From positions 133,864 through 197,863 of the forward strand of contig JAZKIP010000001.1 of the NCBI GenBank assembly GCA_040384805.1: a DNA stretch of 64,000 bases. Direction: 5' to 3'. The position numbers and the translations under genes are program-made. This document shows, piece by piece, positions 1 to 64,000 of the stretch (positions are counted from its first letter, which is position 1; each line of letters starts with the position of its first letter). The notes under the pieces are model-generated. The model worked only from the letters and a program-made list of their open reading frames with translations. It searched no databases and was not told where the DNA came from. Source of the stretch: Patescibacteria group bacterium (GTDB lineage Bacteria; Patescibacteriota; Minisyncoccia; Phycocordibacterales; UBA9973).

Positions 1-973
1 CAAGGGCCTTGGTGCCGGCATGAATCCCGAGATCGGCAGACGAGCAGCCGAGGAGACAAAAGCTGAAATCCAGGATGTTATCAAGGGTGCCGATATGGTC
101 TTTATCGCTTGCGGTATGGGAGGAGGCACAGGCACGGGAGCAGCGCCAATCGTCGCTCAGGCCGCCAAAGAACAGGGTATTTTGACAGTCGCGGTCGTTA
201 CGAAACCATTCTCCTTCGAGGGCAATCAGCGCATGAAGCTTGCAGAACAGGGATTAGCCGAGCTTGAACGCGAAGTTGACGCCATCATCGTCATTCCGAA
301 TGATCGTCTTCTCGTTATTTCCGGCAAGGATGTAGGCTTTCGACAGGCATTCGCCATGTGCGACGAGGTTCTTAAGCAAGCCGTTGAAGGAATTTCAGAA
401 TTGATTACGACCCCCGGAATGATCAATGTCGACTTTGCCGATATTAAAGCCGTGATGCATGACGCAGGATCAGCTATTATGGGAATCGGCATTGCTGCAG
501 GCGAAGGCCGTGCTGAAAAGGCCGCTCTTCAGGCGATCAACTCCCCTCTCCTTGATCTTTCGATCTCAGGCGCTCGAGGAGTCCTCTTTGCCATCTCGGG
601 TGGCGATGATCTGACGATTCATGAAATCCAGGAAGCTGCGCGCATTATCACCGAATCGATCGACAAGGATGCCAAAGTCATATTCGGAACGATCAAAGAT
701 GAGAAGCTTAAAAAAGGAGAGATGAAAGTAACAGTTATCGCTACAGGTTTCCCAACCGATATGCCGAAGAGATCCCTTTTCCAAAGCACTCAGAAATCCG
801 ATCAAACGGTTGCAAACTCGACAAAAGAAGACATTCTACAGGCAGCAACAGGCAGCAAGGATTCCTCAAATGACTATATAAAGAAATCGGACAAGGAAAA
901 AGATGATGATCTTTTCATTGACGATACTGATGACTGGAGCACAGTTCCGGCATTCCTGCGAAGAAAGAAGTAG
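1..973 (+). CDS. ftsZ: Cell division GTPase FtsZ, 5'-partial. The frame is open from the window start; the first in-window Met is at 20.
   Basis: Translation from position 2 reads [18 protein letters not shown]. It carries the tubulin/FtsZ signature [16 protein letters not shown] and the C-terminal core ...VIATGF. The ORF track gives 20..973, but the frame is open upstream to the window edge. Confidence 0.9.
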
Positions 974-981
974 CTAACATA

Positions 982-1013
982 CCAAAAACCGCGCAGGAAT
1001 GCGCGGTTTTTGG
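982..1013 (+). terminator. Rho-independent terminator after ftsZ
   Basis: Hairpin CCAAAAACCGCGCAGGAATGCGCGGTTTTTGG, a GC stem followed by a T-run, immediately after the ftsZ stop. Confidence 0.6.
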
Positions 1014-1056
1014 TATGTTATTCTTCCTAATATTCATATATGATATAATACGCTTT

Positions 1057-2001
1057 ATGTACGATTTAATCATCTTGGGAGGAGGACCGGCAGGCGCTGC
1101 AGGCGCTGTGTATAGTGCCCGCAAACAGCTTAAAACAGCGCTTATTACGCCTGAATTTGGAGGCCAATCAATAGTCTCGGAACTTATTTATAACTGGATT
1201 GGAACACCAGAAATATCAGGAGCCGATCTTGGAGCTAACTTAAAAAAACATGTTCTTTATTACAAAGGGCCCTTTTTGGATGTTATCGAACATGAACAAG
1301 TAATTAAAGTGGAAAAAACCGAGAATATAACAGTAATGACTGACCACGGAAATACTTATGAAACAAAAGCCCTTCTTGTGGCCACAGGCTCAGGCAGACG
1401 CAAGCTTGAAGCCATTAACGCTGATACATTTGAGCATAAGGGTATTACCTATTGCGCATCGTGCGATGGTCCCCTTTTTGCCGATCAGGATGTTATTGTT
1501 ATCGGCGGAGGCAATGCGGGGTTTGAGTCCGCAGCCCAGCTTCTTGCCTACTGCAAAAGTGTCACACTTGTTCACCGAAGTGCCGAATTCCGAGCTGATG
1601 AAATTACGGTGAAGAAAATCTTTGAGAACCCGAAATTCCGGGCAATTACAAATGCCGACATTACCCGCGTTGACGGCCTGCCTGTGCAGGCAGGTGAACC
1701 TCAATTCGTAAGTTCTCTTACATATAGAGACAAATCGACTGGGCATGAAGTTACTCTTCCGACAGCCGGCATATTCGTTGAGATCGGACAGACGCCAAAT
1801 ACGGATTTCATGAAGGGAGTGGTGGGCATCGACGATTTCAACAAGATCATTGTCGATCCCATGACACAAATGACGAGTGTGCCGGGAATATGGGCGGCCG
1901 GCGATTGTACGAATGGCAAGTATCACCAGAACAATATCGCGGCCGGTGACGCAGTGAAGGCCCTTGAAGACGCGTATCAGTGGATCCATAAGAATGGATA
2001 A
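1057..2001 (+). CDS. trxB: Thioredoxin-disulfide reductase (FAD/NAD(P)-binding). Start placed at MYDLIILGGG.
   Basis: N-terminal dinucleotide-binding motif LIILGGGPAGAAGAVY. Redox-active CxxC in CASCDG. Second Rossmann motif VIGGGNAGFESA. C-terminal AAGDCT motif. The ORF track starts at 1015; the internal Met at 1057 fits the Rossmann N-terminus better. Confidence 0.8.
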   Translation: MYDLIILGGGPAGAAGAVYSARKQLKTALITPEFGGQSIVSELIYNWIGTPEISGADLGANLKKHVLYYKGPFLDVIEHEQVIKVEKTENITVMTDHGNTYETKALLVATGSGRRKLEAINADTFEHKGITYCASCDGPLFADQDVIVIGGGNAGFESAAQLLAYCKSVTLVHRSAEFRADEITVKKIFENPKFRAITNADITRVDGLPVQAGEPQFVSSLTYRDKSTGHEVTLPTAGIFVEIGQTPNTDFMKGVVGIDDFNKIIVDPMTQMTSVPGIWAAGDCTNGKYHQNNIAAGDAVKALEDAYQWIHKNG

Positions 2002-2010
2002 TAAGAACAA

Positions 2011-2057
2011 GCGTTAAATATAAATCCCCGCAATTTGCGGGGATTTATATTTAACGC
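2011..2057. terminator. Bidirectional terminator between the convergent trxB and nucleotidyltransferase genes
   Basis: A ~21-bp perfect inverted repeat GCGTTAAATATAAATCCCCGCAATTTGCGGGGATTTATATTTAACGC. Confidence 0.6.
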
Positions 2058-2080
2058 TTGCAGTTTCGGATTGTAAAGTA

Positions 2081-2815
2081 TTATAGATTTTCAAGAAGCT
2101 CCAATTGCTCTTTCGTATTGACCCCTAACGCTTCGCGCGGGTCAATAGTGACGGTCGTTATCTTTTGGTTCTCTTTAAAAGCCATGGCCACCAAATCAGT
2201 CAAATAATATTCTTGCTGTGCATTCTCATTCTTTAGATTGTGAAGATGTTTCCACATCCATGATGCATCAAAGCACATATAGGCCGGATTTACTTCCTTG
2301 ATGTCCTTCTCGTAATCCGTTGCATCTTTTGATTCAACGATTTTCACCACTGTATCCTTATCATTCCGAATAAACCGTCCAAATGCGACAAATGCCTCTC
2401 GCCAATCGTTAAAATCAGGAACAACGGCGGTTGCCATGGTGATCGTAGCCTTTTCTTTTTGATGAGTCACAATAAGGTTTTGTATTGTTTCCGCGCTAAT
2501 CAAAGGGTGGTCTGCATATAAAACCAAGATTGATGTTGCCTTTTCTGCAATGTTTTCAGCGCACATAACCGCGTGTCCTGTTCCAAGTTGTTCTTCCTGA
2601 ACCGCATACAAATACCGAGGGCCAAGAGCGCTACGCACAGAGTCTCCTTTTTGACCTATAACGATAATAGGATTGTCGCACATCCCTGATTTCTTTATGG
2701 AATGCAGGACATGCGTAATAAATGGTTTGCCATTGAGAAGCGTGAGGGCTTTCGGAAGTTCTGATTGCATGCGTTTGCCATGGCCGGCGGCAAGAATGAT
2801 GATTTGGGTGTTCAT
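2081..2815 (-). CDS. Sugar-phosphate nucleotidyltransferase (GlmU N-terminal domain-like)
   Basis: N-terminal LAAGHGKRM...PKAL signature of the GlmU/RmlA-type nucleotidyltransferase fold. Only ~244 aa, so the left-handed beta-helix acetyltransferase domain is absent. Confidence 0.6.
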   Translation of the reverse strand: MNTQIIILAAGHGKRMQSELPKALTLLNGKPFITHVLHSIKKSGMCDNPIIVIGQKGDSVRSALGPRYLYAVQEEQLGTGHAVMCAENIAEKATSILVLYADHPLISAETIQNLIVTHQKEKATITMATAVVPDFNDWREAFVAFGRFIRNDKDTVVKIVESKDATDYEKDIKEVNPAYMCFDASWMWKHLHNLKNENAQQEYYLTDLVAMAFKENQKITTVTIDPREALGVNTKEQLELLENL

Positions 2816-2855
2816 GGGGAAATATAATTAAATTAAGGAGATTTTGTGGTCAGGC

Positions 2856-2883
2856 GTAATTTTCTGCTGAAAATTCGCACGAC
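2856..2883. promoter_or_regulatory. Copy 1 of a conserved ~45-nt GC-rich/palindromic 5'-region motif (core AATTTTCTGCTGAAAATT)
   Basis: GTAATTTTCTGCTGAAAATTCGCACGAC. About 25/28 nt identical to the copy at 3303..3332 and the same element as 29884..29913. It lies ~40 nt upstream of the nucleotidyltransferase start on the minus strand. Confidence 0.4.
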
Positions 2884-2941
2884 TCTGGCTCCTCCGACCA
2901 AGATCGGAGTCCGGCTCGCACAAAAGTTCCCCGAACTTTTG

Positions 2942-3014
2942 TGCGCGATAGAGGAGTCGAACCTCTGACCTACCCCACGTCAAGGGGTCGCTCTACCAAC
3001 TGAGCTAACCGCGC
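2942..3014 (-). tRNA. tRNA-Val (anticodon GAC)
   Basis: Minus-strand sequence GCGCGGTTAGCTCAGTTGGTAGAGCGACCCCTTGACGTGGGGTAGGTCAGAGGTTCGACTCCTCTATCGCGCA. It folds as a cloverleaf with anticodon loop TTGACGT and T-loop GGTTCGA. Confidence 0.85.
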
Positions 3015-3064
3015 AAATAAATTCTATAAATAGACTGCCGTTTTTTTCGTGATCCCGTACGAAG

Positions 3065-3151
3065 CGGAGGGTACAGGATTTGAACCTGTGATCCCCTTAC
3101 GGAGATTCCGCTTTTCGAAAGCGGTGCATTCAACCTCTCTGCCAACCCTCC
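3065..3151 (-). tRNA. tRNA-Ser (anticodon CGA), with a long variable arm
   Basis: GGAGGGTTGGCAGAGAGGTTGAATGCACCGCTTTCGAAAAGCGG...CACAGGTTCAAATCCTGTACCCTCCG. It aligns position-for-position with E. coli tRNA-Ser (D-arm GAGAGGTTGAA). The anticodon loop is TTCGAAA. Confidence 0.85.
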
Positions 3152-3302
3152 GCTTCGTACGGGACGAGACGGTGCCTTCAACCACTCACCCACCCTTCCA
3201 ATAGGTTGGAAGGGAATCTCGGCTACCGCCGCAAGTGCTTTTCCATCTCCGATAAGGAAAAGCCTTTCGATTTCCCAACGCACGCAAAGCAGGAACCGGT
3301 CA

Positions 3303-3332
3303 TGTATAATTTTCTACTGAAAATTTGCGCGA
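3303..3332. promoter_or_regulatory. Copy 2 of the conserved GC-rich/palindromic motif, upstream (minus orientation) of the tRNA-Ser/Val unit
   Basis: Minus-strand reading is GGGGTCGCGCAAATTTTCAGTAGAAAATTATAC, preceded by GCCGACGGGCCGAGGC. Compare 29884..29913. Confidence 0.4.
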
Positions 3333-3687
3333 CCCCGCCTCGGCCCGTCGGCCTGTGGCTTTCGATTCTTCCCAAACGTGATTCCCATCACGTTTGGGAA
3401 TCACAAATTCGCTTAAAGCGAATTTGTGACCCTATAACCTGGATTTCCGAACTACCCTCCCTCTATCACCAGATCATCCAGAGTATACAAGATTTAGAGG
3501 CTTTTTTCAAGAAGAGCAAAAGAGCTCCAGATCCATAGCAAGCGTGTGTATTTTGCCCTACCTGATTATCATTTTTATGGTTCGCTATATTGATTTATAT
3601 GAAAGACATCATTACAAAATACCCCAATACATTACGGGAACATCGAATCAAACATCGCTTAACACAAAAGCAGATAGAGCGGTATTG

Positions 3688-4098
3688 TCATTCTTGAAAA
3701 AGGTAGAACTTCTTGTTTTTCTTCTCAAATTTCACCTTAAACTTTTCAAAAAAATCTTTCTGACCTAGTAAAGCCCCAAAGCGCATGTCAGGAACAAAAA
3801 TGACATCCATTTCTAAGAAATCTTTGAATCCCTCTACTTTAATATTGACAGTCGAAGTAAAAGAATCTATTCCTTTATCAGCAATTCCGGAAACTTTTAC
3901 TTTCTTGCATTTACTTATATCTATTCTTAAAGCGTCTGCTATTTCAGCATTGATAAGAGTCGTATCACATCCCGAATCTATCAAGCCAATACAAGAAAAA
4001 TGTTCTTCGTTGTGAGAAAGCTCTAATCCGATGATAGGACGATACATGATATGATCTCCCGACCATTCATTTGAATAACTGTATTCTTTCCATGCCAT
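3688..4098 (-). CDS. Retropepsin-like (clan AA) aspartic peptidase
   Basis: Contains GLIDSGCDTTLI, the hydrophobic-hydrophobic-D-S/T-G-A catalytic motif of retroviral-type aspartyl proteases. The size of ~136 aa is typical of single-domain bacterial retropepsin-like proteins. Confidence 0.55.
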   Translation of the reverse strand: MAWKEYSYSNEWSGDHIMYRPIIGLELSHNEEHFSCIGLIDSGCDTTLINAEIADALRIDISKCKKVKVSGIADKGIDSFTSTVNIKVEGFKDFLEMDVIFVPDMRFGALLGQKDFFEKFKVKFEKKNKKFYLFQE

Positions 4099-4104
4099 AG
4101 ATGT

Positions 4105-4317
4105 TTAGAAAGCAAATGAAATATCCTTTGGGAGAACTTTCATGTAGACAGCATTCGTTGTTCCTACTTTTTTCTTAAGTTGTACCAGACTATCCGAAGA
4201 AGCAAGAACTTTATCCCGGTTTGATGACAAAGCGACCCACTTGTTTTCGTGGCTCTTTGTTAGAATTTTGCTGAAATTAGTGTTCTTTTTCATAACTATA
4301 TTATATCTCATTGTCAT
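4105..4317 (-). CDS. Small hypothetical protein
   Basis: 70-aa ORF tightly spaced (6 nt) upstream of the protease gene. No recognisable motif. Confidence 0.35.
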   Translation of the reverse strand: MTMRYNIVMKKNTNFSKILTKSHENKWVALSSNRDKVLASSDSLVQLKKKVGTTNAVYMKVLPKDISFAF

Positions 4318-4368
4318 TAAAATTCCAACACTGCGATATATGTTTGTTTTAAAGTCAATATCTTACAA

Positions 4369-5490
4369 TTATGATATTTCTTTGGATTTCATCTGAATAA
4401 AATTGATTCCATTTTCAGTAATTAAAAATGCACGGTCAGCATGGCACCACCGGAACTGTACTGTATTTGGAGACTGTAGAACTGGAATCGAAGGGTGTAC
4501 ATTATGCCCTGATATCTCGCGAAAACTTGAAACATCTTTCCAATTTTCTTCTTCTAAAAAGGCGTTAATTTGTGATATATCTTCATTAAGTACTTTTATG
4601 GCAGTGATTTCGTCTGGTTGCATTTTAACTACTTCCAATCGATCTTCAAAAATTTTCTTTACATCTTTAAGGTACTTTACAAATCCTTTGTTTTTTAAAT
4701 TGAAAGAAAAAGTACTTTTTTCATAAGTATAATCTCTCGATAGTCCTGCATCCTCCTCTGGAAAATCCAATACACTTAATCCTTCAATACTACGCTCTGA
4801 ACTTCCAATAGGTTTAACATCACTAGAAGCGCTCAGGATATCAAAAATCTTACTCATCTGTTCTTTTGAAACTACATTTTCGCTGATCAATTTTTCTATG
4901 GTTTTTCCAGCCAGGACACTTGAAGGCAGTAAGCCTCTACGAATTCTAAATCTTTCATATCCAGGGATGACATTTGCCAAATCAATAGGCTTCTTTGTTT
5001 TTGCATCATAAAATGAATATAAATAGGTTGCACCTCCAGTAGGTTTTCTTTCTAATAAAGTAGTTTTAAAATCAAAAATTTTTTGTTTTAACATTCCTCC
5101 TTTTATAAAAAGTTCATTACTATTAGCAGTAAAACGATCAACTCCATCAAAAATATGAGCGAAGGAATGACCATCTATCATTTTCGAAAAATGTAATTTC
5201 TCCATTATAGAATTTAGTTTCTTTTGAAAATCATAATTTTGATACATTTTCTGGTTATATGACAATCTAGAATCTACCCCAGGAATAATTTTTGATAATT
5301 CCTCCCATGAGATCTTGAAGCGCGTATACCCTTCCACACCACCTGTTTCTTTTATGAATTGTTCATCAAAATCAACAATGTGTTTTTCAACGCTTATTTT
5401 TATATCGAGAACCTCCAAATCAAAATTTCCACGAATTGATTGCTCGTTTTTTTCAACAACTTTTTGAGAAAAGGGATTTTGTTTTTCCAT
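4369..5490 (-). CDS. Hypothetical protein (373 aa), no recognisable domain
   Basis: Long ORF in an AT-rich segment, ending 16 nt from tRNA-Glu. Lys/Glu/Phe-rich. Confidence 0.5.
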   Translation of the reverse strand: MEKQNPFSQKVVEKNEQSIRGNFDLEVLDIKISVEKHIVDFDEQFIKETGGVEGYTRFKISWEELSKIIPGVDSRLSYNQKMYQNYDFQKKLNSIMEKLHFSKMIDGHSFAHIFDGVDRFTANSNELFIKGGMLKQKIFDFKTTLLERKPTGGATYLYSFYDAKTKKPIDLANVIPGYERFRIRRGLLPSSVLAGKTIEKLISENVVSKEQMSKIFDILSASSDVKPIGSSERSIEGLSVLDFPEEDAGLSRDYTYEKSTFSFNLKNKGFVKYLKDVKKIFEDRLEVVKMQPDEITAIKVLNEDISQINAFLEEENWKDVSSFREISGHNVHPSIPVLQSPNTVQFRWCHADRAFLITENGINFIQMKSKEIS

Positions 5491-5505
5491 AAGCTTAAAA
5501 ATCTG

Positions 5506-5577
5506 TGACCCTACGGGGAATCGAACCCCGATTACCGGCTTGAAAAGCCGATGTCCTAACCGTTAGACGATAGGGCC
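5506..5577 (-). tRNA. tRNA-Glu (anticodon TTC)
   Basis: GGCCCTATCGTCTAACGGTTAGGACATCGGCTTTTCAAGCCGGTAATCGGGGTTCGATTCCCCGTAGGGTCA, with anticodon loop TTTTCAA. Confidence 0.85.
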
Positions 5578-5756
5578 AAATATGTAATTATTCTTACGTT
5601 CTTCTGGAATTACCCGATTACCAGTTCATGAAGCTGACATCCGCTATGGTCTTAATCTGGTTAAATATAAGGCCATAATGCTAGAGAGTATAGCATTTTT
5701 ACTTAAAAAGGCAATGATTTTAGTAAATTAAGCCTTGTAAAACAAGCTTATTTAGC

Positions 5757-5785
5757 TTGACAGATCTATACAAATATGCTATTAT
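5757..5785 (+). promoter_or_regulatory. Consensus sigma70-type promoter (TTGACA, 17-nt spacer, TATTAT)
   Basis: -35 TTGACA at 5757..5762, a 17-nt spacer, then -10 TATTAT at 5780..5785. It lies upstream of the 5'-UTR hairpin and ORF 5889. Confidence 0.5.
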
Positions 5786-5814
5786 ATAAATATATATCTC
5801 GTTCTTTGACAAGA

Positions 5815-5872
5815 AATTGTTAGAAAAAGCAAAGTATTCAAACTCTTGAATTTTTTGCTTTTTCTAACAATT
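5815..5872 (+). promoter_or_regulatory. Strong ~25-bp near-perfect hairpin in the 5' UTR of ORF 5889
   Basis: AATTGTTAGAAAAAGCAAAGTATTCAA-ACTC-TTGAATTTTTTGCTTTTTCTAACAATT. It has no downstream U-tract on the + strand and ends 16 nt before the start codon. Confidence 0.5.
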
Positions 5873-5888
5873 AAATAAACCCACAAAC

Positions 5889-6356
5889 ATGGCACATAAC
5901 TCTAAACCAGCGTCACCCCACGCCGCTCATCATGAACCTGACCCTGATCTGGTACCCCAAGTAACGGGATCCCAATCATGGGGAGTCATAGCAATTATTA
6001 TTGTTATCATAACGATAGCATTGATAACAACGGCTCTCTGGAGTAAATTTTCCGCAAAAACGTACTCCATGCAGGATGTCCAGTATGGGCAAGTTCTCAC
6101 GATCACCATTAAACCAAACAAGAGAGTCATTGTTGACGTAACACCTCGCGACTGGTGTCCGTTCTATTCGAACGGCACTCTACATGTCTATGACAGCAAC
6201 GACAACGAAAGGACACTTGAAGGAGACTCTTTTACAAGCGGCCGAGCCGTAAGCAAAGGATCTTTCACGTATGTCTTCAAGAACAAGCAAAAAAAATCAA
6301 TCACCCTCAAAGTAGGAAGATGCCGCTCGCAACAGAAGTGCAACATCCAATTTTGA
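5889..6356 (+). CDS. Hypothetical single-pass membrane protein
   Basis: His/Pro-rich N-terminus, then a TM helix IIAIIIVIITIALITTALW, then a ~100-aa extracytoplasmic domain. Confidence 0.5.
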   Translation: MAHNSKPASPHAAHHEPDPDLVPQVTGSQSWGVIAIIIVIITIALITTALWSKFSAKTYSMQDVQYGQVLTITIKPNKRVIVDVTPRDWCPFYSNGTLHVYDSNDNERTLEGDSFTSGRAVSKGSFTYVFKNKQKKSITLKVGRCRSQQKCNIQF

Positions 6357-6370
6357 AAAAACCCAAAACC

Positions 6371-7360
6371 ATGGCAACATTTATTGTAAATCTGTGGATT
6401 ATGCTGGGAGCATTGGCATTAATGGCGATTTTGAAATTTTTATTGCCCAAACTCTCCTATACCCTCAGAACCTCTCTGATTATTTCTTTTTTTCTTGTGA
6501 TTATTTTTCTGTACCAGATTGTCATCCTAATTCGCGATGACGCGACCTTTTGGTCGGTATTCTGGCCAGTGTTTCATCTGGGTGTTACAACCCTGTTCAT
6601 CTATCGGGGAGGCGTCGGACTTGCGTATAAGACAAGCACAATCGTCTTCTCAAAAGTTAACGGGGAGCCGGTTGGAGTCATCGGTGCCGGATCAATGAAC
6701 TGGAGAGATCCTTTTCTTGAAGAGGTAGGAAAAACCTTAAGCTTAAAAGAAATACTTATTGAGATACCTGAAACTCCTGAATTGCAAACAGCGAGCCGGG
6801 GTATTAAAGCTAAAATAAAAGAAATAAGTGCCACTTTACAGCTTATCGGTGACATCAGAAGTGTTTTCAAGATTGAAGGAGACTTTAAAACCATCAAGAA
6901 AAGAATTCAGTCATTCATCGATGAATTCTTTATCCATGAGGTCGGTGCCCTTACTCCGGAAAATCTGGATAAGGACAAAAAAGATACAATCCATACAATG
7001 GTCAAGAAACTCAAGCGTGAAACCAATGAATTTTGCCGCCACAGAAATTACCCGTACAGACTGACGGATGTTCTGATCGGAGACACTGAATTGGAAAAGG
7101 TATATTACGAAGCCTTGGCTGATATAATCCTAACTACCTTGAGAGAAGAGGCTAAGATGGTAAGCGCAGAAGGACACAAAGCTCGGATCCTAATGTTAGG
7201 AGGCGCCATTATGCCAAACGGAACCGAAGCAGAGAAAGTGACGGCCGCTCAAGTCACACTGGATATCGTGAAAAGAGACATCCAGGAAAAGAAATTTTCC
7301 TTGGATGATGATCTCCGGAAGCTTGTAAAAGAGGTAGTCGAGATCTTAAAAAGAAGATGA
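6371..7360 (+). CDS. Hypothetical membrane protein. Start placed at the internal Met MATFIVNLW to avoid overlap with the previous gene.
   Basis: Three N-terminal TM helices followed by a charged, helical ~220-aa domain. The ORF track starts at 6320. Confidence 0.5.
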   Translation: MATFIVNLWIMLGALALMAILKFLLPKLSYTLRTSLIISFFLVIIFLYQIVILIRDDATFWSVFWPVFHLGVTTLFIYRGGVGLAYKTSTIVFSKVNGEPVGVIGAGSMNWRDPFLEEVGKTLSLKEILIEIPETPELQTASRGIKAKIKEISATLQLIGDIRSVFKIEGDFKTIKKRIQSFIDEFFIHEVGALTPENLDKDKKDTIHTMVKKLKRETNEFCRHRNYPYRLTDVLIGDTELEKVYYEALADIILTTLREEAKMVSAEGHKARILMLGGAIMPNGTEAEKVTAAQVTLDIVKRDIQEKKFSLDDDLRKLVKEVVEILKRR

Positions 7361-7386
7361 TCAAATAAGTGAATCAAACAAAACCA

Positions 7387-7418
7387 AAACGCCCCGACAG
7401 TTAGTCGTGGCGTTTTTT
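7387..7418. terminator. Bidirectional terminator
   Basis: AAAACGCCCCGACAGTTAGTCGTGGCGTTTTTT between convergent genes. Confidence 0.55.
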
Positions 7419-7426
7419 ATTTTTGG

Positions 7427-8473
7427 CTAACGGGCTTCGATAGCGATCCAGTAATCATAGTTCCCTGCCGGAGTCGTCGGCGGGAAATACGTTTCTTCCA
7501 AGTAGGTTACATTCCCAATATTCGCAAAATCATTCAATCCCTTCTGCCGAGCGATCTCGATAAGGGCATTCTTAAGAGCGATCGCGCGCGCATCAACAAG
7601 CTTTTTGGCGACGCCGGAATCAACCGCGCGATAAGCCGAGGCTGTCGTCACGTATCTGCCGATAAGGGCGCTCGGCTTACTGCTCCGGAATGTAGGCGCC
7701 GGAAGAAGGGTGCAATCCTCTCTCGTTCCACTTCCAATCGGAGCGCGCGCATCCCACCAGACATAATAATATTTCGCATCCTTGTCATAGAGGGTTCGTG
7801 TCGCATAGGGCACGGGATACTCCTTGTCTATTTGGTCATCGCGCAGGCCCGTGTCCTGAAGCAGCCGCGCTCGGGCGATGGAAGCGATGGAATTAAGAGC
7901 CTTATATTCCGAAACATCGCGCACATAGACGTCCTTATGCCAGCACACGGAAGGATTATCGATATATTTTATGAAAGGACTTTGCGTGTAATTGCCGTTT
8001 GCCGCGACAGTCGAGGGATCGAATGCCTGATCCGGAGAACCGAGATCAACCATAGAACCGATATCGAGAGAATTCGTGTTTACTTCTCCGGAATCACCAA
8101 GATTTCCCTGTTGGTTATTGGCCGCTTGGTTCGGATTTTGCGTATTGACTGCGGTATTGTTGACTTCATAGTCGCCGCTATCTTGGATTTTGATCTTGTC
8201 TTCACCGACAGTACCGAGGATGAGCCTCATAATGCCGAATACGGCAACCATGATAAACAACCCGACAATCCCCCAGATCATGACTGATTTGCTCTTCTTG
8301 CGGACTTCCTCGTTGTTGGGAGAAAGCAAATATTGAGCGACCCCATAGAGAAAGTAAGCCATCGCACATCCGAACAAGAAGAATATAATAGGGTTAATAA
8401 TAACCCTATTGATACTCTGCATGAATGTTACAACGCTTGCGTCTGCAACATTGATGATGTGGAAATCAAACAT
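7427..8473 (-). CDS. Pilin-like N-terminal domain (TrbC/VirB2 or T4SS-pilin type) fused to a ~230-aa C-terminal extracellular domain
   Basis: The N-terminal region NPIIFFLFGCAMAYFLYGVAQYLLSPNNEEVRKKSKSVMIWGIVGLFIMV matches the FIWGxIQY...EE.K..GK..MIWGIVALFVM pattern of the three downstream paralogs. It is followed by an Asn/Gln-rich linker and a globular C-terminal domain. Confidence 0.5.
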   Translation of the reverse strand: MFDFHIINVADASVVTFMQSINRVIINPIIFFLFGCAMAYFLYGVAQYLLSPNNEEVRKKSKSVMIWGIVGLFIMVAVFGIMRLILGTVGEDKIKIQDSGDYEVNNTAVNTQNPNQAANNQQGNLGDSGEVNTNSLDIGSMVDLGSPDQAFDPSTVAANGNYTQSPFIKYIDNPSVCWHKDVYVRDVSEYKALNSIASIARARLLQDTGLRDDQIDKEYPVPYATRTLYDKDAKYYYVWWDARAPIGSGTREDCTLLPAPTFRSSKPSALIGRYVTTASAYRAVDSGVAKKLVDARAIALKNALIEIARQKGLNDFANIGNVTYLEETYFPPTTPAGNYDYWIAIEAR

Positions 8474-8485
8474 GACAACGCGTGC

Positions 8486-8851
8486 TTACGGACAGACGAT
8501 ACCCAAGTTGGCATTAGGAATACATGGAATCGAGCTTTCATTAAGCGCTGTCGGGCCGACACCGAATGTCGCCGTAATAACCTTGATAATGCCCCAGAAC
8601 GCAACGATAACGAAAAGGCCGATGAGCCCCTGGATGATTTTTCCGCGAGCTCCTTTTTTCGCTTCTTCGTCTGCTGAGACAGTGTACTGGATGATTCCCC
8701 AGATAAACCACACAACCGCGAGCGTGATCAAAACAGGAATGATAACATTGAGGATTCTCTGTATCGTCAAGATGATATCAAACGCGTCAGCTGCAAACAC
8801 AGAAACCGGAAAACTTCCAAGCACAGCCCCGAACCCGATAATTTTTTTCAT
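8486..8851 (-). CDS. T4SS-type pilin-like small membrane protein (TrbC/VirB2-like family)
   Basis: Signal peptide, then two hydrophobic helices separated by a short charged loop (WFIWGIIQYTVSADEEAKKGARGKIIQGLIGLFVIVAFWG). Family assignment is from pattern recall, not a database search. Confidence 0.5.
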   Translation of the reverse strand: MKKIIGFGAVLGSFPVSVFAADAFDIILTIQRILNVIIPVLITLAVVWFIWGIIQYTVSADEEAKKGARGKIIQGLIGLFVIVAFWGIIKVITATFGVGPTALNESSIPCIPNANLGIVCP

Positions 8852-8964
8852 ATAATATATTATATTACTAATGACTAATAATTGTCTTTTCTTGCCTGAG
8901 GCAATACAGAGACTATTGTGTATGGTTTGATTATATCACACAAACCAGCAAAAAATGCAATATC

Positions 8965-9375
8965 CTATTGAGAAAGCTGTGGAACCAAAGTCTTTACCCC
9001 AAACGTATTCGACAGTACCCCAACGACGCCCCACATGCTGATCATAACGAACAGGGCCACGATTCCCCAGATCATGAAGCTTTTGCCCTGTTTCCTTTTC
9101 TCTTCATTGTCGGGATTGAGGAAGTACTGGATCATTCCCCAGATAAAGCCAACAGTCGCCAAGGCGAAAAGAAGCGGGACGATCGATTTGATAAGGAAAC
9201 AGGTCGCCCAATTGAATATTTGCCCGAGCGTCTTAAAGGGCGCTCCGACAGACTTGCACACGTCTACCGCCTGCTGTGCCGTTTCCTGCTGCGTTGGAAC
9301 TCCGTCGATGGCAAATACTGCAAACGGCGCCCATGCTGCGATTAAAAAGCTAAGAATAATGATTTTCCTTTTCAT
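8965..9375 (-). CDS. T4SS-type pilin-like small membrane protein, paralog. Start placed at MKRKIIIL.
   Basis: GFIWGMIQYFLNPDNEEKRKQGKSFMIWGIVALFVMISMWG. Overlaps the upstream paralog by ~26 nt. Confidence 0.5.
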   Translation of the reverse strand: MKRKIIILSFLIAAWAPFAVFAIDGVPTQQETAQQAVDVCKSVGAPFKTLGQIFNWATCFLIKSIVPLLFALATVGFIWGMIQYFLNPDNEEKRKQGKSFMIWGIVALFVMISMWGVVGVLSNTFGVKTLVPQLSQ

Positions 9376-9907
9376 AAAAATATGTTGTTTTTTTAATTTC
9401 ATCGACCGTTCCCTTTATTGCTTCCGCTATGACAAGCGACCCCAGGAGCAATGCCGCCCCGATAATCGTATACAAAAGGGTCGCTTTGGCTTTCTTGAGC
9501 TTCTCGGAGTTGCCGGCAGCCGTCACAAACAGGAATCCCGAATAGATGATCGCCAAAGCGACGATCGGTATGCCAATGATAAGAACGATATTTAAGACAG
9601 TGACAATGAAATCAGGAATGTCTTTGATGCCGTTACCAAGGGGATTTTTGATTCCCGTGTTAATCTTAACGCCGTTTACGTTTACATTTTCTGGGTCCGT
9701 ATTGTCGGCGCCAGCTTTCACGCCATCTGTGTTATCAGCACCGGCTTTAACTTGGCAAGGTTGGCCTGTTTGTGTGTCTTTTCCGTTTACACATTCCGCG
9801 TAGACGGAAAATGTCGGAATGATTACCATACATGCAATTGCGATTATAAATCCGCTTTTGAAAATACGTGCTCTCTTATTCTGTCTATTTTTGTTGAAAA
9901 TTTTCAT
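9350..9907 (-). CDS. Pilin-like membrane protein, paralog with an extended Gly/Asn-rich N-terminal region
   Basis: C-terminal half IVLIIGIPIVALAIIYSGFLFVTAAGNSEKLKKAKATLLYTIIGAALLLGSLVIAEA has the same two-helix/charged-loop layout. The N-terminal region carries a duplicated VKAGADNTD motif. Confidence 0.45.
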   Translation of the reverse strand: MKIFNKNRQNKRARIFKSGFIIAIACMVIIPTFSVYAECVNGKDTQTGQPCQVKAGADNTDGVKAGADNTDPENVNVNGVKINTGIKNPLGNGIKDIPDFIVTVLNIVLIIGIPIVALAIIYSGFLFVTAAGNSEKLKKAKATLLYTIIGAALLLGSLVIAEAIKGTVDEIKKTTYFYEKENHYS

Positions 9908-9952
9908 ATAGTGCTATTAATTGATAATGTCTTGCGCTATTTCTCATAAACG

Positions 9953-11257
9953 CTACCTCTTATTTATCAAATCAAGTTCGCTTGAGGCCTTGGCGACAGC
10001 CGCGCTCATCGAGAGCCTGTTGGAAATGATATTTTGGATCATGCTGTCGAATATAGCGTCAGATGCGATTGTATCGGGGTCGGGCCATGCACGCGATATG
10101 AGACTTGCATTGAAGAATGTGAAAAGATACGGATCAGCCGGTCGAGAGGAGAGGAGCGATCGCAAAGCAGGCGGCAATGACACGGTCGTAGCGAAATTTT
10201 TCGCCGCTTCATCGGACCCTAAAAGAGTCGCGACTCCGAAGGCGATTCCCATGTTCGGGGATTTCTTATTGATCGCAAGGGCATAAATATCGGCGTATGT
10301 GCGCTTGGTGGCAAGTCCTTTAGTCTGAAGGATATCCGTGACGTCGAACGAGAGATTCGGATTTATCGATTGGATTTTAAAAAGTTCGCTTGCATGTCCG
10401 AGATAAAAGGCTTCCCTCCCGCCGGTAAACATATCCAGAGAATTCGGGAGCGATCGATTCCACGCATATGACGACAGTGAGGGATTTGAAAATTCCACAT
10501 AGAATTCAAGAATTTGCTCTGCGACCGATTGCGCTCCGGAAGCAGATGTGGCGCTAAGAACGGACTGGTAACGTGTGTCGCTTCGAGAAACGATCTGGTT
10601 GCCGCTTTGCAACAGGAGAGTTGCGAGGATGTCCTTCGCATTGGCTACGTTTTCGAAGCGCCCCAGACCGATCATGCTTTGGGTGATTGTTCCGTCATCT
10701 GTTCGCTTTGTCAGCCGACCGTTAAGCTCAAAAAGCTCGTTCCAATACGCGGGAGGCGTTGCAATGCCTTCATTGGCCAAGAGATCTTTGTTGTAATATA
10801 AAACCATAGGATCAACGACAAGCGGAAAACCGAGAGTTCCTTCCGTGGTGAGATAAATATCGGCCCCGTCTATGAATGAGGAGCGGAATGATTTCTCAGG
10901 ATAACTTGCGTAAGGAATCGCATAGATGAAATTCCTATTGTTTTGAATCATGTCGGGAGATATGATGAAAAGATCAGGTCCTGTACCGTTGGCGAAAGCC
11001 TCGACCAACTCCTTCTGATATGTCGCCTCTTTTTTTGTCACATAGCTTATCACAAGCTCCTGATTTGTCTCGCTTATTTTGTCGAAAACCTCATGGATTT
11101 CAGGATTGGAAAACGTCCCCCAGATAACCACTTTTCCGACAAGCCCGTTGGACGTATCTGAGGATCCGCCAATATTGATAAGTCCCGAAAAAATCAAAAC
11201 TGCGAAGACAAAAAATGCCATAAAGACGGCCACAAGGATTGTCTGAAAATTATTCAT
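9953..11257 (-). CDS. Extracellular solute-binding protein (family 1, MalE-like), membrane-anchored
   Basis: N-terminal TM anchor, then KVVIWGTF...ELVISYVTK...LVEAFANGTGPDLFIISPDMI, typical of SBP_bac_1. No adjacent permease genes. Confidence 0.55.
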   Translation of the reverse strand: MNNFQTILVAVFMAFFVFAVLIFSGLINIGGSSDTSNGLVGKVVIWGTFSNPEIHEVFDKISETNQELVISYVTKKEATYQKELVEAFANGTGPDLFIISPDMIQNNRNFIYAIPYASYPEKSFRSSFIDGADIYLTTEGTLGFPLVVDPMVLYYNKDLLANEGIATPPAYWNELFELNGRLTKRTDDGTITQSMIGLGRFENVANAKDILATLLLQSGNQIVSRSDTRYQSVLSATSASGAQSVAEQILEFYVEFSNPSLSSYAWNRSLPNSLDMFTGGREAFYLGHASELFKIQSINPNLSFDVTDILQTKGLATKRTYADIYALAINKKSPNMGIAFGVATLLGSDEAAKNFATTVSLPPALRSLLSSRPADPYLFTFFNASLISRAWPDPDTIASDAIFDSMIQNIISNRLSMSAAVAKASSELDLINKR

Positions 11258-11380
11258 CCCGTATGAGATAGGGAACCCTTGGTCTCCCGTGTCTTGTTAA
11301 TTATTATGAGCGGCATAATCATATTCTTTATATTACACTATCTTTTAGAATTCTAACATCACATCTCTAACGGGATTCAT
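11252..11380 (-). promoter_or_regulatory. ~130-nt inverted-repeat leader element, copy 1 (minus strand), enclosing the SBP gene start codon
   Basis: Minus-strand reading: ATGAATCCCGTTAGAGATGTG ... ~90 nt AT-rich ... CCTATCTCATACGGGATGAAT, where ATGAAT is the SBP start. It is homologous to 18219..18354. Confidence 0.45.
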
Positions 11381-11900
11381 GCGTAAAAATTATACCATAT
11401 TGATGGTCGCTTGGGGAGATCGTTTCAGATATTCTAAATCCCCGCCGCTCGAAAAGTTCCCGGGCTTTCTCCGCACTTACGGCATCCCGCCCGCGCGGTC
11501 CGGCAACGGATGATGAACCGTAAAAGTCTACCAGAAGAATCTTTCCGTTTTTAGCGATAATCCGTCGGGCTTCATCGATCAATCCTATTTTATCTTCTGC
11601 TTGAAACAAGACATTGGAAATAATGACGGCATCCATGCTTTTATCGGCAAGCTTGCGTCCATGAAGCTTTTCAACATCCCCCCAAATGCATTCCATGTTT
11701 GAAATTCCTTCCTTGGCAATCTCGCTTTCCAATTTCTTAACCAGACCTTTTTGAACTTCTATAGCATATACCTTTCCCGTATGTCCGACGCGGGCTGCCG
11801 CAGCTTTCGCAAAGAATCCAGAACCCGCCCCGAAATCCGCAACACGCATACCTTCGGTAAGATCAAGCTCTGCCACACATTGTTGCGGATAAGCGAACAT
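11367..11900 (-). CDS. Class I SAM-dependent methyltransferase
   Basis: Motif I VADFGAGSGFFA and the overall Rossmann-fold MTase layout. Confidence 0.75.
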   Translation of the reverse strand: MFAYPQQCVAELDLTEGMRVADFGAGSGFFAKAAAARVGHTGKVYAIEVQKGLVKKLESEIAKEGISNMECIWGDVEKLHGRKLADKSMDAVIISNVLFQAEDKIGLIDEARRIIAKNGKILLVDFYGSSSVAGPRGRDAVSAEKARELFERRGFRISETISPSDHQYGIIFTHESR

Positions 11901-11930
11901 ATATCGATTATTATAGCACGCTCCCCTTAT

Positions 11931-14384
11931 TTATAGACATGTAATGGAGGCGATACTGTCTCCTGGGCGAAGCTTCATAACGGTCACCCCTTGCGTCTGA
12001 CGGCCCGATGTCGGAATTGACGAGAGCTCAACGCGGATAACCTGACCTTTCTGAGAAACAGCAATGATTTGATTTTCATCACCGACAATCTTGGCAACGA
12101 TCAAGGCGCCTGTTTTAGCCGTGACTTTGGCTGTTTTGATTCCCGAACCGCCGCGCTTTTGAGTCTTGTATTCCTTTATGTTCGTTTTCTTGCCGAGGCC
12201 ATTGGCGCCAAGAATCAAAAGAGAAAGATTGGTTTCCCCTTTCGGAACACGGTCAACACCGATGATACTGTCTCCTTTTCCAAGCTTCATGGCACGCACG
12301 CCTCCTGCCGCTCTTCCCATTTCGCGAACATCGGACTCTTTGAATCGTATCGACTGGCCGAGAGCTGTGGCAAGCATGACATCATCTCCCTTATTGACCG
12401 CAAGCACGGCTTCAAGTTCATCTCCCTTCTCAAGCTTGATCGCGATCAAGCCGCTCCGTCGAACATCTTTGAAGCTTTCAGCTGACACTTTTTTGACGAT
12501 ACCCATCTGAGTAACAAGCATCAAATGCTCAACGGTCTTCTTGGCTTCTTTGCCGATCGGAAGTATTGAGGTTACTTTTTCATCTCCTTCAAGTGTCAGA
12601 AAATTCATGACTGATTTTCCTTTTGTCGCGCGCTTGCCTTCGGGGATATCGTACATCTTGATCTGATATGCCTTGCCGCGATTGGTGAAGAAAAGAAGAT
12701 CGCTGTGGGTATTGGCCGACACGAGCATCGTCACGAAATCCTCTTCTTTCGGTTCGATATCTATGACGCCAACACCGCCGCGCTTTTGAGTGCGATATTC
12801 TCCGGGGTCGGTACGTTTGACATATCCGCCTTTGGTAAACACGAGAACTGATTCCTTTTCGGGGATAAGATCTTCTTCGTTGATCGCCTTGACGCCTCCT
12901 TTGACAATGCGGGTCTTTCGTTCATCGGCATATTTGTCCCTGATCTCACGAAGTTCGTCGCCGATCACTTTAAGCATCTTCTTCGGGCTTGCAAGCAAGG
13001 CTTCCAGTTCCGCTATCAATGCCTGTTTTTCTTTCAATTCCAGTTCGACATTCTTGCGTTCAAGACCGGCAAGTTTCTGAAGTCTCATTTCAAGGATAGC
13101 GGTTGCCTGAAGATCCGAGAATTTAAACTCTTTCATCAGATTCATCTTGGCAGCAAGCGTGTCTTTCGATCCGCGAATCACCGAGATGACGCGGTCAATG
13201 TGATCAAGCGCTTTTTTAAGACCAAGAAGGATATGTTCGCGATCCTTTGCTTTTTGAAGGTCAAATTCAGTGCGGCGGCGAACGACAACGGTACGGTGAG
13301 TGATAAATTCAGAAAGCAAACTCTTAAGCGACAATGTCTGGGGAACGCCATCGACAAGAGCGACAATGTTGAAATTGAATGATTGTTCAAGCTGGGTGTG
13401 CTTGTATATATAATTGAGGACCTTTTGAGGAAAGACCCCGGATTTAAGATCAATGGCAATCCTCATATCCTTTGCAGACTCGTCGCGCAGGCCCTTGATG
13501 CCTTCGAGCTTCTTTTCCTGAATAAGACCTGCAATTGATTCGATCAAGACGGATTTATTAACGCGATACGGAATCGACGTAATGATGATCTGAAAGAGGC
13601 CGTTCTTCTGTTCCACGATTTCCGCTTCTCCGCGCGTTACCACCCCGCCGCGGCCTGTCGAATACGCATGAACAAGATCCGCCTGACCGTATACGATTCC
13701 GCCTGTTGGAAAATCAGGGCCTTTGATGAACTGCATCAGGTCTTCCGTCGTTGCATCCTTATTGTCGATCAAATGAATAGTTGCATCAATCGTCTCGGCA
13801 AGATTGTGCGGCGGGATGTTCGTGGCCATCCCGACAGCGATACCGAGAGTACCGTTAAGAAGGAGACTGGGAACGGCAGTCGGAAGGACAGCGGGCTCTT
13901 TGCGGGTCTGATCGTAGTTTGGACGAAAATCAACTGTTTCCTTTTCAAGATCAAGAAGAAGGAGAGATGACAAACGCGACATTTTCGCTTCCGTATAACG
14001 CATCGCGGCCGCATTGTCCCCGTCGATCGAGCCGAAGTTTCCCTGACCGAAGATCAGAGGATAGCGGTACGAGAAATCCTGAGCCATATTGACCATCGAA
14101 TCGTAAACAGCAACGTCACCATGCGGGTGATATTTTCCGAGAACGTCTCCCACGACCGCCGCGCTTTTGCGGAAACGGCTTTGGTACGTCAATCCCATTT
14201 CGTGCATCGCATACAGGATACGGCGGTGAACGGGTTTTAATCCATCGCGCACATCGGGTAAAGCGCGATCGGTAATAACCGACATCGCGTAATCAATGAA
14301 TGAATCTTTCATTTCAGAACTGATATTGACCGAAATGACACTCGCATGTTCAGTTTTAACCTCTTCTTTTTTTTCTTTCGCCAT
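11931..14384 (-). CDS. gyrA: DNA gyrase subunit A
   Basis: [28 protein letters not shown] (active-site Tyr region), the [12 protein letters not shown] motif, and a C-terminal beta-pinwheel repeat region. 817 aa. Confidence 0.95.
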
Positions 14385-14392
14385 AATTAATT

Positions 14393-14707
14393 TTATTCAG
14401 TTGCAGGATGATCGACAACGATAAGATCCACCTGTTTTTCTCCGGATATATCCTTATCTCCCGAAAATGAAATGTTCCCGACGCTTGCGCTTATGTTTTG
14501 ATATGCGCTTGAGACCGAATTTTTAAAAAGCGCGAAAGGTTTCAAGGATGACTCGGAAGATGCCTGAGTACGCGGACGGGATTCATGGGCGGAAAGCCCG
14601 TACACCCACACGGAACCGACAAGAAACATCGACACCGCCAGAATGCCGACAAGTATCTGCTTGCGAACATGCTCGGGCTTTGACTGCAGTTTTTTTACGT
14701 AATGCAT
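14393..14707 (-). CDS. Hypothetical small membrane protein
   Basis: Single TM helix [21 protein letters not shown]. Immediately upstream of gyrA. Confidence 0.4.
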
Positions 14708-14721
14708 ATAATAAATATTCC

Positions 14722-15348
14722 TTATGATGATAATACTATGATCTCGCCCTCCCGACCGGAGAGCTCTTTTGCTTTGATTGTCAACTTGTCGATTGGCTTT
14801 ACCGTGTCCTGACCTCCTTCTTTAAGAAATGCCTTGAGAGTTTTGTCGTCATAATCCATCGGAATAATGATCTTGGGCTCTAAAGATACGGCAAGCTTGT
14901 ACGCTTCGGCCGTTGTCATCAGTTCTTCATTTCCAACCGGTACGAAGATAATGTCCGAAGACTCAATTTGTCCGCGAACTGCCGCATCAATCTTTTTTGA
15001 AGAAATTGCACCGAGAAAGCAAAGGGAAATATTTTCAATTGTTAACATATAGATCGTATTAATATATTTCTTTTTATCGATGGTCGTTTCAGTCATGATT
15101 CCCTTGATAAAAATATCTCGGATCTCGTAGTCTCCGGGACCATGGATCGCAAAGGGTACCGTTTCTCCATGAGAAACCGATTCAAAACCGTTGTAATCGG
15201 GGTGATTTATGGTCGAAAGAGCGATCGCCGAACCGAATCGGGATATTTTGGAACTGTCTTTCGATTCGCGGCTTATCGGATTGAATGCCACAACGAGATC
15301 TCCTTGCTGTATTTTGAAGAATTGCTTGCCGAGATAGCTGATGATCAT
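14722..15348 (-). CDS. MBL-fold metal-dependent hydrolase-like protein (UPF0173-like), degenerate metal motif
   Basis: The N-terminus MIISYLGKQFFKIQQGDLVVAFNP resembles the MKITWLGHSAFLIE...ILIDP start of UPF0173/MBL-fold hydrolases. INHPDYNG sits where the HxHxDH motif would be. Confidence 0.45.
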   Translation of the reverse strand: MIISYLGKQFFKIQQGDLVVAFNPISRESKDSSKISRFGSAIALSTINHPDYNGFESVSHGETVPFAIHGPGDYEIRDIFIKGIMTETTIDKKKYINTIYMLTIENISLCFLGAISSKKIDAAVRGQIESSDIIFVPVGNEELMTTAEAYKLAVSLEPKIIIPMDYDDKTLKAFLKEGGQDTVKPIDKLTIKAKELSGREGEIIVLSS

Positions 15349-15650
15349 GGATGCATTATACCAGATTTTACCTAAATAAAAAGGGCATGACTGGAGTCAC
15401 ACCCTTTCCCCTTTTATTTGCCATCTTTTAACCTCAGCTATATTAAATCAAAATAAAAGATAAAAATCAAGAGACCCTTGTGCCATGTTGCAATGTCTGA
15501 ATATATGTAGTATAGTTCTCCTATTATTAAGCCCAGGTGAAGGATAGCCCTTTTACATGATCTCGGTGGCGAGACAGGCAAAAGACCCTCATCTGCGCCG
15601 CGGATCCTGATAGTTTTATCAGGAAGAGCGGTTTTTTTAATTTTATATAT

Positions 15651-16793
15651 ATGAAAAACGAAGAAGATAAAGATACTGTCGCAAGCATTGCGGAACATGC
15701 CAAGATAGAGCTCTCGAGCATCGGAAAGATGCTCGATAAGGCCGAAACTCCTCCTCAGGTGGATATGCTTGTCGAAGGTCCCGTGATCTCGATCCAAAAG
15801 TCATCTGTCTATATCGATCTTGCACCATTCGGCACAGGTATCATCTACGGCCGCGAATTCATCAATGCCAAAGACATCATCAAGAAGGTAAATATCGGCG
15901 ATGTCGTTAAAGCCAAGATCGTTTCAACCGACAACGACGAAGGCTACATAGAGCTATCGCTCAAGGAAGCAAAGCAGGCTCTCATCTGGAGCGAAGCCGA
16001 CAAGGCGATCAAATCAAAACAGCCGTTGGAACTCACGGTAAAGGAAGCAAACAAAGGCGGGCTTATTCTTGAATGGCAGGGAATCCAGGGATTTCTTCCC
16101 GCATCGCAGCTTAAAAGCGAACATTATCCCCGTGTCGAAGATTCCGACAAAGACAAGATACTCAAGGCTCTCAAGCAGCTTGTCGGCAAGAGAATCAATG
16201 TGGTCATGATCTCAGCGCTTCCCAAGGAAGGCAAGCTCATCTTCTCCGAGAAAGACAATAATCCGGAAGAACGAAAAGAGATTATCGGCAAATACGCGGT
16301 TGGCGAAGAACTCGACTGCACTGTCGCCGGAATCGTTGATTTCGGCGTCTTCCTCAAGATTGAAGACGGCCTTGAAGGACTTGTTCATATCTCTGAGATA
16401 GACTGGGGTCTCGTTGAAGATCCGCGAACCATGTTCAAAGTCGGCGACACGGTAAAGGCGAAAATTATCGAGATCAAAGAGGGCAAGATCTCTCTTTCAA
16501 TCAAGACGTTAAAGGAAAACCCATGGAATGAATTCGAGAATTCTCTTAAAAAGGGCGATATCGTCTCGGGAGTAGTGATCAAATTCAACAAGCACGGGGC
16601 TCTCGTGTCGATCAAGCAAGGGGTTGCCGGACTCGTCCACAATTCAAGCTTCGGTTCCGAAGAGAAGCTGAAGAAAACTCTTGAACTCGGAAAAACTTAC
16701 AATTTCCAGGTCACCCTTTTCGAACCGAAGGACCAACGTATGACTCTTGTCTATCTTGATAAAGAAGCAGGTGCTGCAACGGAAAGTAAATAA
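15651..16793 (+). CDS. rpsA: 30S ribosomal protein S1 (four S1 domains)
   Basis: Repeated S1/OB motifs: GDVVKAKIVSTDNDEGYIELSLKEA, GKRINVVMIS, GDTVKAKIIEIKEGKISLSIK, GDIVSGVVIKFNKHGALVSI. Confidence 0.85.
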   Translation: MKNEEDKDTVASIAEHAKIELSSIGKMLDKAETPPQVDMLVEGPVISIQKSSVYIDLAPFGTGIIYGREFINAKDIIKKVNIGDVVKAKIVSTDNDEGYIELSLKEAKQALIWSEADKAIKSKQPLELTVKEANKGGLILEWQGIQGFLPASQLKSEHYPRVEDSDKDKILKALKQLVGKRINVVMISALPKEGKLIFSEKDNNPEERKEIIGKYAVGEELDCTVAGIVDFGVFLKIEDGLEGLVHISEIDWGLVEDPRTMFKVGDTVKAKIIEIKEGKISLSIKTLKENPWNEFENSLKKGDIVSGVVIKFNKHGALVSIKQGVAGLVHNSSFGSEEKLKKTLELGKTYNFQVTLFEPKDQRMTLVYLDKEAGAATESK

Positions 16794-16801
16794 GATACAT
16801 T

Positions 16802-16830
16802 AAATCACCCCGATCTGATCGGGGTGATTT
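16802..16830. terminator. Bidirectional terminator between rpsA and pth
   Basis: Perfect hairpin AAATCACCCCGATCTGATCGGGGTGATTT. Confidence 0.6.
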
Positions 16831-16870
16831 AAATTTGTGCTGTAAGGCACAATCGATCGGCATTTATACA

Positions 16871-17461
16871 TTAGGAATTATACAGACTCATCGCCTTGTC
16901 TTTTCCGTCTTCTGCAATACAGGAAATGATCGAGGCAACCGTCTTGGACAATTTTTTTAGTGTCTTTTGTTCATCTTCTTTAAAGTTGCCAAGGAGAAAT
17001 GTAAGAACAGCCGCTTCCCCTTTAGGCTTGCGTATCTTTCCGTTCGGAGTATGAGGAGAAACGCCAATGCGGATACGAATGAATTCCCGTGATTTTACTT
17101 TCTTAATGATCGATTCCACGCCATTATGTCCTCCCGAACTTCTATTGAAAGATATTTTCAGGCTGCCAACGGCAAGATCAAGATCATCGTAGATGACCAC
17201 AAGCCCGGAGAGTTTCTTGGGAGAATCAATCAAGGGAACGACGGCACTCCCTGAATTATTCATAAAAGTGTTCGGGAGGATAATTTCCATTTTATTATTT
17301 TCAATGCTGCCTTTTGCGCGCAGGAATTTTAATTTCATATCGTTTTTCCACTCGGAAAAATCATATTCCTTCGCGATATGCTCAAGAATAATACGTCCCG
17401 CATTATGTCGGGTTTTTTCATATTCTTTTCCTGGGTTACCAAGACCGACAAGAAGTAGCAT
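16871..17461 (-). CDS. pth: Peptidyl-tRNA hydrolase
   Basis: N-terminal LLVGLGNPGKEYEKTRHNAG signature. Confidence 0.9.
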   Translation of the reverse strand: MLLLVGLGNPGKEYEKTRHNAGRIILEHIAKEYDFSEWKNDMKLKFLRAKGSIENNKMEIILPNTFMNNSGSAVVPLIDSPKKLSGLVVIYDDLDLAVGSLKISFNRSSGGHNGVESIIKKVKSREFIRIRIGVSPHTPNGKIRKPKGEAAVLTFLLGNFKEDEQKTLKKLSKTVASIISCIAEDGKDKAMSLYNS

Positions 17462-17596
17462 ACAGTGAGTGTAGACTAATATTTTTGAAATATCAATCTT
17501 ATCTTTTTTAAAAAATTCTAAATTTTTCTTAAAAATTACCAGAACATATAAACATCTATTCCGTCAATGGGTATTGTATGGTAAAATAACGCCTAT

Positions 17597-18205
17597 ATGG
17601 AAAATAAAACCGAAAAATCGGATACTCACATGCCTCAAGAAAAAAAGTCGAACTTCAGCAAGCATATGGCAAGCGCATGGGATCTGGTCAAATTCGCCGC
17701 TATCGCCCTTGCAATCGTCATTCCTATCCGGACTTTCGTCGCGCAACCATTCGTGGTGAATGGCGAATCCATGTTCCCTACATTCGATAACGGACAATAC
17801 CTTATCGTCGATGAACTCTCGTACATCATCGGAGAACCGGAGCGCGGCGATGTTGTCATTTTTCGATACCCAAAAGATCCTTCGCGGTATTTCATTAAAA
17901 GAGTTATCGGTCTCCCGAATGAGGAAGTCAGCATTTCCGGCGGCACGGTTACCGTGTTCAATAAAGATAGCGAAAAAGGCTTTATTCTTTCTGAGCCTTA
18001 CCTCAACGAGAACTTCCGCACGGAAGGGACCTATACGACCGGAAACGATGAATACTTCGTGATGGGAGACAATCGAAACGCAAGTTCCGATTCGCGGCTC
18101 TGGGGAATTCTTCCTCGCAAGCTCATGATCGGGCGCGCCTATCTGCGGCTTCTGCCGGTTAAAAGCATGTCATATCTTCCGGGAGAATATAAGCAGGTTC
18201 AATAA
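17597..18205 (+). CDS. lepB: Signal peptidase I
   Basis: GESMFPTF (catalytic Ser box), RGDVVIF, KRVIGLPNE, and the YFVMGDNRNASSDSRLWG boxes. Confidence 0.9.
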   Translation: MENKTEKSDTHMPQEKKSNFSKHMASAWDLVKFAAIALAIVIPIRTFVAQPFVVNGESMFPTFDNGQYLIVDELSYIIGEPERGDVVIFRYPKDPSRYFIKRVIGLPNEEVSISGGTVTVFNKDSEKGFILSEPYLNENFRTEGTYTTGNDEYFVMGDNRNASSDSRLWGILPRKLMIGRAYLRLLPVKSMSYLPGEYKQVQ

Positions 18206-18218
18206 GATGAAAAATAAA

Positions 18219-18354
18219 ATGAATCCCGTATGAGATGTGCTTGTGGGATCATGAAAGATATATAAGAAAGATTACCAGTACGAGTATTACTAAGATTTAA
18301 TTAACAAGATACGGAAGACTTACGCAAAAGCTTCCTATCTCATACGGGATGAAT
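18219..18354 (+). promoter_or_regulatory. ~130-nt inverted-repeat leader element, copy 2, between lepB and hisS. Its right arm contains the hisS start codon.
   Basis: AATGAATCCCGTATGAGATGTG ... 91 nt ... CCTATCTCATACGGGATGAAT. The 14-nt arms ATCCCGTATGAGAT / ATCTCATACGGGAT are perfectly complementary. The internal sequence shares AATTAACAAGATACGGAAGAC with copy 1 (19/21 identical). Confidence 0.45.
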
Positions 18355-19650
18355 ACCGAAAAGAAAAAATCAAACAAAGAGCCGCTTGTGTCAGTCAAAG
18401 GAATGCGCGATATCATCGACGAAAAGTATTACCAGTATCAGGGATTCTTTGAGAAAGCCCAGGAGATAGCGGTCTATTACGGTTTCAAGCCGATCGAAAC
18501 GCCGATCCTTGAGCATGAAAATACATTTACCACCGCGATCGGTATCGGAACCGATGCGATCGACAAGGAAATGTACACCCTCAAAACAAAAGGCGGCGAC
18601 CATCTTGCCATGCGTCCTGAAAATACGGCAGGAATCATGCGCGCATACATCGAGCACGGAATGCAATCTCTTCCGCAGCCAGTCATGCTCTATTCGTACG
18701 GTCCCTTTTTCCGGCATGATAAGCCGCAGCGCGGAAGATACCGCCAGCTCTATCAATTTGGCCTTGAATCTTTAGGAAGCGAAAAAAGCATTATCGATGC
18801 TCTCATCATCAAGACGACTCTTGCCATCCTCGAAGAAGCCGGGGCGTCAAATCTTTCAGTCAGCATCAATTCCATCGGCGACAAGGAATGCCGCAGCGCA
18901 TATCTTCGCGAACTGACCGCATACTACAAAAAGAATCTTGCCAATCTGCCTGTTGTCGATCGTGAGAGGCTGAAGATCAATCCCCTTCGCATTCTTGATT
19001 CGAAAGAAGAGAAAACGATTGCCATCAACGCAGGCGCTCCTGATTCGCTTTCCTACCTCTGCGCTTCATGCAAGAAGCATTTCAAAGAGGTCCTTGAATA
19101 TTTGGAACAGATGGAAGTCCCCTATGTCATGAACAAGAATCTCGTTCGCGGCCTTTCATACTACACGCGCACCGTCTTTGAAATCATCGAGGAGAATGCT
19201 GGTGAGGACGGCACGCCGCTCACGATCGCAGGCGGTGGGCGATATGATTATCTCGGCAAGCAGCTCGGTGCAAAAAAAGATATCCCGGCTATGGGTGTCG
19301 GCATCGGGGTTGACCGCGTCGTGGAATCAAGCTGGTACAAGAAGCTCTGTCCTCGAATCCTCAAGAAACCGAAGATTTATTTTATTCAGCTCGGATTCGA
19401 CGCAAAGTTAAAATCTCTCAATGTCATCGAGATCCTACGAAAAGGGAAAGTGCCGATCGCTCAATCAATATCAAAAGACAATCTGGGCGCTCAGCTTGCC
19501 GTTGCCGAGAAACTCGGCATGAGATACGCCATCATTTTTGGACAAAAGGAAGCTATGGAAAACTCGGTCATTTTCAGGGATATGAACAACAGGTCTCAGG
19601 AAACGGTAAAGCTTTCCAAGCTTTTGGAGTACATAAAAGAACTTAAGTAA
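18349..19650 (+). CDS. hisS: Histidine--tRNA ligase
   Basis: Class II aaRS motifs: MRPENTAGIMRAY, the YSYGPFFRHDKPQRGRYRQLYQFGLE motif 2 region, and motif 3 GGGRYD. Confidence 0.9.
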   Translation: MNTEKKKSNKEPLVSVKGMRDIIDEKYYQYQGFFEKAQEIAVYYGFKPIETPILEHENTFTTAIGIGTDAIDKEMYTLKTKGGDHLAMRPENTAGIMRAYIEHGMQSLPQPVMLYSYGPFFRHDKPQRGRYRQLYQFGLESLGSEKSIIDALIIKTTLAILEEAGASNLSVSINSIGDKECRSAYLRELTAYYKKNLANLPVVDRERLKINPLRILDSKEEKTIAINAGAPDSLSYLCASCKKHFKEVLEYLEQMEVPYVMNKNLVRGLSYYTRTVFEIIEENAGEDGTPLTIAGGGRYDYLGKQLGAKKDIPAMGVGIGVDRVVESSWYKKLCPRILKKPKIYFIQLGFDAKLKSLNVIEILRKGKVPIAQSISKDNLGAQLAVAEKLGMRYAIIFGQKEAMENSVIFRDMNNRSQETVKLSKLLEYIKELK

Positions 19651-19651
19651 T

Positions 19652-20185
19652 ATGATAGAGATTCTTCAAAATGGAGACCCTGTCTTGCGAAAAATTGCAC
19701 AAGAAGTTCCCTTAGAAAGCATTGTCACGCCCAAAATCAGGAAAATCCTCAAGGACATGTCGGAAGCCCTTCATTCGCAAGATGACGGCGTCGCCATCGC
19801 TGCGCCGCAGATCGGCGTATCACTCCGGATATTCATTATCGCAGGCAAAGTCTTCAGTGAGGATTTTGTCCGCGGCAAGGGAAAACAGGACATATCGGTT
19901 GAAAAAGATCTCATATTCATTAATCCTGTCTTTCAGAAAATATCGAAGGATCGGAAACTTTTGTCGGAAGGATGCCTCTCCGTCCGGCCGCTCTATGGCA
20001 AAGTCCGCCGCGCCACCAAGGCGACTATGGAAGCCTATGACGAAAATGGCAAGAAATTCACGAAAAGCGGGAGCGGCCTTCTTGCACATATATTTCAGCA
20101 TGAGACCGATCATCTCGATGGTATTCTTTTCATCGACAAGGCGAAGGATCTTCACGAATCGACACCCGAGGAGGAATATAAATAA
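19652..20185 (+). CDS. def: Peptide deformylase
   Basis: Three signature motifs: GVAIAAPQIG, EGCLSV, and QHETDHLDG. Confidence 0.9.
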   Translation: MIEILQNGDPVLRKIAQEVPLESIVTPKIRKILKDMSEALHSQDDGVAIAAPQIGVSLRIFIIAGKVFSEDFVRGKGKQDISVEKDLIFINPVFQKISKDRKLLSEGCLSVRPLYGKVRRATKATMEAYDENGKKFTKSGSGLLAHIFQHETDHLDGILFIDKAKDLHESTPEEEYK

Positions 20186-20216
20186 AAGCTTATTTCATAC
20201 TGAAAAGCGAAGCACT

Positions 20217-21077
20217 ATGCAAAATCCACATTTAAAATTCGCATTCTTCGGGACGCCGGATGTCGCATCCCGAACGCTTGATATCCTCGAACAGAACGGA
20301 TATAGTCCGACTGTTATCATTACCTCTGTCGACAGGCGATCGGGCCGCGGCATGCATATGACGGAAAGTCCTGTAAGCATGTGGGCAAAGACGCATGGTA
20401 TCCCCTGCCTCAAACCGGAAAAGATAACAAAAGACTTCATAGAGGAATTAAAAGGATACGATGTTGATCTATCAATAGTCGTAGCCTATGGAGTACTGCT
20501 TCCTCAAGATTTGATCGATCTGCCCCGCTATGGAACAATCAATATACACTATTCTTTATTGCCGCTTTACCGTGGTGCATCTCCTGTCGAAGAAGCGCTT
20601 CTTAATGGGGACACAGAAACAGGAGTGAGCATTCAAGAGATGCGATTGAAGCTCGACTCAGGTCCCATTGTGGCCGACGAAAAAGTAAAAATAGAGATCG
20701 ATGATCGAAAGGAATCTCTTCGAGAAAAGCTCATTTCACTAGGAGGAAATTTACTTTCCCGCATACTTCCTTCCGTCATAGAAGGAAAAACTGTTTTGCA
20801 ACCTCAGGATGAATCAAAAGCGACATATTGTACAAAAATAAAAAAGGAGGACGGCGAAATAGATCCGGACGGCAACGCATGGCAGAATTATAACAAATAC
20901 CGAGCGTACGAAGGCTGGCCGGGGGTGTATTTTTTCCTCATGCGACATAATAAAAAGATCCGGATAAAAGTGACGGGAGCTCGCTATTCCGACGACTCAT
21001 TTATCATTGAAAAGGTCATTCCTGAGGGCAGGCATGAGATGGCATATACTGATCTTCTTCGAGGAAGATCCTTATAA
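20217..21077 (+). CDS. fmt: Methionyl-tRNA formyltransferase
   Basis: MQNPHLKFAFFGTPDVA... and NIHYSLLPLYRGASPVEEALLNGDTETGVSI (formyltransferase SLLP motif). The start at 20217 is in frame with the long artefactual ORF 19722. Confidence 0.85.
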   Translation: MQNPHLKFAFFGTPDVASRTLDILEQNGYSPTVIITSVDRRSGRGMHMTESPVSMWAKTHGIPCLKPEKITKDFIEELKGYDVDLSIVVAYGVLLPQDLIDLPRYGTINIHYSLLPLYRGASPVEEALLNGDTETGVSIQEMRLKLDSGPIVADEKVKIEIDDRKESLREKLISLGGNLLSRILPSVIEGKTVLQPQDESKATYCTKIKKEDGEIDPDGNAWQNYNKYRAYEGWPGVYFFLMRHNKKIRIKVTGARYSDDSFIIEKVIPEGRHEMAYTDLLRGRSL

Positions 21078-21219
21078 AAGCTTTATGTTAGCTATTGACA
21101 ACTGAAACCTAAATGGTAGTCTTTAGGTGATAATAGTTTTTCGTAAAGTCTGGATTAAGATTTGCATACTTACCAATATGCAAGCGAAAAGCCGTGGGTG
21201 TCTACCCAGGGCTTTTTAT

Positions 21220-21606
21220 TTACTCATTTTTTGATGTAAAGGGATTGCGCTTGGAAATGCCTTTCATCATTTTCTTGACGCTTACCGCTCCTCGCTTAAA
21301 AAGCGTTTTCTTGCGGTCCTTTCTGCTTGTAACCAAGCGAACAATTTCCTCCTTTGCAGCATCGATAGCGCCATACAGATCGTCTGTTTCCGATATTGCA
21401 AAAAACTGCTCTCCGTTGAGGCTCAGGTCGAATTCTGCCTTGAAAACATCTCCCTGCTTATGGTGGTTTGTCGTCTTGCCTATTTCCACCTGACCGGTAA
21501 GTTCTCCTTTCTTGATGAATTTCCCGATCGAAGATAAGCGGTTATTGATATGATCGCTGATATGATCGGTTAACTCTATATTCGTCGCTTTGATATTAAT
21601 GTTCAT
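21220..21606 (-). CDS. hpf: Ribosome hibernation promoting factor (HPF/RaiA family)
   Basis: MNINIKATNIELTDHISDHINNRL matches the N-terminal signature of YfiA/HPF proteins. ~128 aa. Confidence 0.8.
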   Translation of the reverse strand: MNINIKATNIELTDHISDHINNRLSSIGKFIKKGELTGQVEIGKTTNHHKQGDVFKAEFDLSLNGEQFFAISETDDLYGAIDAAKEEIVRLVTSRKDRKKTLFKRGAVSVKKMMKGISKRNPFTSKNE

Positions 21607-21690
21607 ATATAAAAATAGATGTATTAAAAATAATTTTTTCCCTCTAAAAGTACTGATATATTCAGTATATCAAATATTCATTATTAATGA

Positions 21691-21722
21691 AAAAATCCTT
21701 CCGCTTGCATGGAAGGATTTTT
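21691..21722. terminator. Bidirectional terminator
   Basis: AAAAATCCTTCCGCTTGCATGGAAGGATTTTT. Confidence 0.55.
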
Positions 21723-21740
21723 AATGGCTCACATTGATCA

Positions 21741-22376
21741 TTAAAGATCAAAATTAACTTTGGCCGTAAGAATGACAGCTGGCGCCAAGGTCGGCAAGAT
21801 TTTAAATCCCTCCTTGTGAGTATTCCTGACAGGAAGACAAATCCCGACACTGCATGCTTTCTTATTCTCTCGTGCTAAAAAGTAATGCTCGTAACTCGGA
21901 CCAATTCCCCATTCTTTTGTCCAGAGCAGACCAAAAGCATTTTTTTCCGAGAATTCGCAGTGTATGCTCAGCCGATACCATTTATCGAACAGTTCTCCCT
22001 GCAATCGGGTGGAAAATTTTCCCGTTTTCAGAAAAACATTTCCACCAAGCCGATAATAGGCAGTATCCCGGCCTGTTTCCGATTTACCTATTTCGAATCC
22101 TGTTAGAATGCCGCATCTCATTATCCGTGTATGGTATCCCAATCCGCCCATGAATTGGTATTGGTTGTCACAAACTACCGTTTGATAGACAAGCATGATC
22201 TTTCCGCTGTCGCTTAATTGGATTTCCCCTGAAAGGATAGCCTCCCACGAGTTCTCTCCATTGCGCGCGAACGAAACTTCCCATTCGTTTCGAACTTTAG
22301 TTGTATCATCTTGAGCCTGAAGATCAAAAAGTGAGATCAATAATACAAAGCCGCCAAGTGCTATTCCTTTTTTCAT
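21741..22376 (-). CDS. Hypothetical secreted protein
   Basis: Signal peptide MKKGIALGGFVLLISLFDLQAQ, followed by Gly/Tyr/Trp-rich beta-type sequence ending ...VNFDL. Confidence 0.45.
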   Translation of the reverse strand: MKKGIALGGFVLLISLFDLQAQDDTTKVRNEWEVSFARNGENSWEAILSGEIQLSDSGKIMLVYQTVVCDNQYQFMGGLGYHTRIMRCGILTGFEIGKSETGRDTAYYRLGGNVFLKTGKFSTRLQGELFDKWYRLSIHCEFSEKNAFGLLWTKEWGIGPSYEHYFLARENKKACSVGICLPVRNTHKEGFKILPTLAPAVILTAKVNFDL

Positions 22377-22512
22377 GTACAGTTATTTTTTAGTTATAGA
22401 TTGATTATCACTATACCCCATGGCGGTACACTGACAATCAATCTAAAATATACCTAAACTTTTTTTAAATATTAGCATGTATATATTCAAAAGTCAATAG
22501 AATATAAGGGTT

Positions 22513-24039
22513 TTATTCCAATTCCGTGGTTGCTGGCGGCTTGGGAGTCTCATCGAAAAATATGCGGTTAAATCCATGCTTGGTAACTTCTGAAATTATC
22601 TTTCGGCGCACCTCAGAGGGTATCTCAACGCCTTTGACTGTCATAAAATCAGTCGAGGAAATTGCCCGCACAACGATCGGATATTCATATGAACGGCTGT
22701 CGCCCTGAACGCCGACAGTTTTTGCACCAAGGAGAGCAACGACAACCTGCGATATGTCCTTGTAAAAATCCTCTTTTTTCAAAATTTCGGTAACGATATG
22801 ATCAGCCGTACGGACTTTTTCAATAAGTTCGGGAGTAACAGCGACGCCCACGATACGGATGAAAAGTCCGGGGCCGGGAAAAGGTTTACGTTCGCTCACC
22901 GCTTCTTCAAGACCGATCATTCGAGCAATTTCCCGCACTTCGTGCTTAAAAAGACCTGCAAACGGGGCAAGCTCCTCGACATCAAAGCCGAGACCGACAT
23001 TGTGATGGGATTTGATCATCGATGCTCCTCCGAGAGATCCTGACTCGATGAGATCGGTTGCAAGAGTTCCCTGCAAGATGTGCGTGATGTTATTTTCTTT
23101 TATAACAGTATTGAAAATAGGTTTATAAACATCTTTAAATCTTTTGCGCTTTTCTTCAGCATCCGTTATTCCGGAGAGGACACTAAAAAAATCTTTCTTT
23201 GCATCAATAATATGAAGATCGATTCCCGCAGTGCGGCACATGGCTCTCACATCCTCGACTTCATTGTGTCTCATGCCGCCTGTATCGATGAAGAAAGGGT
23301 AGAGCTTATCGTGAAGGACGGGCGACAAAAGCGCGGCTAGGGTCGTTGAATCGACTCCGCCGGAGACACCGATCGCTGCTTTGCCATTCCCTACTTTCTT
23401 GAGCACCGCATCTTGTATTTCCTTGATGCGATCAAGAGGCTCCCAGTTCTTATGGCATCCGCATATATCGTCGGCAAAATTCTTTAAAATGAGATTATTG
23501 TCTTCTGTTTCAAGCACTTCCGGATGGAATTGAACGCCATAAAGATGCTTGGTCCCATTTTCAATTCCTTCAATGACATCATTCGAGCGCGCGATAATAC
23601 GAAAACCTTCGGGCGCATCGCAAACGACATCCCCATGGCTTGCCCATACTTTCAGTTTCTTTCCTAACCCTTTAAAAAGAGCACTTTCTTCGAGCATGAT
23701 TTCAAGCGGACCGTATTCCTTGCCTGATTTGGCGCTTCCAACAACTAAAGTCTTATCTTCACGATATGCCATATACTGCATGCCAAAGCAGATGCCTAAT
23801 ATTGGACATGAGAGCGAAAATATTTCCGAAGGAATAAGAGGTGCATTTTCATCGTAGACGCTTGCCGCGCCGCCCGAGAGAATGATCCCCCGCGGTTTTG
23901 TATTTGAGAGATAAGAGACAACCTGATCCGGACGAAGAATCACAGACGTAAATCCGAGACTCAAAAGCTCCCGGCCGATCACATGAGTATACTGAGAACC
24001 GAGATCAATGATTACTAATTGCGGCTTTATATCGGTCAT
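22513..24039 (-). CDS. guaA: GMP synthase (glutamine-hydrolysing)
   Basis: N-terminal class I GATase domain (LVIIDLGSQYTHVIGRELLSLG; catalytic ICFGMQ) and a C-terminal ATP-PPase domain (GVSGGVDSTT). Confidence 0.95.
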   Translation of the reverse strand: MTDIKPQLVIIDLGSQYTHVIGRELLSLGFTSVILRPDQVVSYLSNTKPRGIILSGGAASVYDENAPLIPSEIFSLSCPILGICFGMQYMAYREDKTLVVGSAKSGKEYGPLEIMLEESALFKGLGKKLKVWASHGDVVCDAPEGFRIIARSNDVIEGIENGTKHLYGVQFHPEVLETEDNNLILKNFADDICGCHKNWEPLDRIKEIQDAVLKKVGNGKAAIGVSGGVDSTTLAALLSPVLHDKLYPFFIDTGGMRHNEVEDVRAMCRTAGIDLHIIDAKKDFFSVLSGITDAEEKRKRFKDVYKPIFNTVIKENNITHILQGTLATDLIESGSLGGASMIKSHHNVGLGFDVEELAPFAGLFKHEVREIARMIGLEEAVSERKPFPGPGLFIRIVGVAVTPELIEKVRTADHIVTEILKKEDFYKDISQVVVALLGAKTVGVQGDSRSYEYPIVVRAISSTDFMTVKGVEIPSEVRRKIISEVTKHGFNRIFFDETPKPPATTELE

Positions 24040-24040
24040 A

Positions 24041-25432
24041 TTATTTCTTGACCTCGATCATCTCATCGCGGCCGGGGCCGGTTGATATGAATGAAATCGG
24101 AACTCCGACGGAGGTTTCGATAAATGAGAGATACTCTTTCGCTTTCTCTGGTAACTGCTCGTACGAAGTTACTCCTCGGGTATTTAATTTCCATCCGGGC
24201 AGTGTTTTGTAAATTGGCTTTGCAGTATACAGTCTTGCCATATCAACATACTCTCTGCCTCCATATCCTACACAGACAAGTATTTCATCAAGAGTATCAA
24301 GCACATCGAGCTTCGTAATGCCGAGGCTTGTGACGCCATTGAGGCTTATTGCGTATTTAAGAAGTGGCAGATCAAGCCATCCGCACCTCCTCAAGCGGCC
24401 CGTCGTTGCGCCGTACTCCTTGCCGAGAGTACGAAGAGCAATACCCTGACGCAATGGATCAGTATCATTGATATCGTATCCGAGATTTTCCTCATCCTTC
24501 CGGGTATGCGTTGCCGACCATAGAGAGGCCTCTTCTCCGCCGATCTCCGTCGGGAAAGGTCCTGATCCGACTCGAGTCGCATATGCTTTGCAAATACCGA
24601 GAACCTCGCCGATAGAATGCGGAGCAATACCGAGACCGACACACACACCGCCCGATGTCGTATGAGACGATGTGACATCGCGGCGCGTACCGAACCGCAC
24701 ATCAAGAAGAGTTCCTTGCGCTCCTTCGGCAATTATTTGCTTGCCGTTTGCGATTGATTCCTGCATAAAGGCATGAGACGACACAGTACGAAGAGTTCGT
24801 AGGAACGCAATTCCAGCAAAGAATTTCTCCTCTTCGAGCGCTAATTCATTTTCATATATGGAAATACCGTATCGTCCCGAAAGAGTTTTCATATGAGAAG
24901 CCTTGATCTCTTCGTATCGCTTTTTAAAAACGTCTTCGTCGAGTGCCTCATACACTGACAAGTCGTCAGTGCGTCCATAAAAGTCGCTGTATGTCGGACC
25001 GATCGCCTTCCCTGTGGTCCCGATTTTTGAGGCTCCACGATCAGCTTCCTGAGCGGCGTCGAGGATCTTGGCGGTCGGAACGACCACAGTCGCCTCCGAT
25101 GCTATAAAAAGATTTTCTCTCCACCACGGAGCAATGTCCTTGATTTCAGCAATTTCTTTTTGCAATGAGACAACATCGACGACGACTCCTGCGCCTATAA
25201 AGTTAAGAGTATTCTTTTCAAGCATTCCTGACGGAAGCGCATGGAATACGACATGCCGGTCGCCGAATTGGATCGAGTGGCCCGCATTTGATCCTCCCTG
25301 GAATCGCGCAACAACAAGAGATTCTTTCTTGCTTAAGAATAAGACAAGGAAGTCGATAAACTTTCCCTTGCCTTCGTCGCCCCACTGGAGCCCAAGAATA
25401 ACCTCCACTTTTTTCTTTTGCTTATCGTTCAT
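24041..25432 (-). CDS. purA: Adenylosuccinate synthetase
   Basis: ILGLQWGDEGKGKFIDFL P-loop, GTTGKAIGPTY, and the downstream GTTGRLRRCGWLD region. Confidence 0.95.
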   Translation of the reverse strand: MNDKQKKKVEVILGLQWGDEGKGKFIDFLVLFLSKKESLVVARFQGGSNAGHSIQFGDRHVVFHALPSGMLEKNTLNFIGAGVVVDVVSLQKEIAEIKDIAPWWRENLFIASEATVVVPTAKILDAAQEADRGASKIGTTGKAIGPTYSDFYGRTDDLSVYEALDEDVFKKRYEEIKASHMKTLSGRYGISIYENELALEEEKFFAGIAFLRTLRTVSSHAFMQESIANGKQIIAEGAQGTLLDVRFGTRRDVTSSHTTSGGVCVGLGIAPHSIGEVLGICKAYATRVGSGPFPTEIGGEEASLWSATHTRKDEENLGYDINDTDPLRQGIALRTLGKEYGATTGRLRRCGWLDLPLLKYAISLNGVTSLGITKLDVLDTLDEILVCVGYGGREYVDMARLYTAKPIYKTLPGWKLNTRGVTSYEQLPEKAKEYLSFIETSVGVPISFISTGPGRDEMIEVKK

Positions 25433-25441
25433 GAGAGTGTA

Positions 25442-26920
25442 TCATTTGGAATAATTCGGAGCTTCTTTGGTAATAGTGATATTGTGTGGGTGGCTTTCTG
25501 CAATGCCGCTTGATGTGATCTTCGTGAAAGAAGCATCCCACATATCTCGGATCGTTTTGGCTCCAATATACCCCATACCAGAGCGCAAGCCTCCCACATA
25601 TTGATACGCGATCTCGGCAACGGTTCCTTTAAAAGGAACTATCCCGACAATCCCTTCAGGAACGAGCTTGGAGGCTTCTCGCTCTCCATCCTGAAAATAC
25701 CTGTCTTTCGATCCGTCTTTCATCGCTTCAACCGATCCCATACCGCGATAGCTTTTATATTTGCGCCCCTCGAGAAGCACTACTTCTCCGGGAGACTCTT
25801 CTGTTCCCGCGAAAAGCGATCCCATCATAACGATGGACGCGCCTGCTACAAGCGCTTTGACCATATCGCCGCTATAGCGGATGCCGCCGTCGGCGATGAC
25901 GGGAATATCATATCGGGCTTTTACGAGAGCGTCATGGGCTTGCATGATCGCATGGACTTGCGGTACGCCGATGCCTGCGATAACGCGGGTGGTGCAGATC
26001 GATCCCGGACCGACACCGACTTTGATCGCATCAGCGCCAGCTTTTGCAAGTGCTACTGCTGCCTCACCGGTCGCGATATTGCCGACAATAAGCTGTGCAC
26101 CCGGATGCGCTTTCTTTATTTTTTTCGTCGCATTGATGATCCCCTTGGAGTGTCCATGCGCGCTATCGAGAACAAGAACGTCTGCTCCGGCTTCAAGTAG
26201 CGCCTTGGCGCGATCAAGAACATCGGCGCCTGCACCAAGCGCAGCGCCGACCCGCAAGCGTCCCCTGTCATCCTTGCATGCATGAGGATTTGCCTCCTCT
26301 TTTTGTATGTCTTTGTATGTAATCAATCCGACGAGGATTCCTTTTTTATCGACGATGGGAAGCTTTTTAATCTTATTCTGAAGAAGAATCTTCTTGGCTT
26401 CAGAGAGGGTACATGATGTCGGCGCAGTGATAAGCGTGCGCGTCATGACGTTCGTTACTTTCTTCGAGAGATCCGTTTCGGAGCGCATATCGCGACTGGT
26501 GAGAATTCCAATGAGTGCACCCTTGAAGCCGATGATCGGCATCCCGCTTATACCCTTTTCTTTCATAAGCTCCGTTGCCTCTTGGAGGGTCGCGTTTTCG
26601 GACAGAGTATATGGATCCTGGATAATGCTGTTTTCGGAACGTTTGACCTGTTTGACTTGGCTTACCTGCTCTGCAAGAGACATATTCTTGTGAATGATAC
26701 CGATGCCACCCGCCTGAGCGATCGCGATCGCAAGACGCGATTCGGTGACCGTGTCCATTGCTGCAGAAACAATGGGGATATTGAGGAGAATTTTTTTGGT
26801 CAAGCGCGTTGTGACATTCACATCGCGCGGAAGAATTTCCGAATATCGCGGGACAACAAGGACGTCGTCGAACGTCAATGATTCCTGTATCGGGGCCCGT
26901 GGTGAGACCTTTTTTGCCAT
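25442..26920 (-). CDS. guaB: IMP dehydrogenase
   Basis: Tandem CBS pair plus the catalytic loop [11 protein letters not shown] and the GGIRYSGD motif. The gene order guaB-purA-guaA on the minus strand suggests an operon. Confidence 0.95.
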
Positions 26921-27036
26921 ACACGGAGTATATCATGACGATGTCGAGAAAAGAAAGTGTAGTATTGACTTATGGCTTTATAAGTTTTATTGTATGTAAA
27001 ACCATATCTCAAAACTAAAATCAAAGGAGGATAACC

Positions 27037-27459
27037 ATGAGTATCATAATTCTCAAAATCGCCTTATACATCGTCATAGCGGTGTTTATATGGCTGCAAG
27101 TTGCAACCATTCGCCTCGGACGGAAGTTCTCACAATCGAAGTATACACCCGACAGCACGAAAACGTATTATGCCCACAAGAAGGCTGGAAAAAGACTATT
27201 CTGGCTTATTCTTATAATCCTTTTTGGACTTGAGGCTTTTGTCAGATTAAAGGGTGGAGCTTCGGTCATCGACAGACTGCTGGTTATTCACATAGGACTA
27301 AGCTTTGTATATCTGGTACTTCTGGGATTGCTCAATTGGCCTCTCTCTGGTAAGGGAAATCAAAAAAGGAAAAAGAGGCACAAGATCGTGGCGTATATAT
27401 CTCTCATTTTCTTTTTAGGAATGATTGCTACGGCGATTCCTATTATATATAGATTGTGA
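27037..27459 (+). CDS. Hypothetical 4-TM membrane protein
   Basis: Four hydrophobic helices separated by Lys/Arg-rich loops. Confidence 0.5.
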   Translation: MSIIILKIALYIVIAVFIWLQVATIRLGRKFSQSKYTPDSTKTYYAHKKAGKRLFWLILIILFGLEAFVRLKGGASVIDRLLVIHIGLSFVYLVLLGLLNWPLSGKGNQKRKKRHKIVAYISLIFFLGMIATAIPIIYRL

Positions 27460-27480
27460 AATTTCTAATCAGGAGAAGTA

Positions 27481-27512
27481 GTGACCAGAGTGAAAGCTCT
27501 GGTCATTTTTAT
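27481..27512. terminator. Bidirectional terminator
   Basis: GTGACCAGAGTGAAAGCTCTGGTCATTTTTATT. Confidence 0.55.
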
Positions 27513-29251
27513 TCAATAAAACCGCCGCTTTGATGATTCCATAAATTAGCATAGACGCCGCCTTTTTCAATAAGCTCCTTGTGCGTTCCCATTTCGGCGA
27601 TAGCTCCCTCCTCAAGGACAATGATGCGGTCCATTTTCTGAATAGTGGAGAGACGGTGAGCGATGACGAGGGTGGTCTTCCCTTTCATGAGCTCGGTAAA
27701 CGCTTGTTGAATATATCCTTCGCTTATGCTGTCGAGCGAGCTTGTCGCTTCATCGAGAATCAGGATCGGGGCGTTCTTTATCATCGCCCGGGCAATAGCC
27801 ACCCTTTGGCGTTCGCCGCCCGAGAGCTTTACTCCCCGCTCGCCGACAAGAGTATCGTATCCGTGCGGCAATTTTGAAATAAATTCATGCGCATGGGCTT
27901 TCTGAGCAACAACTTCGATCTCTTCCGATGACGCCTCCTGCCTGCCATACGCAATGTTGTCCTTGATCGAACGATGAAAAAGTATCGACTCCTGAGGAAC
28001 ATAGGCAATTGCCGAACGCAGATCATTTTGAGCAATCGTCCGTATATCCTGTCCATCGATCGCGATAGTGCCGTCCGACACATCCGCAAACCGCAGGAGT
28101 AGTTTCGTAATCGTCGACTTGCCCGCACCCGAGTGTCCCACAAGGCCGATTCGTTCGCCGGCTGTAACTTCAAGATTCAAATTCTCAAACACTCTAATGC
28201 CCCCTGCATACTCAAACGAAACATTTTCAAATGAAATAGCTCCCTGTGTGATACGGACTGGCTCGGGATTCTCCGGATCTGCGATGTCGATCGTCTGGTC
28301 GAAAATATCGACAATCTCCTTCATATCGGTCAATGCCTTAACCGCCTTAGTTAAGGACTTGCCCAGATTCCATAGAATATCGAAAAGGTTGAAAAGATAG
28401 ATCTGAAGCAAAACGATGATTCCGAGCGTTATCTGTCCCTGATACCATAAATAAACGCTTACTACGAGAGTCCCGATCCGCAAGATGGCCATCAATAAAG
28501 CCTGTATAGAATTTTGCAGATTTCCGAAGTACCAGGCTTTTCGGCGCTTTTGTTCTTCATTTTCCGTTATTACTTCATATTTTTCTTTTTCATTTTTATC
28601 ACCCCCGAAGATCTTGATGTTAAGTACGTTGAGAATCGCATCGGCAAGGTGGCCCGTTACGCGTGAATCCGCTTCCGCTTCCTCGACGTCATATAATATT
28701 TTTCGTCGTATGAAAAGAAAGCTGATTCCTATATACACGACAGACCATATGACGAATATCTGTGCAAGCAATGGAGCTTTCAGGAAAAGAACGATGCTGA
28801 TTCCGATAATGGTCGTGACTGAGAAAAAGATCTGATACGTAACGACATCCGCAAGAGTTTCAAATGACTTGGTGAACCGCTTCGCCTTTGCTACGAGGCT
28901 ACCTGAAAAATTGTTTGAGAAAAAATGATATGAATGCTTCAAGAGACGCTCGAAGGTCGCATCGTTGAGTTCTTTCATCACCTTGCTCTGGACATATGAA
29001 TTCATATAGTCTCCCGTTCGATATCCGACGTTATACAGTAGGACGCCCCCGGCTACGAGAAGCACCAGATGGAGAGCATGGCTCAAGATGGCATCTGGAG
29101 CCGCACCCGATGATAAAACATCAATAATTTCCTTATAAAGATACGGATTAATAACGAGAAGATAACCTAAAAATATAACCGAAGAAGCAAGCCAGTACTT
29201 TTTCAAATGAGGTTTTATATAAAAGAAAATTCGAGAGAAATTCGTTTTCAC
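27509..29251 (-). CDS. ABC transporter, fused permease/ATPase (MsbA-like exporter)
   Basis: Six-TM N-terminal domain, then Walker A GHSGAGKST, the ABC signature LSGGERQRVAIARAM, and Walker B ILILDEATSSLD. Confidence 0.9.
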   Translation of the reverse strand: MKTNFSRIFFYIKPHLKKYWLASSVIFLGYLLVINPYLYKEIIDVLSSGAAPDAILSHALHLVLLVAGGVLLYNVGYRTGDYMNSYVQSKVMKELNDATFERLLKHSYHFFSNNFSGSLVAKAKRFTKSFETLADVVTYQIFFSVTTIIGISIVLFLKAPLLAQIFVIWSVVYIGISFLFIRRKILYDVEEAEADSRVTGHLADAILNVLNIKIFGGDKNEKEKYEVITENEEQKRRKAWYFGNLQNSIQALLMAILRIGTLVVSVYLWYQGQITLGIIVLLQIYLFNLFDILWNLGKSLTKAVKALTDMKEIVDIFDQTIDIADPENPEPVRITQGAISFENVSFEYAGGIRVFENLNLEVTAGERIGLVGHSGAGKSTITKLLLRFADVSDGTIAIDGQDIRTIAQNDLRSAIAYVPQESILFHRSIKDNIAYGRQEASSEEIEVVAQKAHAHEFISKLPHGYDTLVGERGVKLSGGERQRVAIARAMIKNAPILILDEATSSLDSISEGYIQQAFTELMKGKTTLVIAHRLSTIQKMDRIIVLEEGAIAEMGTHKELIEKGGVYANLWNHQSGGFIE

Positions 29252-29277
29252 TTTAAAAGTATAGCAAAAAATTATAA

Positions 29278-29775
29278 TTAATATTCTCCGACAATCAATC
29301 CCCCTGCTTCGTTTCTTCCTAGCCGTTTTTTGTCTTTGATATAAAACAGTGTGTCGTATGGTCGCCTTTTACAACACAAATAGTGCTCATCGGCTGCGTT
29401 GCGGTGTGCCTCTTGTTCAAGCGCAGTGAAATAGTATGCCTGTCTTCTGTCGAGCTTTTTAATGAGCCGTGCATAAGCATATTCAAGAATAAACAACACC
29501 CATGCTCCGATAATGAATAATTCCAGTTGTTGCTGAATATGAATAGTCTCATGACGTATCAATTCTCTATGATTTCGCGTATCCGCACGGACAAAAAGAA
29601 AAGGATAGAATGTAATCCCCATAGCATTCGATCCGAGAGAGATAAGTCTCCCGAGCCTCCGGACGACCATGTCAGATGTCACGATCCAGTAATACCCCTT
29701 GAACTCGAATTTCATAGCTTGATTATACCAGACAAGCTTTGCTTTTCTGTCGATTCTTTGATAGTATAAATCCAT
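29278..29775 (-). CDS. Putative HExxH zinc metallopeptidase-like protein. Start placed at MDLYYQ.
   Basis: HETIH (HExxH) motif in RNHRELIRHETIHIQQQLEL, followed by hydrophobic helices. The ORF track extends the N-terminus through the tandem 36-bp repeats to 29865. Family not assignable from the sequence. Confidence 0.4.
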   Translation of the reverse strand: MDLYYQRIDRKAKLVWYNQAMKFEFKGYYWIVTSDMVVRRLGRLISLGSNAMGITFYPFLFVRADTRNHRELIRHETIHIQQQLELFIIGAWVLFILEYAYARLIKKLDRRQAYYFTALEQEAHRNAADEHYLCCKRRPYDTLFYIKDKKRLGRNEAGGLIVGEY

Positions 29776-29865
29776 TCCGGAGTAGTTGAAATGCGAAGAT
29801 ATGCAGCATATAACTACTCTTGATGTCGTATTCCGGAGTAGTTGAAATGCGAAGATATGCAGCAT
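29774..29865 (+). repeat. Two perfect tandem copies of a 36-bp repeat that begins with the tRNA-Asn 5' end (ATTCCGGAGTAG)
   Basis: ATTCCGGAGTAGTTGAAATGCGAAGATATGCAGCAT at 29774..29809 and 29829..29864. The first 12 nt equal the 2 nt before tRNA-Asn plus its first 10 nt. Confidence 0.7.
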
Positions 29866-29883
29866 TTCAAGGGCGGAGGCGCA

Positions 29884-29913
29884 ATGGCGCCGAGACGGGG
29901 TCGCGAGATTTTT
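29884..29913 (+). promoter_or_regulatory. Copy 3 of the conserved GC-rich/palindromic motif, ~55 nt upstream of tRNA-Asn
   Basis: GGCGCCGAGACGGGGTCGCGAGATTTTTCAGCAGAAAAATAC. Compare the minus-strand readings of 3303..3332 and 2856..2883. Confidence 0.4.
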
Positions 29914-29967
29914 CAGCAGAAAAATACTTGTGACCAGCGGTCCCGCTGACTACTCCATCTAAAATAT

Positions 29968-30039
29968 TCCGGAGTAGCTCAGCGGTAGAGCAATCGACTG
30001 TTAATCGATTGGTCGCAGGTTCGATCCCTGCCTCCGGAG
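29968..30039 (+). tRNA. tRNA-Asn (anticodon GTT)
   Basis: TCCGGAGTAGCTCAGCGGTAGAGCAATCGACTGTTAATCGATTGGTCGCAGGTTCGATCCCTGCCTCCGGAG. Anticodon loop CTGTTAA. Confidence 0.85.
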
Positions 30040-30046
30040 CATAAAA

Positions 30047-30781
30047 CTAATTTTTTAAACCCGTCCACTGTATCAGGCTGACTTTCCAATCAGTAAAATC
30101 ACTATTTATTTCAACTAAGTAAGACACAGGATGATTATTCCCCAAACATGTAACTGAATAGTTTTGTGCGCCATCTGATTTTGTAGATACTAAACTGACA
30201 CAATATATGCTGCCGAATGGATGCTTACCATGAAAATTTTGATCTACTTTCCGTGGATGCCATTCTCCTGATCCATTACTAAATACAAAAACGGCAAGAT
30301 TTTTATTTTTTGCATATCCAGGATGCTCGGTATCCTTTTTCACCTTTTTATTTATTGCATCAATTATGAGCTCATCTGTAGTTAATAGTGTGTTCGTATT
30401 TGGAGGATTCATTGCAATGACATGCTCAAATAAATAGCCTTTTTTGGTCTGTTTGTTCATAATTATTCCATCACCTCCTTTGATTTCCTGGAATGTAAAA
30501 ACATCTCCATGAATTTCATTCAGCACAGCACACATCAACCAGTTCACCCATGCTTCTCTTGGTCTCATATCAAAACTGTTTCCATCATCAATTCCGATTC
30601 TATCTGTTTTTTTGGGTAAATTATTTCCATCAATCAAAAATGGTCGTCCTTTCATATCGGCACTTTTTACCATTGATTCAAGCTCTTTAAGAGTAGTTTT
30701 TAAATCCCTTATTCGATAACCAATTTTGTGCACAGTCCGGTCTTCTTCGGCTGAATCATTTGGTGTAGTATGTCCTGCCAT
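30047..30781 (-). CDS. Hypothetical protein (244 aa), first gene of the tRNA-Asn island
   Basis: ORF only. No integrase-like motifs. Confidence 0.4.
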   Translation of the reverse strand: MAGHTTPNDSAEEDRTVHKIGYRIRDLKTTLKELESMVKSADMKGRPFLIDGNNLPKKTDRIGIDDGNSFDMRPREAWVNWLMCAVLNEIHGDVFTFQEIKGGDGIIMNKQTKKGYLFEHVIAMNPPNTNTLLTTDELIIDAINKKVKKDTEHPGYAKNKNLAVFVFSNGSGEWHPRKVDQNFHGKHPFGSIYCVSLVSTKSDGAQNYSVTCLGNNHPVSYLVEINSDFTDWKVSLIQWTGLKN

Positions 30782-30823
30782 AAAATGATTTTACCATTTT
30801 TCATTTGTTTTGTGTCAAACTCT

Positions 30824-31000
30824 TTCGAATATCCTCCCACGTTTGGAGCTATTAAAATTTTAAGCCCTTAGCGGGGCTTGTAATTTTTTAGCTCCGGAGG
30901 AGTAAGGCAATTTCTTGCCTTACGTCAGGGATCGAAAGATTGGCAATGTTTCGGTTACAAAACTGCCAATCACGCGCAGTCAGCGCGATTCCCTGCCAAA
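30824..31000 (+). ncRNA. Structured repeat element A (~175 nt): tRNA-3'-end-like hairpin, long hairpin, conserved core, two covarying hairpins
   Basis: Shares the 48-nt core GCTCCGGAGGAGTAAGGCAATTTCTTGCCTTACGTCAGGGATCGAAAG with element B. Two downstream helices differ from B by compensatory changes. The core is an antisense copy of the tRNA-Asn 3' end split by a hairpin insertion. Confidence 0.45.
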
Positions 31001-31120
31001 ATTCTATGAATGGAAAAGGTGTACTGATCCTGTAAGGATCGATTCCTAGTCAATTACCCGTTGTAGACGAGATCTCTCCTTCTATTAGTATAAGTTCAAA
31101 CCTGTGATATAATTTTAATT

Positions 31121-31372
31121 ATGCAGGAACAACTTCCAAAGAAAAAATATACACTTGAAACTATTCCCAAAGATGTCGCAACAAGCGCTCATACATATTT
31201 AAGTGCTATTGCGTCAGGTACAGCTTCAAATGAGGAAATAAATTGGCTTATTGATAATATAGAACCTAAAGCCATTAAAGATTTATCCCGTCTAAATGAG
31301 TATCTTTCTGAATCAAAAGCTCTTGAAGAAATTATAAAACGGAAATCGCTCCCACCTAATTTTTTTGACTAA
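31121..31372 (+). CDS. Small hypothetical protein
   Basis: 83-aa ORF between structured elements A and B. Confidence 0.35.
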   Translation: MQEQLPKKKYTLETIPKDVATSAHTYLSAIASGTASNEEINWLIDNIEPKAIKDLSRLNEYLSESKALEEIIKRKSLPPNFFD

Positions 31373-31400
31373 GTAATTTGACTATCCTCGATAATAGCCA

Positions 31401-31572
31401 TTCGAACATCACCCCACGTTCGGAGCCATATAAAAAACCGCACTTTCGTGCAGTTTTTTATATGGCTCCGGAGGAGTAAGGCAATTTCTTGCCTTACGTC
31501 AGGGATCGAAAGTTTGGTGATATTTCGGTTACGAAATCACCAAACACGCCCTGTAAGGGAGATTCCCTGCCA
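31401..31572 (+). ncRNA. Structured repeat element B (~170 nt), paralog of element A
   Basis: The 48-nt core is identical to A. Helices TTGGTGA..TCACCAA (B) versus TTGGCA..TGCCAA (A), and CCCT-GTAA-GGGA (B) versus CGCGC-AGTCA-GCGCG (A). Long hairpin GAGCCATATAAAAAAC...GTTTTTTATATGGCTC. Confidence 0.45.
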
Positions 31573-31611
31573 TATGGTATATTCTAAATATATTCGATAC
31601 AATACATTTGT

Positions 31612-32100
31612 ATGACTGATATATCTACTCTTTTATCGCTTAAACAAATTTGGATTCTTTCTCCACTTGCCCAAATTGTTATTATGGTTGTTTTGTATAT
31701 TATAACTGGCTTTACACAGTTACCTTTCTACAAAAAAACTGGTAAGCTCTTTTATAACTATCCTCCAAACTCTTTCCTGATTTTTGCTCCCATATATGAA
31801 GAAGTGATTTTTCGAGGAATTCTTCTTGTAACATTTACAAATTTATATGGGCTAGTATGGGCAATAATCTTGCAATCAGTTTTATTTGGTCTTTGGCATC
31901 TACGATCACTTCTTTTTATGTCGCCTAAAAGAGTTACGATTCAAGTCCTCTATACAGGTCTTATTCTAGGGCCACTATTTGCCATTATTACTATCTGGGC
32001 TGGAACCATCTGGATAGCGGTTATCCTGCATTTCTTAAACAATTTCTTAGCTTGCGTAACCCACAGAGAATCCCAAGAGTTGCTTAGTGCACCAAAATAG
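31612..32100 (+). CDS. CPBP family intramembrane metalloprotease (CAAX protease/Abi-like)
   Basis: EEVIFRG motif 1, FGLWH motif 2, and HFLNNF motif 3 in TM helices. Confidence 0.65.
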   Translation: MTDISTLLSLKQIWILSPLAQIVIMVVLYIITGFTQLPFYKKTGKLFYNYPPNSFLIFAPIYEEVIFRGILLVTFTNLYGLVWAIILQSVLFGLWHLRSLLFMSPKRVTIQVLYTGLILGPLFAIITIWAGTIWIAVILHFLNNFLACVTHRESQELLSAPK

Positions 32101-32105
32101 TCACT

Positions 32106-32129
32106 CAAGCATCGTCCAAGTTCGGAGCA
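32106..32129 (+). repeat. Hairpin-repeat family copy (partial, right arm only)
   Basis: CAAGCATCGTCCAAGTTCGGAGCA, immediately after the stop of ORF 31612. Confidence 0.4.
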
Positions 32130-32142
32130 TCATAAGTTATCC

Positions 32143-32772
32143 TTATTTATTAAGGTTATTTTTTCTACTTAAGAATAATTTAGAATTAGGATTATCATAG
32201 TAAGTTTTACATGCATCTTCAAAAACTTCTTGGAAAATTTCTTTTACATAAACAGAACTCTTGGCGATAAACTCTTCGTCTTTTTTACAAAATTGTTCAT
32301 AAGTGACACCAAAACTTTTATAAGGACGCCAATTATCAATATCTCCCATGATTATTCCTTGCATCTTGTCCACACTCCAAACAAAAAGTGCCTCTTCATT
32401 AAGTTCTTCATAACTATTTAATGTTTCAGTAAAATCCTTGAAGTCACGAAATTCATTACCTATCTTATCTAGTTCAAGACTCTCGCGTTCTTTTTTAAGA
32501 TTCTTTTCTTCTTTTCCCGCATAGGTATTTACATCGGACTTTAAGCCTCGCTCTGAAAAATCATGTATTAATGCGTATTTTAATATTTTTTCTAAATTTA
32601 GAGGCGGCTTCACCGTTTCATAGATCTTCCAACAAAGCATCGCCAAAGAAAAAGAGTGTTCTACTACATTTTCATGACGCTCAATTCCAGGAACACTATG
32701 ATTACGTTCGACCTTCATTATTTCCAAAACCAACTGTTGAATCTCGCTTAATGAAGTTAGGTTAGATTTCAT
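32143..32772 (-). CDS. HD-domain phosphohydrolase-like protein
   Basis: H...HD metal-binding signature: ENVVEHSFSLAMLCWKIYE ... YALIHDFSE. Confidence 0.55.
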   Translation of the reverse strand: MKSNLTSLSEIQQLVLEIMKVERNHSVPGIERHENVVEHSFSLAMLCWKIYETVKPPLNLEKILKYALIHDFSERGLKSDVNTYAGKEEKNLKKERESLELDKIGNEFRDFKDFTETLNSYEELNEEALFVWSVDKMQGIIMGDIDNWRPYKSFGVTYEQFCKKDEEFIAKSSVYVKEIFQEVFEDACKTYYDNPNSKLFLSRKNNLNK

Positions 32773-32803
32773 AACTCTATTCTATCATACTCATCCGAAC
32801 ATC

Positions 32804-32830
32804 GTCCCAGGTTCGGAGCAAATTTTTGAG
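32804..32830 (+). repeat. Hairpin-repeat family copy
   Basis: TCCGAACATCGTCCCAGGTTCGGAGCA. Arms CCGAAC/GTTCGG around loop ATCGTCCCAG. Confidence 0.5.
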
Positions 32831-32897
32831 CCATATAATTGAATGGTTATTTTTTCTATTTTAGCGCAAATTCGAACTCGTGATACAATAAATATAT

Positions 32898-33431
32898 ATG
32901 GGAAAATCTAAACCTCAAAAAATAATACACGGTACAGGAATGGAAACCGTTACATTCAGACAGGTAGAGATGTTTACAGAGATGGCAAACAAGGTTTTTG
33001 AAGAGCAAAAAAAAGAAATTTTAGCCAAACTACCTTATGCTGAAGTTCATCATATTGGCAGCACAACTATACCAGGTTCAATAACAAAAGGAGATCTAGA
33101 TGTTAATGTAAGAGTTGAAAAAAAAGATTTCAATACGGCTATTGAATCAATGAAACAAATGTATGATATAAATCAGCCAGAAAACTGGAGAGGAGGTTTT
33201 GCAAGTTTCCAGACTGATACACTAGAAATAGATTTTGGAGCTCAGTTAACTATTATAGATTCAGAAGAAGATGTTTTTTTAAGAAACAAAGCTGTCTTGC
33301 AATCTCATCCTGAACTTGTTGAAAAGCTGAATCAAATTAAATTAAAATATGAAGGTAAATTAATGACTGCATATAGAAAAGAAAAGTATGAGTTTTTTAA
33401 ACAAATTGAATTCCAAAAACAAGACAACTAA
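32898..33431 (+). CDS. GrpB (UPF0157) family nucleotidyltransferase-fold protein
   Basis: HHIGSTTIPGSITKGDLDVNV matches the GrpB signature HVGSTSVPGL.AKPIIDI. Confidence 0.55.
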   Translation: MGKSKPQKIIHGTGMETVTFRQVEMFTEMANKVFEEQKKEILAKLPYAEVHHIGSTTIPGSITKGDLDVNVRVEKKDFNTAIESMKQMYDINQPENWRGGFASFQTDTLEIDFGAQLTIIDSEEDVFLRNKAVLQSHPELVEKLNQIKLKYEGKLMTAYRKEKYEFFKQIEFQKQDN

Positions 33432-33482
33432 CATTTAATTTTCTTTAAGTTTTCTGCTTGTCTATGCTTGTCTAAAAGGGCT

Positions 33483-33510
33483 TTCCGAACATCCTCCCAC
33501 GTTCGGAGCA
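33483..33510 (+). repeat. Hairpin-repeat family copy (consensus-like)
   Basis: TTCCGAACATCCTCCCACGTTCGGAGCA. Confidence 0.5.
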
Positions 33511-33616
33511 AACGAAAACCGCTTTAGAAATAAGGAAATTTTTGTGACCTTAATAGAAGTTTGAACCTAGTGATATAATACACTTAGGTTCTATTATTAA
33601 TTATAAAATAATATTT

Positions 33617-33802
33617 ATGAGAAAACTTAAATGTAAAGATATAAACCCAACTACAACATGCAATTACGAAGCTACTGCTGAGAGTGCTCAAGAGGTAGCT
33701 CTAAAAATGATAGAACATGCAAAAATCCACCATACAGCCGATGTAGAAAATATGACAGACGGAGAAATGATCAAAGCATTTGAAGCCAAAGTACATGAGT
33801 AG
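33617..33802 (+). CDS. DUF1059-like small protein
   Basis: 61 aa. MRKLKCKD...C....E.....HAK.HH pattern. Confidence 0.4.
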   Translation: MRKLKCKDINPTTTCNYEATAESAQEVALKMIEHAKIHHTADVENMTDGEMIKAFEAKVHE

Positions 33803-33835
33803 ATAAAGAGTATTTAATTATTAAATTAAAAAAAC

Positions 33836-34213
33836 ATGAAAACAAATAGTAAAAAATATGTTGATGGTTTTGTTATCCCGATAAAAAAGAAAGATCTAGC
33901 AGCTTACAAGAAGATGGCAGAATGGGGGGCTAAAATATGGAAAAAGAACGGTGCATTGGAGTATTTTGAGTGCGTGGGAGATGATTTAAAAGTACAAAAA
34001 GGCGGGGGACAAGGCTTTGCCAAACTTGCAAAGCTCAAACCAAATGAAACAGTAGTTTTTTCATGGATCGTATACAAATCTAAGGCGCATCGCGATCAGG
34101 TGAACAAGAAAGTAATGAGCGATCCTAGTATGAATAGTTTCGACCCCTCTACGATGCCATTTGATATGAGGCGTTTTGCTACTGGCGGGTTCAAACCAAT
34201 AGCGGAAGCCTAA
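33836..34213 (+). CDS. DUF1428 (YbaA-like) protein, paralog 1
   Basis: KYVDGFVIPIKKKDLAAYKKMAEWGAKIWKKNGALEYFECVGDDL ... VVFSWIVYKSKAHRDQVNKKVMSDP...MPFDMRRFATGGF aligns with E. coli YbaA along its full length. Confidence 0.65.
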   Translation: MKTNSKKYVDGFVIPIKKKDLAAYKKMAEWGAKIWKKNGALEYFECVGDDLKVQKGGGQGFAKLAKLKPNETVVFSWIVYKSKAHRDQVNKKVMSDPSMNSFDPSTMPFDMRRFATGGFKPIAEA

Positions 34214-34232
34214 TAAATTAAACTGTTAAAGT

Positions 34233-34263
34233 TCTTCGAACTTCGTTCCAAATTCGAAGCCAT
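34233..34263 (+). repeat. Hairpin-repeat family copy (diverged)
   Basis: TTCTTCGAACTTCGTTCCAAATTCGAAGCCA. Confidence 0.4.
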
Positions 34264-34490
34264 TACCCAATAGGGATTTGCCTGCTCTCTTTTTACAAGG
34301 TGTAGAATTTTCTTGTCGAAAAAAATTTTAATTTCCAAAATTGACTTATATATAAAACCATGCTACTATATGTTTTATAAATTAGTTCTTTGATAGATGG
34401 TTATTTATTGTTTGTTTTATTAAGTTCCTTCTGTTTCTTTAAAGAATTAGAAGGAGCTTAATAAATCTCTAACAATTAAAAAAACCAAAG

Positions 34491-34850
34491 ATGAAACAAG
34501 CGATTTTAATTATTGCAATTGCAAGCCTTCTGTCTTGTACTTCTGACATCCCCCAAACCACCCCGGAACCTGGGGCTGTTAGCAGCATAAAGCTGCAATT
34601 CGAAGACAATACCGTCGACTATTCGACGGATGAAAGTTTTCGTAAATTTAAGGTCGGCGATAAACTGACCGTTCAGCGGTCAAGTGATGGATATTCATCC
34701 TCTGAATGGGAAGTGTCCTCATCTCCCATTGTAAGGGATACTGTCACATGGGCTCCTTACTTAAAAACCTTCCCAGAAGCAAGCATATACGCGGGGCATA
34801 CATACCGGGAAGAGAGGGCCTACCGTAAGGCCGTAATAGTTAAAAATTAA
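34491..34850 (+). CDS. Putative lipoprotein
   Basis: MKQAILIIAIASLLSCTSD lipobox-type signal. It is preceded by a ~110-nt leader homologous to the one before ORF 36297. Confidence 0.45.
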   Translation: MKQAILIIAIASLLSCTSDIPQTTPEPGAVSSIKLQFEDNTVDYSTDESFRKFKVGDKLTVQRSSDGYSSSEWEVSSSPIVRDTVTWAPYLKTFPEASIYAGHTYREERAYRKAVIVKN

Positions 34851-34911
34851 GACCTGGGTCTAAACTCAAGGCTGATACTTACGTATCAGCCTTTTTTATT
34901 TCTTTAAAATA

Positions 34912-34943
34912 CCATTCGAACATCCTCCTGTATTCGAAGCTAC
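34912..34943 (+). repeat. Hairpin-repeat family copy (diverged), preceded by a terminator hairpin at 34869..34898
   Basis: CCATTCGAACATCCTCCTGTATTCGAAGCTA. Confidence 0.4.
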
Positions 34944-35286
34944 CTATTGACTTATATGATGAAATATGTTATTATATAAGTAATAATAATTCATTTTTTA
35001 CACGGTTTTTGATTACATAAAGAGATGACTTTAGGGTCTTTAAGGAAGTTAAAATCATCTATTTATAATAACCCAAAAAACTAAGAAATGAAAAAAATTT
35101 TTGTTTTTGTTCTTCTTGTAATTATGTTGACTTCTTGCGCAACAACCAAAAAGGATTGCCAGGGGGTTAAACATTATAAGCAAAAAGGCGGATTTTACAT
35201 GTAAGCCGCAGCAAAGCTATCTGGTTGTTTTAATTCCAGATAGCTTTTCTTTATTCACAATCTATAAATCATTCTAAATTTATCTC

Positions 35287-35631
35287 TTACAATCTCTTTT
35301 TAGAAAGTTTACCAAGTACATACTTTTGCGAAGGGCTTATCGGCTTATCTGTTCGGTGAGTACACCCTATCCAGCAGCACGGGCGGCGCTTCCCTTCTGC
35401 AAGTTCCGCAATAACTCTTTTGACATGTTCTTTTCTCGTCTCTTCGCTCTTGACCGAGACAGTCCAGCAGATCCACTCATTGCGCGCAAGCCGCGTAATA
35501 TCTTCCCACGCCGCAAGAGCCTTCCTGGAAGCAGTAAGAGCCTTTCGCAAATCCTCCGGTAATGCATGCGCCGTACCACTCGAAATTCCTTTTGTAGGCA
35601 TATAATTATAATAACATATAAACAAAAGCAT
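35287..35631 (-). CDS. YdeI/OmpD-associated family protein-like
   Basis: LPEDLRKALTASRKALAAWEDITRLARNEWICWTVSVKSEETRKEHVKRVIAEL resembles the PF13376-type pattern. Confidence 0.45.
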   Translation of the reverse strand: MLLFICYYNYMPTKGISSGTAHALPEDLRKALTASRKALAAWEDITRLARNEWICWTVSVKSEETRKEHVKRVIAELAEGKRRPCCWIGCTHRTDKPISPSQKYVLGKLSKKRL

Positions 35632-35697
35632 TATTGACTTACTTTAAGACATGTTAAAATGAGTAGGTAGTTGATTATAAATTTATAAAAAAATAAC

Positions 35698-36087
35698 ATG
35701 AAAACAAATAGTAAGAAATATGTTGATGGATTCGTTATCCCTCTTAAGAAAAAAGATGTTGCAGCATACCGCAAGATGGCAGAATGGGGAGCAAAAACGT
35801 GGAAAAAGTACGGCGCGCTCGAATACTTTGAATGCATTGGAGATGACTTGAAAGTGCAAAAGGGTATGGGGCAAGGGTTTGGAAAACTCGCGAAATTGAA
35901 GCCCGATGAAACTGTCGCCTTTTCATGGATCGTCTATAAGTCTCGCAAGCATCGCGATGAGGTTAACAAGAAAGTTATGGAAGAAATGAACAAACCGGCA
36001 AACAAGAAGAAATACGAAGACCAGCCTATGCCAATGGATATGAAACGGTTCACGTATGGCGGATTTAAACCGATAGTTGAAGCTTAG
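35698..36087 (+). CDS. DUF1428 (YbaA-like) protein, paralog 2
   Basis: ~75% identical to the protein from 33836..34213 over the N-terminal 100 aa. Confidence 0.65.
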   Translation: MKTNSKKYVDGFVIPLKKKDVAAYRKMAEWGAKTWKKYGALEYFECIGDDLKVQKGMGQGFGKLAKLKPDETVAFSWIVYKSRKHRDEVNKKVMEEMNKPANKKKYEDQPMPMDMKRFTYGGFKPIVEA

Positions 36088-36296
36088 TAAATTAAGCCCG
36101 TAAGCTCTTCAAAGACGCATCTTCGCGTTCATATATAAATTATTGACAATTTATATATTTTATATTACTGTAAACTACAGTAATAGTTCTTTGATATTAT
36201 CAATTTAGTTGTTAGATTTTATTAGGTTCTCCCAGTCTCTATAGGGAAACTGAGAGAACTTAATAAATAATTTTACTAACAATTAAATATTTCAAT

Positions 36297-36734
36297 ATGA
36301 AAAAAGGTAATTTTTCCATATTTTTTGTCATTGCAATTTCTATGTTTTCATCCTCCTGCCGGTTATCAGAAAAAAGAAACAACGAAAAAATAGGAGCAGC
36401 AAGCCCGGAAGCAGTGGCAATAGATACTCTAACAAATTCGGAAATTGAGGCTGCTTACAGAATTCTCCCTCTTGATCAGCAATTAATACTATGGAGAATT
36501 TCAACTGTGACCGATCCTGAAGATGCTTATCAGATATATTTACATGCTTATGTGAATCGTATGAGTACAGAAGTCGAAGACATAGCTTATGCAAAATGGG
36601 AAGAATTGATGGTCATCAAAATCGACACTATGACTGATCCTGAAGAAGTTTACCGTATTTACTTGGATCTTTACGGAGAGGTCATTGAATCGGCAGCGTA
36701 TCAAAGGTATAAAAAATTAGGAGGGAAAAATTAA
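36297..36734 (+). CDS. Putative lipoprotein with an internal repeat
   Basis: Signal/lipobox FFVIAISMFSSSC. Duplicated motif TDPEDAYQIYLHAY / TDPEEVYRIYLDLY. Confidence 0.45.
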   Translation: MKKGNFSIFFVIAISMFSSSCRLSEKRNNEKIGAASPEAVAIDTLTNSEIEAAYRILPLDQQLILWRISTVTDPEDAYQIYLHAYVNRMSTEVEDIAYAKWEELMVIKIDTMTDPEEVYRIYLDLYGEVIESAAYQRYKKLGGKN

Positions 36735-37239
36735 ATGCATTTAACCAATAATCAAAAGCCACCCTTATCCGGTGGCTTTTTTATTTCTGATCGTATGGAA
36801 AGTTATGTAGTGTGTATCCCTTTTCTGTTCATTACGGGCAGAAATACGGTCTAAAAGATATGCACTAAGCTGCTTTGGAGATATCGCACCAAGAGAGATC
36901 TATGGTGCTCGTACTCTACTGTCATTCAAAACAGAGAAAAGTTCTTATCCTCTAAGGATTTTTCTCTACTGTGACCAACACTTTGGTTTACTTAGGCCCG
37001 GAAGCTGAAGGGATTTTTAATTGTGCTGTTGCTGATGTTGCAAAAGCAATTGCCATGGCGAATAAAAACATTTTTTTCATTTGTCAGAATTTTAGGTATG
37101 ATAAAAAAGTTAAATATTCAATTCTTTTAAGAAGACCATAACAATGGTAATATGTCAATATACTGTTGCCGTCACATTATTTTCTCATATTATAAAAGCC
37201 GGGTCATATGACCCGGCTTTTATATACATAAATTAACAT

Positions 37240-37725
37240 TTAGTGGGCATGGGCTCCGTGACCGTCATGGCCGCGAGCAGTCAGTGCGCGAGCAATAATG
37301 ACAACAGCTAAGATGAGAAGTATGACAAGCAGCCACTGCCAGATCGAACTCGGCATAAATCCGCCCGAACCTCTGATAGAAAGCGCTGTTAACTCGTTTC
37401 CTGAATTCTGGCTCTGAGTTGTCACGACCGGCGGCAAACCGATCGGATTGGTCACTGTCGTAACCGTTGTTTCTTTTGGAAGAGGCTTTACCGGCTGGAT
37501 GACAGTTGTTGTCGTTGTTGTCGCATGTGTTGTTGTCTGCGTCGGCTGATTGCTAGCAGGCGTTGAGGTATATGATATATCCTCTCCAATAGGAATGACG
37601 GTAAAGGCGGGCTTTGGAGGAATTTGAGGATATGGGATATACGCGCTGGCAGATACAGTCTGGGCACTTACAAAGGCAATCGCAAAAGCGCTTAAAGATA
37701 TTAAAATGTATTTAAGGTTATTCAT
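37240..37725 (-). CDS. Secreted Thr/Pro-rich protein with a C-terminal TM anchor and a His-rich tail
   Basis: Signal peptide, a TTTHATTTTTTV low-complexity stretch, a C-terminal hydrophobic helix, then RGHDGHGAHAH. Confidence 0.45.
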   Translation of the reverse strand: MNNLKYILISLSAFAIAFVSAQTVSASAYIPYPQIPPKPAFTVIPIGEDISYTSTPASNQPTQTTTHATTTTTTVIQPVKPLPKETTVTTVTNPIGLPPVVTTQSQNSGNELTALSIRGSGGFMPSSIWQWLLVILLILAVVIIARALTARGHDGHGAHAH

Positions 37726-37879
37726 AAGAGGTATTATAGCATATAATATACATACTTGTCAAGTATCCCTGACATGTGTTTTCTATGAGAAATAAGGCTC
37801 AAAAGCAACATTATTATAGGTAATTTAGAAATAGAGTATAATACATACTATTATATCTAATATTATTCATTATATTATC

Positions 37880-39109
37880 ATGAGTGACCCTTTTACAAAT
37901 GCCCTTGCACAGCTTGAACGAGCAAATAAAGTTATGCCTTTTAATCCTGAATTTCTTTCACGGCTCTATCAGCCGAATCGTGAAGTCCGCGTTTCTATAC
38001 CGGTATTGATGGATGATGGAACACTCAAGATCTTCGAGGGTTACCGAGTCCAATACAATAACGCTCGCGGACCGTACAAGGGCGGCATTCGTTATCATCA
38101 AGATACCGATATCGCCGAAGTGAAAGCCCTCGCCTTCTGGATGGCCCTTAAGTGTGCTGTTGTCGATATTCCTATGGGCGGTGGAAAGGGCGGCATTACC
38201 GTTGATCCGAAAAAACTATCGAAGGGAGAATTGGAGAGTCTTTCGCGCGGGTGGATCCGAGGTATGGCTCCAATTATTGGCCCATCTATCGATGTCCCCG
38301 CTCCCGATGTCAATACAACGCCCGAAATTATGAAGTGGATGGCTGACGAGTATGAGAAGATCACGGGGGACGCGACAGGCGCAGTCATTACCGGCAAACC
38401 GATCGAGAACGGCGGCTCTGAGGGCCGCGGTCCCGCAACCGGACTCGGCGGATTCTATGTATTCGATGTTGCCCGAACTCTTTTGAGTTTGCCGCAATCA
38501 TGCACTGTCGTTATCCAAGGATTCGGCAATGTCGGGGCCAATGCAGCAGAGATTTTTGAAAATAACGGACATCATGTTATTGCTACATCGGATTCAAAAG
38601 GAGCCATCTACAAAGAAGATGGCATCCGGATTGCCGACCTTATGCAATTTAAAAAAGATAACGGCAGTATTGTCGGATTCCCCGGATCGCAAACTGTCAC
38701 AAACGAAGAACTCCTGACTCTCTCCTGCGATGTTCTCGTACCGGCGGCTTTAGAAAACCAGATAACTGATAAGAACGCGGCTGATATCAAAGCGAAGATA
38801 ATTCTTGAGCTCGCTAACGGGCCAACAACTCCGGAAGCAGATGATATTTTGTACCATCATGGAATCGTTGTTATACCCGATATCCTTGCAAATGCGGGCG
38901 GAGTAACCGTATCGACATTCGAATGGGAGCAGAATTTAAAAAAGGAGCATTGGGCAGAGCAGGATGTTTTTGCAAAACTCAAAAGCATTATGGAAGAGCA
39001 AACAAAGGTTATTTTTATCAGATCTCAAGAACTTAAAACTGATTTACGCCGAACGGCCTTCATTGTCGCTCTTGAGCGTATAGAAAAAGCGATCACTAAT
39101 AAAAATTAA
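37880..39109 (+). CDS. gdhA: Glutamate dehydrogenase
   Basis: KGGIRYHQD...DIPMGGGKGG catalytic Lys region and the GFGNVG dinucleotide-binding motif. Confidence 0.9.
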   Translation: MSDPFTNALAQLERANKVMPFNPEFLSRLYQPNREVRVSIPVLMDDGTLKIFEGYRVQYNNARGPYKGGIRYHQDTDIAEVKALAFWMALKCAVVDIPMGGGKGGITVDPKKLSKGELESLSRGWIRGMAPIIGPSIDVPAPDVNTTPEIMKWMADEYEKITGDATGAVITGKPIENGGSEGRGPATGLGGFYVFDVARTLLSLPQSCTVVIQGFGNVGANAAEIFENNGHHVIATSDSKGAIYKEDGIRIADLMQFKKDNGSIVGFPGSQTVTNEELLTLSCDVLVPAALENQITDKNAADIKAKIILELANGPTTPEADDILYHHGIVVIPDILANAGGVTVSTFEWEQNLKKEHWAEQDVFAKLKSIMEEQTKVIFIRSQELKTDLRRTAFIVALERIEKAITNKN

Positions 39110-39112
39110 AAT

Positions 39113-40600
39113 ATGGAAAAGAAAATCACAACGGCACTTATTTCAGTTTTCAATAAAGACGGGCTTGAACCCATCATTAAAGAACTCAACAGGCACAGTG
39201 TGCGGATTATCTCAACAGGAGGAACGGCTGATTTCATACGCACGTTCAATATTCCCGTTACTGACGTTGAAACGATCACCGGATTCCCTTCTGTGTTCGG
39301 CGGGCGTGTAAAGACTCTCCAGCCTCAGATTTTCGGAGGAATCCTTAACCGCAGGGATAATGCCGATGATCAAAAAGAAAAAGATATTCACAAGATAGAA
39401 GACATCGATCTCGTGATTGTCGATCTATATCCGTTTGAAGAAACGCTTAAAAGTGGCGCATCCGACGAAGACATCATCGAGAAGATCGACATCGGGGGCA
39501 TTTCTCTTATTCGTGCGGCAGCAAAGAATTTCAACGATGTTGTTGTCATCCCTTCAAAAGATCACTACTCTTCCCTTGCGGCAATTCTTGAGAAAGGAAA
39601 TACCACGACCCTCGATGAACGAAAGAAATATGCGGGAAGTGCGTTTGAAGTGACAAGCATGTATGATACGGCAATTCGCGGATACTTTCAGGGCACAGCG
39701 CTCCGCTACGGCGAAAACCCTCATCAAAAAGGCTCCTTTATCGGCGATATGGAGCGTATATTTGCTATTATGCAAGGCAAGGAGCTTTCATATAACAATA
39801 TCCTCGATGTTGATGCCGCGATCCGTCTGATAAATGATTTCAAGATGCCTGCATTCGCCATCCTCAAACATACAAATGCTTGCGGCCTTGCCTGCGGGAC
39901 GCTCGATACGCTCTCTTTGTGCAAGAAAGCCTACTCATCGGATCCGGTATCCGCTTTCGGCGGGATTCTTGTAACCAATCAAGAGGTCACCGAAGACACT
40001 GCCCGATATCTTGTCGAAGAAATTAAATTATTCTTCGAAATAATTATTGCGCCAAAATTTTCATCACAATCTTTAGAAGTTTTTGCCAAGAAGCCCGATA
40101 TTCGCGTATTAGAGACTACCGGCACTCCTCTCCCGACAACAGAACTGCGTACATCTCTTAATGGATTTCTTGCCCAAGACCGTGATATACAAACAGAGAG
40201 CTTGGATAATTTAAAAGTTGTAACCAAGAAAATTCCAACGGATAATGAGAAGCAGGATATGATCATCGCAAGCATCGCTGCCAAGCATCTCAAATCAAAC
40301 TGCATCGCTATCGTCAAAGACGGCAACATGATTACCATGGGCGCAGGTCAGGTCTCCCGCGTCGATGCATTGAAAAATGCTCTTGAGAAAGCGAAAGGAT
40401 TCGACCTTCATGTCGGAGGTGCGGTCCTTGCCTCTGAAGCCTTCTTTCCTTTCCCCGATTGCGTGGAGATCGCGGCCGCTTCCGGCATCACAGCCATTGT
40501 TCAGCCCGGTGGATCAAAAAATGATCAGAAATCGATCGATAAGGCAGACGAACTAGGGCTTTCTATGACTATGACCGGATTCAGACATTTTAAGCATTAA
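39113..40600 (+). CDS. purH: Bifunctional AICAR transformylase / IMP cyclohydrolase
   Basis: N-terminal MGS-like domain (ALISVFNKDGLEPIIKEL...ISTGGTADFI) and a C-terminal AICARFT domain. Confidence 0.9.
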   Translation: MEKKITTALISVFNKDGLEPIIKELNRHSVRIISTGGTADFIRTFNIPVTDVETITGFPSVFGGRVKTLQPQIFGGILNRRDNADDQKEKDIHKIEDIDLVIVDLYPFEETLKSGASDEDIIEKIDIGGISLIRAAAKNFNDVVVIPSKDHYSSLAAILEKGNTTTLDERKKYAGSAFEVTSMYDTAIRGYFQGTALRYGENPHQKGSFIGDMERIFAIMQGKELSYNNILDVDAAIRLINDFKMPAFAILKHTNACGLACGTLDTLSLCKKAYSSDPVSAFGGILVTNQEVTEDTARYLVEEIKLFFEIIIAPKFSSQSLEVFAKKPDIRVLETTGTPLPTTELRTSLNGFLAQDRDIQTESLDNLKVVTKKIPTDNEKQDMIIASIAAKHLKSNCIAIVKDGNMITMGAGQVSRVDALKNALEKAKGFDLHVGGAVLASEAFFPFPDCVEIAAASGITAIVQPGGSKNDQKSIDKADELGLSMTMTGFRHFKH

Positions 40601-40623
40601 GAATTTTCTATTATAATAAATCA

Positions 40624-43302
40624 ATGAAAAAGACCAAGAAACCTTCCGTTCGTCTGGTACCTCATGTGCGGCCCGAACGCTATACTCTAATATTGAAGCC
40701 TGATCTTGAGGCCTTTATTTTCGAAGGGAAAGAGGTTATCGATATCATTATCAATAAACCTGTCACAGAAATAACTCTCCATTCCAAGGATATAAAAATC
40801 CAAACAGCTGAGATCGTACAAAAGAAAAACGCGGATTTTGCATATAAGATTTCATATGACGAAAAAGCAGAAACTGTTACTTTCTTTTTTAAGAATTTTA
40901 TTGCGAAAGGCAAAGCCAAGCTTTCAATCATATTCTCGGGCATGATCAATGAACATCTGCGCGGATTTTATAGGAGTCGCTATACAATCGACGGGGTCGA
41001 GAAACACTTGGCAACGACCCAGTTTGAATCAACCGACGCACGTCGCGCATTTCCCTGCTTCGACGAACCTGCTCACAAGGCAATTTTCGATGTTTCGCTC
41101 ATTGTACCCGGCACTCATACGGCGATCTCCAATACCCTTCCGACAAAAATAAGCGAACACGAGGGAGGATATAAGGTCGTTGAGTTCGCTTCAACGCCAC
41201 GCATGTCGACATATCTCCTGGCATTCATTATCGGCGAATTCGAATATATCGAGGGATGGACCAAGGGAGGAGGCAAGGTATCAGCCGAAATTTCACGGTC
41301 TGGCCGAGCTATTTCCGCAAGTAAAAAAAATAGTAGCGAGGAAATCCGAGGACCTGAAATTTCGGCTGGTGCTGGGATGACCCCTCAAAGCGTACAGATC
41401 CGCGTCTTCACGACGCCCGGCAAGAAGCATCAGGCGAAATTTGCTCTCGATGTCGCCATCAGGTCGCTTGAATTCTATAACGAATATTTTGATATTCCCT
41501 ACCCGTTTCCCGTCCTTGACCTTATCGCCATTCCTGATTTCGAATCGGCTGCCATGGAAAACTGGGGAGCTGTCACATTCCGCGAAACTGCGCTCTTGGT
41601 AGACGAGAACAATACCTCCCTTTCGACCAAGCAGTGGGTGGCTGTCGTCATTGCTCATGAAATCGCCCATCAGTGGTTTGGCAATCTGGTCACTATGCGC
41701 TGGTGGACCGATCTCTGGCTCAACGAGGGATTCGCCTCATATATGGAGAATCTCTGTGTTGATCACATGTTCCCCGACTGGCATATATGGGACCTTTACC
41801 TTGCGGATCGCTATACGGTGGCACTCCGCCTTGATTCGCTCGCCAATTCCCACCCAATTGAGGTTACTGTCCACCATCCGGATGAGATAAGCGAAATCTT
41901 CGATATGGTCTCGTATGCAAAGGGTTCGGCTGTCATTCGTATGATCGCCCAATATCTCGGATATGAGAAGTTCCGCGACGGCTTGCGCCATTATTTGAAG
42001 AAGCACAGCTACGGGAATACCGATACGAAAGATCTCTGGCATTCATTCGAAAAAGTAAGCCGCAAACCTGTTACCAAGATGATGGAATCTTGGACAGGCA
42101 GAACCGGCTATCCTCTCATCTCTATATCCCAAACGAAAAATCAGTGGAGCGCCCGCCAAGAAAGATTCTTTTCAAGCCGCATTTCGGCAAAAAATAATAA
42201 AGAGAAGACTCTCTGGCATATTCCTTTTGCATATGAAAGCAATAAAGAATCAGAAATAATGCTTGCAACGAAAAAATCCTTCCCTCTCATTGGATCATCA
42301 ATCGGCAAAATAAATAAGGATGAAGGATCATTCCTAAGAGTAAGATACGACAAGGCTACGTTGGCGCGCTTGCGGTCGGAAATAGAGAACAATACTCTTC
42401 CCGTCGCTGACAGGCTCGGCATTATCCGTGATCTCTTCGCTCTTGCTGAAGGAGGATACATCGGAACTGCCGAGGCCCTCGAATTCTCCCTTGCATATAA
42501 GAACGAGGAACAATATATCGTATGGTTTGAGATCACATCGGGAATAAGCAAAGTCTATAATCTTATTCGTGATGAGGTATTCAAAGAAAGCTTCAGATCA
42601 TATGCCCGATCGCTATTCACTCCGATCGCCGAGAAAATGACATTTGAAGAACATAAAGGAGAGGATCATTCGCAGAAATTCTTGCGCAGTCTCTCCTTGT
42701 CTCATGCCGCAGCATATGGAAATAAGACTATTATCAGACAAGCTCACGAATTATTCAAAGAAAGAAATAAAAATCCGATCAGGGCCGATATTCGAAGCGC
42801 CGTATACGGTATTGTTGCAGCAGAAGGCAGTACAAAAGAATGGGAAACTTTTCAGAAACTCTATATAAAAGAAACTCATCACGAAGAGCAGGAGCGTTTT
42901 GGCCGGGCCCTTGCTTCATTTCGCGACAAAACCCTTCTTGCCCGCACTCTTATGTTCACCCTTTCGAAGCATGTGCGCATGCAGGATGCTCCGTTTCTTT
43001 TAAGCGCCGTATGGCAAAATAGTAATGGACGCGATCTTGCATGGAAATTCATACAGCATAACTGGAAAGAAACGACCAAGCGCTTTGGAGAAGGCGGGTT
43101 CATCTCGCGCATTCTCTCTGCTCTCGGAACTCATATTAAAATAAAAGATGCGCGTGATGCGAAGAAATTCTTTGCCAAGAATCCAGCCCCCGAAGCAGAC
43201 CGGACCCTTGAGCAGGCATACGAGCGAATACATTCGAATGCCGCATGGATAAAGGCAGATAGGCAGACAGTCAAGAAGTGGCTGGCTAAAAATTATAAAT
43301 AG
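40624..43302 (+). CDS. pepN: Aminopeptidase N (M1 family), with a low-complexity insertion near residues 215-260
   Basis: GAMEN-like AMENWG motif, the zincin motif HEIAHQWFGNLVTMRWWTDLWLNEGFASY, and a C-terminal ERAP1-like domain. Confidence 0.9.
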   Translation: MKKTKKPSVRLVPHVRPERYTLILKPDLEAFIFEGKEVIDIIINKPVTEITLHSKDIKIQTAEIVQKKNADFAYKISYDEKAETVTFFFKNFIAKGKAKLSIIFSGMINEHLRGFYRSRYTIDGVEKHLATTQFESTDARRAFPCFDEPAHKAIFDVSLIVPGTHTAISNTLPTKISEHEGGYKVVEFASTPRMSTYLLAFIIGEFEYIEGWTKGGGKVSAEISRSGRAISASKKNSSEEIRGPEISAGAGMTPQSVQIRVFTTPGKKHQAKFALDVAIRSLEFYNEYFDIPYPFPVLDLIAIPDFESAAMENWGAVTFRETALLVDENNTSLSTKQWVAVVIAHEIAHQWFGNLVTMRWWTDLWLNEGFASYMENLCVDHMFPDWHIWDLYLADRYTVALRLDSLANSHPIEVTVHHPDEISEIFDMVSYAKGSAVIRMIAQYLGYEKFRDGLRHYLKKHSYGNTDTKDLWHSFEKVSRKPVTKMMESWTGRTGYPLISISQTKNQWSARQERFFSSRISAKNNKEKTLWHIPFAYESNKESEIMLATKKSFPLIGSSIGKINKDEGSFLRVRYDKATLARLRSEIENNTLPVADRLGIIRDLFALAEGGYIGTAEALEFSLAYKNEEQYIVWFEITSGISKVYNLIRDEVFKESFRSYARSLFTPIAEKMTFEEHKGEDHSQKFLRSLSLSHAAAYGNKTIIRQAHELFKERNKNPIRADIRSAVYGIVAAEGSTKEWETFQKLYIKETHHEEQERFGRALASFRDKTLLARTLMFTLSKHVRMQDAPFLLSAVWQNSNGRDLAWKFIQHNWKETTKRFGEGGFISRILSALGTHIKIKDARDAKKFFAKNPAPEADRTLEQAYERIHSNAAWIKADRQTVKKWLAKNYK

Positions 43303-43901
43303 CTGCCAAGAAAACTTTTTCGATGGAGCGCAGTCAGCCCGTTCTTTTTTATCGCATCAAAATGCGCTTTTGTTCCATATCCGGCATGTTTCTCGAATCC
43401 ATATGCTGGATACTCTTGTGCGTATTCTGTCATTAATTTATCGCGCGTAACCTTTGCCACGATAGACGCGCAGGAAATGACAGGATGAAGCTCGTCGCCT
43501 TTGATCACTGTTTCCTGATTAACATACTCAATAGGCGCTTTCAATCCCCCATCCAAATAGACTTTCGCATCGGCAGGATCGACCAATAGCTTCGCAAGAG
43601 ATTGATTCAAAGCCTTCTTAATTGCGCGAACAATCCCCACTTTATCAATCCATTCTGCAGAGACCATCGATACCGCAAAGTCACATTGTCCTTTTTCTTT
43701 TTCACTCTTTAGATATTCAAACCATTTCTCACGTTGCTTCGCAGTGAGTTTTTTCGAATCCCGTATCTGTACTCCTGTTATCTGTATTCCATTAGTAATT
43801 AGTAATTCGTAATTTGTCTTTATACATAAAAAAGCGCATACGGCCACCGGTCCTGCGATCGGACCGCGGCCTACTTCGTCGATACCCATAGTATAATTCA
43901 T
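43293..43901 (-). CDS. rnhB: Ribonuclease HII
   Basis: GIDEVGRGPIAGPVAVCAF active-site motif. Overlaps the end of pepN by 10 nt. Confidence 0.9.
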   Translation of the reverse strand: MNYTMGIDEVGRGPIAGPVAVCAFLCIKTNYELLITNGIQITGVQIRDSKKLTAKQREKWFEYLKSEKEKGQCDFAVSMVSAEWIDKVGIVRAIKKALNQSLAKLLVDPADAKVYLDGGLKAPIEYVNQETVIKGDELHPVISCASIVAKVTRDKLMTEYAQEYPAYGFEKHAGYGTKAHFDAIKKNGLTALHRKSFLGSYL

Positions 43902-43976
43902 AATTAAATTGCTCTTGACTTTATATATAAAAATGTTATTCTAATAATAGATTTTGTAACCATTAAAACAGTATAT

Positions 43977-44390
43977 ATGAAATCAGATTTTGAATCTATT
44001 ATTCATGTTATGAAGACCAACGGAGTTGGCTTTATAAAATCCTTTTTTTCTGAAGACTCGTCTTTGGATGAAAAACCTTCTATCCTAAAGGAAAATTTCA
44101 TAACTATCAAATTCTCCGATGGCAAGGAAAAGCTAGGATGGCTGATACTTACAGGAGATGACTATATCAATCATCTGATTACGCACATAAATGATTCTGA
44201 AAAAGAAGCCAGGGCAATGGTTACTGGGCCTGATTATACAACATATATCCGGCTCCGTAGCATACCGTACGAACCGACGAGCAAGAGAGAGAATATCTGC
44301 CATATAGATATTCTCTTAAAGCATCTCGATAAAGGTATCGGAGAAGCAATCATAACCCCAAGCCTTGAAAGCAGGAACGATTTCAAATAG
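43977..44390 (+). CDS. Hypothetical protein
   Basis: 137-aa ORF with no recognisable motif. Confidence 0.4.
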   Translation: MKSDFESIIHVMKTNGVGFIKSFFSEDSSLDEKPSILKENFITIKFSDGKEKLGWLILTGDDYINHLITHINDSEKEARAMVTGPDYTTYIRLRSIPYEPTSKRENICHIDILLKHLDKGIGEAIITPSLESRNDFK

Positions 44391-44457
44391 TAACCAAAAC
44401 AGCATCCTTTAATACTCCTGAGCATTATGCGCAGGAGTATTTTACAATGAAAGTCTC

Positions 44458-44567
44458 ATTTGTCGATAATATCTATTCACTGTTATAATGACCCAATCAT
44501 GGATTCAAAGTTTATTCACCTCCACACTCATTCCCACTATTCCCTCCTCGACGGATTGTCTAAAATC
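44458..44567 (+). repeat. Left 110-bp direct repeat: a copy of the dnaE promoter plus the first ~27 codons
   Basis: 108/110 nt identical to 57504..57613, including the TTGTCG/TTGTCA -35 box, a 17-nt spacer, the TTATAAT -10 box, and ATGGATTCAAAGTTTATTCACCTCCACACTCATTCCCACTATTCCCTCCTCGACGGATTGTC. Confidence 0.9.
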
Positions 44568-44654
44568 ATCATTAATAAAATTTATCGCCTTTGTACCCAG
44601 AGAAAATTATTGCCTAACTATCGAAAATCCAGCTTATTCTTACGATGCATATGA
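44460..44654 (+). pseudogene. Truncated duplicate of the DnaE N-terminus (first ~35 aa, then unrelated tail)
   Basis: MSIISIHCYNDPIMDSKFIHLHTHSHYSLLDGLSKI is identical to the start of ORF 57506. It diverges after the repeat boundary. Confidence 0.8.
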
Positions 44655-44776
44655 GTAAGGCGATTTAGATTGTCATAGGAAAATGAAGTAACATTTTGCC
44701 CGCTAACTGATAGCCAATACACATTCATAAATATGAACAAAATAAACCGCATGACAATCTTTTTTACTATTCCAAT

Positions 44777-45229
44777 CTAATAACTTTTAAAATACTCAAA
44801 AGTCATTTTCTTTATTATTTCAGCGATTGTGAGGGCATTCCTAATAAATTTTATCCTGGAATTTATTTCTCCATCGGAATCCCAGTTGTCTTTGTTTCCC
44901 CATATGTGCCTCAAAAGCTTCTCTTTGAATTCATCCAATTGGAGACTCTTTGCATCCTTTTTAAACTGCAATTTGATTTTAATTCTCTGATTAAGAAAAA
45001 TATCAAATCCGAAAAATGGGCCAACAGTTCCTACTTTATGGATTGCTATTATACTAAATGAGTCTCCTTTGCTATCCACAATTTTAGCATTCTCAAAATA
45101 TAATTTCCCCTTTTTTGTACATACTGTTAAATCACTGTCATTTCTAAAAAATGCTATAACTTCTTTGCCAAAACAAATTATAGGATATTCAAAACTATTT
45201 TTAGTCGTTTCGTCCATAATTGTTACCAA
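44777..45229 (-). CDS. Hypothetical protein, between the left boundary repeat and the first 37-bp array repeat
   Basis: 150-aa ORF only. Confidence 0.35.
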   Translation of the reverse strand: MVTIMDETTKNSFEYPIICFGKEVIAFFRNDSDLTVCTKKGKLYFENAKIVDSKGDSFSIIAIHKVGTVGPFFGFDIFLNQRIKIKLQFKKDAKSLQLDEFKEKLLRHIWGNKDNWDSDGEINSRIKFIRNALTIAEIIKKMTFEYFKSY

Positions 45230-45297
45230 TACTTTTAATTATATATAGTCCAGTTTTTAAGTTGCACAACCTCCTTTTAACGACACTAGTATGCAAG

Positions 45298-45911
45298 TTG
45301 TAATACAAGTAATGTTCGTTTCTTGATGACGATTTTCTTATTTTATATAAGCTGAATTTTCTTTGAATAGTAATGGCTTTTGTTATATTTCTTAGATAGT
45401 AGATTGCCCCATTTCCCCATCTTTTTTTATTACTTTCAGCGTCAAAACCAATTATCCCAAACTTTACGTTGTAATCCACGGAGACATAATAGTAGTAATA
45501 ATAGTATTCATGATTGCCAAGGTCTTTCAATTCAAATGTTAGCCTGAAATCTGTTTCGGAATCTCCTTCTTTCTTTTGCGATTTTAAGTATTCCTTAATT
45601 GCTTCAATTTTCTTTCTGCTCTTGTTTTTAGACAAATTTTTGTGATTGTAAATATCACAGACATATCTTGCTGAAACAACCTCTTGTTTATTTTTTTCTT
45701 CTAGAATATTGCGATTTGCGTGATTATTGATATTCGTCGCGATAGTACTATAATTTGCAGGGTTTTTTAATTTTCCTTGTGGCGGGTTATCCTTAAAATA
45801 GTCACGTAACAAGCGAACAACTTCTTTTAAATCTGTAGTGGAATACAGTTCCGTTTTCCGAACGCGGGCTGTAAGTTTCTTATATATATTAGGATCAATG
45901 GTTTTTTTCAT
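45298..45911 (-). pseudogene. Spacer-1 gene fragment, C-terminally truncated at the repeat junction
   Basis: ORF 45201..45911 reads through repeat 1. The tail translated from the repeat, LHTSVVKRRLCN, recurs in every ORF that crosses a repeat on the minus strand. Confidence 0.4.
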
Positions 45912-46827
45912 GAGTTCAAAATAGAAAATTGTGAAGATTTTTGTGAACTTTTTTTAAAAAATGTGTATGTCTCCGTTAACATGATCTATAGAAATGGTGG
46001 GAATTTTACCGCGATGGTAGCTAATAAAAAAACCCACCAGTTTTTTACTAGTGGGCCATCATCGGAAGGAACAGTATTCCGAGATGTAGCCTATAAGGTT
46101 GTTCAAAGCAACCAAGTGGCGTTCCTTTATTATACTGATTGTCAGTATAATAGCAACGTTATCTCTGTCTGTTCCAAATTAAACATGTAAAATCTATGTT
46201 TTATGGAACAGTATACATCCTTAAGATTCTCTGAATTAAGCGACGCAATTCTTGCCGGCTACAAGCATGATTTTGTAATACAAGTTAGTGGTACGCTTAA
46301 ATGCCTCTCAAAACCGGGTAAAGTTTATTCTCCTGATGAGGTTGATATAAGAGTCATTACTTCTTTGAAGAAGAAGGCTAGCCTTCTTCTTATTACTACC
46401 AATGATGGATTATACAAGGGAACGTCGGTGGATTATTGGGAATATTAAGTAAGGTCTAAATTTATTATCCTAAATAAGATTAGTTGCACAACCTCCTTTT
46501 AACGACACTAGTATGCAAGGTAATAATTTTTTTTATTTATAACATCATTGAGACATTGTAGAACAGTCTATTATTCTTCTCTTCACATTACGGAGAGCCA
46601 TCAGTAAAAAAAACCATCAACATTTGTTGATGGTTCACCCGTTCGGTAACAGCTTACCGAGAGATTATTTTACATAGTGGTGACACACTACGTAACGTAA
46701 TGATAATCTATCACTTATAGGTTATTTGTCAACTCTTTGTAGCCTGTTCCGACCATATCTGTAAAAAATATGGTTTATGGAACAATATAAGTTGCACAAC
46801 CTCCTTTTAACGACACTAGTATGCAAG

Positions 46828-47517
46828 GCTTATGATCCAGGAAATAAGTTCTCAATCCCATTTCAGTATTCAGCCTGTGGAATAGGAGTTGACACAAGCA
46901 AAGTCAAAAACTTCAAGAAAAGCTGGTCACTCCTCTTTGATGAAAAATATAAGGGCAAAATCAGTATGTTAGATGATATTCGTTATGGAATGGTTCCGGC
47001 ATTGAAGACCCTTGGCTATTCGCTAAACACAACTAACGAAACCGAATTAAGTCACGTTAGAGATTTATTGTTAAGGCAAAAATCTTTGGTCCGAGCCTAT
47101 ACTAGCGATACATATATTGATCTTCTCAAGTCAGGGGAAGTCTGGATAGCGTATGGATACACTGGGGATATTTATCAGGCGATAAAGGAAAATTCTAATA
47201 TTGTTTATTTTATTCCAGAAGAAGGGTCTGCGCTTGCAGTAGAAAGCATGTGCATCCTGAAAGGAGCTAAAAATAAAAAAACGGCCGAACAATTTATGAA
47301 TTATATTCTGGAACCTCAAGTAGATGCGGATATAGTAAATCACACTCAATATGCAACTCCAAATGATTCGGCTAAACAGTTTATTAACCCCAAAATTCTG
47401 AATGATGAGAATATTTTTCCAGGAAATTCAGTTTTTCTGAAAAGTGAGTATATACGAGATCTTGGTAAAGCAAATCTGCTATATGATAAACTATGGACCG
47501 AAATAAAGACCAAATAA
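46828..47517 (+). pseudogene. Spacer-3: N-terminally truncated PotD/PotF-like polyamine ABC substrate-binding protein fragment
   Basis: C-terminal ~230 aa of a spermidine/putrescine-binding protein fold (…GEVWIAYGYTGDIYQA…NYILEPQVDADIVNHTQYATPN…). It starts directly at the repeat junction with no start codon. Confidence 0.5.
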
Positions 47518-47610
47518 CAGTTTTTCCTTTGACAATTCAATAAACTTGCATCGTATTAGTTGGCGTAGTAAAATCTAATATTATTAGAGATTATAGGACT
47601 TCATGCCAAG

Positions 47611-48495
47611 ATGAATGAAAAATATAAGCTGAGAAATATCGAGCCCGGAATTTATCGCCAGCGAGGTATAGCCGAATTTCGCATTCTTGAATCCTCGATT
47701 TCAAAACGGGTATTTATAAAATACCTCAAGGAACTTTCCCGAAATTTAGGAATGCAACCACATCCAGAATTGCCAGAGCCAGTTATTACTTCAGCTTCTG
47801 GCTATACTTTACAAAAGCATGATGGCCTTGAAGGATTTCTATTCTGGCTAGAATCAGGACTTCACGCTTATTACTGGAAGCGTCCACAGATAATAACTGT
47901 GGACATGCATTCTTGTAAACCACTTATTGAAGAAGCTGTTGAAAATACAAGTAGAAGTAACTTTAGTATTGTTGAGTACAATTATGTAGACCTAGTTTTA
48001 AAAGAAAAGAAAGACAGTCAAAAAGTAAGGACCAGAATATATTCAATATCCCGAAAAGGCCTAATCGCTTCAAAACGCATCAAAAAAGATGAGTATATTT
48101 CTGGGTATTATGGTGAAGTTCACGAAATAAGAAGGACAAAGAAATTTTATAGAGCAGAATTTAAGAATGCAGTTCAATTCGCCGAACATAAATGGCGGGA
48201 ACCTGTCTTAAATAGTCTTGCACAAAACATTAACCATGCGTGTGTACCAAACTGCGGCATTAAAGGTATGTTTGATATAGTTGCCATTAGAAATATTGAA
48301 ATTGGTGAAGAATTATTGTTAGATTATGCAATGACAGAGGATTCCGACTTGAATATCCCTAAAGAAAAATGTTTATGTGGCACAAAAAAGTGCCGTGGAA
48401 AAGCAGTTCCTTATAAAAAGCTACCAAAAGAAGTCAAAGTATTATATAATAATTACATCTCCGAATGGTTAAAAAATAAGTATTATATCAACTAA
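47611..48495 (+). CDS. SET-domain protein (lysine methyltransferase-like), complete gene inside spacer 3
   Basis: NHACVPNC (SET NHxCxPN motif), EELLLDY (ELxxDY motif), and the post-SET Cys cluster CLCGTKKCRG. Confidence 0.65.
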   Translation: MNEKYKLRNIEPGIYRQRGIAEFRILESSISKRVFIKYLKELSRNLGMQPHPELPEPVITSASGYTLQKHDGLEGFLFWLESGLHAYYWKRPQIITVDMHSCKPLIEEAVENTSRSNFSIVEYNYVDLVLKEKKDSQKVRTRIYSISRKGLIASKRIKKDEYISGYYGEVHEIRRTKKFYRAEFKNAVQFAEHKWREPVLNSLAQNINHACVPNCGIKGMFDIVAIRNIEIGEELLLDYAMTEDSDLNIPKEKCLCGTKKCRGKAVPYKKLPKEVKVLYNNYISEWLKNKYYIN

Positions 48496-48796
48496 CATTA
48501 GCCATATCAGTTCCCCTGCATATAATATAGTTTGAAAAAACGCTAAAGTTTTGAAGGCTCAAGCAGCTGTATATTCGCGGGTTATTAAATCTGCAAAATC
48601 GTGAGGTTTAAGCAATACCATGTTAAAATTGAATGGACAAAGCTTTCCCTGATGAAATTTATAGCGTTTGTTCCTATCAAGAACTATTGCTTATTGATAC
48701 AAGATCCAACTCATATATTTGGAGTAATTGCAGGCACAGAGATTATGGAATTTTTAACCGTTGCACAACCTCCTTTTAACGACACTAGTATGCAAG

Positions 48797-49227
48797 TGAT
48801 CCACGCAACGGCCCATGAAAGTCGCTTGAATAGGACATCGATCTTGGAAATGTCAGAACATGGTGCAGACCCATACAGTATCGAAGAATTGATCGCAGAA
48901 ATGGGAGCCTCATACCTCTGCTATCATGCCGGCATTCTTCCGACCCCAATAGGAGACTATTTCGCCTACCTGAACGGCTGGCTCTGGATAAGCTTCGGCA
49001 AGATACTCACCTTGTTGTTACAGCAAGCGTATATGCGCAGCGGGCGGTTGACTACATTCTGGGGTATAAGGAGGCAACCAGCGAGAAAAAAGAGGAAGCG
49101 GAAGTGCCCGAAGCCATGGATGGGGAATAGGAGACATCTATACACAAAGCCCGGACTTTTCCGGGCTTTTTATAATTACTATTTCTTTTTTACTTCGTTA
49201 TATTTCAAACAAAAATTACAAGTATGA
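48797..49227 (+). pseudogene. Spacer-4: 3' fragment of an ArdC-like antirestriction/zincin gene, starting mid-gene at the repeat junction
   Basis: Begins ...IHATAHESRLNRTSILEMSEHGADPYSIEELIAEMGASYLCYHAGI (the HExxH...RLNR ArdC C-terminal metallopeptidase motif). The first 258 nt are 100% identical to 51706..51963 in spacer 6, then the two copies diverge. A terminator hairpin AAGCCCGGACTTTTCCGGGCTTTTT follows. Confidence 0.55.
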
Positions 49228-49256
49228 AAACAAGTATTCTGATTAACAATTTCATT

Positions 49257-49502
49257 CTATTCTTTATCTCTTATTTCTTGTCTTGCTCTTGAAAGATTTT
49301 CAAAGTAGTTCCCCTCAAAAGTTTCAGACACAATTTTCTCTAATGATGATTCAATATCAAAAAGAATTCTTTCTTCTGCTTGATCTTCAAATAGCAACGG
49401 GTGTTCTTTCTGATTGAATTTGGTTAACCATTCGAGCAGAACGAGAGCTTCATTACTACTTAGTTTTAGGAATATGTTTTTATTGTCTTTTATAACTTCC
49501 AT
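49257..49502 (-). CDS. Hypothetical small protein inside spacer 4
   Basis: 81-aa ORF. Confidence 0.35.
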   Translation of the reverse strand: MEVIKDNKNIFLKLSSNEALVLLEWLTKFNQKEHPLLFEDQAEERILFDIESSLEKIVSETFEGNYFENLSRARQEIRDKE

Positions 49503-49738
49503 AATTTATAGACCTCCGTGTTCAAGAACATTTTTTAATTGTACGGGATTAAGTTTCCAGCCGCTAATAAATTGTCCCGAAGGACTAGAGATAACATTAA
49601 GACCAGTATTTGGATTGAGATAGTGTATTACTGATTGACCTCTATATGTTCCATTAATAGCTTGAACACCTGCGGAATTGTTGCACAACCTCCTTTTAAC
49701 GACACTAGTATGCAAGAAATGGCGAGCAAATAAAAATT

Positions 49739-50380
49739 TTGGGCGTAGTGGCTCTTCAAAGAAATAGATCAATAATTAAAAAAATAGATAGAGTAATATC
49801 TACCATTTGGGACATAGCCAAGAAAAATTCTACTCCTAATGAAAATATAGTTATCCTGGAGATTTCAGAAGTTACCGGGATATCTCCAAAAGAAGTTAGT
49901 CTTTGTTTGCACCTCATTTCTGATTATGGTCAGTATGTTACGGGGAGTATAAGCGAGCAGAACACAAGGCTCTACACCGCAATTCAGATAAACGAAGATA
50001 TAAATGTATACTATAGGTATAGCGAATTTCCTGAGGCAAGTTCTCTCCTTGCATTGGATGAAATTAAGAATCAGACGCAACCCCAGGAGTATTTTAAGGA
50101 TGATGAAATTCTGACAATCGGTTGGCAATTGGATAGATTAAGGGAAGAATTTAAAAACGGCATATGTGTATTACAAACCGGACAGGAAATCATCTGGACG
50201 GATAATCAAGAAGATATCGCAGAAATGAAAATTCAGCTTTCCAAATTATCGAAGAAAAACTGGTTTCAACTCTTTATTGGTAAATTATTTTCAAAAGGCA
50301 TTGATAAGCTTTTCTTTGAACCTCTGTTTGAAAAGATTAAGAATTTTGTTGATCCGGCAATAAGTGGATTACTGAATTGA
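49739..50380 (+). CDS. Hypothetical protein inside spacer 5
   Basis: 213-aa ORF starting 23 nt after repeat 5. Confidence 0.4.
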   Translation: MGVVALQRNRSIIKKIDRVISTIWDIAKKNSTPNENIVILEISEVTGISPKEVSLCLHLISDYGQYVTGSISEQNTRLYTAIQINEDINVYYRYSEFPEASSLLALDEIKNQTQPQEYFKDDEILTIGWQLDRLREEFKNGICVLQTGQEIIWTDNQEDIAEMKIQLSKLSKKNWFQLFIGKLFSKGIDKLFFEPLFEKIKNFVDPAISGLLN

Positions 50381-50544
50381 GGCTGCGCTTAATGCGATCC
50401 GTTACAATTTGCTGTTTTCCGTCCAATGATAAACTGTGTTTTCAGTGGCTTCGACAACTTTACATAATTACTTATGCCGGTTCTTCTGCTTCCTGTCATT
50501 TCTTCCCCGCTGCTGAAGAGAATTTATGTAGGGATTAGCAATCT

Positions 50545-50919
50545 TTATTCATCTGAGAATTCTTCAAGATCGAGTATGGCAAGCCCTTTGATTCCGTCTG
50601 GTGTCCTGATCCAGTATACGACAGAACTCGAATCAAAACACACTTCTAGATTGGAAATACATGCGTGTATTCGATAGCTGGTGGCAAGATCAGAGGAGCA
50701 ACGGAGTAAGCCATCTCTAAACTCAAACTTGACGGTATAACCATCCGCTAGGGCTTTTATGACTACCGGTGAGCATAGTTCTAATTCTGAAAAAGCTTTC
50801 ATTAAGAAAGGGTAATTGACTTCCTTCATGCTAGGCTGTGATTTCTCCGGATTATTCCGACCGGAATCTGAAGAGGCCGGCATTTCATACTGGCATTGAA
50901 TAGTAGATTTCTGTTCCAT
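50545..50919 (-). CDS. Hypothetical protein inside spacer 5
   Basis: 124-aa ORF. Confidence 0.35.
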   Translation of the reverse strand: MEQKSTIQCQYEMPASSDSGRNNPEKSQPSMKEVNYPFLMKAFSELELCSPVVIKALADGYTVKFEFRDGLLRCSSDLATSYRIHACISNLEVCFDSSSVVYWIRTPDGIKGLAILDLEEFSDE

Positions 50920-51264
50920 AACATTATTTTTTAGAGTTTGATAATGTCGGAACAGCCTGCGGAGAGGTTGACAGATCAGTCTATAAATGACAGAATGTCA
51001 TTATGTTACGTAGTGGTGGTACACTATGTAAAATAATCTCTCGGTATGCTGTTACCGAAGGGGTGAACCATCAACAAAATGTTGGTGGTTTTTTTCTTTG
51101 CTAATAGTCTATCCCAATAAAAGAAGAAACAAATGGCTGTAATCCACTGTCTTAATGCTGTTATAAATAAAAAAAATTATTACATTACTGTATTAAAAGC
51201 TGCGTTAATGGGAAACCGCTTAAAACCGTTGCACAACCTCCTTTTAACGACACTAGTATGCAAG

Positions 51265-52045
51265 CAAAAACCTCTATCTCACCTGGGACCAAATCAAGGA
51301 GGTCGGCGGATCGGTAAACCGGGGGCAGAAAGGGCATGTCGTTGCCTACTGGAAAATGATCTCGAAAGAACAAACCCGAATGGTACACGAGAAAAATGAA
51401 CTTACTCCGCTTCTCCGGTACTACAAAGTGTTTAACATTTCGCAGTGCAGGGACCTTCCCGATAACCTACTTACTCGGGCGGAGACGTTCCCACAGGGTA
51501 TTGACGCTGGCAGTTCTTCCAAAAAGAAAAATTCGATCTTCTGCGAGGCGATCTACAACAACATGCCTCTGCCCCCAGAGATTAAGTATGAATCCCAGAA
51601 GGCTCTCTATGACCCCGCTCAGGATTACGTCAGCATGCTCAGGAAAAAGAGCTATAAAGAGCCTTCAGGCTACTATGCAGCCCTGTTCCATCAGTTGATC
51701 CACGCAACGGCCCATGAAAGTCGCTTGAATAGGACATCGATCTTGGAAATGTCAGAACATGGTGCAGACCCATACAGTATCGAAGAATTGATCGCAGAAA
51801 TGGGAGCCTCATACCTCTGCTATCATGCCGGCATTCTTCCGACCCCAATAGGAGACTATTTCGCCTACCTGAACGGCTGGCTCTGGATAAGCTTCGGCAA
51901 GATACTCACCTTGTTGTTACAGCAAGCGTATATGCGCAGCGGGCGGTTGACTTTATTTTGGGATATAAAGAGGCAACCAGTAAGAAAAAAGAGGAACGGG
52001 AAGGGTCCGCAGCCATCGAAGGGGAATAACAAATATTTAACATAA
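51265..52045 (+). pseudogene. Spacer-6: N-terminally truncated ArdC-like antirestriction gene (longer fragment than in spacer 4)
   Basis: The frame is open from the repeat junction: KNLYLTWDQIKEVGGSVNRGQKGHVVAYWK (ArdC N-terminal ssDNA-binding domain), then ...LFHQLIHATAHESRLNR.... No start codon. A terminator hairpin AAGCCCGGATACCGGGCTTT follows. Confidence 0.55.
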
Positions 52046-52288
52046 TAAGCCCGGATACCGGGCTTTCTTTAATTAAGTGTTAACTATTAGCCATTATAAC
52101 TTGTTATTAAAAATCTCACTAGTTTTTTGAAATTACCTTAGAAAACCTCTAATTTACTACCTTTGCCATCCATTAAAGGAAATAAACATACAGTAAGATT
52201 ATCCTTAATGTGTATATAGGTCGTTTACAATAAGTTAACAAGTGGTACAATAATGGTAAGCTTTTTGTCACCTTAAATTTATTACATT

Positions 52289-52537
52289 ATGAAAAAGTAT
52301 TTCATACCAACGTTTAGACTTCCTTTCTCTTGGAAAGAGAAATTATTGGATAAGGTTGTTTATCAGCCTTATAAGTATTTTAATGGGGTTTATAAGGAAA
52401 CCGGCATTCTTGTCACAGAGAACCAACTAAATGAGATTGTAGAAATATTGTCTCTCAAATTGGTGTCCCAAAAGATGTCCGCTGAACCTGACATTATTGA
52501 AGTAACCGTCAGAAAATTGGACACGGTAGCAGCCTAG
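52289..52537 (+). CDS. Hypothetical small protein inside spacer 6
   Basis: 82-aa ORF. Confidence 0.3.
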   Translation: MKKYFIPTFRLPFSWKEKLLDKVVYQPYKYFNGVYKETGILVTENQLNEIVEILSLKLVSQKMSAEPDIIEVTVRKLDTVAA

Positions 52538-52571
52538 ACGAATACCATATTTAGGTCCCTTAGGGGACCTT

Positions 52572-53542
52572 TTATTTTATCAGCTTATCGGAGTAAAAAA
52601 TATGATTCATAAATTCACTTATTAACTTAAAATCTGAATTCTTTAATCCGTCAATTAACAGCTTATATATATTCTTTCCTGTAAGGTTTATTCTATGGAT
52701 TACGTTGTTTTTTATGTAAGCAATTTCTTGTAAGTGGTAATCCTCCTTGGTTAAATCATAAAATATCCGGTCTCTATCTTTATTTAGCGCTATAGCTGGT
52801 CCTGAAATTTCGATGTTTGGTTTTTCAGAAAGTATTTTAAGAACTTCCGTAAGACACTGGGCAAAATCAAAAGTTCTGTTGTATAGCTTGTTCAATAACT
52901 CTAACTGATAAAACCAAATTAAATAGCGATTAACTCGCCTAATCTGGATTAATTTGAGATTTCCCTGAAGTGGGTTAAATGAAAACGTAGTTTCAAGTGC
53001 AGTATGAATTGAACTAATGGAATAGTCAATTAATTTACGCGAATCCTTATTTAAAGATTCACTAGCATAAAAAACGATGTCAGTGATAATAGCAAACGCA
53101 TCCGCTTGGTAGTCTGCTTCTTCTACCACTTTCGGAAAATTTCCAATCCCTTGTACCGTTCGCCGATCTAAATTGTGGAACTTATGCAGTGCTTCGTGAA
53201 GCACATAAAGTCGACAAGCTTGATAAAATTTATCATAGTTTAATGGATGATTACCTGTAAGAAATCTGTGATAAATGGATGCGAAGAAATTCACTTTAAT
53301 TTTCCACTGTTTACTGATATCCAAAAAATCTATATCTTGGTCCTCATCTACAAGCCCTTCTACGATGGTATTAGAAAAAAATTGGCTCGTATCATCCAAC
53401 TCAAAATAATTAGAATATACCTCCGCCGGAAATTTCCAATAACTACTATGACAGAATATATCTTCGGGATGAATTTGATATCCGCTTAAAAGGGTTTTAT
53501 ACCACAGCTTCTTATTAAAATCCTGGTTTTTAATAAATTTCT
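52572..53542 (-). pseudogene. Spacer-6: HExxH-containing gene (HEALHKFH), N-terminally truncated at the repeat 7 junction
   Basis: The ORF reaches the repeat with no ATG; the ORF track uses a GTG inside the repeat. Possible ImmA/IrrE-like metallopeptidase, low confidence. Confidence 0.35.
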
Positions 53543-53868
53543 GTTGCACAACCTCCTTTTAACGACACTAGTATGCAAGGATTTTTGAATTGCATTCAAA
53601 TAGCCAAGAAGGTTTTGTATCAGTAGCTTCCTATAGGCTTCTACGAGTAAAACACTATTTCCTCCAGCCGGTAAAGCTGTGTAATATCTTGATTCTAACA
53701 TTCCCCGGTGTAATTAGTTCTGCGACTGATGTGTCTCCATTGTTTTTGTGATAAACAGAATAGGTGCAAAATCAATTTCTACCTTTTCAATTTCGAGCAA
53801 TGTTTGTTCTGTTTGAATATTGTCGTTCATTTTATTATGGGTTGAGTTGTTAATCGATGGCGCCAAAA

Positions 53869-54789
53869 TCAGAAACATTGACGTCCATAGTATTTTTCCC
53901 TTCGCAAAAAAAAATTTTTAAGTTGGTAATATCTTTTGTCTATTAATGACCTGCTTTGACCAGCCCCCGAAATATCATTTTTGGTGACTTTAAACTCATT
54001 ATAAAATGCATCTTTAAATGATTTCGAATTTAAGTCTTCTATTTCTTTGGCTGGATAGTATATCATTACGCATTTGCCTGTTTTAGCATTACCTATATCG
54101 CTGATATGAAGAAAAAGGCCAGCCGCAAACCCAACATGGCCAACATATGAATCAATATCACGTCCACAATTCATAACGTGGTAGGTGGGCTCATTGTTTA
54201 CCTCACTCTGCAGCTGTAGTACGAAGTTAGTACCTTTTATAACAACAGTGCCTTTCCCCCAATTTTTGCCATGGTAGTATTGAACTGTATCACCTATCTC
54301 GTTTTGCCATTTAATGAGAAAGGCAATCCTCCCCAAAATTGCTTCTCCCTCGTTCTCTAAGTTTTCTCTAAACCGGCCGTCCTTGTCATAGAAGCATTCC
54401 CAATAACCGTCGAGTTTTTGTAATTGTAGGATAGAGGATGTCGGAGTGGGTACTTGGCCCCCAGACGAAAAGAATTCACCCCTGTCACATCCATACGCAT
54501 AACGATACATCGTATTTATGAATTTCTTTCGGAAGGTCCGTACACCGTGCTTAGAATGATGAAAAAGAACTGCCAAAGGTTTGTTGGAACGAATGTTAAT
54601 ATTTTTTAGCGCTTTTCCTTTATTGATGGCTTCGTATAATGGATCGTAATTTCGCAAATTGGAGTTTAATATCTTATCAGGATTTTCGATTGCATTTCCT
54701 GTCGTGCTTTTATATTTTTCAATTACTGCCTTTCTAAGTTCGCTTAACTCGTGGTGCTCAAGTGTAATATTCCCAATTTCTGCTGTCAT
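53869..54789 (-). CDS. Hypothetical protein inside spacer 7
   Basis: 306-aa ORF. Confidence 0.4.
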   Translation of the reverse strand: MTAEIGNITLEHHELSELRKAVIEKYKSTTGNAIENPDKILNSNLRNYDPLYEAINKGKALKNINIRSNKPLAVLFHHSKHGVRTFRKKFINTMYRYAYGCDRGEFFSSGGQVPTPTSSILQLQKLDGYWECFYDKDGRFRENLENEGEAILGRIAFLIKWQNEIGDTVQYYHGKNWGKGTVVIKGTNFVLQLQSEVNNEPTYHVMNCGRDIDSYVGHVGFAAGLFLHISDIGNAKTGKCVMIYYPAKEIEDLNSKSFKDAFYNEFKVTKNDISGAGQSRSLIDKRYYQLKNFFLRREKYYGRQCF

Positions 54790-56115
54790 TTTTTACCCAG
54801 TTAAGTAAAGTAAATCAGAATTAAGCCCAAAAATACCATTAAATGCACACAATTAGGTAAAAAACTATAGTTTACTCTATGTAGGTGAAATACAATGGTT
54901 AAAATATTTTATTTTTTTAACTTATTTACCTAAATTTGGAATAGGGATACAGGTTTTCTGGCTCTTAAAAAAAGAGCCTAACGGTCTAACCACCGTTAAG
55001 CCCTGTAATAGCGGTAGTCTCGTTGACAATTATACCGCCTAGATAACAGTCTAACATGTTTTTCTAGTATAAATAACGTTAGACATATAGTATAGGTTTT
55101 TGTCAACTTGATTAGACCGCTAAGAAGCGATCCGATCAGGTTTTTTTATTTATATACACAAAATTAGAAATATACAATATGGTGGCATGGCTACATAAAA
55201 AATTGGGCAGACATCCCCCATAAAGGAAGAATCTGCCCACATGAAATATACCTGCTTTCGCAGACGTACAATTCAACTAGTCATTGCAAATGTATATAAA
55301 GCGGAAGCAGGTTAAAAAATCTTTTTTAACCTGTAATACGCTTTACAATGATAAGCAACATTAACAAGTGTCCTTTCCATGGGCACACCTCCGTTACATC
55401 AGCATCGAGTACAGACGAATTAGTCAGCCTTAAATCGTTGCACAACCTCCTTTTAACGACACTAGTATGCAAGTATTCATTAAGGGGCAGCGCTTCACTA
55501 CGAGGTGTCTGCCCTTTTTGTGTATATATGCGCCATAATATTATATTTGAACGAAAAATAAACAGTCTCAAATAAAAAAAGCCAGACTCGACAATTTATC
55601 TATTGCGGAGAGCTGGCTAAACCGTGTAGTGCTGCTGCTAGACGAACTTGACTTTTTAAGGCATTGAATGATAATATATTAGCAGCGGTTTAGCTTAAAA
55701 TTGATACCGCACAATTCACCGCTCAGGCCACGAACCTGAGCGGTTTTTATTTTTGTCTAAGGATATTGAAATAGGGACGGATAGTAAAGATAAGGGTAAA
55801 CATTTATTCGTTGCACAACCTCCTTTTAACGACACTAGTATGCAAGTATTTGTTTAGTTTAAATAAAAAACCTGACCAGATCGCTATTCGTGCGGTCTAA
55901 TCAGGTTGACAAAAAACCTATAATGTTGCCTAACGTTATTTATACTAGAAAAACATGTTAGACTGTTATCTAGGCGGTATAATTGTCAGCCAGACTACCG
56001 CTAATAGGGTTACGACGGTCTGATCACCGCCGGCCCTATTTTTTTATACTATGTGTATATGATTAAATTTGTTGCACAACCTCCTTTTAACGACACTAGT
56101 ATGCAAGTGCTTGTA

Positions 56116-56451
56116 TTATATATCTTTTTTAGGTTTTTTTCCAATTTTCCCCGAAAGTTGAATGATTTCAAAGGGTGGCATAGCTGCCGCTTTTTCTTTG
56201 GAAAGAATATCAAGATTAATAAAGCAAGATTGGCATAAACTGCTAATAAATACCTTTTCAGTTTTCTTGATGAACAATCCGCTCAAAAGGGTCTGGACTG
56301 TGCGCTTCTCCTTTTGATATAGCGGACCTATGTATAGATTTCTCATAATTGGTTTAAGTCCATAATTCTTACATACGATAACAGCTTTATTCCTATGTCG
56401 CCAATTATTGCTTTCCCAACTGATAATTATAGTCGAAGTGATGTTATTCAT
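56116..56451 (-). CDS. cas2: Cas2-like protein (divergent)
   Basis: ~111 aa. N-terminal IIISWESNNWRHRNKAVIVCKNYGLK aligns with the Cas2 pattern YDI...RR.Kv.k.L..yG (YD replaced by WE). Overlaps cas1 by 8 nt, as is typical for cas1-cas2 operons. Confidence 0.5.
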   Translation of the reverse strand: MNNITSTIIISWESNNWRHRNKAVIVCKNYGLKPIMRNLYIGPLYQKEKRTVQTLLSGLFIKKTEKVFISSLCQSCFINLDILSKEKAAAMPPFEIIQLSGKIGKKPKKDI

Positions 56452-57457
56452 TTTTTAAATTAAAAAGCTCTGTAGCATTGAATGCTTTTAGTGTCTTTTC
56501 TTTTCCTTGAAAGAATCGCGCAAGCGATCGCACTTGATCTTCCATGATCTGCTTGAGCGTATACTGTTTGCCTTTCCATATCACTTTTTCCTCCCAACGA
56601 TTTAAAATGGCTTCCGTGATGATAGCTATTCCTTCGGGCGAAAGTTTATATTTACCCTTGCCGATTGATTCAAACAATGACCGTTTACTCATTTTCTTTT
56701 CAATTATGAGCTGAAAGAGCACAGAGTCAACCACCGGCACCCGAAATTCTTCCACCAAATCGCAGACAAGCGCCGGTTTGCCGTACCGTTCTGTATGACA
56801 AAGACCGAAATAAGGATCAAGACCTACATAGAGGCATAATCGTTCCATTTCAGTATACAAAAAACCGTAACCATAATTAATAATATTGTTAAATTTATCC
56901 CCTCGTTTTCTGTCACGACCAGCGAAACGAATCAGTTTCCGAAGAGCAAAGAAATACGTGTTAGCAATTTGTCCTTCAATCCCCATGAGCTGATCTCGAT
57001 TCTTAGGATGATTCGGAATTGTATCTACTGTTTTAAGTATCGCTTCGCATTGTAAGATCTCTGTAGAAAAATCCTTTTTATATTTATAACCCAAATATCG
57101 CAAATGCAATATTTGATTAGTGCATTTACCTTTTATAAAAATCTTGGCAATGCTAAAAGATTCAGGAGATGTGGAAACTTCAAGCTGAGCGCGACGCAAA
57201 CTTGCAATTCCTTTTGGGGCACTTGAAAAGATTCTGCCGATAGGTATAGCGCGAAAATCCATATATACAATATCAACTTCGTGTTTAAGGGCGAGCTCAA
57301 CAGCAGCAGTAGTAAGAGAAGCGGGCCGGAGAATACGTATCTTTTCAACTCGTATCGCCGGATATTCCTTCTTCTCCTTCATCTTTGGGAACGTGAGAAC
57401 AAAACGTTCTCCACTTGCACGAATACTTGTACCATATTCATTGACGATTATATCCAT
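56444..57457 (-). CDS. cas1: CRISPR-associated endonuclease Cas1
   Basis: Hallmark C-terminal motifs NNIINYGYGFLYTEMERLCLYVGLDPYFGLCHTERYGKPALVCDLVEEFRVPVVDSVLFQLI (Cas1 NYGY...GLDP..G.LH...R.sL..DL.EeFRp..vD). N-terminal beta-rich domain. 337 aa. Confidence 0.9.
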   Translation of the reverse strand: MDIIVNEYGTSIRASGERFVLTFPKMKEKKEYPAIRVEKIRILRPASLTTAAVELALKHEVDIVYMDFRAIPIGRIFSSAPKGIASLRRAQLEVSTSPESFSIAKIFIKGKCTNQILHLRYLGYKYKKDFSTEILQCEAILKTVDTIPNHPKNRDQLMGIEGQIANTYFFALRKLIRFAGRDRKRGDKFNNIINYGYGFLYTEMERLCLYVGLDPYFGLCHTERYGKPALVCDLVEEFRVPVVDSVLFQLIIEKKMSKRSLFESIGKGKYKLSPEGIAIITEAILNRWEEKVIWKGKQYTLKQIMEDQVRSLARFFQGKEKTLKAFNATELFNLKNE

Positions 57458-57503
57458 ATATTTTAGGGATAAATAATAAACACATTATATTACAGAACGT
57501 CCA

Positions 57504-57613
57504 ATTTGTCAATAATATCTATTCACTGTTATAATGACCCAATCATGGATTCAAAGTTTATTCACCTCCACACTCATTCCCACTATTCCCTCCTCGACGG
57601 ATTGTCCAAAATC
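57504..57613 (+). repeat. Right 110-bp direct repeat: the native dnaE promoter and 5' coding region
   Basis: See 44458..44567. -35 TTGTCA and -10 TTATAAT lie upstream of the dnaE ATG at 57545. Confidence 0.9.
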
Positions 57614-60600
57614 GAAGACATGGTCAGGATCGTCAAAGAGCACGGCATGGGTGCACTTGCCGTCACCGATCACGGCAATATGTACGGCGCGATCGAACTC
57701 TACAAAGAATGCAAGAAACAAGGCATAAAACCGATCATCGGTGTTGAAGCGTATATCGCTGAACGCGGGCGTAAGGATAAGGAGCCGGGTGTCGATAACA
57801 AACGCTATCACCTGACACTTCTTGCCAAGAATCTTCAAGGGTACAAGAATCTCATGCGCCTTGTCACGCTTGCCAATCTTGAAGGATATTACTACAAGCC
57901 TCGCATGGACAAAGAGATCCTCAGGCAATATCATGAGGGTATTATATGCCTCTCGGGCTGCATGGGCAGTCAATTGTCTCAAGCAGTTCTTTCCGGCAAC
58001 ACTGAACGCCAGGAAATGCTCATCAAGGAGCATCAGAGTATATTTGGCGCTGAGAATTACTTCCTCGAGCTACACTCGCATCCCCATATCGAAGGAGATA
58101 AAAAGCTCCGCGACGGAATTATTGCTCTCGGACGGAAATTCAACATACCGCTCGTTGCAGCACAGGACTCCCACTACCCGTGCAAAGACGATCACGAGGC
58201 CCATCATACACTTCTTCAGGTCAATACCGGATCCGAAGGCAAGGACACCGGCAAATTCGAATTTTCTGAAGACGACTTTTCTCTTATCGATGAAAAAACC
58301 GCTCTTGAATATTTTGCAGATATTCCTGAAGCAGTCCCCAATACGCGCCTTGTGGCGGATCTTTGTGAAAACTATGATCTTGAGCTCGGCAAAGCATACT
58401 TCCCTGATTTTCCGATTCCGGAAGGGACAAATGCCGATGATATTCTTCGCGATTTGGCATACAAGGGATTCGAGTTCAGAGAATTGCCTCAGTCTCAGGA
58501 ATATACAGAGCGTCTTGAATACGAACTCGGCATTATCAAGCAAAAAGGATACCCAACATACTTTCTCGTAGTGGGAGATCTTCTTCGGTATGCCCGTGAG
58601 CACGGGATACTCACCAATATCCGAGGATCTGTCGCAGGATCGCTTGCGACCTATCTTTTAGGCATCACCAATGTCGATCCCCTCGACTATAAACTCCCGT
58701 TCGAACGATTCCTTAACCCTGAGCGTCCATCTCTCCCCGATATTGATATGGACTTTGCCGACAACCGCCGCGATGAGATTATCGCCTATGCAAAGCAGAA
58801 GTATGGCGAAGACAAGGTCGCCCAGATCGGAACGTTTGGTACCATGCTTGCTAAAGGTTCTGTTCGTGATGTCGCACGGGCGCTCGGATACCCTTATGCA
58901 GTTGGAGACCGAATCTCAACCATGATTCCGCTTGGCTCCCAAGGAATGCCGATGACGATCGAACACGCTTTTGAGCTTGTACCCGAACTTGCTGCAGCGT
59001 ATAAGAGCGAACCCGATACCAAGAAAATCATTGACCTTGCAAAGAAGATGGAAGGCTGCGTCCGCCATATCTCGGTCCATGCCGCAGGCGTCGTCATCGC
59101 TCCACGACCGCTCTATGAATTCTCGCCGATCCAGTTTGATCCGAAAGGAGGAAATATGATCACCCAATATGACATGTACAATATCGAAGATGCAGGACTT
59201 CCGAAATTCGACTTTCTCGGGATCCGCAACCTGGCAATTCTCGCCGATGCGGTAAAGCTCGTGAAAGAGCTTCATAATGTCGACATCGATCTTGATCGCA
59301 TTCCCCTTGAAGATAGGAAAACATTCGAAATGCTTGCCCGAGGAGAAACTATGGGCCTTTTCCAGCTCAACGGCTCTGGCATGACTCATTATCTTAAGGA
59401 GCTCCGGGCAACGACTATCCACGATATCAACGCCATGGTAGCCCTCTACCGCCCCGGACCGATCCAGTTCATTCCAATGTACATCGAGCGCAAGCATAAT
59501 CCTCGATTGATAAAATACTTGGATCCCGCGCTTGAGCCAATCCTCAAGCAGACATATGGAGTCCTTGTCTATCAGGATGATCTGCTTCTCATCGCGATAG
59601 AGATCGCCGGATACAGCTGGGGCGAAGCTGATAAGTTTCGAAAGGCGGTCGGAAAGAAGATCCCGAAAGAAATGGCCGAACAGAAGGATCGCTTCATCAA
59701 TGGCTGTGTCGAGCATAGCGGTTGGCCGCTTAAAAAGGCAACGGAACTCTGGAATCAGATCGAGCCGTTTGCCGCGTACGGTTTCAACAAGGCTCATTCG
59801 GCAAGCTACGGGCGGGTTGCATATCAGACGGCATATCTGAAGGCAAACTTCCCTGTCGAATACATGACGGCGATTATGACTGCCGAATCAGGAGACATCG
59901 AGAAGGTCGCCGAAATTGTGCACGAATGCCAGAAAATGAGCATCAACGTCCTTCCTCCGAACATTAATGAAAGCTTCGGCGGATTTACAGTGATAGTGGG
60001 GTCCGATAAGCCCGATGGACGGACGATCAGATTCGGTTTGCATACAATCAAGAATCTGGGCATAGACATTGCTGATTCGATTATCGAAGAACGCAAAAGA
60101 GGCGGCCCATTTAAATCATTGGCTGATTTCTTCGAGCGAATCAATCATAAGAATTTAAACAAAAAATCCGTTGAAGCGCTTGCCAAATCGGGCGCCATGG
60201 ATGATTTCGGCGATCGCAACATGATCATTGGCAATCTTGAAACTCTTTTAGCATTCAACAAAGAATTCCGTACCGTAGCGACGCAGGACTCTCTGTTCGG
60301 CTCTATCGGAGGCATCCAGACGACTCTTTCGCTCTCTCCTCAAGCGGAAACAACGATGAATGAAAAACTTGTATGGGAAAAGGATCTCCTAGGACTTTAT
60401 ATCTCAGGACATCCGCTTGATGCATACCGGGAGAAAATTGAGAAATTCGGAACACTCATCAAGAAGATAAAGGTAGAAACGCAGGTAGGCATGCCGGTAA
60501 CGGTCGCCTGCATCATCGACGATGTCCGCGTCATTACAACGAAAAAAGGTGATCGCATGGCATTTATAAAGGTTTCAGACCATAGCGGATCGATCGACGG

Positions 60601-60733
60601 CGTTCTTTTCAGCAAGCTTTTCGAAGGCCACAAGGATATTCTCATAAACGACACCATCATCGCCCTTCAAGCGAAAGTCACTGAGCGCAACGGCGACAAA
60701 AGCTTAATGATCGAAAGCCTAAAGAAAATATAA
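57545..60733 (+). CDS. dnaE: DNA polymerase III alpha subunit. Start placed at MDSKFIHLH.
   Basis: PHP domain (HLHTHSHYSLLDG), the polymerase core (GSVAGSLATYLLGIT...PDIDMDF), HhH and OB regions. 1063 aa from 57545. Confidence 0.95.
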   Translation: MDSKFIHLHTHSHYSLLDGLSKIEDMVRIVKEHGMGALAVTDHGNMYGAIELYKECKKQGIKPIIGVEAYIAERGRKDKEPGVDNKRYHLTLLAKNLQGYKNLMRLVTLANLEGYYYKPRMDKEILRQYHEGIICLSGCMGSQLSQAVLSGNTERQEMLIKEHQSIFGAENYFLELHSHPHIEGDKKLRDGIIALGRKFNIPLVAAQDSHYPCKDDHEAHHTLLQVNTGSEGKDTGKFEFSEDDFSLIDEKTALEYFADIPEAVPNTRLVADLCENYDLELGKAYFPDFPIPEGTNADDILRDLAYKGFEFRELPQSQEYTERLEYELGIIKQKGYPTYFLVVGDLLRYAREHGILTNIRGSVAGSLATYLLGITNVDPLDYKLPFERFLNPERPSLPDIDMDFADNRRDEIIAYAKQKYGEDKVAQIGTFGTMLAKGSVRDVARALGYPYAVGDRISTMIPLGSQGMPMTIEHAFELVPELAAAYKSEPDTKKIIDLAKKMEGCVRHISVHAAGVVIAPRPLYEFSPIQFDPKGGNMITQYDMYNIEDAGLPKFDFLGIRNLAILADAVKLVKELHNVDIDLDRIPLEDRKTFEMLARGETMGLFQLNGSGMTHYLKELRATTIHDINAMVALYRPGPIQFIPMYIERKHNPRLIKYLDPALEPILKQTYGVLVYQDDLLLIAIEIAGYSWGEADKFRKAVGKKIPKEMAEQKDRFINGCVEHSGWPLKKATELWNQIEPFAAYGFNKAHSASYGRVAYQTAYLKANFPVEYMTAIMTAESGDIEKVAEIVHECQKMSINVLPPNINESFGGFTVIVGSDKPDGRTIRFGLHTIKNLGIDIADSIIEERKRGGPFKSLADFFERINHKNLNKKSVEALAKSGAMDDFGDRNMIIGNLETLLAFNKEFRTVATQDSLFGSIGGIQTTLSLSPQAETTMNEKLVWEKDLLGLYISGHPLDAYREKIEKFGTLIKKIKVETQVGMPVTVACIIDDVRVITTKKGDRMAFIKVSDHSGSIDGVLFSKLFEGHKDILINDTIIALQAKVTERNGDKSLMIESLKKI

Positions 60734-60760
60734 AACCCGCCCTTAATAAGGGCGGGTTTT
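60732..60760. terminator. Bidirectional terminator after dnaE
   Basis: AAAACCCGCCCTTAATAAGGGCGGGTTTT. Confidence 0.6.
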
Positions 60761-60770
60761 ATATTTGTAT

Positions 60771-61343
60771 TTAAATTACATCCTGGCCGTCGATCATTTT
60801 CATGATACGGACGACTTCTTTCGGGTAATTTGGTATGACTGAGTTATATTTTCGTAATATTTGAAGAGTATCTTTCCCGTCATAGTAGTGAGCGGTGCCG
60901 ACATGGTTTCCTCCGAGGCTTGCCGATACCCTTTCGATCGCTTCGTCAACTGATTTGAAGTTGATCTTGCATGAACCATAGCCCAAGAAACTATTAGTCA
61001 CTTTCTTGCAGGCATGCCGGGCAAAGGTAGATTCACGGCCTGCAATTGCGACAAGAAGACGCCAATCGAGGTCATTTTTCTCGGCTTCGGTCACGAATTT
61101 CATTCCGTAACCCGCAAGCGGAGAGTCATAGGACTCAAGGAACTCATCAATGGCACGAGCGCGCTCTATGCGTATCTGGTCTTCCGGCGTTGTTATCGCA
61201 GGAGCCGGAGATTCGGCATTTTGGCTTACGCTTGCAATCGGCGCCTGTACCGGGATCGGCACAACTCCTGTAAGAGGACTTGCGACGGCCAACATCGGTA
61301 TGGCAACGAACGACTGCAGGAACTTTGTTATATTTTTATTCAT
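60771..61343 (-). CDS. Hypothetical secreted protein. Start placed at MNKNITKF; the ORF track extends to 61418.
   Basis: Signal peptide FLQSFVAIPMLAVASP. Weak resemblance to peptidoglycan-hydrolase-type domains (LLVAIAGRESTF). Not confidently assignable. Confidence 0.4.
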   Translation of the reverse strand: MNKNITKFLQSFVAIPMLAVASPLTGVVPIPVQAPIASVSQNAESPAPAITTPEDQIRIERARAIDEFLESYDSPLAGYGMKFVTEAEKNDLDWRLLVAIAGRESTFARHACKKVTNSFLGYGSCKINFKSVDEAIERVSASLGGNHVGTAHYYDGKDTLQILRKYNSVIPNYPKEVVRIMKMIDGQDVI

Positions 61344-61756
61344 AGTGTGGCGGTTATGCTCCGCCAAACCCCTCGACTGGACTCTGATATCTGCCTCCGT
61401 AAGGAAAGCTGACACCAAAATAAAAAGCCCTTATATATCATCACTGTAATGACAACATATGTGGACTGCGCATATAGTAGCACAAAGCATTATAAAAGTC
61501 AATAGTTATACCACTCTTTTAGGTATCGTCAAATATAAAATACCCTTATATTGTAAGGGTATTTTCTCTATTTATCCTTGACTAATTTTAACAAATATTA
61601 TCTAATTTGCCTTTAGAAACAAGCTTTTACGGGATTTTGACAGAAGTTTAGAAATACTTTATAAAAACTCTTAATATGTAAGGAGATATAGGTTTTTATT
61701 CCTTCCCTAAGCAAGCTTAGTAAAGCTTGCCGGGCGACCAGTAGCTTCCTAGTAGA

Positions 61757-64000
61757 CTACTGGTTTAGTCCATGACAATTTTTAAACTTCTTGCCAGATC
61801 CGCAATAACAAGGATCATTACGGCCGATTTTCGGCTTCCCTGCCTTGCTTGCTCCCGTACTTTCAGTTGAACTTTGAGATGAATTAAGGATAAATTCAGG
61901 TTCAACGGGAGCAAGAGTAACCATGGGAGCCTGTTCCGCCGCTTCGGCATTCATTGTCTTTATAAGAGAGGCTACCTGATCCTTGAATTGGACTTCCATC
62001 TCCTTGAAAAGATGTAGTCCTTCCTTCTTGTATTCTATGAGCGGTTCTCGCTGGCCATAAGCGCGCAAGTTAACAGATGAACGCATATAATCCATCGTTT
62101 CCAGATGTTCAACCCATAGCGTATCAGTCGTATATAAGGCAATACGACGAACAGTCTCAAAAAAGGCCGTGTCTCCGACTGCAGCGCGTTTTTGAACGAT
62201 AACATCTGCCAATTCTGGGTAGGCAGCAACTAATATATCAAGAAACGCCTGTAAAGCATCATACGTGCCCGCAAGCATGGTGCGGCGGCGTTCGTAGATG
62301 ATCTTGCGCTGGTGATTCATCACATTGTCATATTCGAGAGTGTGTTTGCGGGCATCAAAGTGGAATCCCTCGATCTTGGCCTGTGCACCCTCCAAGGTAC
62401 TTGAAATGAATCGATTGTCGATCGGCTGCTCTTCAGGTATGCCAAATCGGCCCATCATCTTTTTAATGCGGTCAGATCCGAAGATGCGCATAAGATCGTC
62501 TTCGAGTGATACGAAGAACTGTGTTTCGCCCGGATCCCCTTGGCGTCCCGCGCGGCCGCGGAGCTGATTGTCGATGCGACGGGCCTCGTGGCGCTCAGTT
62601 CCCAAAACAAACAATCCTCCGAGAGCTTTAACTTCCTCGTAGTGAGCGTCATCATACGGAACGCCTCCGAGCTTGATGTCGACTCCGCGTCCTGCCATAT
62701 TTGTGGCGACTGTTACCGCGCTCTTTCGTCCCGCATTGGCGATGATTTCTCCTTCCCGTTCGTGATTCTTGGCATTAAGGACTGTATGAGGAACGCCCGC
62801 TTGGGTCAGGTATGCCGACAAAAGCTCGTTCTTCTCGATCGAAACGGTACCGATGAGGACTGGCTGGCCTTGATCATGCAATTTCTTGACTTTCTCGGCT
62901 ACGGCTTGCAATTTTCCTTTTTCTGTCTGATAAATAAGATCATTGTGATCATTGCGGTTAATCGGCCTGTGCGTCGGCACGACAACAACATCAAGACCGT
63001 AGACTTTGAAGAATTCCTCTTTGGAGGTTTCCGCAGTTCCTGTCATACCGGCAAGCTTGTCGTAAAATCGGAAGTAATTCTGGAAGGTAATAGACGCAAC
63101 GGCGCGGGTTTCCTTTTCAATCTTAACGCCTTCCTTTGCTTCAATAGCCTGATGAAGCCCCTCGCTCCAGCGGCGCCCCGGCTGCATGCGGCCGGTAAAT
63201 GAGTCGACAATGATGACTTCGCCGTCTTTGACGACATAATCTTTGTTGTTTTCATAAAGAGCTCGCGCTTTAACCGCCGTTTCAAGATGATGAACATATT
63301 TAATACCTTTCTCAGTATAGATATTCGAAATACCTAAGAGATCCTCGGCTTTCGTAATGCCGACATCGGAAAGTGATACTGCCTTGAGCTTCTCATCAAC
63401 CGTATAATCCGTATCCTTGATAAGTTTCTTGGAGATATCGGCAAATGTATAATAAAGATCTTCCGAATCCTGCGCAGGGGCTGAAATGATAAGAGGAGTG
63501 CGAGATTCATCGATCAAGATCGAGTCCACCTCGTCAACGATCGCATAACTATGCCCTCTCTGGACCATATCGCCTGCACTTTGAACAAGATTGTCCCGAA
63601 GGTAATCGAAACCGAATTCATTGTTCGTGCCATATGTGATATCGCACTCGTATGCCTCGCGACGCGAACACGGACGCAGGAATTCATAGAGAACTTTGAA
63701 AGAACTCAAGTCTTCCGTTCCCTCCTCTTCCGGGGTCTTGTGCGATGGATCGAAAACGTAGGATGTATTTTGGGAATTTACCACGCCGACAGTCATGCCC
63801 AAGAGCGCGAATACCGGACCCATCCACACTGCATCACGACGCGACAGGTAGTCGTTGACGGTCACGATATGGACACCTTTTCCGGTAAGCGCGTTGAGAT
63901 AGGCGGGCGATGTCGCAACCAAGGTTTTCCCTTCTCCTGTCCGCATTTCGGCGATACTCTTTTCATGGAGCGCCATGCCTCCGATAAGCTGTACATCGTA
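61757..64000 (-). CDS. secA: Preprotein translocase ATPase SecA (N-terminus beyond the window)
   Basis: MALHEKSIAEMRTGEGKTLVATSPAYLNAL is the internal SecA Walker-A region. The reading frame is open to the window end. C-terminal zinc finger CYCGSGKKFKNCHG. Confidence 0.95.
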   Translation of the reverse strand, partial: YDVQLIGGMALHEKSIAEMRTGEGKTLVATSPAYLNALTGKGVHIVTVNDYLSRRDAVWMGPVFALLGMTVGVVNSQNTSYVFDPSHKTPEEEGTEDLSSFKVLYEFLRPCSRREAYECDITYGTNNEFGFDYLRDNLVQSAGDMVQRGHSYAIVDEVDSILIDESRTPLIISAPAQDSEDLYYTFADISKKLIKDTDYTVDEKLKAVSLSDVGITKAEDLLGISNIYTEKGIKYVHHLETAVKARALYENNKDYVVKDGEVIIVDSFTGRMQPGRRWSEGLHQAIEAKEGVKIEKETRAVASITFQNYFRFYDKLAGMTGTAETSKEEFFKVYGLDVVVVPTHRPINRNDHNDLIYQTEKGKLQAVAEKVKKLHDQGQPVLIGTVSIEKNELLSAYLTQAGVPHTVLNAKNHEREGEIIANAGRKSAVTVATNMAGRGVDIKLGGVPYDDAHYEEVKALGGLFVLGTERHEARRIDNQLRGRAGRQGDPGETQFFVSLEDDLMRIFGSDRIKKMMGRFGIPEEQPIDNRFISSTLEGAQAKIEGFHFDARKHTLEYDNVMNHQRKIIYERRRTMLAGTYDALQAFLDILVAAYPELADVIVQKRAAVGDTAFFETVRRIALYTTDTLWVEHLETMDYMRSSVNLRAYGQREPLIEYKKEGLHLFKEMEVQFKDQVASLIKTMNAEAAEQAPMVTLAPVEPEFILNSSQSSTESTGASKAGKPKIGRNDPCYCGSGKKFKNCHGLNQ

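Follow-up and report, generated by a model that had tools for sequence, protein, structure and literature searches.

CRISPR arrays usually contain spacers of ~35 bp, and integron arrays contain cassettes that are whole, co-oriented genes. The locus analysed here, in a 64-kb stretch of DNA (the window) of an ultrasmall bacterium of the Patescibacteria, resembles integrons in having kilobase cassettes and differs from them in having identical repeats, cassette edges that cut genes, and cassettes in mixed orientation. Its repeats adjoin cas1 and cas2, and no published description of this Cas1-Cas2 long-spacer architecture was found in the literature. We propose that the locus is probably a CRISPR-derived, effector-less adaptation module that integrates long DNA without a length ruler; it pairs an I-B-like Cas1 with a divergent Cas2, and its 37-bp repeat lies directly behind cas2.

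Ten identical repeats bound kilobase-scale spacers

The array comprises ten copies of the 37-mer GTTGCACAACCTCCTTTTAACGACACTAGTATGCAAG, with 0 mismatches and all on one strand, spanning 45261-56107 (Table 1). An earlier note on this DNA had described ten identical direct repeats, and the exact search recovers all ten; the recomputed intervals likewise reproduce its spacer range of 224-2278 bp. Further copies are absent from the window, even with three mismatches allowed, consistent with the note's expectation that the repeat is restricted to the locus, and the number of copies expected from dinucleotide shuffles is 0. No degenerate copy was found beyond distal repeat 10.

Table 1. Features of the locus, in window coordinates
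Feature	Coordinates	Strand	Description
Left copy of 119-nt duplication	44449..44567	+	dnaE promoter and codons 1-22; follows terminator of native upstream gene
Trailing segment past last repeat	44568..45260		150-aa ORF 44777-45229 (-)
Repeat 10, distal	45261..45297	-	Exact 37-mer search
Spacer P9	45298..46482		1185 nt; ORF 45298-45911 (-), 3' end lost at repeat; whole 81-aa 'MEQY' gene 46203-46448
Repeat 9	46483..46519	-	Exact 37-mer search
Spacer P8	46520..46790		271 nt; upstream region and first 5 codons (MEQYK) of repeat-cut small gene; homologous to parts of P5 and P9
Repeat 8	46791..46827	-	Exact 37-mer search
Spacer P7	46828..48759		1932 nt; PotD-like fragment 46828-47517, then whole SET-domain gene 47611-48495
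Repeat 7	48760..48796	-	Exact 37-mer search
Spacer P6	48797..49679		883 nt; second ardC/MPTase fragment 48797-49178; 81-aa ORF 49257-49502 (-)
Repeat 6	49680..49716	-	Exact 37-mer search
Spacer P5	49717..51227		1511 nt; open frame 49739-50380 (+) reaching spacer edge; 124-aa ORF 50545-50919 (-); 50912-51186 matches entire P8 inverted, 79% identical
Repeat 5	51228..51264	-	Exact 37-mer search
Spacer P4	51265..53542		2278 nt; ardC/MPTase fragment 51265-52073; 82-aa ORF; CBASS-type peptidase effector half, ORF 52572-53549 (-)
Repeat 4	53543..53579	-	Exact 37-mer search
Spacer P3	53580..55436		1857 nt; whole 306-aa ORF 53869-54789 (-)
Repeat 3	55437..55473	-	Exact 37-mer search
Spacer P2	55474..55809		336 nt; no convincing gene; terminator-like hairpin 55718-55744
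Repeat 2	55810..55846	-	Exact 37-mer search
Spacer P1	55847..56070		224 nt, non-coding; 55849-56006 matches 55006-55162 of P3 in inverted orientation, 88% identical
Repeat 1, cas2-proximal	56071..56107	-	In cas orientation CTTGCATACTAGTGTCGTTAAAAGGAGGTTGTGCAAC; homologous to repeats at 31 other loci
Leader-equivalent	56108..56144	-	cas2 3' end plus 8-nt gap
cas2	56116..56451	-	111 aa, divergent variant; PADLOC Cas2b E=3e-7
cas1	56444..57457	-	337 aa, I-B-like; Pfam Cas_Cas1 E=7.8e-64; PADLOC Cas1b 1e-68
cas1 promoter	57484..57512	-	TTGACA-17-TATAAT, 12/12 consensus match
Right copy of 119-nt duplication	57495..57613	+	Runs into full-length dnaE; overlaps cas1 -35 box

A conserved Cas1 and a divergent Cas2 adjoin the array

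Pfam and PADLOC identify cas1, and PADLOC together with a profile of its orthologues identifies cas2, bearing out the reported adjacency of a cas1 and a cas2-like gene; the two form an operon. In particular, Cas1 matches solved Cas1 structures (best match 4n06, 3e-48), and catalytic-type residues E161, H221, D233, and E236 are invariant across the long-spacer and ordinary clades. The cas2 ORF has no Pfam match; a profile built from its orthologues matches solved Cas2 structures with E=3e-5 to 1e-3. The β1 Asp of usual Cas2 is replaced (SWES here; WET, WQT, or WRT in orthologues), this Cas2 and its orthologues share a conserved CxxC motif, and the variant is rare, with only 55 clusters in 1.84e9 representatives.

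The -35 region of the cas1 promoter, TTATTGACAAAT, is kept in an alignment with loci L048 and L002. The interval between the cas2 stop codon and the first repeat is 8 nt (56108-56115), as had been reported. A -10-like TATAAT in the leader-equivalent (TTGGAA-18-TATAAT, 10/12) stops 7 nt short of the repeat, and in most other loci GCT directly precedes the first repeat (30 nt compared, 22 loci).

No effector gene is present in the island, in the rest of the window, or within 10 kb of cas1 in L048, L050, and L129, in agreement with the earlier description of an effector-less module.

The long-spacer layout is conserved in one Cas1 clade

Approximately 20 other loci have homologous repeats right behind cas2 and spacers of 140 nt to ~12 kb, none of normal size. 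Specifically, the 54 spacers measured in related arrays range from 140 to 7672 nt (median ~1.45 kb), with two more of 8.3 kb and ~12 kb, and spacers of 20-100 nt are absent among those measured. The carriers are Patescibacteria, FCPU426-labelled MAGs, and one DPANN archaeon, and the assemblies include some labelled long-read contigs and one complete 876-kb chromosome. In ~28 related loci the first repeat lies 335-385 nt past the end of cas1, right behind cas2, with a spacing of 4-22 nt from the cas2 stop codon across related loci; several contigs stop exactly at the first repeat.

A neighbour-joining tree places all long-spacer loci in a single Cas1 clade. Every locus with a Cas1 of at least 39% identity and at least two repeats has spacers of at least 140 nt, whereas outgroup Cas1s (at most 38% identity) adjoin ordinary arrays with 35-50-nt spacers and homologous repeats; close Cas1-Cas2 homologues are thus without ordinary arrays, an association that the earlier note had named as counting against its reading. 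Of 18 residues found to be specific to the long-spacer clade, 12 map to Cas1 residues 10-79, in the N-terminal domain that in solved Cas1-Cas2 complexes contacts Cas2 and brackets the prespacer; these residues may provide a lead on the length ruler.

L048, L032, and L002 carry degenerate repeats, in each case solely at the distal end. We found no strain pair with common distal and different proximal spacers, and the polarity of the arrays therefore rests on the degenerate distal repeats of these three.

Spacers have the character of foreign DNA fragments

The spacers are foreign DNA in arbitrary pieces. The array has a GC content of 33-39%, versus 42-49% for its flanks. Genes lie in both orientations, with a weak bias towards the cas orientation (62 vs 38 ORFs, which are not independent), and across 48 spacers 42 of the 96 edges (~44%) cut an open frame of at least 100 codons. 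The same gene never continues across the two sides of a repeat, and the syntenic locus L002 shares no spacer with the window, both of which support the earlier view that fragments were inserted, rather than that native genes were split by repeats.

The junctions are exact. In particular, in both P4 and P6 the match to ardC on L135, a Bacteroidota contig of the same sequencing run, opens at the first base past the repeat, with the donor upstream sequence replaced by the repeat. The P4 fragment begins at nt 195 of L135 ardC and is 83% identical to it, while the P6 fragment begins at nt 626 and is 87% identical to L135 and 92% identical to P4; L135 ardC is the closest homologue of both (83-87% nt). 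The PotD fragment of P7 likewise begins at spacer base 1 and corresponds to residues 128-355 of a 355-aa protein. The two ArdC-like fragments, the PotD-like fragment, and the complete SET-domain gene noticed earlier are therefore all present, and the ardC, PotD, and peptidase effector fragments are cut exactly at repeat junctions, as had been claimed. The peptidase-like gene reported earlier is also present, in P4 (52572-53542 within the spacer), and its identity can be refined: it aligns at 301-590 of the 598-position PADLOC profile Effector Peptidase, marking it as the C-terminal half of a CBASS-type effector that the repeat has cut. Searches of Pfam and PADLOC gave no family match for the 306-aa ORF of P3. 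The trailing segment, whose 150-aa ORF likewise has no family match, is probably what remains of the oldest spacer after truncation.

Homologous segments, in both orientations, link seven of the nine window spacers to another window spacer; no such homology is present in the nine other arrays tested. Donor-like DNA carries mobile-element markers (ardC beside serine recombinases; the CBASS effector fragment), and chromosomal-type genes are captured too (PotD; a GntR/glyoxalase/methyltransferase operon in L013). By this content, the window array would be an archive of DNA from mobile elements and chromosomes, largely of Bacteroidota type. Even the nearest donor-like sequences reach no more than 70-87% identity, and therefore none counts as a true protospacer. 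No PAM-like or other motif was detected at spacer ends.

Flanks and synteny

The island is bounded by two copies, 96% identical, of a sequence comprising the dnaE promoter and first 22 codons. The '110-bp boundary repeats' of the earlier note are thus corrected to 119 nt, and they are probably a scar of island entry, outside the integration mechanism. The dnaE ORF as listed spans 57506-60733 with a TTG start, and its likely start is ATG 57547. Between the window and L002, which share dnaE and RNase HII flanks, spacers have turned over entirely, the comparison in relatives that had been called for. In L048, the module sits between lepB and pth, which are adjacent in the window with a 75-nt gap; this position is an empty site in the window.

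Proposed mechanism and alternatives

We infer that Cas1-Cas2 catalyses array growth, that insertion occurs at the cas2-proximal repeat, and that the spacer-length ruler has been lost. Cas1-Cas2 would take linear double-stranded fragments of ~0.14 to >10 kb from DNA entering the cell, and would join the 3' ends of a fragment to both borders of the cas2-proximal repeat; gap repair would then duplicate the 37-bp repeat. Because insertion would occur at the repeat borders and be followed by gap repair, each event would add one long spacer and one perfect repeat next to cas2, and the outcome would be a polar chromosomal archive of arbitrary foreign pieces. Of the three origins that the earlier note had considered, the comparative evidence favours a natural long-insert array made by Cas1-Cas2, and each refuting check named in the note that could be run turned out in favour of that reading. 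Recombinational expansion of a normal array is unsupported, because no related array has any normal-sized spacer, which also argues against a decayed ordinary array. Misassembly through the common 37-mer, or MITE-like spread of the repeat, is extremely improbable. The window comes from a metagenome-assembled genome and Logan contigs break at repeats, but the repeat is shorter than a read, and Logan contig SRR26324625_3425228, from an independent assembly of the same run, is identical to window 46799-48785; it starts within one repeat, crosses the entire PotD/SET spacer, and reaches the following repeat. Moreover, the same layout is present in ~20 independent assemblies from different projects, including the complete chromosome; the spacers, at only 83-87% identity, differ too much from the co-occurring Bacteroidota contig to be chimeric joins with it; and no gene continues across a repeat. 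Construction by another enzyme, either an integron-like site-specific recombinase for which the 37-mer would be an att/attC-like site or homologous recombination, with Cas1-Cas2 merely linked, would account for kilobase cassettes that in some cases hold whole genes or operons, but is very unlikely. No recombinase gene is present in the island or beside cas1 in related loci, the repeats are identical and CRISPR-type rather than variable imperfect palindromes, the edges and orientations of the spacers are not those of gene cassettes, and the repeat sits tightly against the cas2 stop codon and co-varies with Cas1 lineage.

Two further readings concern what the module is for. The promoter-cas1-cas2-repeat unit could be a selfish, casposon-like mobile element that carries Cas2, with arrays as by-products of its integrase. 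In one MAG, a 1504-nt unit, sharply delimited on the left and terminating on the right exactly where the repeat does, is present in at least four copies (99.7-99.9% identity) with different flanks, a hint of self-mobility outside the ruler-less-integrase model. In addition, one repeat-bounded spacer of the L029 array consists of cas2 and part of cas1 (from nt 284), the module occupies differing chromosomal sites in close relatives (including the site empty in the window), a 10-nt direct repeat, ATGTTGTGTG, brackets the whole insertion in L048, and an identical Cas1 occurs in two upstream contexts, L129 and L131. We nevertheless consider this reading unlikely: the unit has neither a polymerase gene nor terminal inverted repeats, a target-site duplication was not found at seven other loci, IMG/VR viral contigs lack the module, most genomes have a single copy in a housekeeping context, and multi-copy status comes from a single MAG. 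Immune memory, in which inserts would be transcribed into guides or long antisense RNA used by non-Cas machinery or by effectors encoded at another genomic position, also seems improbable. Mutual homology among the window spacers could reflect repeated sampling of related elements, as in CRISPR arrays, and the mobile-element markers fit such sampling; the -10-like element could start transcription just ahead of the first repeat; and the repeats can form a hairpin in cas orientation. However, covariation supports the hairpin no better than it does the controls, there is no Cas6, effector genes are absent within 10 kb in all loci examined and from the window, antisense orientation bias is absent, the other arrays tested do not show such homology, and chromosomal-type genes are captured as well. 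Cas-strand terminators within spacers also speak against transcription of the array as one RNA.

For a reduced-genome symbiont, the module may instead serve to bank incoming DNA for gene acquisition, rather than RNA-guided immunity, a role that we advance tentatively, as somewhat short of an even prospect. Whole genes captured together with a promoter of their own, the SET-domain gene being an example, could be tried out; the many captured fragments that are truncated genes with no obvious use weaken the proposal. The layout shared across the Cas1 clade suggests an undescribed route by which a CRISPR integrase captures long DNA.

The array and its repeats

Scanning the window with the 37-mer GTTGCACAACCTCCTTTTAACGACACTAGTATGCAAG returned ten copies with no mismatches, all on a single strand (in the cas direction the repeat reads CTTGCATACTAGTGTCGTTAAAAGGAGGTTGTGCAAC), reproducing the earlier note's description of ten identical 37-bp direct repeats beside cas2 and cas1 with inserts of 224-2278 nt. 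The nearest copy lies 8 nt from the cas2 stop codon, and the number of copies expected by chance in shuffled sequence is 0. No copy occurs outside the array in the 64-kb window with three mismatches permitted, and the sequences flanking each repeat are mutually unrelated; within the window, therefore, the 37-mer does not look like a dispersed MITE, a possibility that had been raised. Misassembly had also been considered. Collapse of the repeat is not expected, because 37 nt is shorter than a sequencing read, and an independent Logan assembly contig (run SRR26324625) matches window 46799-48785 at 100%, extending from the repeat interior through the entire PotD/SET spacer into the next repeat and thus reproducing one spacer with both junctions.

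The array and cas genes have a GC content of 33-39%, versus 42-49% in the flanks, and the remaining genes of the window are housekeeping genes (gyrA, guaA, purA, guaB, purH, gdh, pepN, rnhB, and dnaE). An Rfam search of the whole window returned four tRNAs and nothing else. The repeat folds as a hairpin in the cas orientation (minus strand), with covariation not above that of shuffled controls (91/500 and 126/500), and terminators are predicted inside the array. A -10-like TATAAT overlaps the end of cas2 and finishes 7 nt ahead of the first repeat; the same sequence occupies the same position in L048, and TATAAG is present in L002, these loci being two close relatives of the window locus. Judged from its position, this box could be a start of array transcription at the repeat. 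Elsewhere in the window, a low-GC stretch (33.8%) surrounds an ORF beside tRNA-Glu and is possibly a further small island.

Features of the window, with positions, strands, and supporting evidence
Feature	Position	Strand	Evidence
cas1	56444-57457	-	Pfam Cas_Cas1 7.8e-64; PADLOC Cas1b 1e-68
cas2 (111-aa ORF, overlaps cas1)	56116-56451	-	PADLOC Cas2b 3e-7; no Pfam match
cas1 promoter, perfect sigma-70 consensus	57484-57512		prediction
Ten 37-bp repeats	45261-56107		window scan
-10-like TATAAT	56115-56144	-	
119-nt direct repeat, left copy	44449-44567		
119-nt direct repeat, right copy	57495-57613		
ardC fragment with frame shift	48984		
ardC fragment with frame shift	51883		
ORF, CBASS-type peptidase effector	52572-53549		profile positions 301-590 of 598
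Second cassette-like array	30821-34940 (region 30.0-38 kb)		
tRNA-Asn	29968-30040		
Low-GC stretch	4001-6000		
ORF in low-GC stretch	4369-5490	-	
tRNA-Glu	5505-5577		

Cas1, Cas2, and the search for effectors

A profile of 17 orthologues of the 111-aa ORF matches solved Cas2 structures (e.g. 3exc, 4qr0, and 7mi4_E), identifying the ORF, by homology, as a divergent Cas2. The window Cas1 is 100% identical to an NCBI protein labelled 'Patescibacteria group bacterium', in line with the source being a Patescibacteria (CPR) MAG. The variant is rare, with 55 clusters at E <= 1e-3 among 1.84 billion representatives. The Cas1-clade profile matches solved Cas1 structures, including PDB chain 6opm at 1e-35, which was deposited as 'CRISPR-associated endonuclease Cas1' and which we take to be a casposase. 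Cas1 residues E161, H221, D233, and E236, the spacing of which presumably fits the Cas1 metal-binding site, are kept both in the long-spacer clade and in the clade with ordinary arrays. Residues specific to the long-spacer clade fall mainly near the N-terminus, with 12 of the 18 located within residues 10-79; in solved Cas1-Cas2 complexes, the N-terminal Cas1 domain touches Cas2 and flanks the prespacer duplex.

Searches with Pfam, PHROGs, and PADLOC revealed no match to effector, Cas6, Cas4, or recombinase families among the ORFs of the island (the cas1-cas2 module and array, bounded by two copies of a 119-nt direct repeat). The rest of the 64-kb window comprises housekeeping genes and no effectors, and the 10-kb cas1 flanks of L048 and of two further related loci, L050 and L129, comprise housekeeping genes and neither effectors nor recombinases. 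The earlier note's statement that the island has no effector cas gene thus extends to the whole window and to these three sets of flanks.

Related loci form one clade with long spacers

Using Cas1-alignment scans, we gathered 46 genome loci and 78 metagenome loci. Where Cas1 is at least 39% identical to the window Cas1, a homologous 37-nt repeat (consensus CCTGCA-N7-GTCGCAAAAAGGA-N3-TGTGCAAC) begins 335-385 nt past the cas1 end in essentially every locus, with the first repeat 4-22 nt beyond the cas2 stop and with 1 to 10 repeat copies per locus. The 54 spacers measured in these arrays are 140-7672 nt long, with a median of ~1.45 kb; none is shorter than 140 nt, and none is of ordinary size. 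Two more spacers are 8.3 kb and ~12 kb long. Cas1 proteins at most 38% identical (from Methanospirillum, Methanocalculus, and others) accompany normal arrays with 35-50-nt spacers, and the 37-nt repeats of these outgroup arrays align over their full length with window-type repeats (CTTGCATA...TGCAAC; CTTGCA...TGCAAC). A neighbour-joining tree of Cas1 places every long-spacer locus in a single clade, apparently derived from I-B-type systems. The possibility, raised previously, that close Cas1-Cas2 homologues serve ordinary arrays is therefore not borne out, short spacers appearing only at Cas1 identities of 38% or less.

The related loci stem from many projects, including contigs with names suggesting long-read assembly, and the complete 876-kb chromosome OY969557.1 carries an array with 8 repeats. 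Taxonomic labels comprise Patescibacteria lineages, 'candidate division FCPU426', an Aenigmatarchaeota MAG (L032), and Parcubacteria (L033); the Cas1 clade and repeat core are absent from IMG/VR viral contigs. CRISPR finders would miss arrays of this kind owing to their spacer-length limits, and the family is therefore probably under-counted. L129 and L131, two related loci from different samples, have an identical Cas1 and the same first spacer with different upstream neighbours (infC/rplT in L129, unrelated ORFs in L131).

One MAG, MFD05512.bin.1.167, has at least 4 copies (loci L003, L008, L026, and L029) of a 1504-nt unit made up of ~100 nt of upstream sequence, cas1, cas2, and the repeat; these copies are 99.7-99.9% identical and differ in their flanks. 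The unit also occurs in L004 and L022. Its left end is sharp (TGTCCACGACGGGG), and its right end coincides with the exact end of the repeat. This arrangement suggests that the cas1-cas2-repeat module itself moves or gets copied. On the contig shared by L029 and L026, a cas1 fragment starting from nt 284, together with cas2, is positioned between two repeats in the manner of a spacer (L029 9969-11123), ~12 kb downstream of a complete cas1-cas2-repeat, and appears to be self-derived DNA that the array has captured.

Spacers as arbitrary pieces of foreign DNA

The spacers consist of foreign DNA cut at arbitrary points. Two window spacers contain fragments of ardC (MPTase-PolyVal) that are 92% identical to one another. 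The closest full-length ArdC, with 85% amino acid identity, is encoded on a contig binned to Bacteroidota MAG GCA_040384045.1, and this contig, JAWVHH010000607.1 (L135, L136), was also assembled from the window's own run, SRR26324625. Nucleotide homology to the Bacteroidota ardC (83% and 87%) opens at the first base past the repeat in both spacers, at nt 195 of the gene in one and at nt 626 in the other, and stops just past the ardC terminator; the repeat stands in place of the donor sequence upstream of each cut. When compared with the Bacteroidota ardC, the two fragments shift frame at one and the same homologous position (L135 ~nt 7410), indicating that their donors had this difference in common and were closely related. 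The neighbours of the Bacteroidota ardC include two large serine recombinases, an Endonuclease_NS gene, and a metabolic gene cluster, and the proximity of ardC to large serine recombinases is the mark of a mobile element. The Patescibacterium may live alongside this Bacteroidota organism or have it as a host.

Other genes are cut in the same way. In particular, a PotD-like ORF begins at a repeat and corresponds to a 355-aa protein from residue 128 onwards (best relatives 67-71% identical, the top-scoring named one being from Ferruginibacter, Bacteroidota); an ORF corresponding to the C-terminal half of a CBASS-type peptidase effector is cut by a repeat; and P8, the spacer next to the cas-distal spacer P9, breaks off after the fifth codon of a small gene, complete copies of which are present in P9 and P5. 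Among 48 spacers of at least 300 nt from 23 arrays, 42 of the 96 spacer edges cut an open frame of at least 100 codons. Of the long frames in these spacers, 62 are on the cas strand and 38 on the opposite strand, and a strong orientation bias of captured genes was rejected on this count.

Seven of the nine window spacers have a segment homologous, in either orientation, to another window spacer, which suggests repeated sampling of a few related elements; as a general trait, such homology was rejected, being found in the window array and in none of nine other arrays. Spacer DNA gave no nucleotide match to PLSDB plasmids or INPHARED phages, and a PHROGs search with 10 spacer ORFs gave no match. 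Upon clustering at 90%, the spacer proteins are all singletons, indicating that the collection searched holds no near-identical donor. A PAM or end motif was not detected, there being no conserved base at either end of 54 spacers or in the donor-like sequence beside the two ardC cut sites. Restriction-fragment-like ends are unsupported by the window termini, as judged by eye.

Turnover, polarity, and island boundaries

Synteny between L002 (Cas1 71% identical) and the window extends to both flanks, with dnaE divergent from cas1 and an RNase HII homologue past the array, yet the two have no spacer in common; the suggestion that the spacers might be native genes kept in relatives thus finds no support at the syntenic locus. 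In L048 (Cas1 72%), the module is located between lepB and pth, along with four perfect repeats and, at the distal end, a degenerate one; in the window, lepB and pth are adjacent, with a 75-nt gap, and so represent an empty site relative to L048. Degenerate repeats occur solely at the cas-distal end, in three arrays (L048, L032, and L002), the bases immediately 5' of the first repeat are conserved (mostly GCT), and several contigs end precisely at the first repeat. All this agrees with the polarity seen in ordinary CRISPR arrays. A strain pair with polarised spacer gain was not found, and the window array has no degenerate terminal repeat, the best score being below the shuffle mean.

The 119-nt direct repeats at the island boundaries, 96% identical, contain codons 1-22 of dnaE together with its promoter; they also overlap the -35 region of cas1, which is conserved in L048 at another genomic site. 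The left copy comes after the terminator of the native upstream gene, and the right copy runs into full-length dnaE. We rejected a target-site duplication on two grounds: the repeat includes the cas1 -35 region common to L048 at its different site, and an identity of 96% is far younger than the divergence from syntenic L002. On what we consider the most economical reading, the whole island would have been acquired from a relative of lower GC content that, like L002, already had it next to dnaE. Its entry may have combined a homologous crossover within dnaE at one end with an illegitimate join at the other end (homology-facilitated illegitimate recombination); the left copy would then belong to the recipient and the right copy to the donor.

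A candidate target-site duplication around the module was found in L048 and in none of 7 other loci. It is a 10-nt direct repeat, ATGTTGTGTG, on either side of the whole L048 cas1-cas2-array insertion (9898-9907 and 17702-17711). It directly follows the degenerate terminal repeat, and its sequence is similar to that at the 3' end of the 37-mer (GTTGTGCGAC); the insertion may have duplicated a target that resembled the repeat.

Comparison with known systems

The locus has the parts of CRISPR adaptation and would work like it, but fails two defining features of CRISPR-Cas, namely short regular spacers and an effector. It shares with canonical CRISPR (type I-B-like Cas1-Cas2) a homologous Cas1 and Cas2, identical 37-nt direct repeats, foreign inserts, a conserved leader-repeat junction, and, in three arrays, degenerate distal repeats. 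In contrast to the 25-50-nt spacers of canonical CRISPR, spacers in this family span 140 nt to ~12 kb (224-2278 nt in the window array), with ~50-fold variation within an array; effector and crRNA-processing genes are absent nearby; the repeat abuts the cas2 stop with no separate leader; no PAM-like motif was found; and the spacers hold genes, promoters, and terminators. Stand-alone adaptation modules, with cas1-cas2 and no effector module, have been reported in numerous genomes (PMC6452270). Our full-text literature searches found no description of kilobase CRISPR spacers. To our knowledge, stand-alone modules have ordinary arrays or none.

Judged by their defining features, the locus fits neither the casposons nor the integrons. 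A casposon likeness lies in the Cas1-family integrase with kilobase inserts and a duplicated target, and in the signs of module mobility. A casposon, however, inserts itself and makes a single 14-15-bp target-site duplication, whereas the inserts here are unrelated foreign DNA, added serially at one site with a 37-bp duplication. The island lacks terminal inverted repeats at its ends, which are bounded by the 119-nt direct repeats, and a family B polymerase; these repeats are unlikely to represent a target-site duplication, given that part of the cas1 promoter lies within them. Known casposons also have no Cas2 (PMC6452270), which the locus has. Integrons and CALINs resemble the locus in being chromosomal arrays of 0.2-4-kb units between short repeats, with some whole genes and with content varying among relatives. 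The locus differs in having no tyrosine recombinase (IntI), in having repeats that are identical and conserved across loci rather than variable attC palindromes, and in having units that cut genes exactly at junctions in both orientations, where integron and CALIN cassettes are whole, mostly promoterless, co-oriented genes. The window itself provides a concrete contrast. By tRNA-Asn there is a second, low-GC (33-38%) cassette-like array, in which six imperfect copies (66-100%) of a ~26-48-nt palindromic element, TYCGAACATCNTCCCACGTTCGRAGC, occur 577-1393 nt apart, one per gap between small whole genes (CAAX protease, HD, GrpB, and two DUF1428) mostly on one strand. No integrase was detected for this array, which looks integron- or CALIN-like.

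A proposed mechanism and role

The conserved Cas1 residues, together with the clustering of clade-specific residues near the N-terminus, lead us to propose a mechanism in which Cas1-Cas2 would join the two 3' ends of a long linear DNA to the two borders of the cas2-proximal repeat, repair would then duplicate the repeat, and the length ruler, by which Cas1-Cas2 measures its substrate, would have been lost in the long-spacer clade. The persistence length of DNA is close to the observed spacer minimum of ~140 nt, and we speculate that this minimum fits looping of the fragment so that both ends reach one repeat. As the role of the locus, we favour a bank for incoming DNA, from which some whole genes with promoters of their own could come into use. 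Natural competence has been described for Patescibacteria (PMC10633639). It is also possible that the arrays constitute an immune memory using effectors encoded elsewhere, or that the module is a partly selfish element.

On a more far-reaching reading, a distinct Cas1-Cas2 clade of ultrasmall symbionts (Patescibacteria, some DPANN archaea, and FCPU426-labelled MAGs) would have dropped the ruler and the effector and would natively write 0.14 to >10 kb of incoming DNA into the chromosome at a CRISPR repeat, a proposal we advance tentatively and consider to have slightly less than an even chance of being correct. If true, it would represent a new way of capturing DNA and acquiring genes horizontally, independent of sequence, functionally integron-like, and made of CRISPR parts. 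The spacer ruler is central to the understanding and engineering of CRISPR memory, and all characterised Cas1-Cas2 integrases known to us measure their substrate and store ~30-40-bp spacers; a conserved effector-less clade building kilobase arrays would show that the adaptation machinery can act as a general long-DNA integrase. It would also be a living counterpart of the postulated casposon-to-CRISPR intermediate, having Cas1 and Cas2, long inserts, and a duplicated target as 'repeat', and would make the casposon-origin hypothesis of CRISPR testable; a Cas2-bearing configuration was 'expected to appear' (PMC6452270). A natural enzyme inserting long DNA at a defined 37-bp site would be a candidate for site-specific long-DNA insertion or DNA recording. 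For the organisms themselves, it would offer an explanation of how genome-reduced episymbionts acquire or sample their neighbours' DNA, here Bacteroidota-like, with the closest relative in the same sample.

Follow-up and report, generated by a model that had tools for sequence, protein, structure and literature searches.

A CRISPR-derived Cas1–Cas2 locus without an effector that likely stores long fragments of foreign DNA

The window, a 64-kb stretch of DNA from a Patescibacteria group bacterium, contains what is likely a CRISPR-derived Cas1–Cas2 locus without an effector, in which long double-stranded DNA fragments (0.2–2.3 kb) are stored rather than ~35-nt spacers; that Cas1–Cas2 inserted these fragments is inferred. 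The array consists of ten repeats and nine spacers of 224–2278 nt and directly adjoins a cas2-like gene and cas1 (56116–57457, minus strand), from which it is separated by 8 nt (Table 1). This architecture is shown. No CRISPR effector gene was found in the 64-kb window and, because an effector is absent, a role of this locus in immunity is not shown. We found no published description of a long-spacer Cas1–Cas2 array without an effector in the literature searched. The initial annotation concerned related pairs of spacers, but the surrounding locus is more striking than the pairs themselves. Our results suggest that in this bacterium, which has a tiny genome, a CRISPR integrase is used for archiving long foreign DNA.

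More than 180 homologues of cas1 were identified. Residues E161, H221 and D233/E236, which we take to be the catalytic positions of Cas1, were invariant in a 32-sequence alignment. The cas2-like protein had no Pfam match. When a profile of 17 orthologues was compared with the PDB, the five best matches were all Cas2 proteins (7f84, E 0.009; 4qr0, 3exc, 2i8e and 2ivy). We conclude that the 111-aa gene is a divergent cas2, although this assignment rests on marginal E-values (0.009–0.17). A single-sequence structure model of the protein failed, yielding only a low-confidence prediction (pLDDT 32). At every related locus the gene is found in this position, and its family comprises 55 clusters at 50% identity among 1.84 billion representatives. 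By our own reading of the alignment, the protein is without the usual N-terminal Asp motif.

The ten repeats of the window are identical (0 mismatches in 370 nt) and are not palindromic; no further copies of the 37-nt repeat were found elsewhere in the window. A leader motif, AAAAAAG..TATAA.ACA..., is common to the window and its two nearest relatives (L001 and L005), while the rest of the clade has a different yet conserved motif (..CCTTAATTTNCTGGCT) ahead of the first repeat. The sole degenerate repeat that we found is the cas-distal one of L001, which we cite for polarity.

Table 1. Coordinates of the cas–array locus and its contents within the window
Feature	Coordinates	Strand	Remarks
dnaE segment, distal copy	44449–44567	+	dnaE promoter and first ~27 codons; direct repeat with 57495–57613
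Array	45261–56107	−	ten direct 37-nt repeats; cas-strand repeat CTTGCATACTAGTGTCGTTAAAAGGAGGTTGTGCAAC; starts (plus strand) 45261, 46483, 46791, 48760, 49680, 51228, 53543, 55437, 55810, 56071
Spacer 1 (1185 nt)	45298–46482		204-codon minus-strand open frame runs into distal repeat; two small plus-strand ORFs
Spacer 2 (271 nt)	46520–46790		non-coding; back-to-back terminator hairpins; inverted homologue of 50912–51183 (spacer 5)
Spacer 3 (1932 nt)	46828–48759		PotD fragment and SET-domain gene
PotD-type solute-binding gene, 5'-truncated (spacer 3)	46828–47517	+	begins at repeat junction
SET-domain gene, complete (spacer 3)	47611–48495	+	
Spacer 4 (883 nt)	48797–49679		ArdC 3' fragment, terminator, 81-aa ORF, 5'-truncated minus-strand ORF into repeat
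ArdC 3' fragment (spacer 4)	48797–~49130	+	begins at junction
Spacer 5 (1511 nt)	49717–51227		220-codon frame open from left junction; 124-aa minus-strand ORF; 50912–51183 common with spacer 2
Spacer 6 (2278 nt)	51265–53542		truncated ArdC; 82-aa ORF; 322-codon minus-strand frame open to right junction
ArdC without first ~64 codons (spacer 6)	51266–52045	+	open from junction; frameshifted; Pfam MPTase-PolyVal
Spacer 7 (1857 nt)	53580–55436		306-aa ORF (53869–54789, minus strand); 55006–55162 common with spacer 9
Spacer 8 (336 nt)	55474–55809		no long ORF; one strong terminator hairpin
Spacer 9 (224 nt), cas-proximal	55847–56070		55849–56006 is inverted homologue of 55006–55162
Leader-like region	56108–56157	−	8 nt between cas2 stop and first repeat, plus 3' end of cas2
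cas2-like, 111 aa	56116–56451	−	divergent; start overlaps cas1 end
cas1, 337 aa	56444–57457	−	Pfam PF01867, E 7.8e-64, profile positions 2–280 of 283
dnaE segment, proximal copy	57495–57613	+	5' end of functional dnaE; 38 nt from cas1 start

Conservation of this architecture across the Cas1 clade is also shown. It adjoins Cas1 homologues (39–72% identity) in MAGs of Patescibacteria and DPANN and in a few others; where sequence extends past cas2, almost every locus of the clade has the layout cas1, cas2-like gene and then a same-strand repeat 2–38 nt downstream. The 51 spacers measured were 140–4242 nt long (median about 1.5 kb) and none was of classical length; the same was true of four additional two-repeat metagenome loci, with spacers of 871–3995 nt. 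Arrays contain 1–10 repeats and, as many cas-linked loci have a single repeat, insertion must be rare. In a neighbour-joining tree, Cas1 proteins of the long-spacer and single-repeat loci were monophyletic and nested among Cas1 proteins of classical arrays (37-nt repeat, 34–41-nt spacers), including a Cas12f-type locus. In the outgroup Cas1 loci (29–38% identity) the repeats, also 37 nt long, are related at their ends, and spacers of full-length arrays measure 34–41 nt; one encodes canonical Cas2 and a Cas12f1-like effector, and another canonical Cas2 and Cas4.

Array content turns over. The syntenic relative L005 (dnaE–cas1–cas2–array–RNase HII) has no spacer in common with the window, and one MAG contains near-identical cas modules with different spacers. 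In L032 a cas1 fragment (residues 94–334) and cas2 sit between repeats, as a spacer. Metagenomic occurrences of the repeat family were mostly solitary, with cas1–cas2 upstream in only 5 of 42, and several solitary repeats retain the leader motif beside housekeeping genes. As most are solitary, we conclude that the repeat can persist, and possibly act, with no cas genes beside it.

At 48 of 102 spacer boundaries the repeat is entered by an open frame of 90 codons or more, compared with 60.5 ± 4.6 for random cuts of the flanking genome and 5.1 ± 2.3 for shuffled spacers; spacer boundaries interrupt genes at nearly the rate of random cuts. Pfam domains truncated at junctions included Pkinase (157–259 of 263), GntR (12–64 of 64) and FAD_binding_3 (1–220 of 349), together with an internal TPR fragment and an RHS C-terminal tip. 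The PotD fragment of spacer 3 matched SBP_bac_8 at positions 82–276 of 279 and corresponds to residues 128–354 of 355-aa homologues, while the ArdC fragment of spacer 4 corresponds to residues 208–312 of P0121 (tblastn). ORFs were present on both strands, and some spacers carry apparently intact housekeeping genes (dnaX in L008). We conclude from these data that the spacers are pieces of genes, in either orientation, whose truncation points coincide exactly with the repeat junctions.

The foreign affinities of this DNA are likewise shown. Spacer GC content is mostly below that of the own genome (0.32–0.39 for window spacers versus 0.451). For both the ArdC and the PotD fragment of the window, the nearest genes are Bacteroidota ones (Chitinophagaceae-like). 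The closest relative of the ArdC fragment, at 83% amino acid and nucleotide identity, is an integrative element; the contig that carries it (JAWVHH010000607, L058) comes from the same sample and was binned as Bacteroidota. The match covers 811 nt and starts at the first base of spacer 6. For the PotD fragment, the top full-length homologues were 67–71% identical, the only named one being from Ferruginibacter, and it looks like an ordinary Chitinophagaceae chromosomal gene. No actual donor was identified, as the closest relatives of the window fragments are only 67–83% identical. Spacer 1 had no Pfam, PHROG or NCBIfam match. Given these affinities, the proposal that the DNA came from invaders of this cell is not shown. 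Nor is the plasmid origin inferred earlier from ArdC, which marks conjugative elements in general; among its plasmid hits, 1748 of 3109 were conjugative.

The initial annotation had claimed that three pairs of spacers carry related fragments, two of them inverted. Blastn within the window and a repeat search confirmed this: the three pairs share diverged sequence at E 1e-48 to 1e-160, far above chance, and no match was low-complexity, the alternative that had been named. The direct ArdC pair (48797–49178 in spacer 4 and 51696–52075 in spacer 6) is 92.4% identical over 384 columns (E 5e-160). Identity is 100% over the first 257 nt from the repeat/spacer-4 junction (258 had been claimed) and ~85% over the next ~125 nt; the terminator hairpins are separate in the two copies, as had been described, and their loops differ. 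Spacer 6 itself had been given as 51265–52045, which is wrong. Almost all of spacer 2 (46520–46784, 265 of 271 nt) matches 51183–50912 of spacer 5 at 79.5% over 278 columns (E 2e-56); the claimed inversion was right, but the match is longer and more diverged than the ~100 bp at ~90% first reported. The inverted match between spacers 7 and 9 held at 88.2% over 161 columns (55006–55162 and 56006–55849, E 2e-48). In each pair, one of the two spacers is homologous from within 0–2 nt of a repeat junction onward, and this junction is invariably its cas-distal one.

Since paired spacers differ by 8–20% while the ten repeats are identical, their divergence is most likely older than capture. Simple tandem duplication, which had been named as refuting capture, and unequal crossover are excluded because the flanks of the common segments differ and two pairs are inverted. 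The claim that the ArdC copies were acquired independently must be qualified. Both have the same frameshift relative to full-length ArdC which, with the 257-nt identical block, makes them not fully independent and indicates gene conversion between copies or a mosaic source. The central idea of the initial annotation, namely that an adaptation-like process working with very long units has repeatedly captured related foreign DNA irrespective of orientation, is supported by the adjoining cas1 and cas2, clade-wide long spacers, genes cut at junctions in both orientations, and identical repeats beside diverged spacers.

We propose that the integrase descended from a type V-F-like adaptation module. 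Loss of Cas4 and strong divergence of Cas2 would have left it "ruler-less", the substrate no longer being measured or trimmed. Cas1–Cas2 would take any DNA fragment and join it by both ends to the repeat nearest the leader, and gap repair would then duplicate the 37-bp repeat, the same chemistry as in normal spacer integration and casposon integration. Any available DNA would serve as a source: chromosomes of other bacteria and mobile elements, exemplified here by the Bacteroidota-like potD and ardC, and occasionally a cas locus, either the organism's own or that of a sibling. Each member of the three related pairs would have been captured separately, its orientation being random, from source elements that are related without being identical, with 257 nt of the ArdC pair homogenised by later gene conversion. 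That insertion is performed by Cas1–Cas2, and that it is polar, at the cas2 end, are both inferred; there is no biochemical evidence for any Cas1–Cas2 integrating kb-long DNA into a repeat.

Alternatively, duplications, inversions and deletions within the array could have generated the related spacers from one another, with divergence in place afterwards. The identical block and common frameshift of spacers 4 and 6 do point to sequence exchange or a very recent common ancestor, and Cas1-mediated re-integration of array-derived DNA would give the junction-anchored homology of the shorter copy seen in all three pairs. However, the other segments are only 79–88% identical, and in-place divergence of 12–20% should have reached the repeats unless these were constantly homogenised. 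Moreover, the segment flanks are unrelated between members, inverted pairs cannot arise by unequal crossover between direct repeats, and the external homologue L058 is about equally distant from spacer 4 (86.7%) and spacer 6 (82.9%). We consider this explanation very unlikely. An assembly artefact, in which a short-read assembler joined unrelated contigs via the common 37-nt sequence, is all but excluded. The window is from a metagenome-assembled genome and Logan unitigs of the same run break inside repeats, but the fragments are truly repeat-flanked: in the independent Logan assembly of run SRR26324625, spacer 3 has repeat sequence at both ends and spacer 7 at one end. About 20 further assemblies, from different projects, also show the same architecture, one of them a single-chromosome assembly of 876 kb (L016). 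Only the spacer order in this short-read MAG could be wrong.

Cas1-independent recombination of cassettes, site-specific or homologous, is a further possibility. Here the repeat would be a site like attC or dif, one-repeat circles would insert by Campbell-type recombination, and cas1–cas2 would be a bystander or one of several users. Solitary repeats without adjacent cas genes favour this reading, as do repeats upstream of cas1 in L011 and L032, and a sharply bordered 1504-bp cas1–cas2–repeat module of which one MAG has several copies. So does a 119-nt direct duplication of the dnaE 5' segment flanking the entire cas–array locus on both sides, as expected from single-crossover insertion of a circle; no equivalent was found at 40 related loci. 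Against it, Pfam detected no tyrosine, serine or DDE recombinase among the scanned window-array ORFs and sampled spacer ORFs of related loci, and cas1 and the cas2-like gene are the only genes at every cas-anchored locus. Repeat-bearing circles should bring intact genes, yet boundaries cut genes almost like random cuts. Spacer 3 is not a circular permutation, because the part of PotD that it lacks, the N-terminus, does not occur anywhere in the window. None of 2.9 million viral/MGE contigs had the repeat pattern, and the non-palindromic repeats are unlike attC or dif sites. This rival is thus unlikely, and we retain capture by Cas1–Cas2 as the preferred reading.

Stand-alone CRISPR adaptation modules without effector genes are known (Hudaiberdiev et al. 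2017, PMC5704561). Like CRISPR adaptation modules generally, the loci studied here combine Cas1 with conserved E/H/D at the presumed catalytic positions, a Cas2-fold partner, a conserved leader beside the first repeat, direct 37-nt repeats that are identical to one another and agree at their ends with those of classical relatives, and foreign inserts in both orientations, several from related sources. They differ in that inserts are 140–4242 nt and non-uniform in length rather than ~30–40 nt, and hold whole genes, gene fragments and terminators. Their Cas2 has diverged beyond recognition by the Pfam model and, by our reading, lacks the Asp motif, Cas4 and effector are absent, and arrays are tiny. 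Type V-F (Cas12f/Cas14) systems of DPANN archaea provide the nearest classical relative of this Cas1 in the tree and share the host kind, small-genome episymbionts. In the type V-F-like locus L041, an array of 37-nt repeats is accompanied by cas1, canonical cas2 and a gene for a Cas12f1-like protein containing a TNB domain; the studied locus has neither its effector nor the 35–40-nt spacers of classical loci.

Casposons are Cas1-solo transposons (Krupovic et al. 2014, PMC4046053) in which a Cas1-family integrase likewise inserts kb-sized DNA with duplication of the target sequence. However, a casposon is a defined unit that inserts itself, has terminal inverted repeats and encodes a family-B polymerase, whereas the inserts described here are heterogeneous, have no common ends and accumulate at one repeat beside cas1–cas2, and no polB gene is present. 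Integrons (IntI, attI, attC cassettes) resemble it as chromosomal platforms with one integrase at the array end, kb-sized inserts and a recurring site, new DNA apparently entering at the integrase-proximal end. IntI is an unrelated tyrosine recombinase, attC sites are imperfect palindromes rather than identical repeats, and integron cassettes are complete promoterless ORFs in one orientation, whereas the inserts of the studied arrays are random fragments lying both ways.

The 37-nt repeat was present in ten copies with zero mismatches among them, and no further copies were found elsewhere in the 64 kb window. On the plus strand the repeat reads GTTGCACAACCTCCTTTTAACGACACTAGTATGCAAG; its ends show merely 5 bp of terminal complementarity. 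The repeat criterion of a CRISPR array was satisfied, i.e. near-identical direct repeats in the 23-55 nt range, in one orientation and with a conserved leader adjacent. The criterion of short (about 25-70 nt), near-uniform spacers was failed, as spacers 1 to 9 measured 1185, 271, 1932, 883, 1511, 2278, 1857, 336 and 224 nt (range 224-2278 nt). A motif directly upstream of the first repeat was conserved across the Cas1 clade, and the sole degenerate repeat was the cas-distal one in L001, a related locus fetched for comparison; both observations suggest the usual leader-proximal polarity. We found 17 terminator-like hairpins on both strands of the array, about twice the number in shuffled sequence (8.2 +/- 2.6), which argues against one long pre-crRNA. 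This evidence is indirect. A search of the array for non-coding RNA with Rfam returned nothing above the gathering score.

Features of the locus and its surroundings (window coordinates)
Feature	Position	Strand	Remarks
Repeat-spacer array	45261-56107		spacers numbered from the low coordinate; spacer 9 is cas-proximal
cas2-like ORF	56116-56451	minus	111 aa; overlaps the end of cas1; ends 8 bases beyond the last repeat
cas1	56444-57457	minus	337 aa; Pfam PF01867, E 7.8e-64
Shared segment, spacer 4	48797-49178		ArdC; 92.4% identical to spacer 6 segment over 384 columns
Shared segment, spacer 6	51696-52075		ArdC
Shared segment, spacer 2	46520-46784		almost the whole spacer; inverted, 79.5%-identical copy of spacer 5 segment
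Shared segment, spacer 5	50912-51183		
Shared segment, spacer 7	55006-55162		
Shared segment, spacer 9	55849-56006		inverted, 88%-identical copy of spacer 7 segment
dnaE duplication, distal copy	44449-44567		dnaE promoter region and first ~27 codons
dnaE duplication, cas-side copy	57495-57613		direct copy
tRNA-Asn	29968-30040		
Second repeat family, in a low-GC island	30811-34940		the island adjoins tRNA-Asn

The 337-aa ORF is unambiguously Cas1. Residues E161, H221 and D233/E236, which we take to be the catalytic positions, were invariant in 32 homologues. The adjacent 111-aa ORF had no Pfam match, and its single-sequence structure model was unusable (pLDDT 32). The five best PDB matches to a profile of 17 orthologues were all Cas2 structures, with marginal E-values (0.009-0.17); on these marginal matches only, we treat the protein as a probable divergent Cas2. 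Effector or interference genes (Cas3/Cascade, Cas9, Cas10, Cas12, Cas13) were not detected by Pfam among the ORFs scanned in the window, nor were effector genes present in the gene tables of L001 and a second related locus, L003. The window ORFs scanned also lacked cas4. Genes neighbouring the locus encode SecA, DnaE, RNase HII, aminopeptidase N, PurH, glutamate dehydrogenase (GDH) and GyrA.

The inserts are largely pieces of genes cut at the repeat. Spacer 3 starts, at its first base, inside a gene for a PotD-type solute-binding protein and carries residues 128-354 of 355-aa homologues; tblastn with full-length homologues located the N-terminal part nowhere in the window. As only these residues were found, entry of spacer 3 as a circular permutation, in which a repeat-bearing circle leaves gene halves at both ends, was rejected. 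Spacer 6 starts inside ardC at about codon 65 and spacer 4 at about codon 208 of another copy of this gene; other junctions in the window likewise cut long open frames. Across the clade, an open frame of at least 90 codons ran into the repeat at 48 of 102 spacer boundaries, compared with 60.5 +/- 4.6 for random cuts of flanking genomes and 5.1 +/- 2.3 for shuffled spacers. In related loci, junctions truncated several Pfam domains: a kinase was retained only from profile position 157 onward and a GntR domain from position 12, a FAD-binding domain stopped at 220 of 349, and only an internal part of a TPR domain and the tip of an RHS toxin remained. Insert genes lie on both strands, and the GC content of most spacers is below that of their genomes. 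No usable annotation of the remaining spacer ORFs was obtained from PHROGs or NCBIfam. NCBI annotates the truncated PotD and ArdC pieces as proteins, and gene callers treat such fragments as ordinary genes.

The first 5 nt at the cas-proximal end of 51 spacers showed a weak bias resembling AAATT (A in 23/51 at position 3, T in 24/51 at position 5; background 27-28%). This bias was not significant after correction for multiple positions; it may reflect a cut-site or PAM-like preference. The idea that the repeat provides captured genes with a ribosome-binding site or start codon was rejected, since its AGGAGG also occurs, as AAGGA, in the repeats of classical relatives and junction-open frames occupy all three phases. 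Junction-truncated C-terminal tips of polymorphic-toxin-like genes were seen at 49257-49679 of the window and at 13669-15968 of L001, where the toxin gene has an RHS repeat. These tips are followed by a small ORF or an LRR ORF, possibly encoding an immunity protein. An apparently full-length dnaX (DNA polymerase III gamma/tau) lies inside a 3477-nt spacer of the related locus L008 (13380-14879); it could be a captured housekeeping gene or an essential gene situated between two repeats.

The initial annotation, made from sequence alone, had claimed that three pairs of spacers are related and that they reflect independent capture from related elements. All three pairs were real, with E-values of 1e-48 to 1e-160. 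In the ArdC pair, the first 257 nt from the spacer 4 junction were identical; the remainder was about 85% identical and the terminator loops differed. The two non-coding shared segments are made up mostly of terminator hairpins arranged back to back, in which pairing was kept despite substitutions. The sequence on either side of each shared segment was unrelated between pair members, and paired spacers differed by 8-20% while the repeats were identical. Moreover, an outside ArdC homologue was about equally distant from both window copies (86.7% and 82.9%). The most likely explanation for the identical repeats, differing flanks, two inverted pairs and equidistant outside homologue is independent capture from related elements, as had been claimed. 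The two ArdC copies are not fully independent, because they have in common both the 257-nt identical block and one frameshift. These features, with one edge of the block exactly at the end of homology by the repeat, are expected from gene conversion between array-resident copies.

A collinear source element containing ardC, the SET gene and the inverted segments, which the initial annotation had suggested seeking, was not found; contig JAWVHH010000607 (L058) and two other ArdC-matching sequences (L059, L060) matched the ArdC region only. Comparison of the spacers with plasmids and phages likewise gave no nucleotide match in PLSDB or INPHARED, and IMG/VR yielded one distant ArdC only. A small gene family common to spacers 1, 2 and 5 was considered and dropped, as the 81-aa and 124-aa ORFs showed no significant similarity (BLASTP E-value 0.21); spacers 1 and 2 were linked by a 30-nt match only. 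An independent assembly (Logan, run SRR26324625) recovered spacer 3 flanked by repeat sequence on both sides and spacer 7 flanked on one side. Thus, the repeat-fragment junctions are not a product of the MAG assembler.

The best match to the ArdC fragment was 83% identical at both the protein and the DNA level, the DNA alignment spanning 811 nt from the first base of spacer 6 onward. This match sits between serine-recombinase genes on JAWVHH010000607, which belongs to a MAG named Bacteroidota bacterium, and the same ArdC protein is encoded on a contig of the Logan run that also yielded window spacers. Seven of the nine other named ArdC matches were from Bacteroidota. Homologues of ArdC were present on 3109 PLSDB plasmids, 1748 of them conjugative. 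The top cluster of PotD matches was 67-71% identical, its only named member was Ferruginibacter, and apart from the window no Patescibacteria homologue was among the matches. By these ArdC and PotD matches, at least two inserts resemble DNA of Chitinophagaceae type, in one case that of a mobile element and in the other that of a chromosome. A true donor (>95% identity) was not found. Exact-protein matches to the SET protein and to a 306-aa ORF were not found outside contigs of the same sample.

More than 180 Cas1 homologues were found, and the named ones were nearly all from Patescibacteria. We compared 50 loci from species-representative genomes and, in addition, the surroundings of the two closest homologues. 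Among clade loci whose sequence extends past cas2, nearly all have cas1 and the cas2-like gene followed, 2-38 nt on, by a 37-nt repeat of the same family on the same strand. The 51 spacers in loci with at least two repeats measured 140-4242 nt (median near 1.5 kb), none being shorter than 140 nt. One such locus (L016), with eight repeats and spacers of 140-4007 nt, lies in an 876-kb single-chromosome assembly. In the syntenic relative L005, the gene order is SecA-dnaE-cas1-cas2-array-RNase HII-GDH and Cas1 is 71% identical; its one 2983-nt spacer was unrelated to the window spacers. Outgroup Cas1 proteins (29-38% identity) were from Methanospirillum, Methanocalculus, a Methanosarcinales MAG, Iainarchaeum, Saprospiraceae and Bacteroidales. 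Their arrays contain 37-nt repeats with terminal TTGCA...TGCAAC motifs common to the clade, and the full-length arrays have 34-41-nt spacers. The nearest annotated classical loci encode canonical Cas2 with a Cas12f1-like protein (L041) or with Cas4 (L042). In a neighbour-joining tree, Cas1 of the long-spacer and single-repeat loci formed one clade nested among classical Cas1 proteins. The simplest history would be a single switch: effector and Cas4 were lost from a V-F-like adaptation module, its Cas2 diverged until the Pfam model no longer recognised it, and inserts became long.

One MAG contained three to four sharply bounded copies of a 1504-bp unit, which starts ~100 nt ahead of cas1 and ends exactly where the first repeat ends; these copies were 99.7-99.9% identical, with differing inserts. 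Across L006, L011, L029, L024 and L007 (~9899-11402), copies of the unit were 97-99.9% identical with unrelated flanks, and three of them belong to one MAG binned as FCPU426/'proteobacterium'. No target-site duplications were seen around these units; the cas module appears to be mobile or repeatedly copied. On the contig of L029, another locus (L032, 9969-11123) lies some 12 kb downstream of a complete cas1-cas2-repeat module. Here a repeat is directly followed by cas1 codons 94-334, cas2, a leader and further array, as would be expected had a large part of a sister locus been captured as a spacer.

Some results fit less neatly. Querying JGI metagenomes with the conserved repeat half returned 42 stretches from about 33 distinct loci. 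Four contained two repeats, 871-3995 nt apart, the remainder were single, and no classical arrays were present in this set. Only 5 of the 42 stretches had cas1-cas2 upstream of the repeat. Some solitary repeats keep the leader motif yet sit among core genes, e.g. downstream of rpsO, flanked by an NYN-domain gene and pnp (JGI contig L065, 6430-6466), or after a subtilase gene, adjoining efp (L098, 789-825 and 4821-4857). Such solitary repeats may be scars left where cas genes were lost, sites that are acted on in trans, or units that have moved. The repeat pattern was absent from IMG/VR.

The locus has features in common with several known systems. An integron would also collect gene-containing inserts, but Pfam detected no recombinase domain, of the IntI tyrosine type or otherwise, in the array-flanking ORFs scanned. 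Moreover, integron cassettes are complete ORFs in a single orientation, each closed by an imperfectly palindromic attC site of variable sequence, whereas the window inserts are junction-cut fragments on both strands with identical repeats. A casposon pairs Cas1 with a family-B DNA polymerase (PolB) in a single defined element that has terminal inverted repeats and a target-site duplication; the locus does not qualify, as no PolB was found in the window or in the loci examined and the inserts lack common ends. Type V-F systems carry a Cas12f/Cas14 effector with cas1, cas2 and, in some cases, cas4; among the outgroup loci, L041 has the effector and L042 has cas4, neither of which is in the window. 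With respect to a CRISPR immune system, the parts are those of CRISPR adaptation, but short uniform spacers and a linked effector are missing. The full-text literature searched described stand-alone adaptation modules and casposons; no description of Cas1-Cas2 arrays with kilobase inserts was found.

That Cas1-Cas2 performs the insertions has not been shown; we infer it from strict co-occurrence, from the pattern of repeat duplication and from the chemistry known for this family. If Cas1-Cas2 does make these arrays, control of spacer length is not intrinsic to the CRISPR integrase, and a natural lineage has turned Cas1-Cas2 into a capture device for gene-sized DNA. Such a device would bridge casposons, in which Cas1 moves kb-sized DNA, and CRISPR adaptation, in which Cas1-Cas2 stores short tags. 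It would also constitute a concrete, testable route of horizontal gene gain in Patescibacteria and DPANN, lineages whose gene acquisition and host interaction are an open question, and for uncultured episymbionts the inserts could be used to read off the identity of hosts or neighbours. An integrase writing long DNA into a defined 37-bp site would be of interest for genome engineering and for DNA recording. These loci are probably overlooked by CRISPR finders in which spacers must be short and regular.

A bolder reading, toward which we lean slightly less than away, is that a ruler-less Cas1-Cas2 provides genome-reduced episymbionts (Patescibacteria and DPANN) with homology-independent DNA capture. 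The array would then be a chromosomal safe harbour that archives kb-sized DNA of hosts, neighbours and mobile elements and occasionally delivers usable genes. Its contents would record organisms fed on or lived with, here Chitinophagaceae-like Bacteroidota.

The surroundings of the locus showed further features. The 5' end of dnaE is duplicated in direct orientation, with one copy on either side of the locus (96% identical over 119 nt; core ~98%), a type of flanking duplication that was absent from related loci. The arrangement resembles a single-crossover insertion of circular DNA carrying the locus and a dnaE 5' end. The GC content of cas1-cas2 is 0.38, compared with 0.45 for the genome and 0.37 in the syntenic relative L005. 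An unexplained similarity links 44563-44643, just after the distal dnaE fragment, with 48640-48720 at the cas-proximal end of spacer 3; nucleotide identity is about 65-70%, and tblastx gave 59% over 27 aa (E 2.5e-6). The low-GC island contains a second, different repeat family: a ~29-48-nt element with a 7-bp stem, TCCGAAC...GTTCGGA, occurs there in six imperfect copies that are 66-100% identical. Intervals of 577-1393 nt, containing small ORFs, separate these elements, and 297-nt and 115-nt direct repeats are also present. The elements may form an array resembling cassettes or may be conserved terminators.

Follow-up and report, generated by a model that had tools for sequence, protein, structure and literature searches.

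The locus analysed here lies in a 64,000-nt stretch of a Patescibacteria contig (the window), and it comprises two CRISPR adaptation-type genes, both encoded on the minus strand, followed by an array of identical repeats that are separated by unusually long inserts. The first gene, cas1 (56444-57457, minus strand, 337 aa), had been recognised in an earlier note by its hallmark motifs, an assignment borne out by the matches of its product to Pfam Cas_Cas1 (PF01867, 7.8e-64) and to TIGR00287 (231.6 bits against a cutoff of 71.7, 1.3e-68), and by its intact catalytic residues E161, H221, D233 and E236, which are invariant across a family alignment of 37 sequences and align to the solved Cas1 structures 4n06 and 7cr6. 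In a curated-model search, the window Cas1 did not match any subtype-specific Cas1 model at its cutoff, the nearest CRISPR groups being I-G (155.7 bits vs a cutoff of 560), I-D (143 vs 385), I-C (124 vs 385) and V (106 vs 300). The comparison with casposases that had been drawn previously holds at the functional level only: the protein scores 103 bits to 4n06 (A. fulgidus Cas1) and 70 bits to the casposase 6opm so that, judged from these match scores to solved structures, it lies nearer to the CRISPR type of Cas1. A perfect TTGACA-17-TATAAT promoter for cas1-cas2 is found at 57484-57512 (minus strand), divergent from the dnaE promoter and overlapping it, and both this promoter and the 5'UTR are also kept upstream of cas1 in two related loci (L001 and L003).

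The second gene (ORF2, 56116-56451, minus strand) overlaps cas1 by 8 nt and encodes a protein of 111 aa for which none of the curated Pfam and NCBIfam models gave a match at threshold. Three lines of evidence agree with its earlier reading as Cas2. First, when the profile of its family was compared with all PDB sequences, the five best matches were all Cas2 proteins. Second, the AF2 model of the window protein (pLDDT of 81.6 overall, and >90 for core residues 5-72) retrieved only Cas2 structures among the top 20 Foldseek matches in the PDB (best 5.9e-5). Third, sub-threshold matches to Pfam CRISPR_Cas2 (PF09827) are found in 17 of 20 family members, with a best value of 1.5e-4 and a value of 0.12 for the window protein. 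On the grounds of profile and predicted fold, the 111-aa product is thus a divergent Cas2, and it adjoins Cas1 throughout the clade. Part of this divergence had already been noticed in the replacement of the canonical YDI aspartate motif by WES, which corresponds to W12-E13-S14; family members carry E, Q, R or F in the column of the aspartate, and the residues that are family-invariant are C27, C73-x-x-C76 and a C-terminal FE[LI][IV] motif.

The array itself (45261-56107, minus strand) consists of ten identical, co-oriented 37-nt repeats that enclose nine inserts, S1 to S9. Read in the orientation of the cas genes, the repeat is CTTGCATACTAGTGTCGTTAAAAGGAGGTTGTGCAAC, with an inverted TGCA...TGCA motif at its ends, and its plus-strand starts are 56071, 55810, 55437, 53543, 51228, 49680, 48760, 46791, 46483 and 45261. 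These ten are the exact copies of the 37-mer in the window, where shuffled sequences lead to an expectation of 0. The stop codon of cas2 (56116-56118) is separated from the nearest repeat (56071-56107) by a gap of 8 nt (56108-56115, minus strand), just as previously stated, and this distance ranges from 2 to 38 nt across the clade. Since the repeat begins so close to the cas2 stop, there appears to be no separate AT-rich leader, and with a gap of only 8 nt a leader, if the locus has one, would have to extend into the end of the cas2 coding sequence. Nevertheless, describing the locus as leaderless proved too strong, as a short GGCT(C) motif is conserved directly before the first repeat in most clade loci, and the leader function may well reside in the final part of cas2. 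The cas2-adjacent repeat had also been regarded as the terminal one but, under the polarity that we infer, it is more likely the leader-proximal repeat, on the newest side of the array. At the opposite end, the trailing region past the last repeat (44568-45260, minus strand) holds a 150-aa ORF of no known family and, after repeat 10, no degenerate terminal repeat above chance; degenerate distal repeats, as in CRISPR arrays, are present in two related loci (L001 and L112).

The inserts measure, from S1 to S9, 224, 336, 1857, 2278, 1511, 883, 1932, 271 and 1185 nt, and two of them are especially informative about their origin. S4 (51265-53542) starts at the exact repeat edge within an ardC gene that is 5'-truncated, so that the N-terminal domain of ArdC is absent. 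The insert, which has Pfam and PHROG matches, further includes two ORFs of 82 aa and 325 aa, the frame of the latter running into the next repeat. From window base 51265 onwards, S4 is 83% identical at the nucleotide level, over 811 nt, to positions 6794-7600 of a contig (L127) that represents a Bacteroidota integrative element and was recovered from the same sequencing run, SRR26324625; a full-length ArdC (P0144) shows 85% protein identity to that of S4. S6 (48797-49679) carries a second, independent ardC fragment, which again starts at the exact repeat edge, this time 431 nt deeper in the gene, and which from window base 48797 is 87% identical over 375 nt to positions 7225-7595 of the same contig and 92% identical over 384 nt to S4. 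Judged by these alignments, at least these two inserts are of foreign origin. Moreover, the DNA found across the repeats from both fragments is not the missing part of ardC and, because of this, the repeats were not inserted into a pre-existing contiguous island.

Among the remaining inserts, S7 (46828-48759) opens with a potD gene that lacks its 5' part: it starts at about residue 134 and corresponds to residues 134-360 of a homologue of 361 aa, and its best homologue is 51% identical. A complete SET-domain gene follows. The non-coding S1 (55847-56070, 224 nt) is 88% identical to part of S3 and S8 (46520-46790) is 79% identical to part of S5, in both cases in inverted orientation. Both S1 and S8 are hairpin-rich, with folding z-scores of -5.4 and -3.4; they were considered as promoter-plus-sRNA genes, a proposal of which the hairpin richness was the only part to gain support. 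The Rfam search of the window detected only tRNAs elsewhere, and a permissive Rfam search of the array yielded chance-level matches only, a candidate tracrRNA among them being rejected with 28.7 bits against a cutoff of 70. There were no matches by blastn between 7.3 kb of the array and phage and plasmid collections, no relatives of three insert proteins in IMG/VR and no matches of the inserts to the rest of the window. Apart from a weak A-rich bias in their first 3 nt, the inserts showed no clear PAM-like motif, and their orientation was not biased either. The Shine-Dalgarno-like AAGGAG of the repeat was also evaluated as a driver of the translation of captured ORFs and discarded, given that an ATG opens just 1 of 40 inserts and that the ORFs lie in both orientations.

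This organization is not exclusive to the window. Considering the related Patescibacteria loci with at least 3 kb of downstream sequence, 12 out of 19 present the same layout, i.e., cas1, cas2, 2-38 nt, a 37-nt repeat and long inserts. The 41 inserts of the resulting 13 arrays (that of the window plus the 12 related ones) range from 140 to 4242 nt, with a median of 1472 nt and not a single short spacer, and the repeats are identical within each array, their consensus being conserved between loci. The JGI metagenomes contain no exact match to the window repeat, and IMG/VR contains no member of the repeat family; in the JGI metagenomes the family appears as a single copy per sequence stretch and never as dense arrays, and about 30 metagenomic copies have no cas gene on their stretch. 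At one locus (L098), the 10 kb upstream of the repeat contain neither cas genes nor a second repeat.

The presence of kb-sized units arrayed beside an integrase gene is reminiscent of an integron-like cassette platform, in which recombination would take place at the 37-nt repeat, and each insert would be excised and re-inserted together with a repeat, as a functional gene cassette, by Cas1 or by a host recombinase. The complete genes found in some inserts, such as the SET-domain gene of S7, a gene for an LRR protein (L001) or one for a 1277-aa protease located between two repeats (L122), would fit such a platform, as would the orphan repeats and the location of a repeat upstream of cas1 in two loci (L009 and L026). 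However, the insert edges speak against it: ORFs are cut at 59 of 82 edges (72%), nearly as often as by random cuts (82%), and there are inserts that hold just the interior of a gene, with neither of its ends. The genes found truncated by Pfam include DnaX, FAD monooxygenase, ATP-grasp, RHS and TPR representatives, and the two ardC fragments end at two arbitrary positions, where the aligned sites of the Bacteroidota contig show no sequence similar to the 37-nt repeat. Furthermore, the insert ORFs occur in both orientations, whereas cassettes would be co-oriented, the repeats are identical rather than attC-like, and the module lacks a tyrosine recombinase, all of which renders this explanation unlikely. 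The inserts are best described as pieces of foreign DNA with arbitrary end points.

The borders of the module raise a different alternative. The earlier note had described a 110-bp-bounded module with a duplicated promoter, and what is duplicated is indeed the promoter of dnaE together with the initial 23 codons of the gene, although the length of this direct repeat is 119 nt and not 110. Its two copies are 96% identical: the distal one (44449-44567, plus strand) bounds the module and the proximal one (57495-57613, plus strand) comprises the functional promoter and 5' end of dnaE, whose ATG is at 57545 and which ends at 60733. The module has a GC content of 0.36, compared to 0.44 outside, and no inverted repeats were found at its ends. 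Related to this, four copies of a 1.5-kb cas1-cas2-repeat unit, which begins at position -102 of cas1 and ends with the repeat, occur with 99.7-100% identity in different contexts of one single MAG, which hints at the mobility of the unit itself.

Together, the unit copies and the low-GC, repeat-bounded module could be taken as signs of a self-mobilising, casposon-like Cas1 element, in which the cas1-cas2-repeat unit would transpose, the array and its low-GC island would be cargo or debris, and the 119-nt repeat would be an insertion scar. Target-site duplications of casposons are 14-15 bp long, far shorter than the 119 nt of the window, and a comparable flanking duplication is absent from 15 related loci. 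Neither terminal inverted repeats nor PolB were found, the 1.5-kb unit shows no TIR or TSD and its in silico removal does not restore any ORF across the joined flanks. In addition, cas1 sits at the same position next to dnaE in a related locus (L003), which suggests vertical inheritance, and the mobility of the unit would leave unexplained the arbitrary foreign fragments between identical repeats. This alternative is therefore improbable as well. The 119-nt duplication is, for its part, a feature that the archive model proposed below does not account for.

A third possibility is that the locus is a degenerate or secondary CRISPR locus, in which a working effector and a normal array with this repeat would exist at another genomic site and a decayed array would have received the long inserts secondarily. 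With regard to effectors, the inspection covered the 64 kb of the window, out of a contig of about 200 kb, and 10 kb per side of related loci, and effector genes were detected neither in the window, nor among the genes called in the 10-kb surroundings of two related loci (L001 and L003), nor among the ten largest ORFs drawn from the 10-kb flanks of seven further loci. The output of PADLOC models against 73 flanking ORFs was uninformative, being dominated by reverse-transcriptase models from two ORFs. As far as the window and these flanks are concerned, the module is hence effector-less, in agreement with the earlier note. The idea of degeneration draws on the fact that only part of each genome was inspected and on the ability of adaptation genes to act in trans on several arrays. 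Yet it is at odds with the complete lack of short spacers (0 among 41 inserts in 13 arrays) and with the perfect conservation of the repeats, which is not what decay would produce, and the conserved residues of Cas1 and Cas2 are kept across many divergent homologues of 45-72% identity. A scan for the same repeat with normal-length spacers found none in the window, in the JGI metagenomes or in 29 clade loci; canonical arrays occur in 0 of those 29 loci, against 26 of the 55 loci of the nearest outgroup Cas1 (30-37% identity), where the array period is 73-77 nt. Degeneration is thus improbable as well, slightly more so than either of the previous two alternatives.

The assembly of the run SRR26324625 in Logan contains, at 100% identity, the passage from cas1-cas2 into the first repeat, the insert S7 with parts of both flanking repeats (contig L132, equivalent to window positions 46799-48785) and the passage from a repeat into S3, the Logan contigs ending inside repeats. 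Although all sequences are metagenome-assembled and short-read graphs break at repeats, chimeric joins at the 37-mer (or a binning error) are extremely improbable, since foreign contigs would have to bear the 37-mer at both ends, this independent assembler recovers S7 between its repeats, and the same layout recurs in MAGs that stem from several studies and were built with several assemblers, one of them at chromosome level (OY969557.1, 876 kb).

The reading that we prefer, with a probability of roughly 0.65, is that the locus is a derivative of CRISPR adaptation that stores long DNA in an archive with no effector, integrating it without a length ruler. Points that weigh against this reading are the repeat copies without a linked cas gene, the repeats upstream of cas1 in L009 and L026, the four near-identical copies of the unit in one MAG, the 119-nt duplication, and the lack of an orientation bias or clear PAM-like motif. 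The proposal of the earlier note that an adaptation-only Cas1-Cas2 beside a long-insert array may behave as a stand-alone DNA-capture module gains support from the identity of Cas2, the lack of effector genes in the sequence inspected, the arbitrary foreign inserts, the clade-wide layout and the failure to find the repeat with normal spacers. Its further proposal of a non-immune role is, by contrast, not established, because an immune memory would likewise sample one family of mobile elements repeatedly.

According to the archive model, the Cas1-Cas2 integrase would be transcribed from its own strong promoter and would recognise the 37-bp repeat located just past the cas2 stop, linking free fragments of double-stranded DNA, through their 3' ends, to both borders of this repeat; the subsequent gap repair would then duplicate the repeat, as it occurs in the acquisition of CRISPR spacers. 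Unlike canonical Cas1-Cas2, the complex would not make use of a length ruler and would accept DNA that has arbitrary ends and a length anywhere between about 0.14 kb and more than 4 kb. The substrate would be DNA that enters or accumulates in the cell, including, in the window, Bacteroidota-type mobile elements of the same community, and the outcome would be an array that grows and is inherited, composed of pieces of foreign genes and, now and then, of a whole gene. The catalysis by Cas1-Cas2, the insertion at the cas2-proximal repeat and the loss of the ruler are all inferred, and the divergent C-terminal region of Cas2 is possibly what led to that loss. As for the function of the array, we favour, by analogy with piRNA clusters, a memory or decoy of invading DNA that would be read through from the cas promoter, an alternative role being that of a gene-acquisition platform.

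When compared to known systems, the locus shares with the adaptation modules of CRISPR a catalytic Cas1, a Cas2 of predicted ferredoxin-like fold, a cas1-cas2 operon beside identical 37-nt direct repeats with partly inverted termini, the degeneration of distal repeats and the insertion of foreign mobile DNA, with one element family sampled repeatedly. It differs from them in that its inserts of 140-4242 bp have no fixed length, in contrast to spacers of about 26-72 bp (usually around 35 bases), in that no effector genes and no Cas1 of a specific subtype at cutoff were found, and in that its Cas2 lacks the conserved acidic residue and bears an extra C-terminal region with CxxC and FE[LI][IV]. 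Casposons are similar in using an integrase of the Cas1 family for insertions at the kb scale, with no effector, and in the possible mobility of the unit in one MAG, but here Cas2 is present, PolB and TIRs are absent, and the array is composed of heterogeneous foreign fragments and not of the element itself. Integrons, in turn, also present an integrase gene beside a growing array of kb units split by short sites, constituting a reservoir of foreign DNA; however, they rely on the tyrosine recombinase IntI instead of Cas1-Cas2, on variable attC hairpins instead of identical repeats, and on complete, co-oriented, promoterless ORFs instead of arbitrary fragments in two orientations. There is also the example of the type V-C 'mini-integrase', which Wright et al. 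are said to have described in 2019, and which reportedly consists of Cas1 only, without Cas2, acquires spacers of 17-19 bp and has Cas12c as effector. It would represent a precedent for a change in the Cas1/Cas2 architecture that alters the accepted spacer length, although its spacers are shorter, Cas2 is absent and an effector is present. Finally, as a functional analogy only, eukaryotic piRNA clusters are loci that gather fragments of invading elements in either orientation, but there is no homology and no small-RNA machinery was identified here.

In full-text searches of the literature, and in the FLSHclust paper, no description of Cas1-Cas2 arrays with kb inserts was found, so these long-insert arrays are apparently an undescribed mode of foreign-DNA capture and archiving. 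They are systematically missed by standard CRISPR finders, since these cap the spacer length. A broader claim, which we put forward only tentatively and at slightly less than even odds, is that a ruler-less, effector-less Cas1-Cas2 is widespread in and specific to Patescibacteria, writing kb pieces of incoming DNA, including mobile elements of co-resident and possibly host bacteria, and forming a new functional class. If true, this would be a CRISPR integrase that has been naturally freed of its length ruler and is used without interference, which would broaden the role of Cas1-Cas2 and provide a concrete and testable case for the long-discussed adaptation modules that act as stand-alone DNA-capture systems. 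Such an enzyme pair may naturally insert kb-sized DNA at a 37-bp site, with the consequent relevance for DNA writing and recording. For Patescibacteria, the array would constitute a direct record of the foreign DNA that enters their cells, which in the window includes a mobile element of Bacteroidota type also present in the sample, and that record could help to find the hosts or donors of uncultured episymbionts. In the cells themselves, it could act as an immune or decoy memory of long inserts that are read as long transcripts, or as a device by which minimal genomes capture genes horizontally.

Ten copies of the 37-mer GTTGCACAACCTCCTTTTAACGACACTAGTATGCAAG, all in one orientation and with zero mismatches, lie between positions 45261 and 56107 of the window, whereas shuffled sequences contain none, and the intervals between them measure 224, 336, 1857, 2278, 1511, 883, 1932, 271 and 1185 nt. 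Both ends of the repeat carry an inverted TGCA motif. In the independent Logan assembly of run SRR26324625, three contigs are identical to the window: one (56080-57541) covers cas1-cas2 and ends within the first repeat, another (46799-48785) contains the seventh insert from the cas2 side (S7) with parts of the repeats on both sides, and the last (53551-55053) starts within a repeat and runs into S3. The junctions are therefore not the product of one assembler.

Next to the array, the stretch 56116-57457 holds two overlapping genes on the minus strand, served by a strong promoter of their own (57512-57484, 12/12 consensus positions). The upstream gene, cas1 (56444-57457, minus strand), encodes 337 aa and, on sequence grounds, its product is unambiguously a Cas1: it matches Pfam Cas_Cas1 (7.8e-64) and TIGR00287 (231.6 bits vs a cutoff of 71.7), and the catalytic residues E161, H221, D233 and E236, invariant across a 37-member family alignment, line up with active-site positions in the solved Cas1 structures 4n06 and 7cr6; hallmark motifs had been described in the earlier note. 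No subtype-specific Cas1 model reached its cutoff, the top one being I-G (155.7 bits vs 560), followed by I-D, I-C and V. The match to casposase 6opm is weaker than that to 4n06 (70 bits vs 103).

The downstream gene (56116-56451, minus strand), whose stop lies at the 8 nt from the nearest repeat already reported, encodes 111 aa without any at-threshold match in Pfam or NCBIfam, and its family adjoins nearly every Cas1 of the Patescibacteria clade to which the locus belongs. The protein is a divergent Cas2, as had been proposed from its size and N-terminal pattern, on the basis of the family profile (five matches among all PDB sequences, all five Cas2), of sub-threshold Pfam CRISPR_Cas2 matches in 17 of 20 family members, and of an AlphaFold2 model (pLDDT 81.6, exceeding 90 in the beta-alpha-beta-beta-alpha-beta core) whose best 20 matches in a Foldseek search of the PDB are all Cas2. 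Residues W12, C27, G31, G42, E48, C73, C76 and E95 are invariant in the family. The metal-binding Asp aligns to E13, within the WES noted earlier, and its column holds E, Q, R or F across the family; because of this, the nuclease function has probably been lost, while the protein can still play its structural part in the integrase complex. The C-terminal third is divergent, with a CxxC, a region of low model confidence and a conserved FE[LI][IV] motif.

This arrangement is not particular to the window. Its Cas1 has many relatives at 45-72% identity, every one of them assigned to Patescibacteria or CPR lineages, and a genome scan yielded 447 relatives. When the loci are aligned by the direction of cas1, a repeat of consensus [CG][CT]TGCA-N10-GTCGCAAAAAGGA-NN-TTGTGCAAC starts 2-38 nt past the cas2 stop, usually with GGCT(C) directly ahead of the first copy. 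For 19 related loci, 3 kb or more of downstream sequence was available: 12 of these carry arrays of two to eight repeats, the copies of any one array being 100% identical, five carry one repeat and two lack it. In L001 and L112, the copies at the far end are degenerate. The most conserved core over all loci, GTCGCAAAAAGGA(G), is Shine-Dalgarno-like, but the starts of captured ORFs are not suitably spaced from it, and the core is therefore more likely a protein-binding site. Canonical arrays appear in none of 29 clade loci nor in the window; they occur in 26 of 55 loci of the nearest Cas1 proteins outside the clade (30-37% identity; from DPANN archaea, Methanosarcina, Chloroflexota and Bacillota), where the period is 73-77 nt. 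In JGI metagenomes, the degenerate pattern of the repeat family was found in 42 stretches, with one exact copy each and never as a dense array. Those metagenomes lack the window's own repeat in exact form, and the family is absent from IMG/VR.

The inserts are not gene cassettes. Forty-one of them, including the nine of the window, span 140-4242 nt, with one more of 8291 nt and a median of 1472 nt, and their ORFs run in both orientations. Insert edges fall within ORFs in 59 of 82 cases (72%, vs 82% for random cuts of flanking genomes), and some inserts, such as a 673-nt TPR fragment (L005) and a 386-nt fragment (L013), are open at both ends as one reading frame. Among the genes that Pfam identified are truncated ones for DnaX (5'-truncated, at the insert edge), a FAD monooxygenase (3'-truncated) and an ATP-grasp enzyme (5'-truncated), as well as an RHS toxin represented by its C-terminal part, beside an LRR protein. 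The first bases of S7 correspond to about residue 134 of a PotD homologue of 361 aa. Over all arrays, the first three insert bases in cas orientation are A in 16, 20 and 21 of 40 inserts, and positions 4-5 are T in 17 and 19 of 40 (background 0.28-0.29), a weak bias that could be an end-processing or PAM-like preference.

Two inserts point to a source. S4 (51265-53542) and S6 (48797-49679) each carry a 3' part of the anti-restriction gene ardC, whose closest full-length product (P0144, 312 aa, 85% protein identity) is encoded on a 77-kb Bacteroidota MAG contig, in an element flanked by large serine recombinases. The DNA match to that contig begins at the first base after the repeat in both cases (51265, 83% over 811 nt; 48797, 87% over 375 nt), S6 starting 431 nt deeper into ardC than S4. 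Across each bordering repeat, the sequence on the opposite side is unrelated to ardC, so the repeats were not inserted into a contiguous island; from these alignments, S4 and S6 are two independent fragments with arbitrary end points set between repeats. SRR26324625, the run that yielded the window's cas1-cas2 contig, also gave a Logan contig of this Bacteroidota element. Furthermore, S1 is 88% identical to part of S3 (55006-55162) and S8 79% identical to part of S5 (50940-51186), both inverted; three of nine inserts thus re-sample sequence already in the array, which speaks for source DNA drawn from a limited pool. The GC content is 0.36 in the module, 0.44 in the rest of the window and 0.40 in the Bacteroidota contig. 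S1 (55847-56070) and S8 (46520-46790) are short and non-coding, have an unusual degree of structure (z-scores of -5.4 and -3.4 for ssDNA folding), share TTGACAAAWAACCTATA and match no Rfam family.

A unit of 1.5 kb that begins 102 nt ahead of cas1 and extends through the end of repeat 1 exists in four to five copies (98.6-100% identical) in L005, L009, L024 and L026 (MAG MFD05512.bin.1.167, which holds four, 99.7-100% identical) and in L021, with unrelated flanks on both sides, a left end that is always TGTCC[AG]CG, and no TIR or TSD seen. On the contig shared by L024 and L026, L026:9969-11123 comprises a repeat, cas1 from residue 94 with cas2 and leader, and a repeat, the self-derived insert stopping exactly at the leader-repeat junction; upstream, a full-length cas1 (L024) has a premature stop. 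L122:789-4857, between ssb and efp and lacking cas1, presents a degenerate repeat (5 mismatches), a complete gene for a 1277-aa S8-type protease, the last 26 codons of cas2 with leader, and a perfect repeat; it resembles an array of two repeats that has decayed or been orphaned, a structure also present in L088, L106 and L110. Fragments ending at the Cas1 nick site might themselves be captured. Many metagenomic repeat copies have no cas gene on the stretch examined, and in the 10.1-kb contig L098 a repeat identical to that of L022, L107 and L118 lies 60 nt from the contig end, with neither cas genes nor a second repeat in the 10 kb upstream, which implies inserts of at least 10 kb or else solitary repeats.

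In the window, a 119-nt direct repeat (44449-44567 and 57495-57613, 96% identical) made up of the dnaE promoter and first 23 codons flanks the module on both sides; the duplicated segment stops inside the cas1 promoter, between its -35 and -10 boxes. No such duplication occurs in 15 related loci; one possibility is that a circular copy, derived from a relative whose cas1 likewise abuts dnaE (as in L003), integrated by a Campbell-type event. Further low-GC stretches (GC 0.31-0.39) adjoin tRNA genes: 4000-6000 (tRNA-Glu, 5505-77) and 29968-37700 (tRNA-Asn, 29968-40), the latter with small accessory genes (two DUF1428, GrpB, an HD domain protein and a CAAX protease) and possibly a genomic island.

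The absence of an effector also holds: large window ORFs outside the module are all housekeeping, cas1 is the sole cas gene called within 10 kb of L001 and L003, and, of the flanking ORFs in seven further clade loci, the ten largest comprise eight housekeeping genes and two without a Pfam family, so that none was found in the 64-kb window or the examined flanks, a distant one being possible. The two Pfam-less ORFs, upstream of cas1 (L005:7865-9844, 660 aa; L006:5604-8399, 932 aa), are not conserved neighbours between loci and hence unlikely partners. Two flanking ORFs of at least 330 aa each (alignment A4 of clade flanks) match reverse-transcriptase and homing-endonuclease models and look like group II introns.

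The short spacers and effector that define CRISPR-Cas systems are lacking in the module, as are the defining features of casposons and integrons. As far as sequence analysis can tell, it is a new form of the machinery for CRISPR adaptation, shared across the clade and most plausibly working like CRISPR adaptation without a ruler, which supports in its core the earlier reading of adaptation-only DNA capture beside a long-insert array. Cas1-Cas2 arrays with kilobase inserts are not reported in the literature searched, including a terascale CRISPR survey, a coverage that is incomplete, with an earlier description possible. The anatomy of the locus fits a CRISPR-type integration, in which the Cas1-Cas2 pair, expressed from its own strong promoter, would duplicate the repeat at each event; perfectly identical copies are the expectation from this, and far-end repeat decay and foreign inserts with arbitrary ends would match it as well. 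What would distinguish capture here from CRISPR adaptation is the absence of length control, for whose loss we infer the divergent C-terminal third of Cas2 to be the obvious candidate. Since cas2 almost reaches repeat 1 and no terminator intervenes, proximal inserts are probably co-transcribed with cas1-cas2. The system may serve as a memory or decoy against invading elements, as would be suggested by the fact that one element family was sampled repeatedly and that the inserts contain an anti-restriction gene, or it may be a gene-acquisition platform, in line with the complete genes occasionally found among the inserts.
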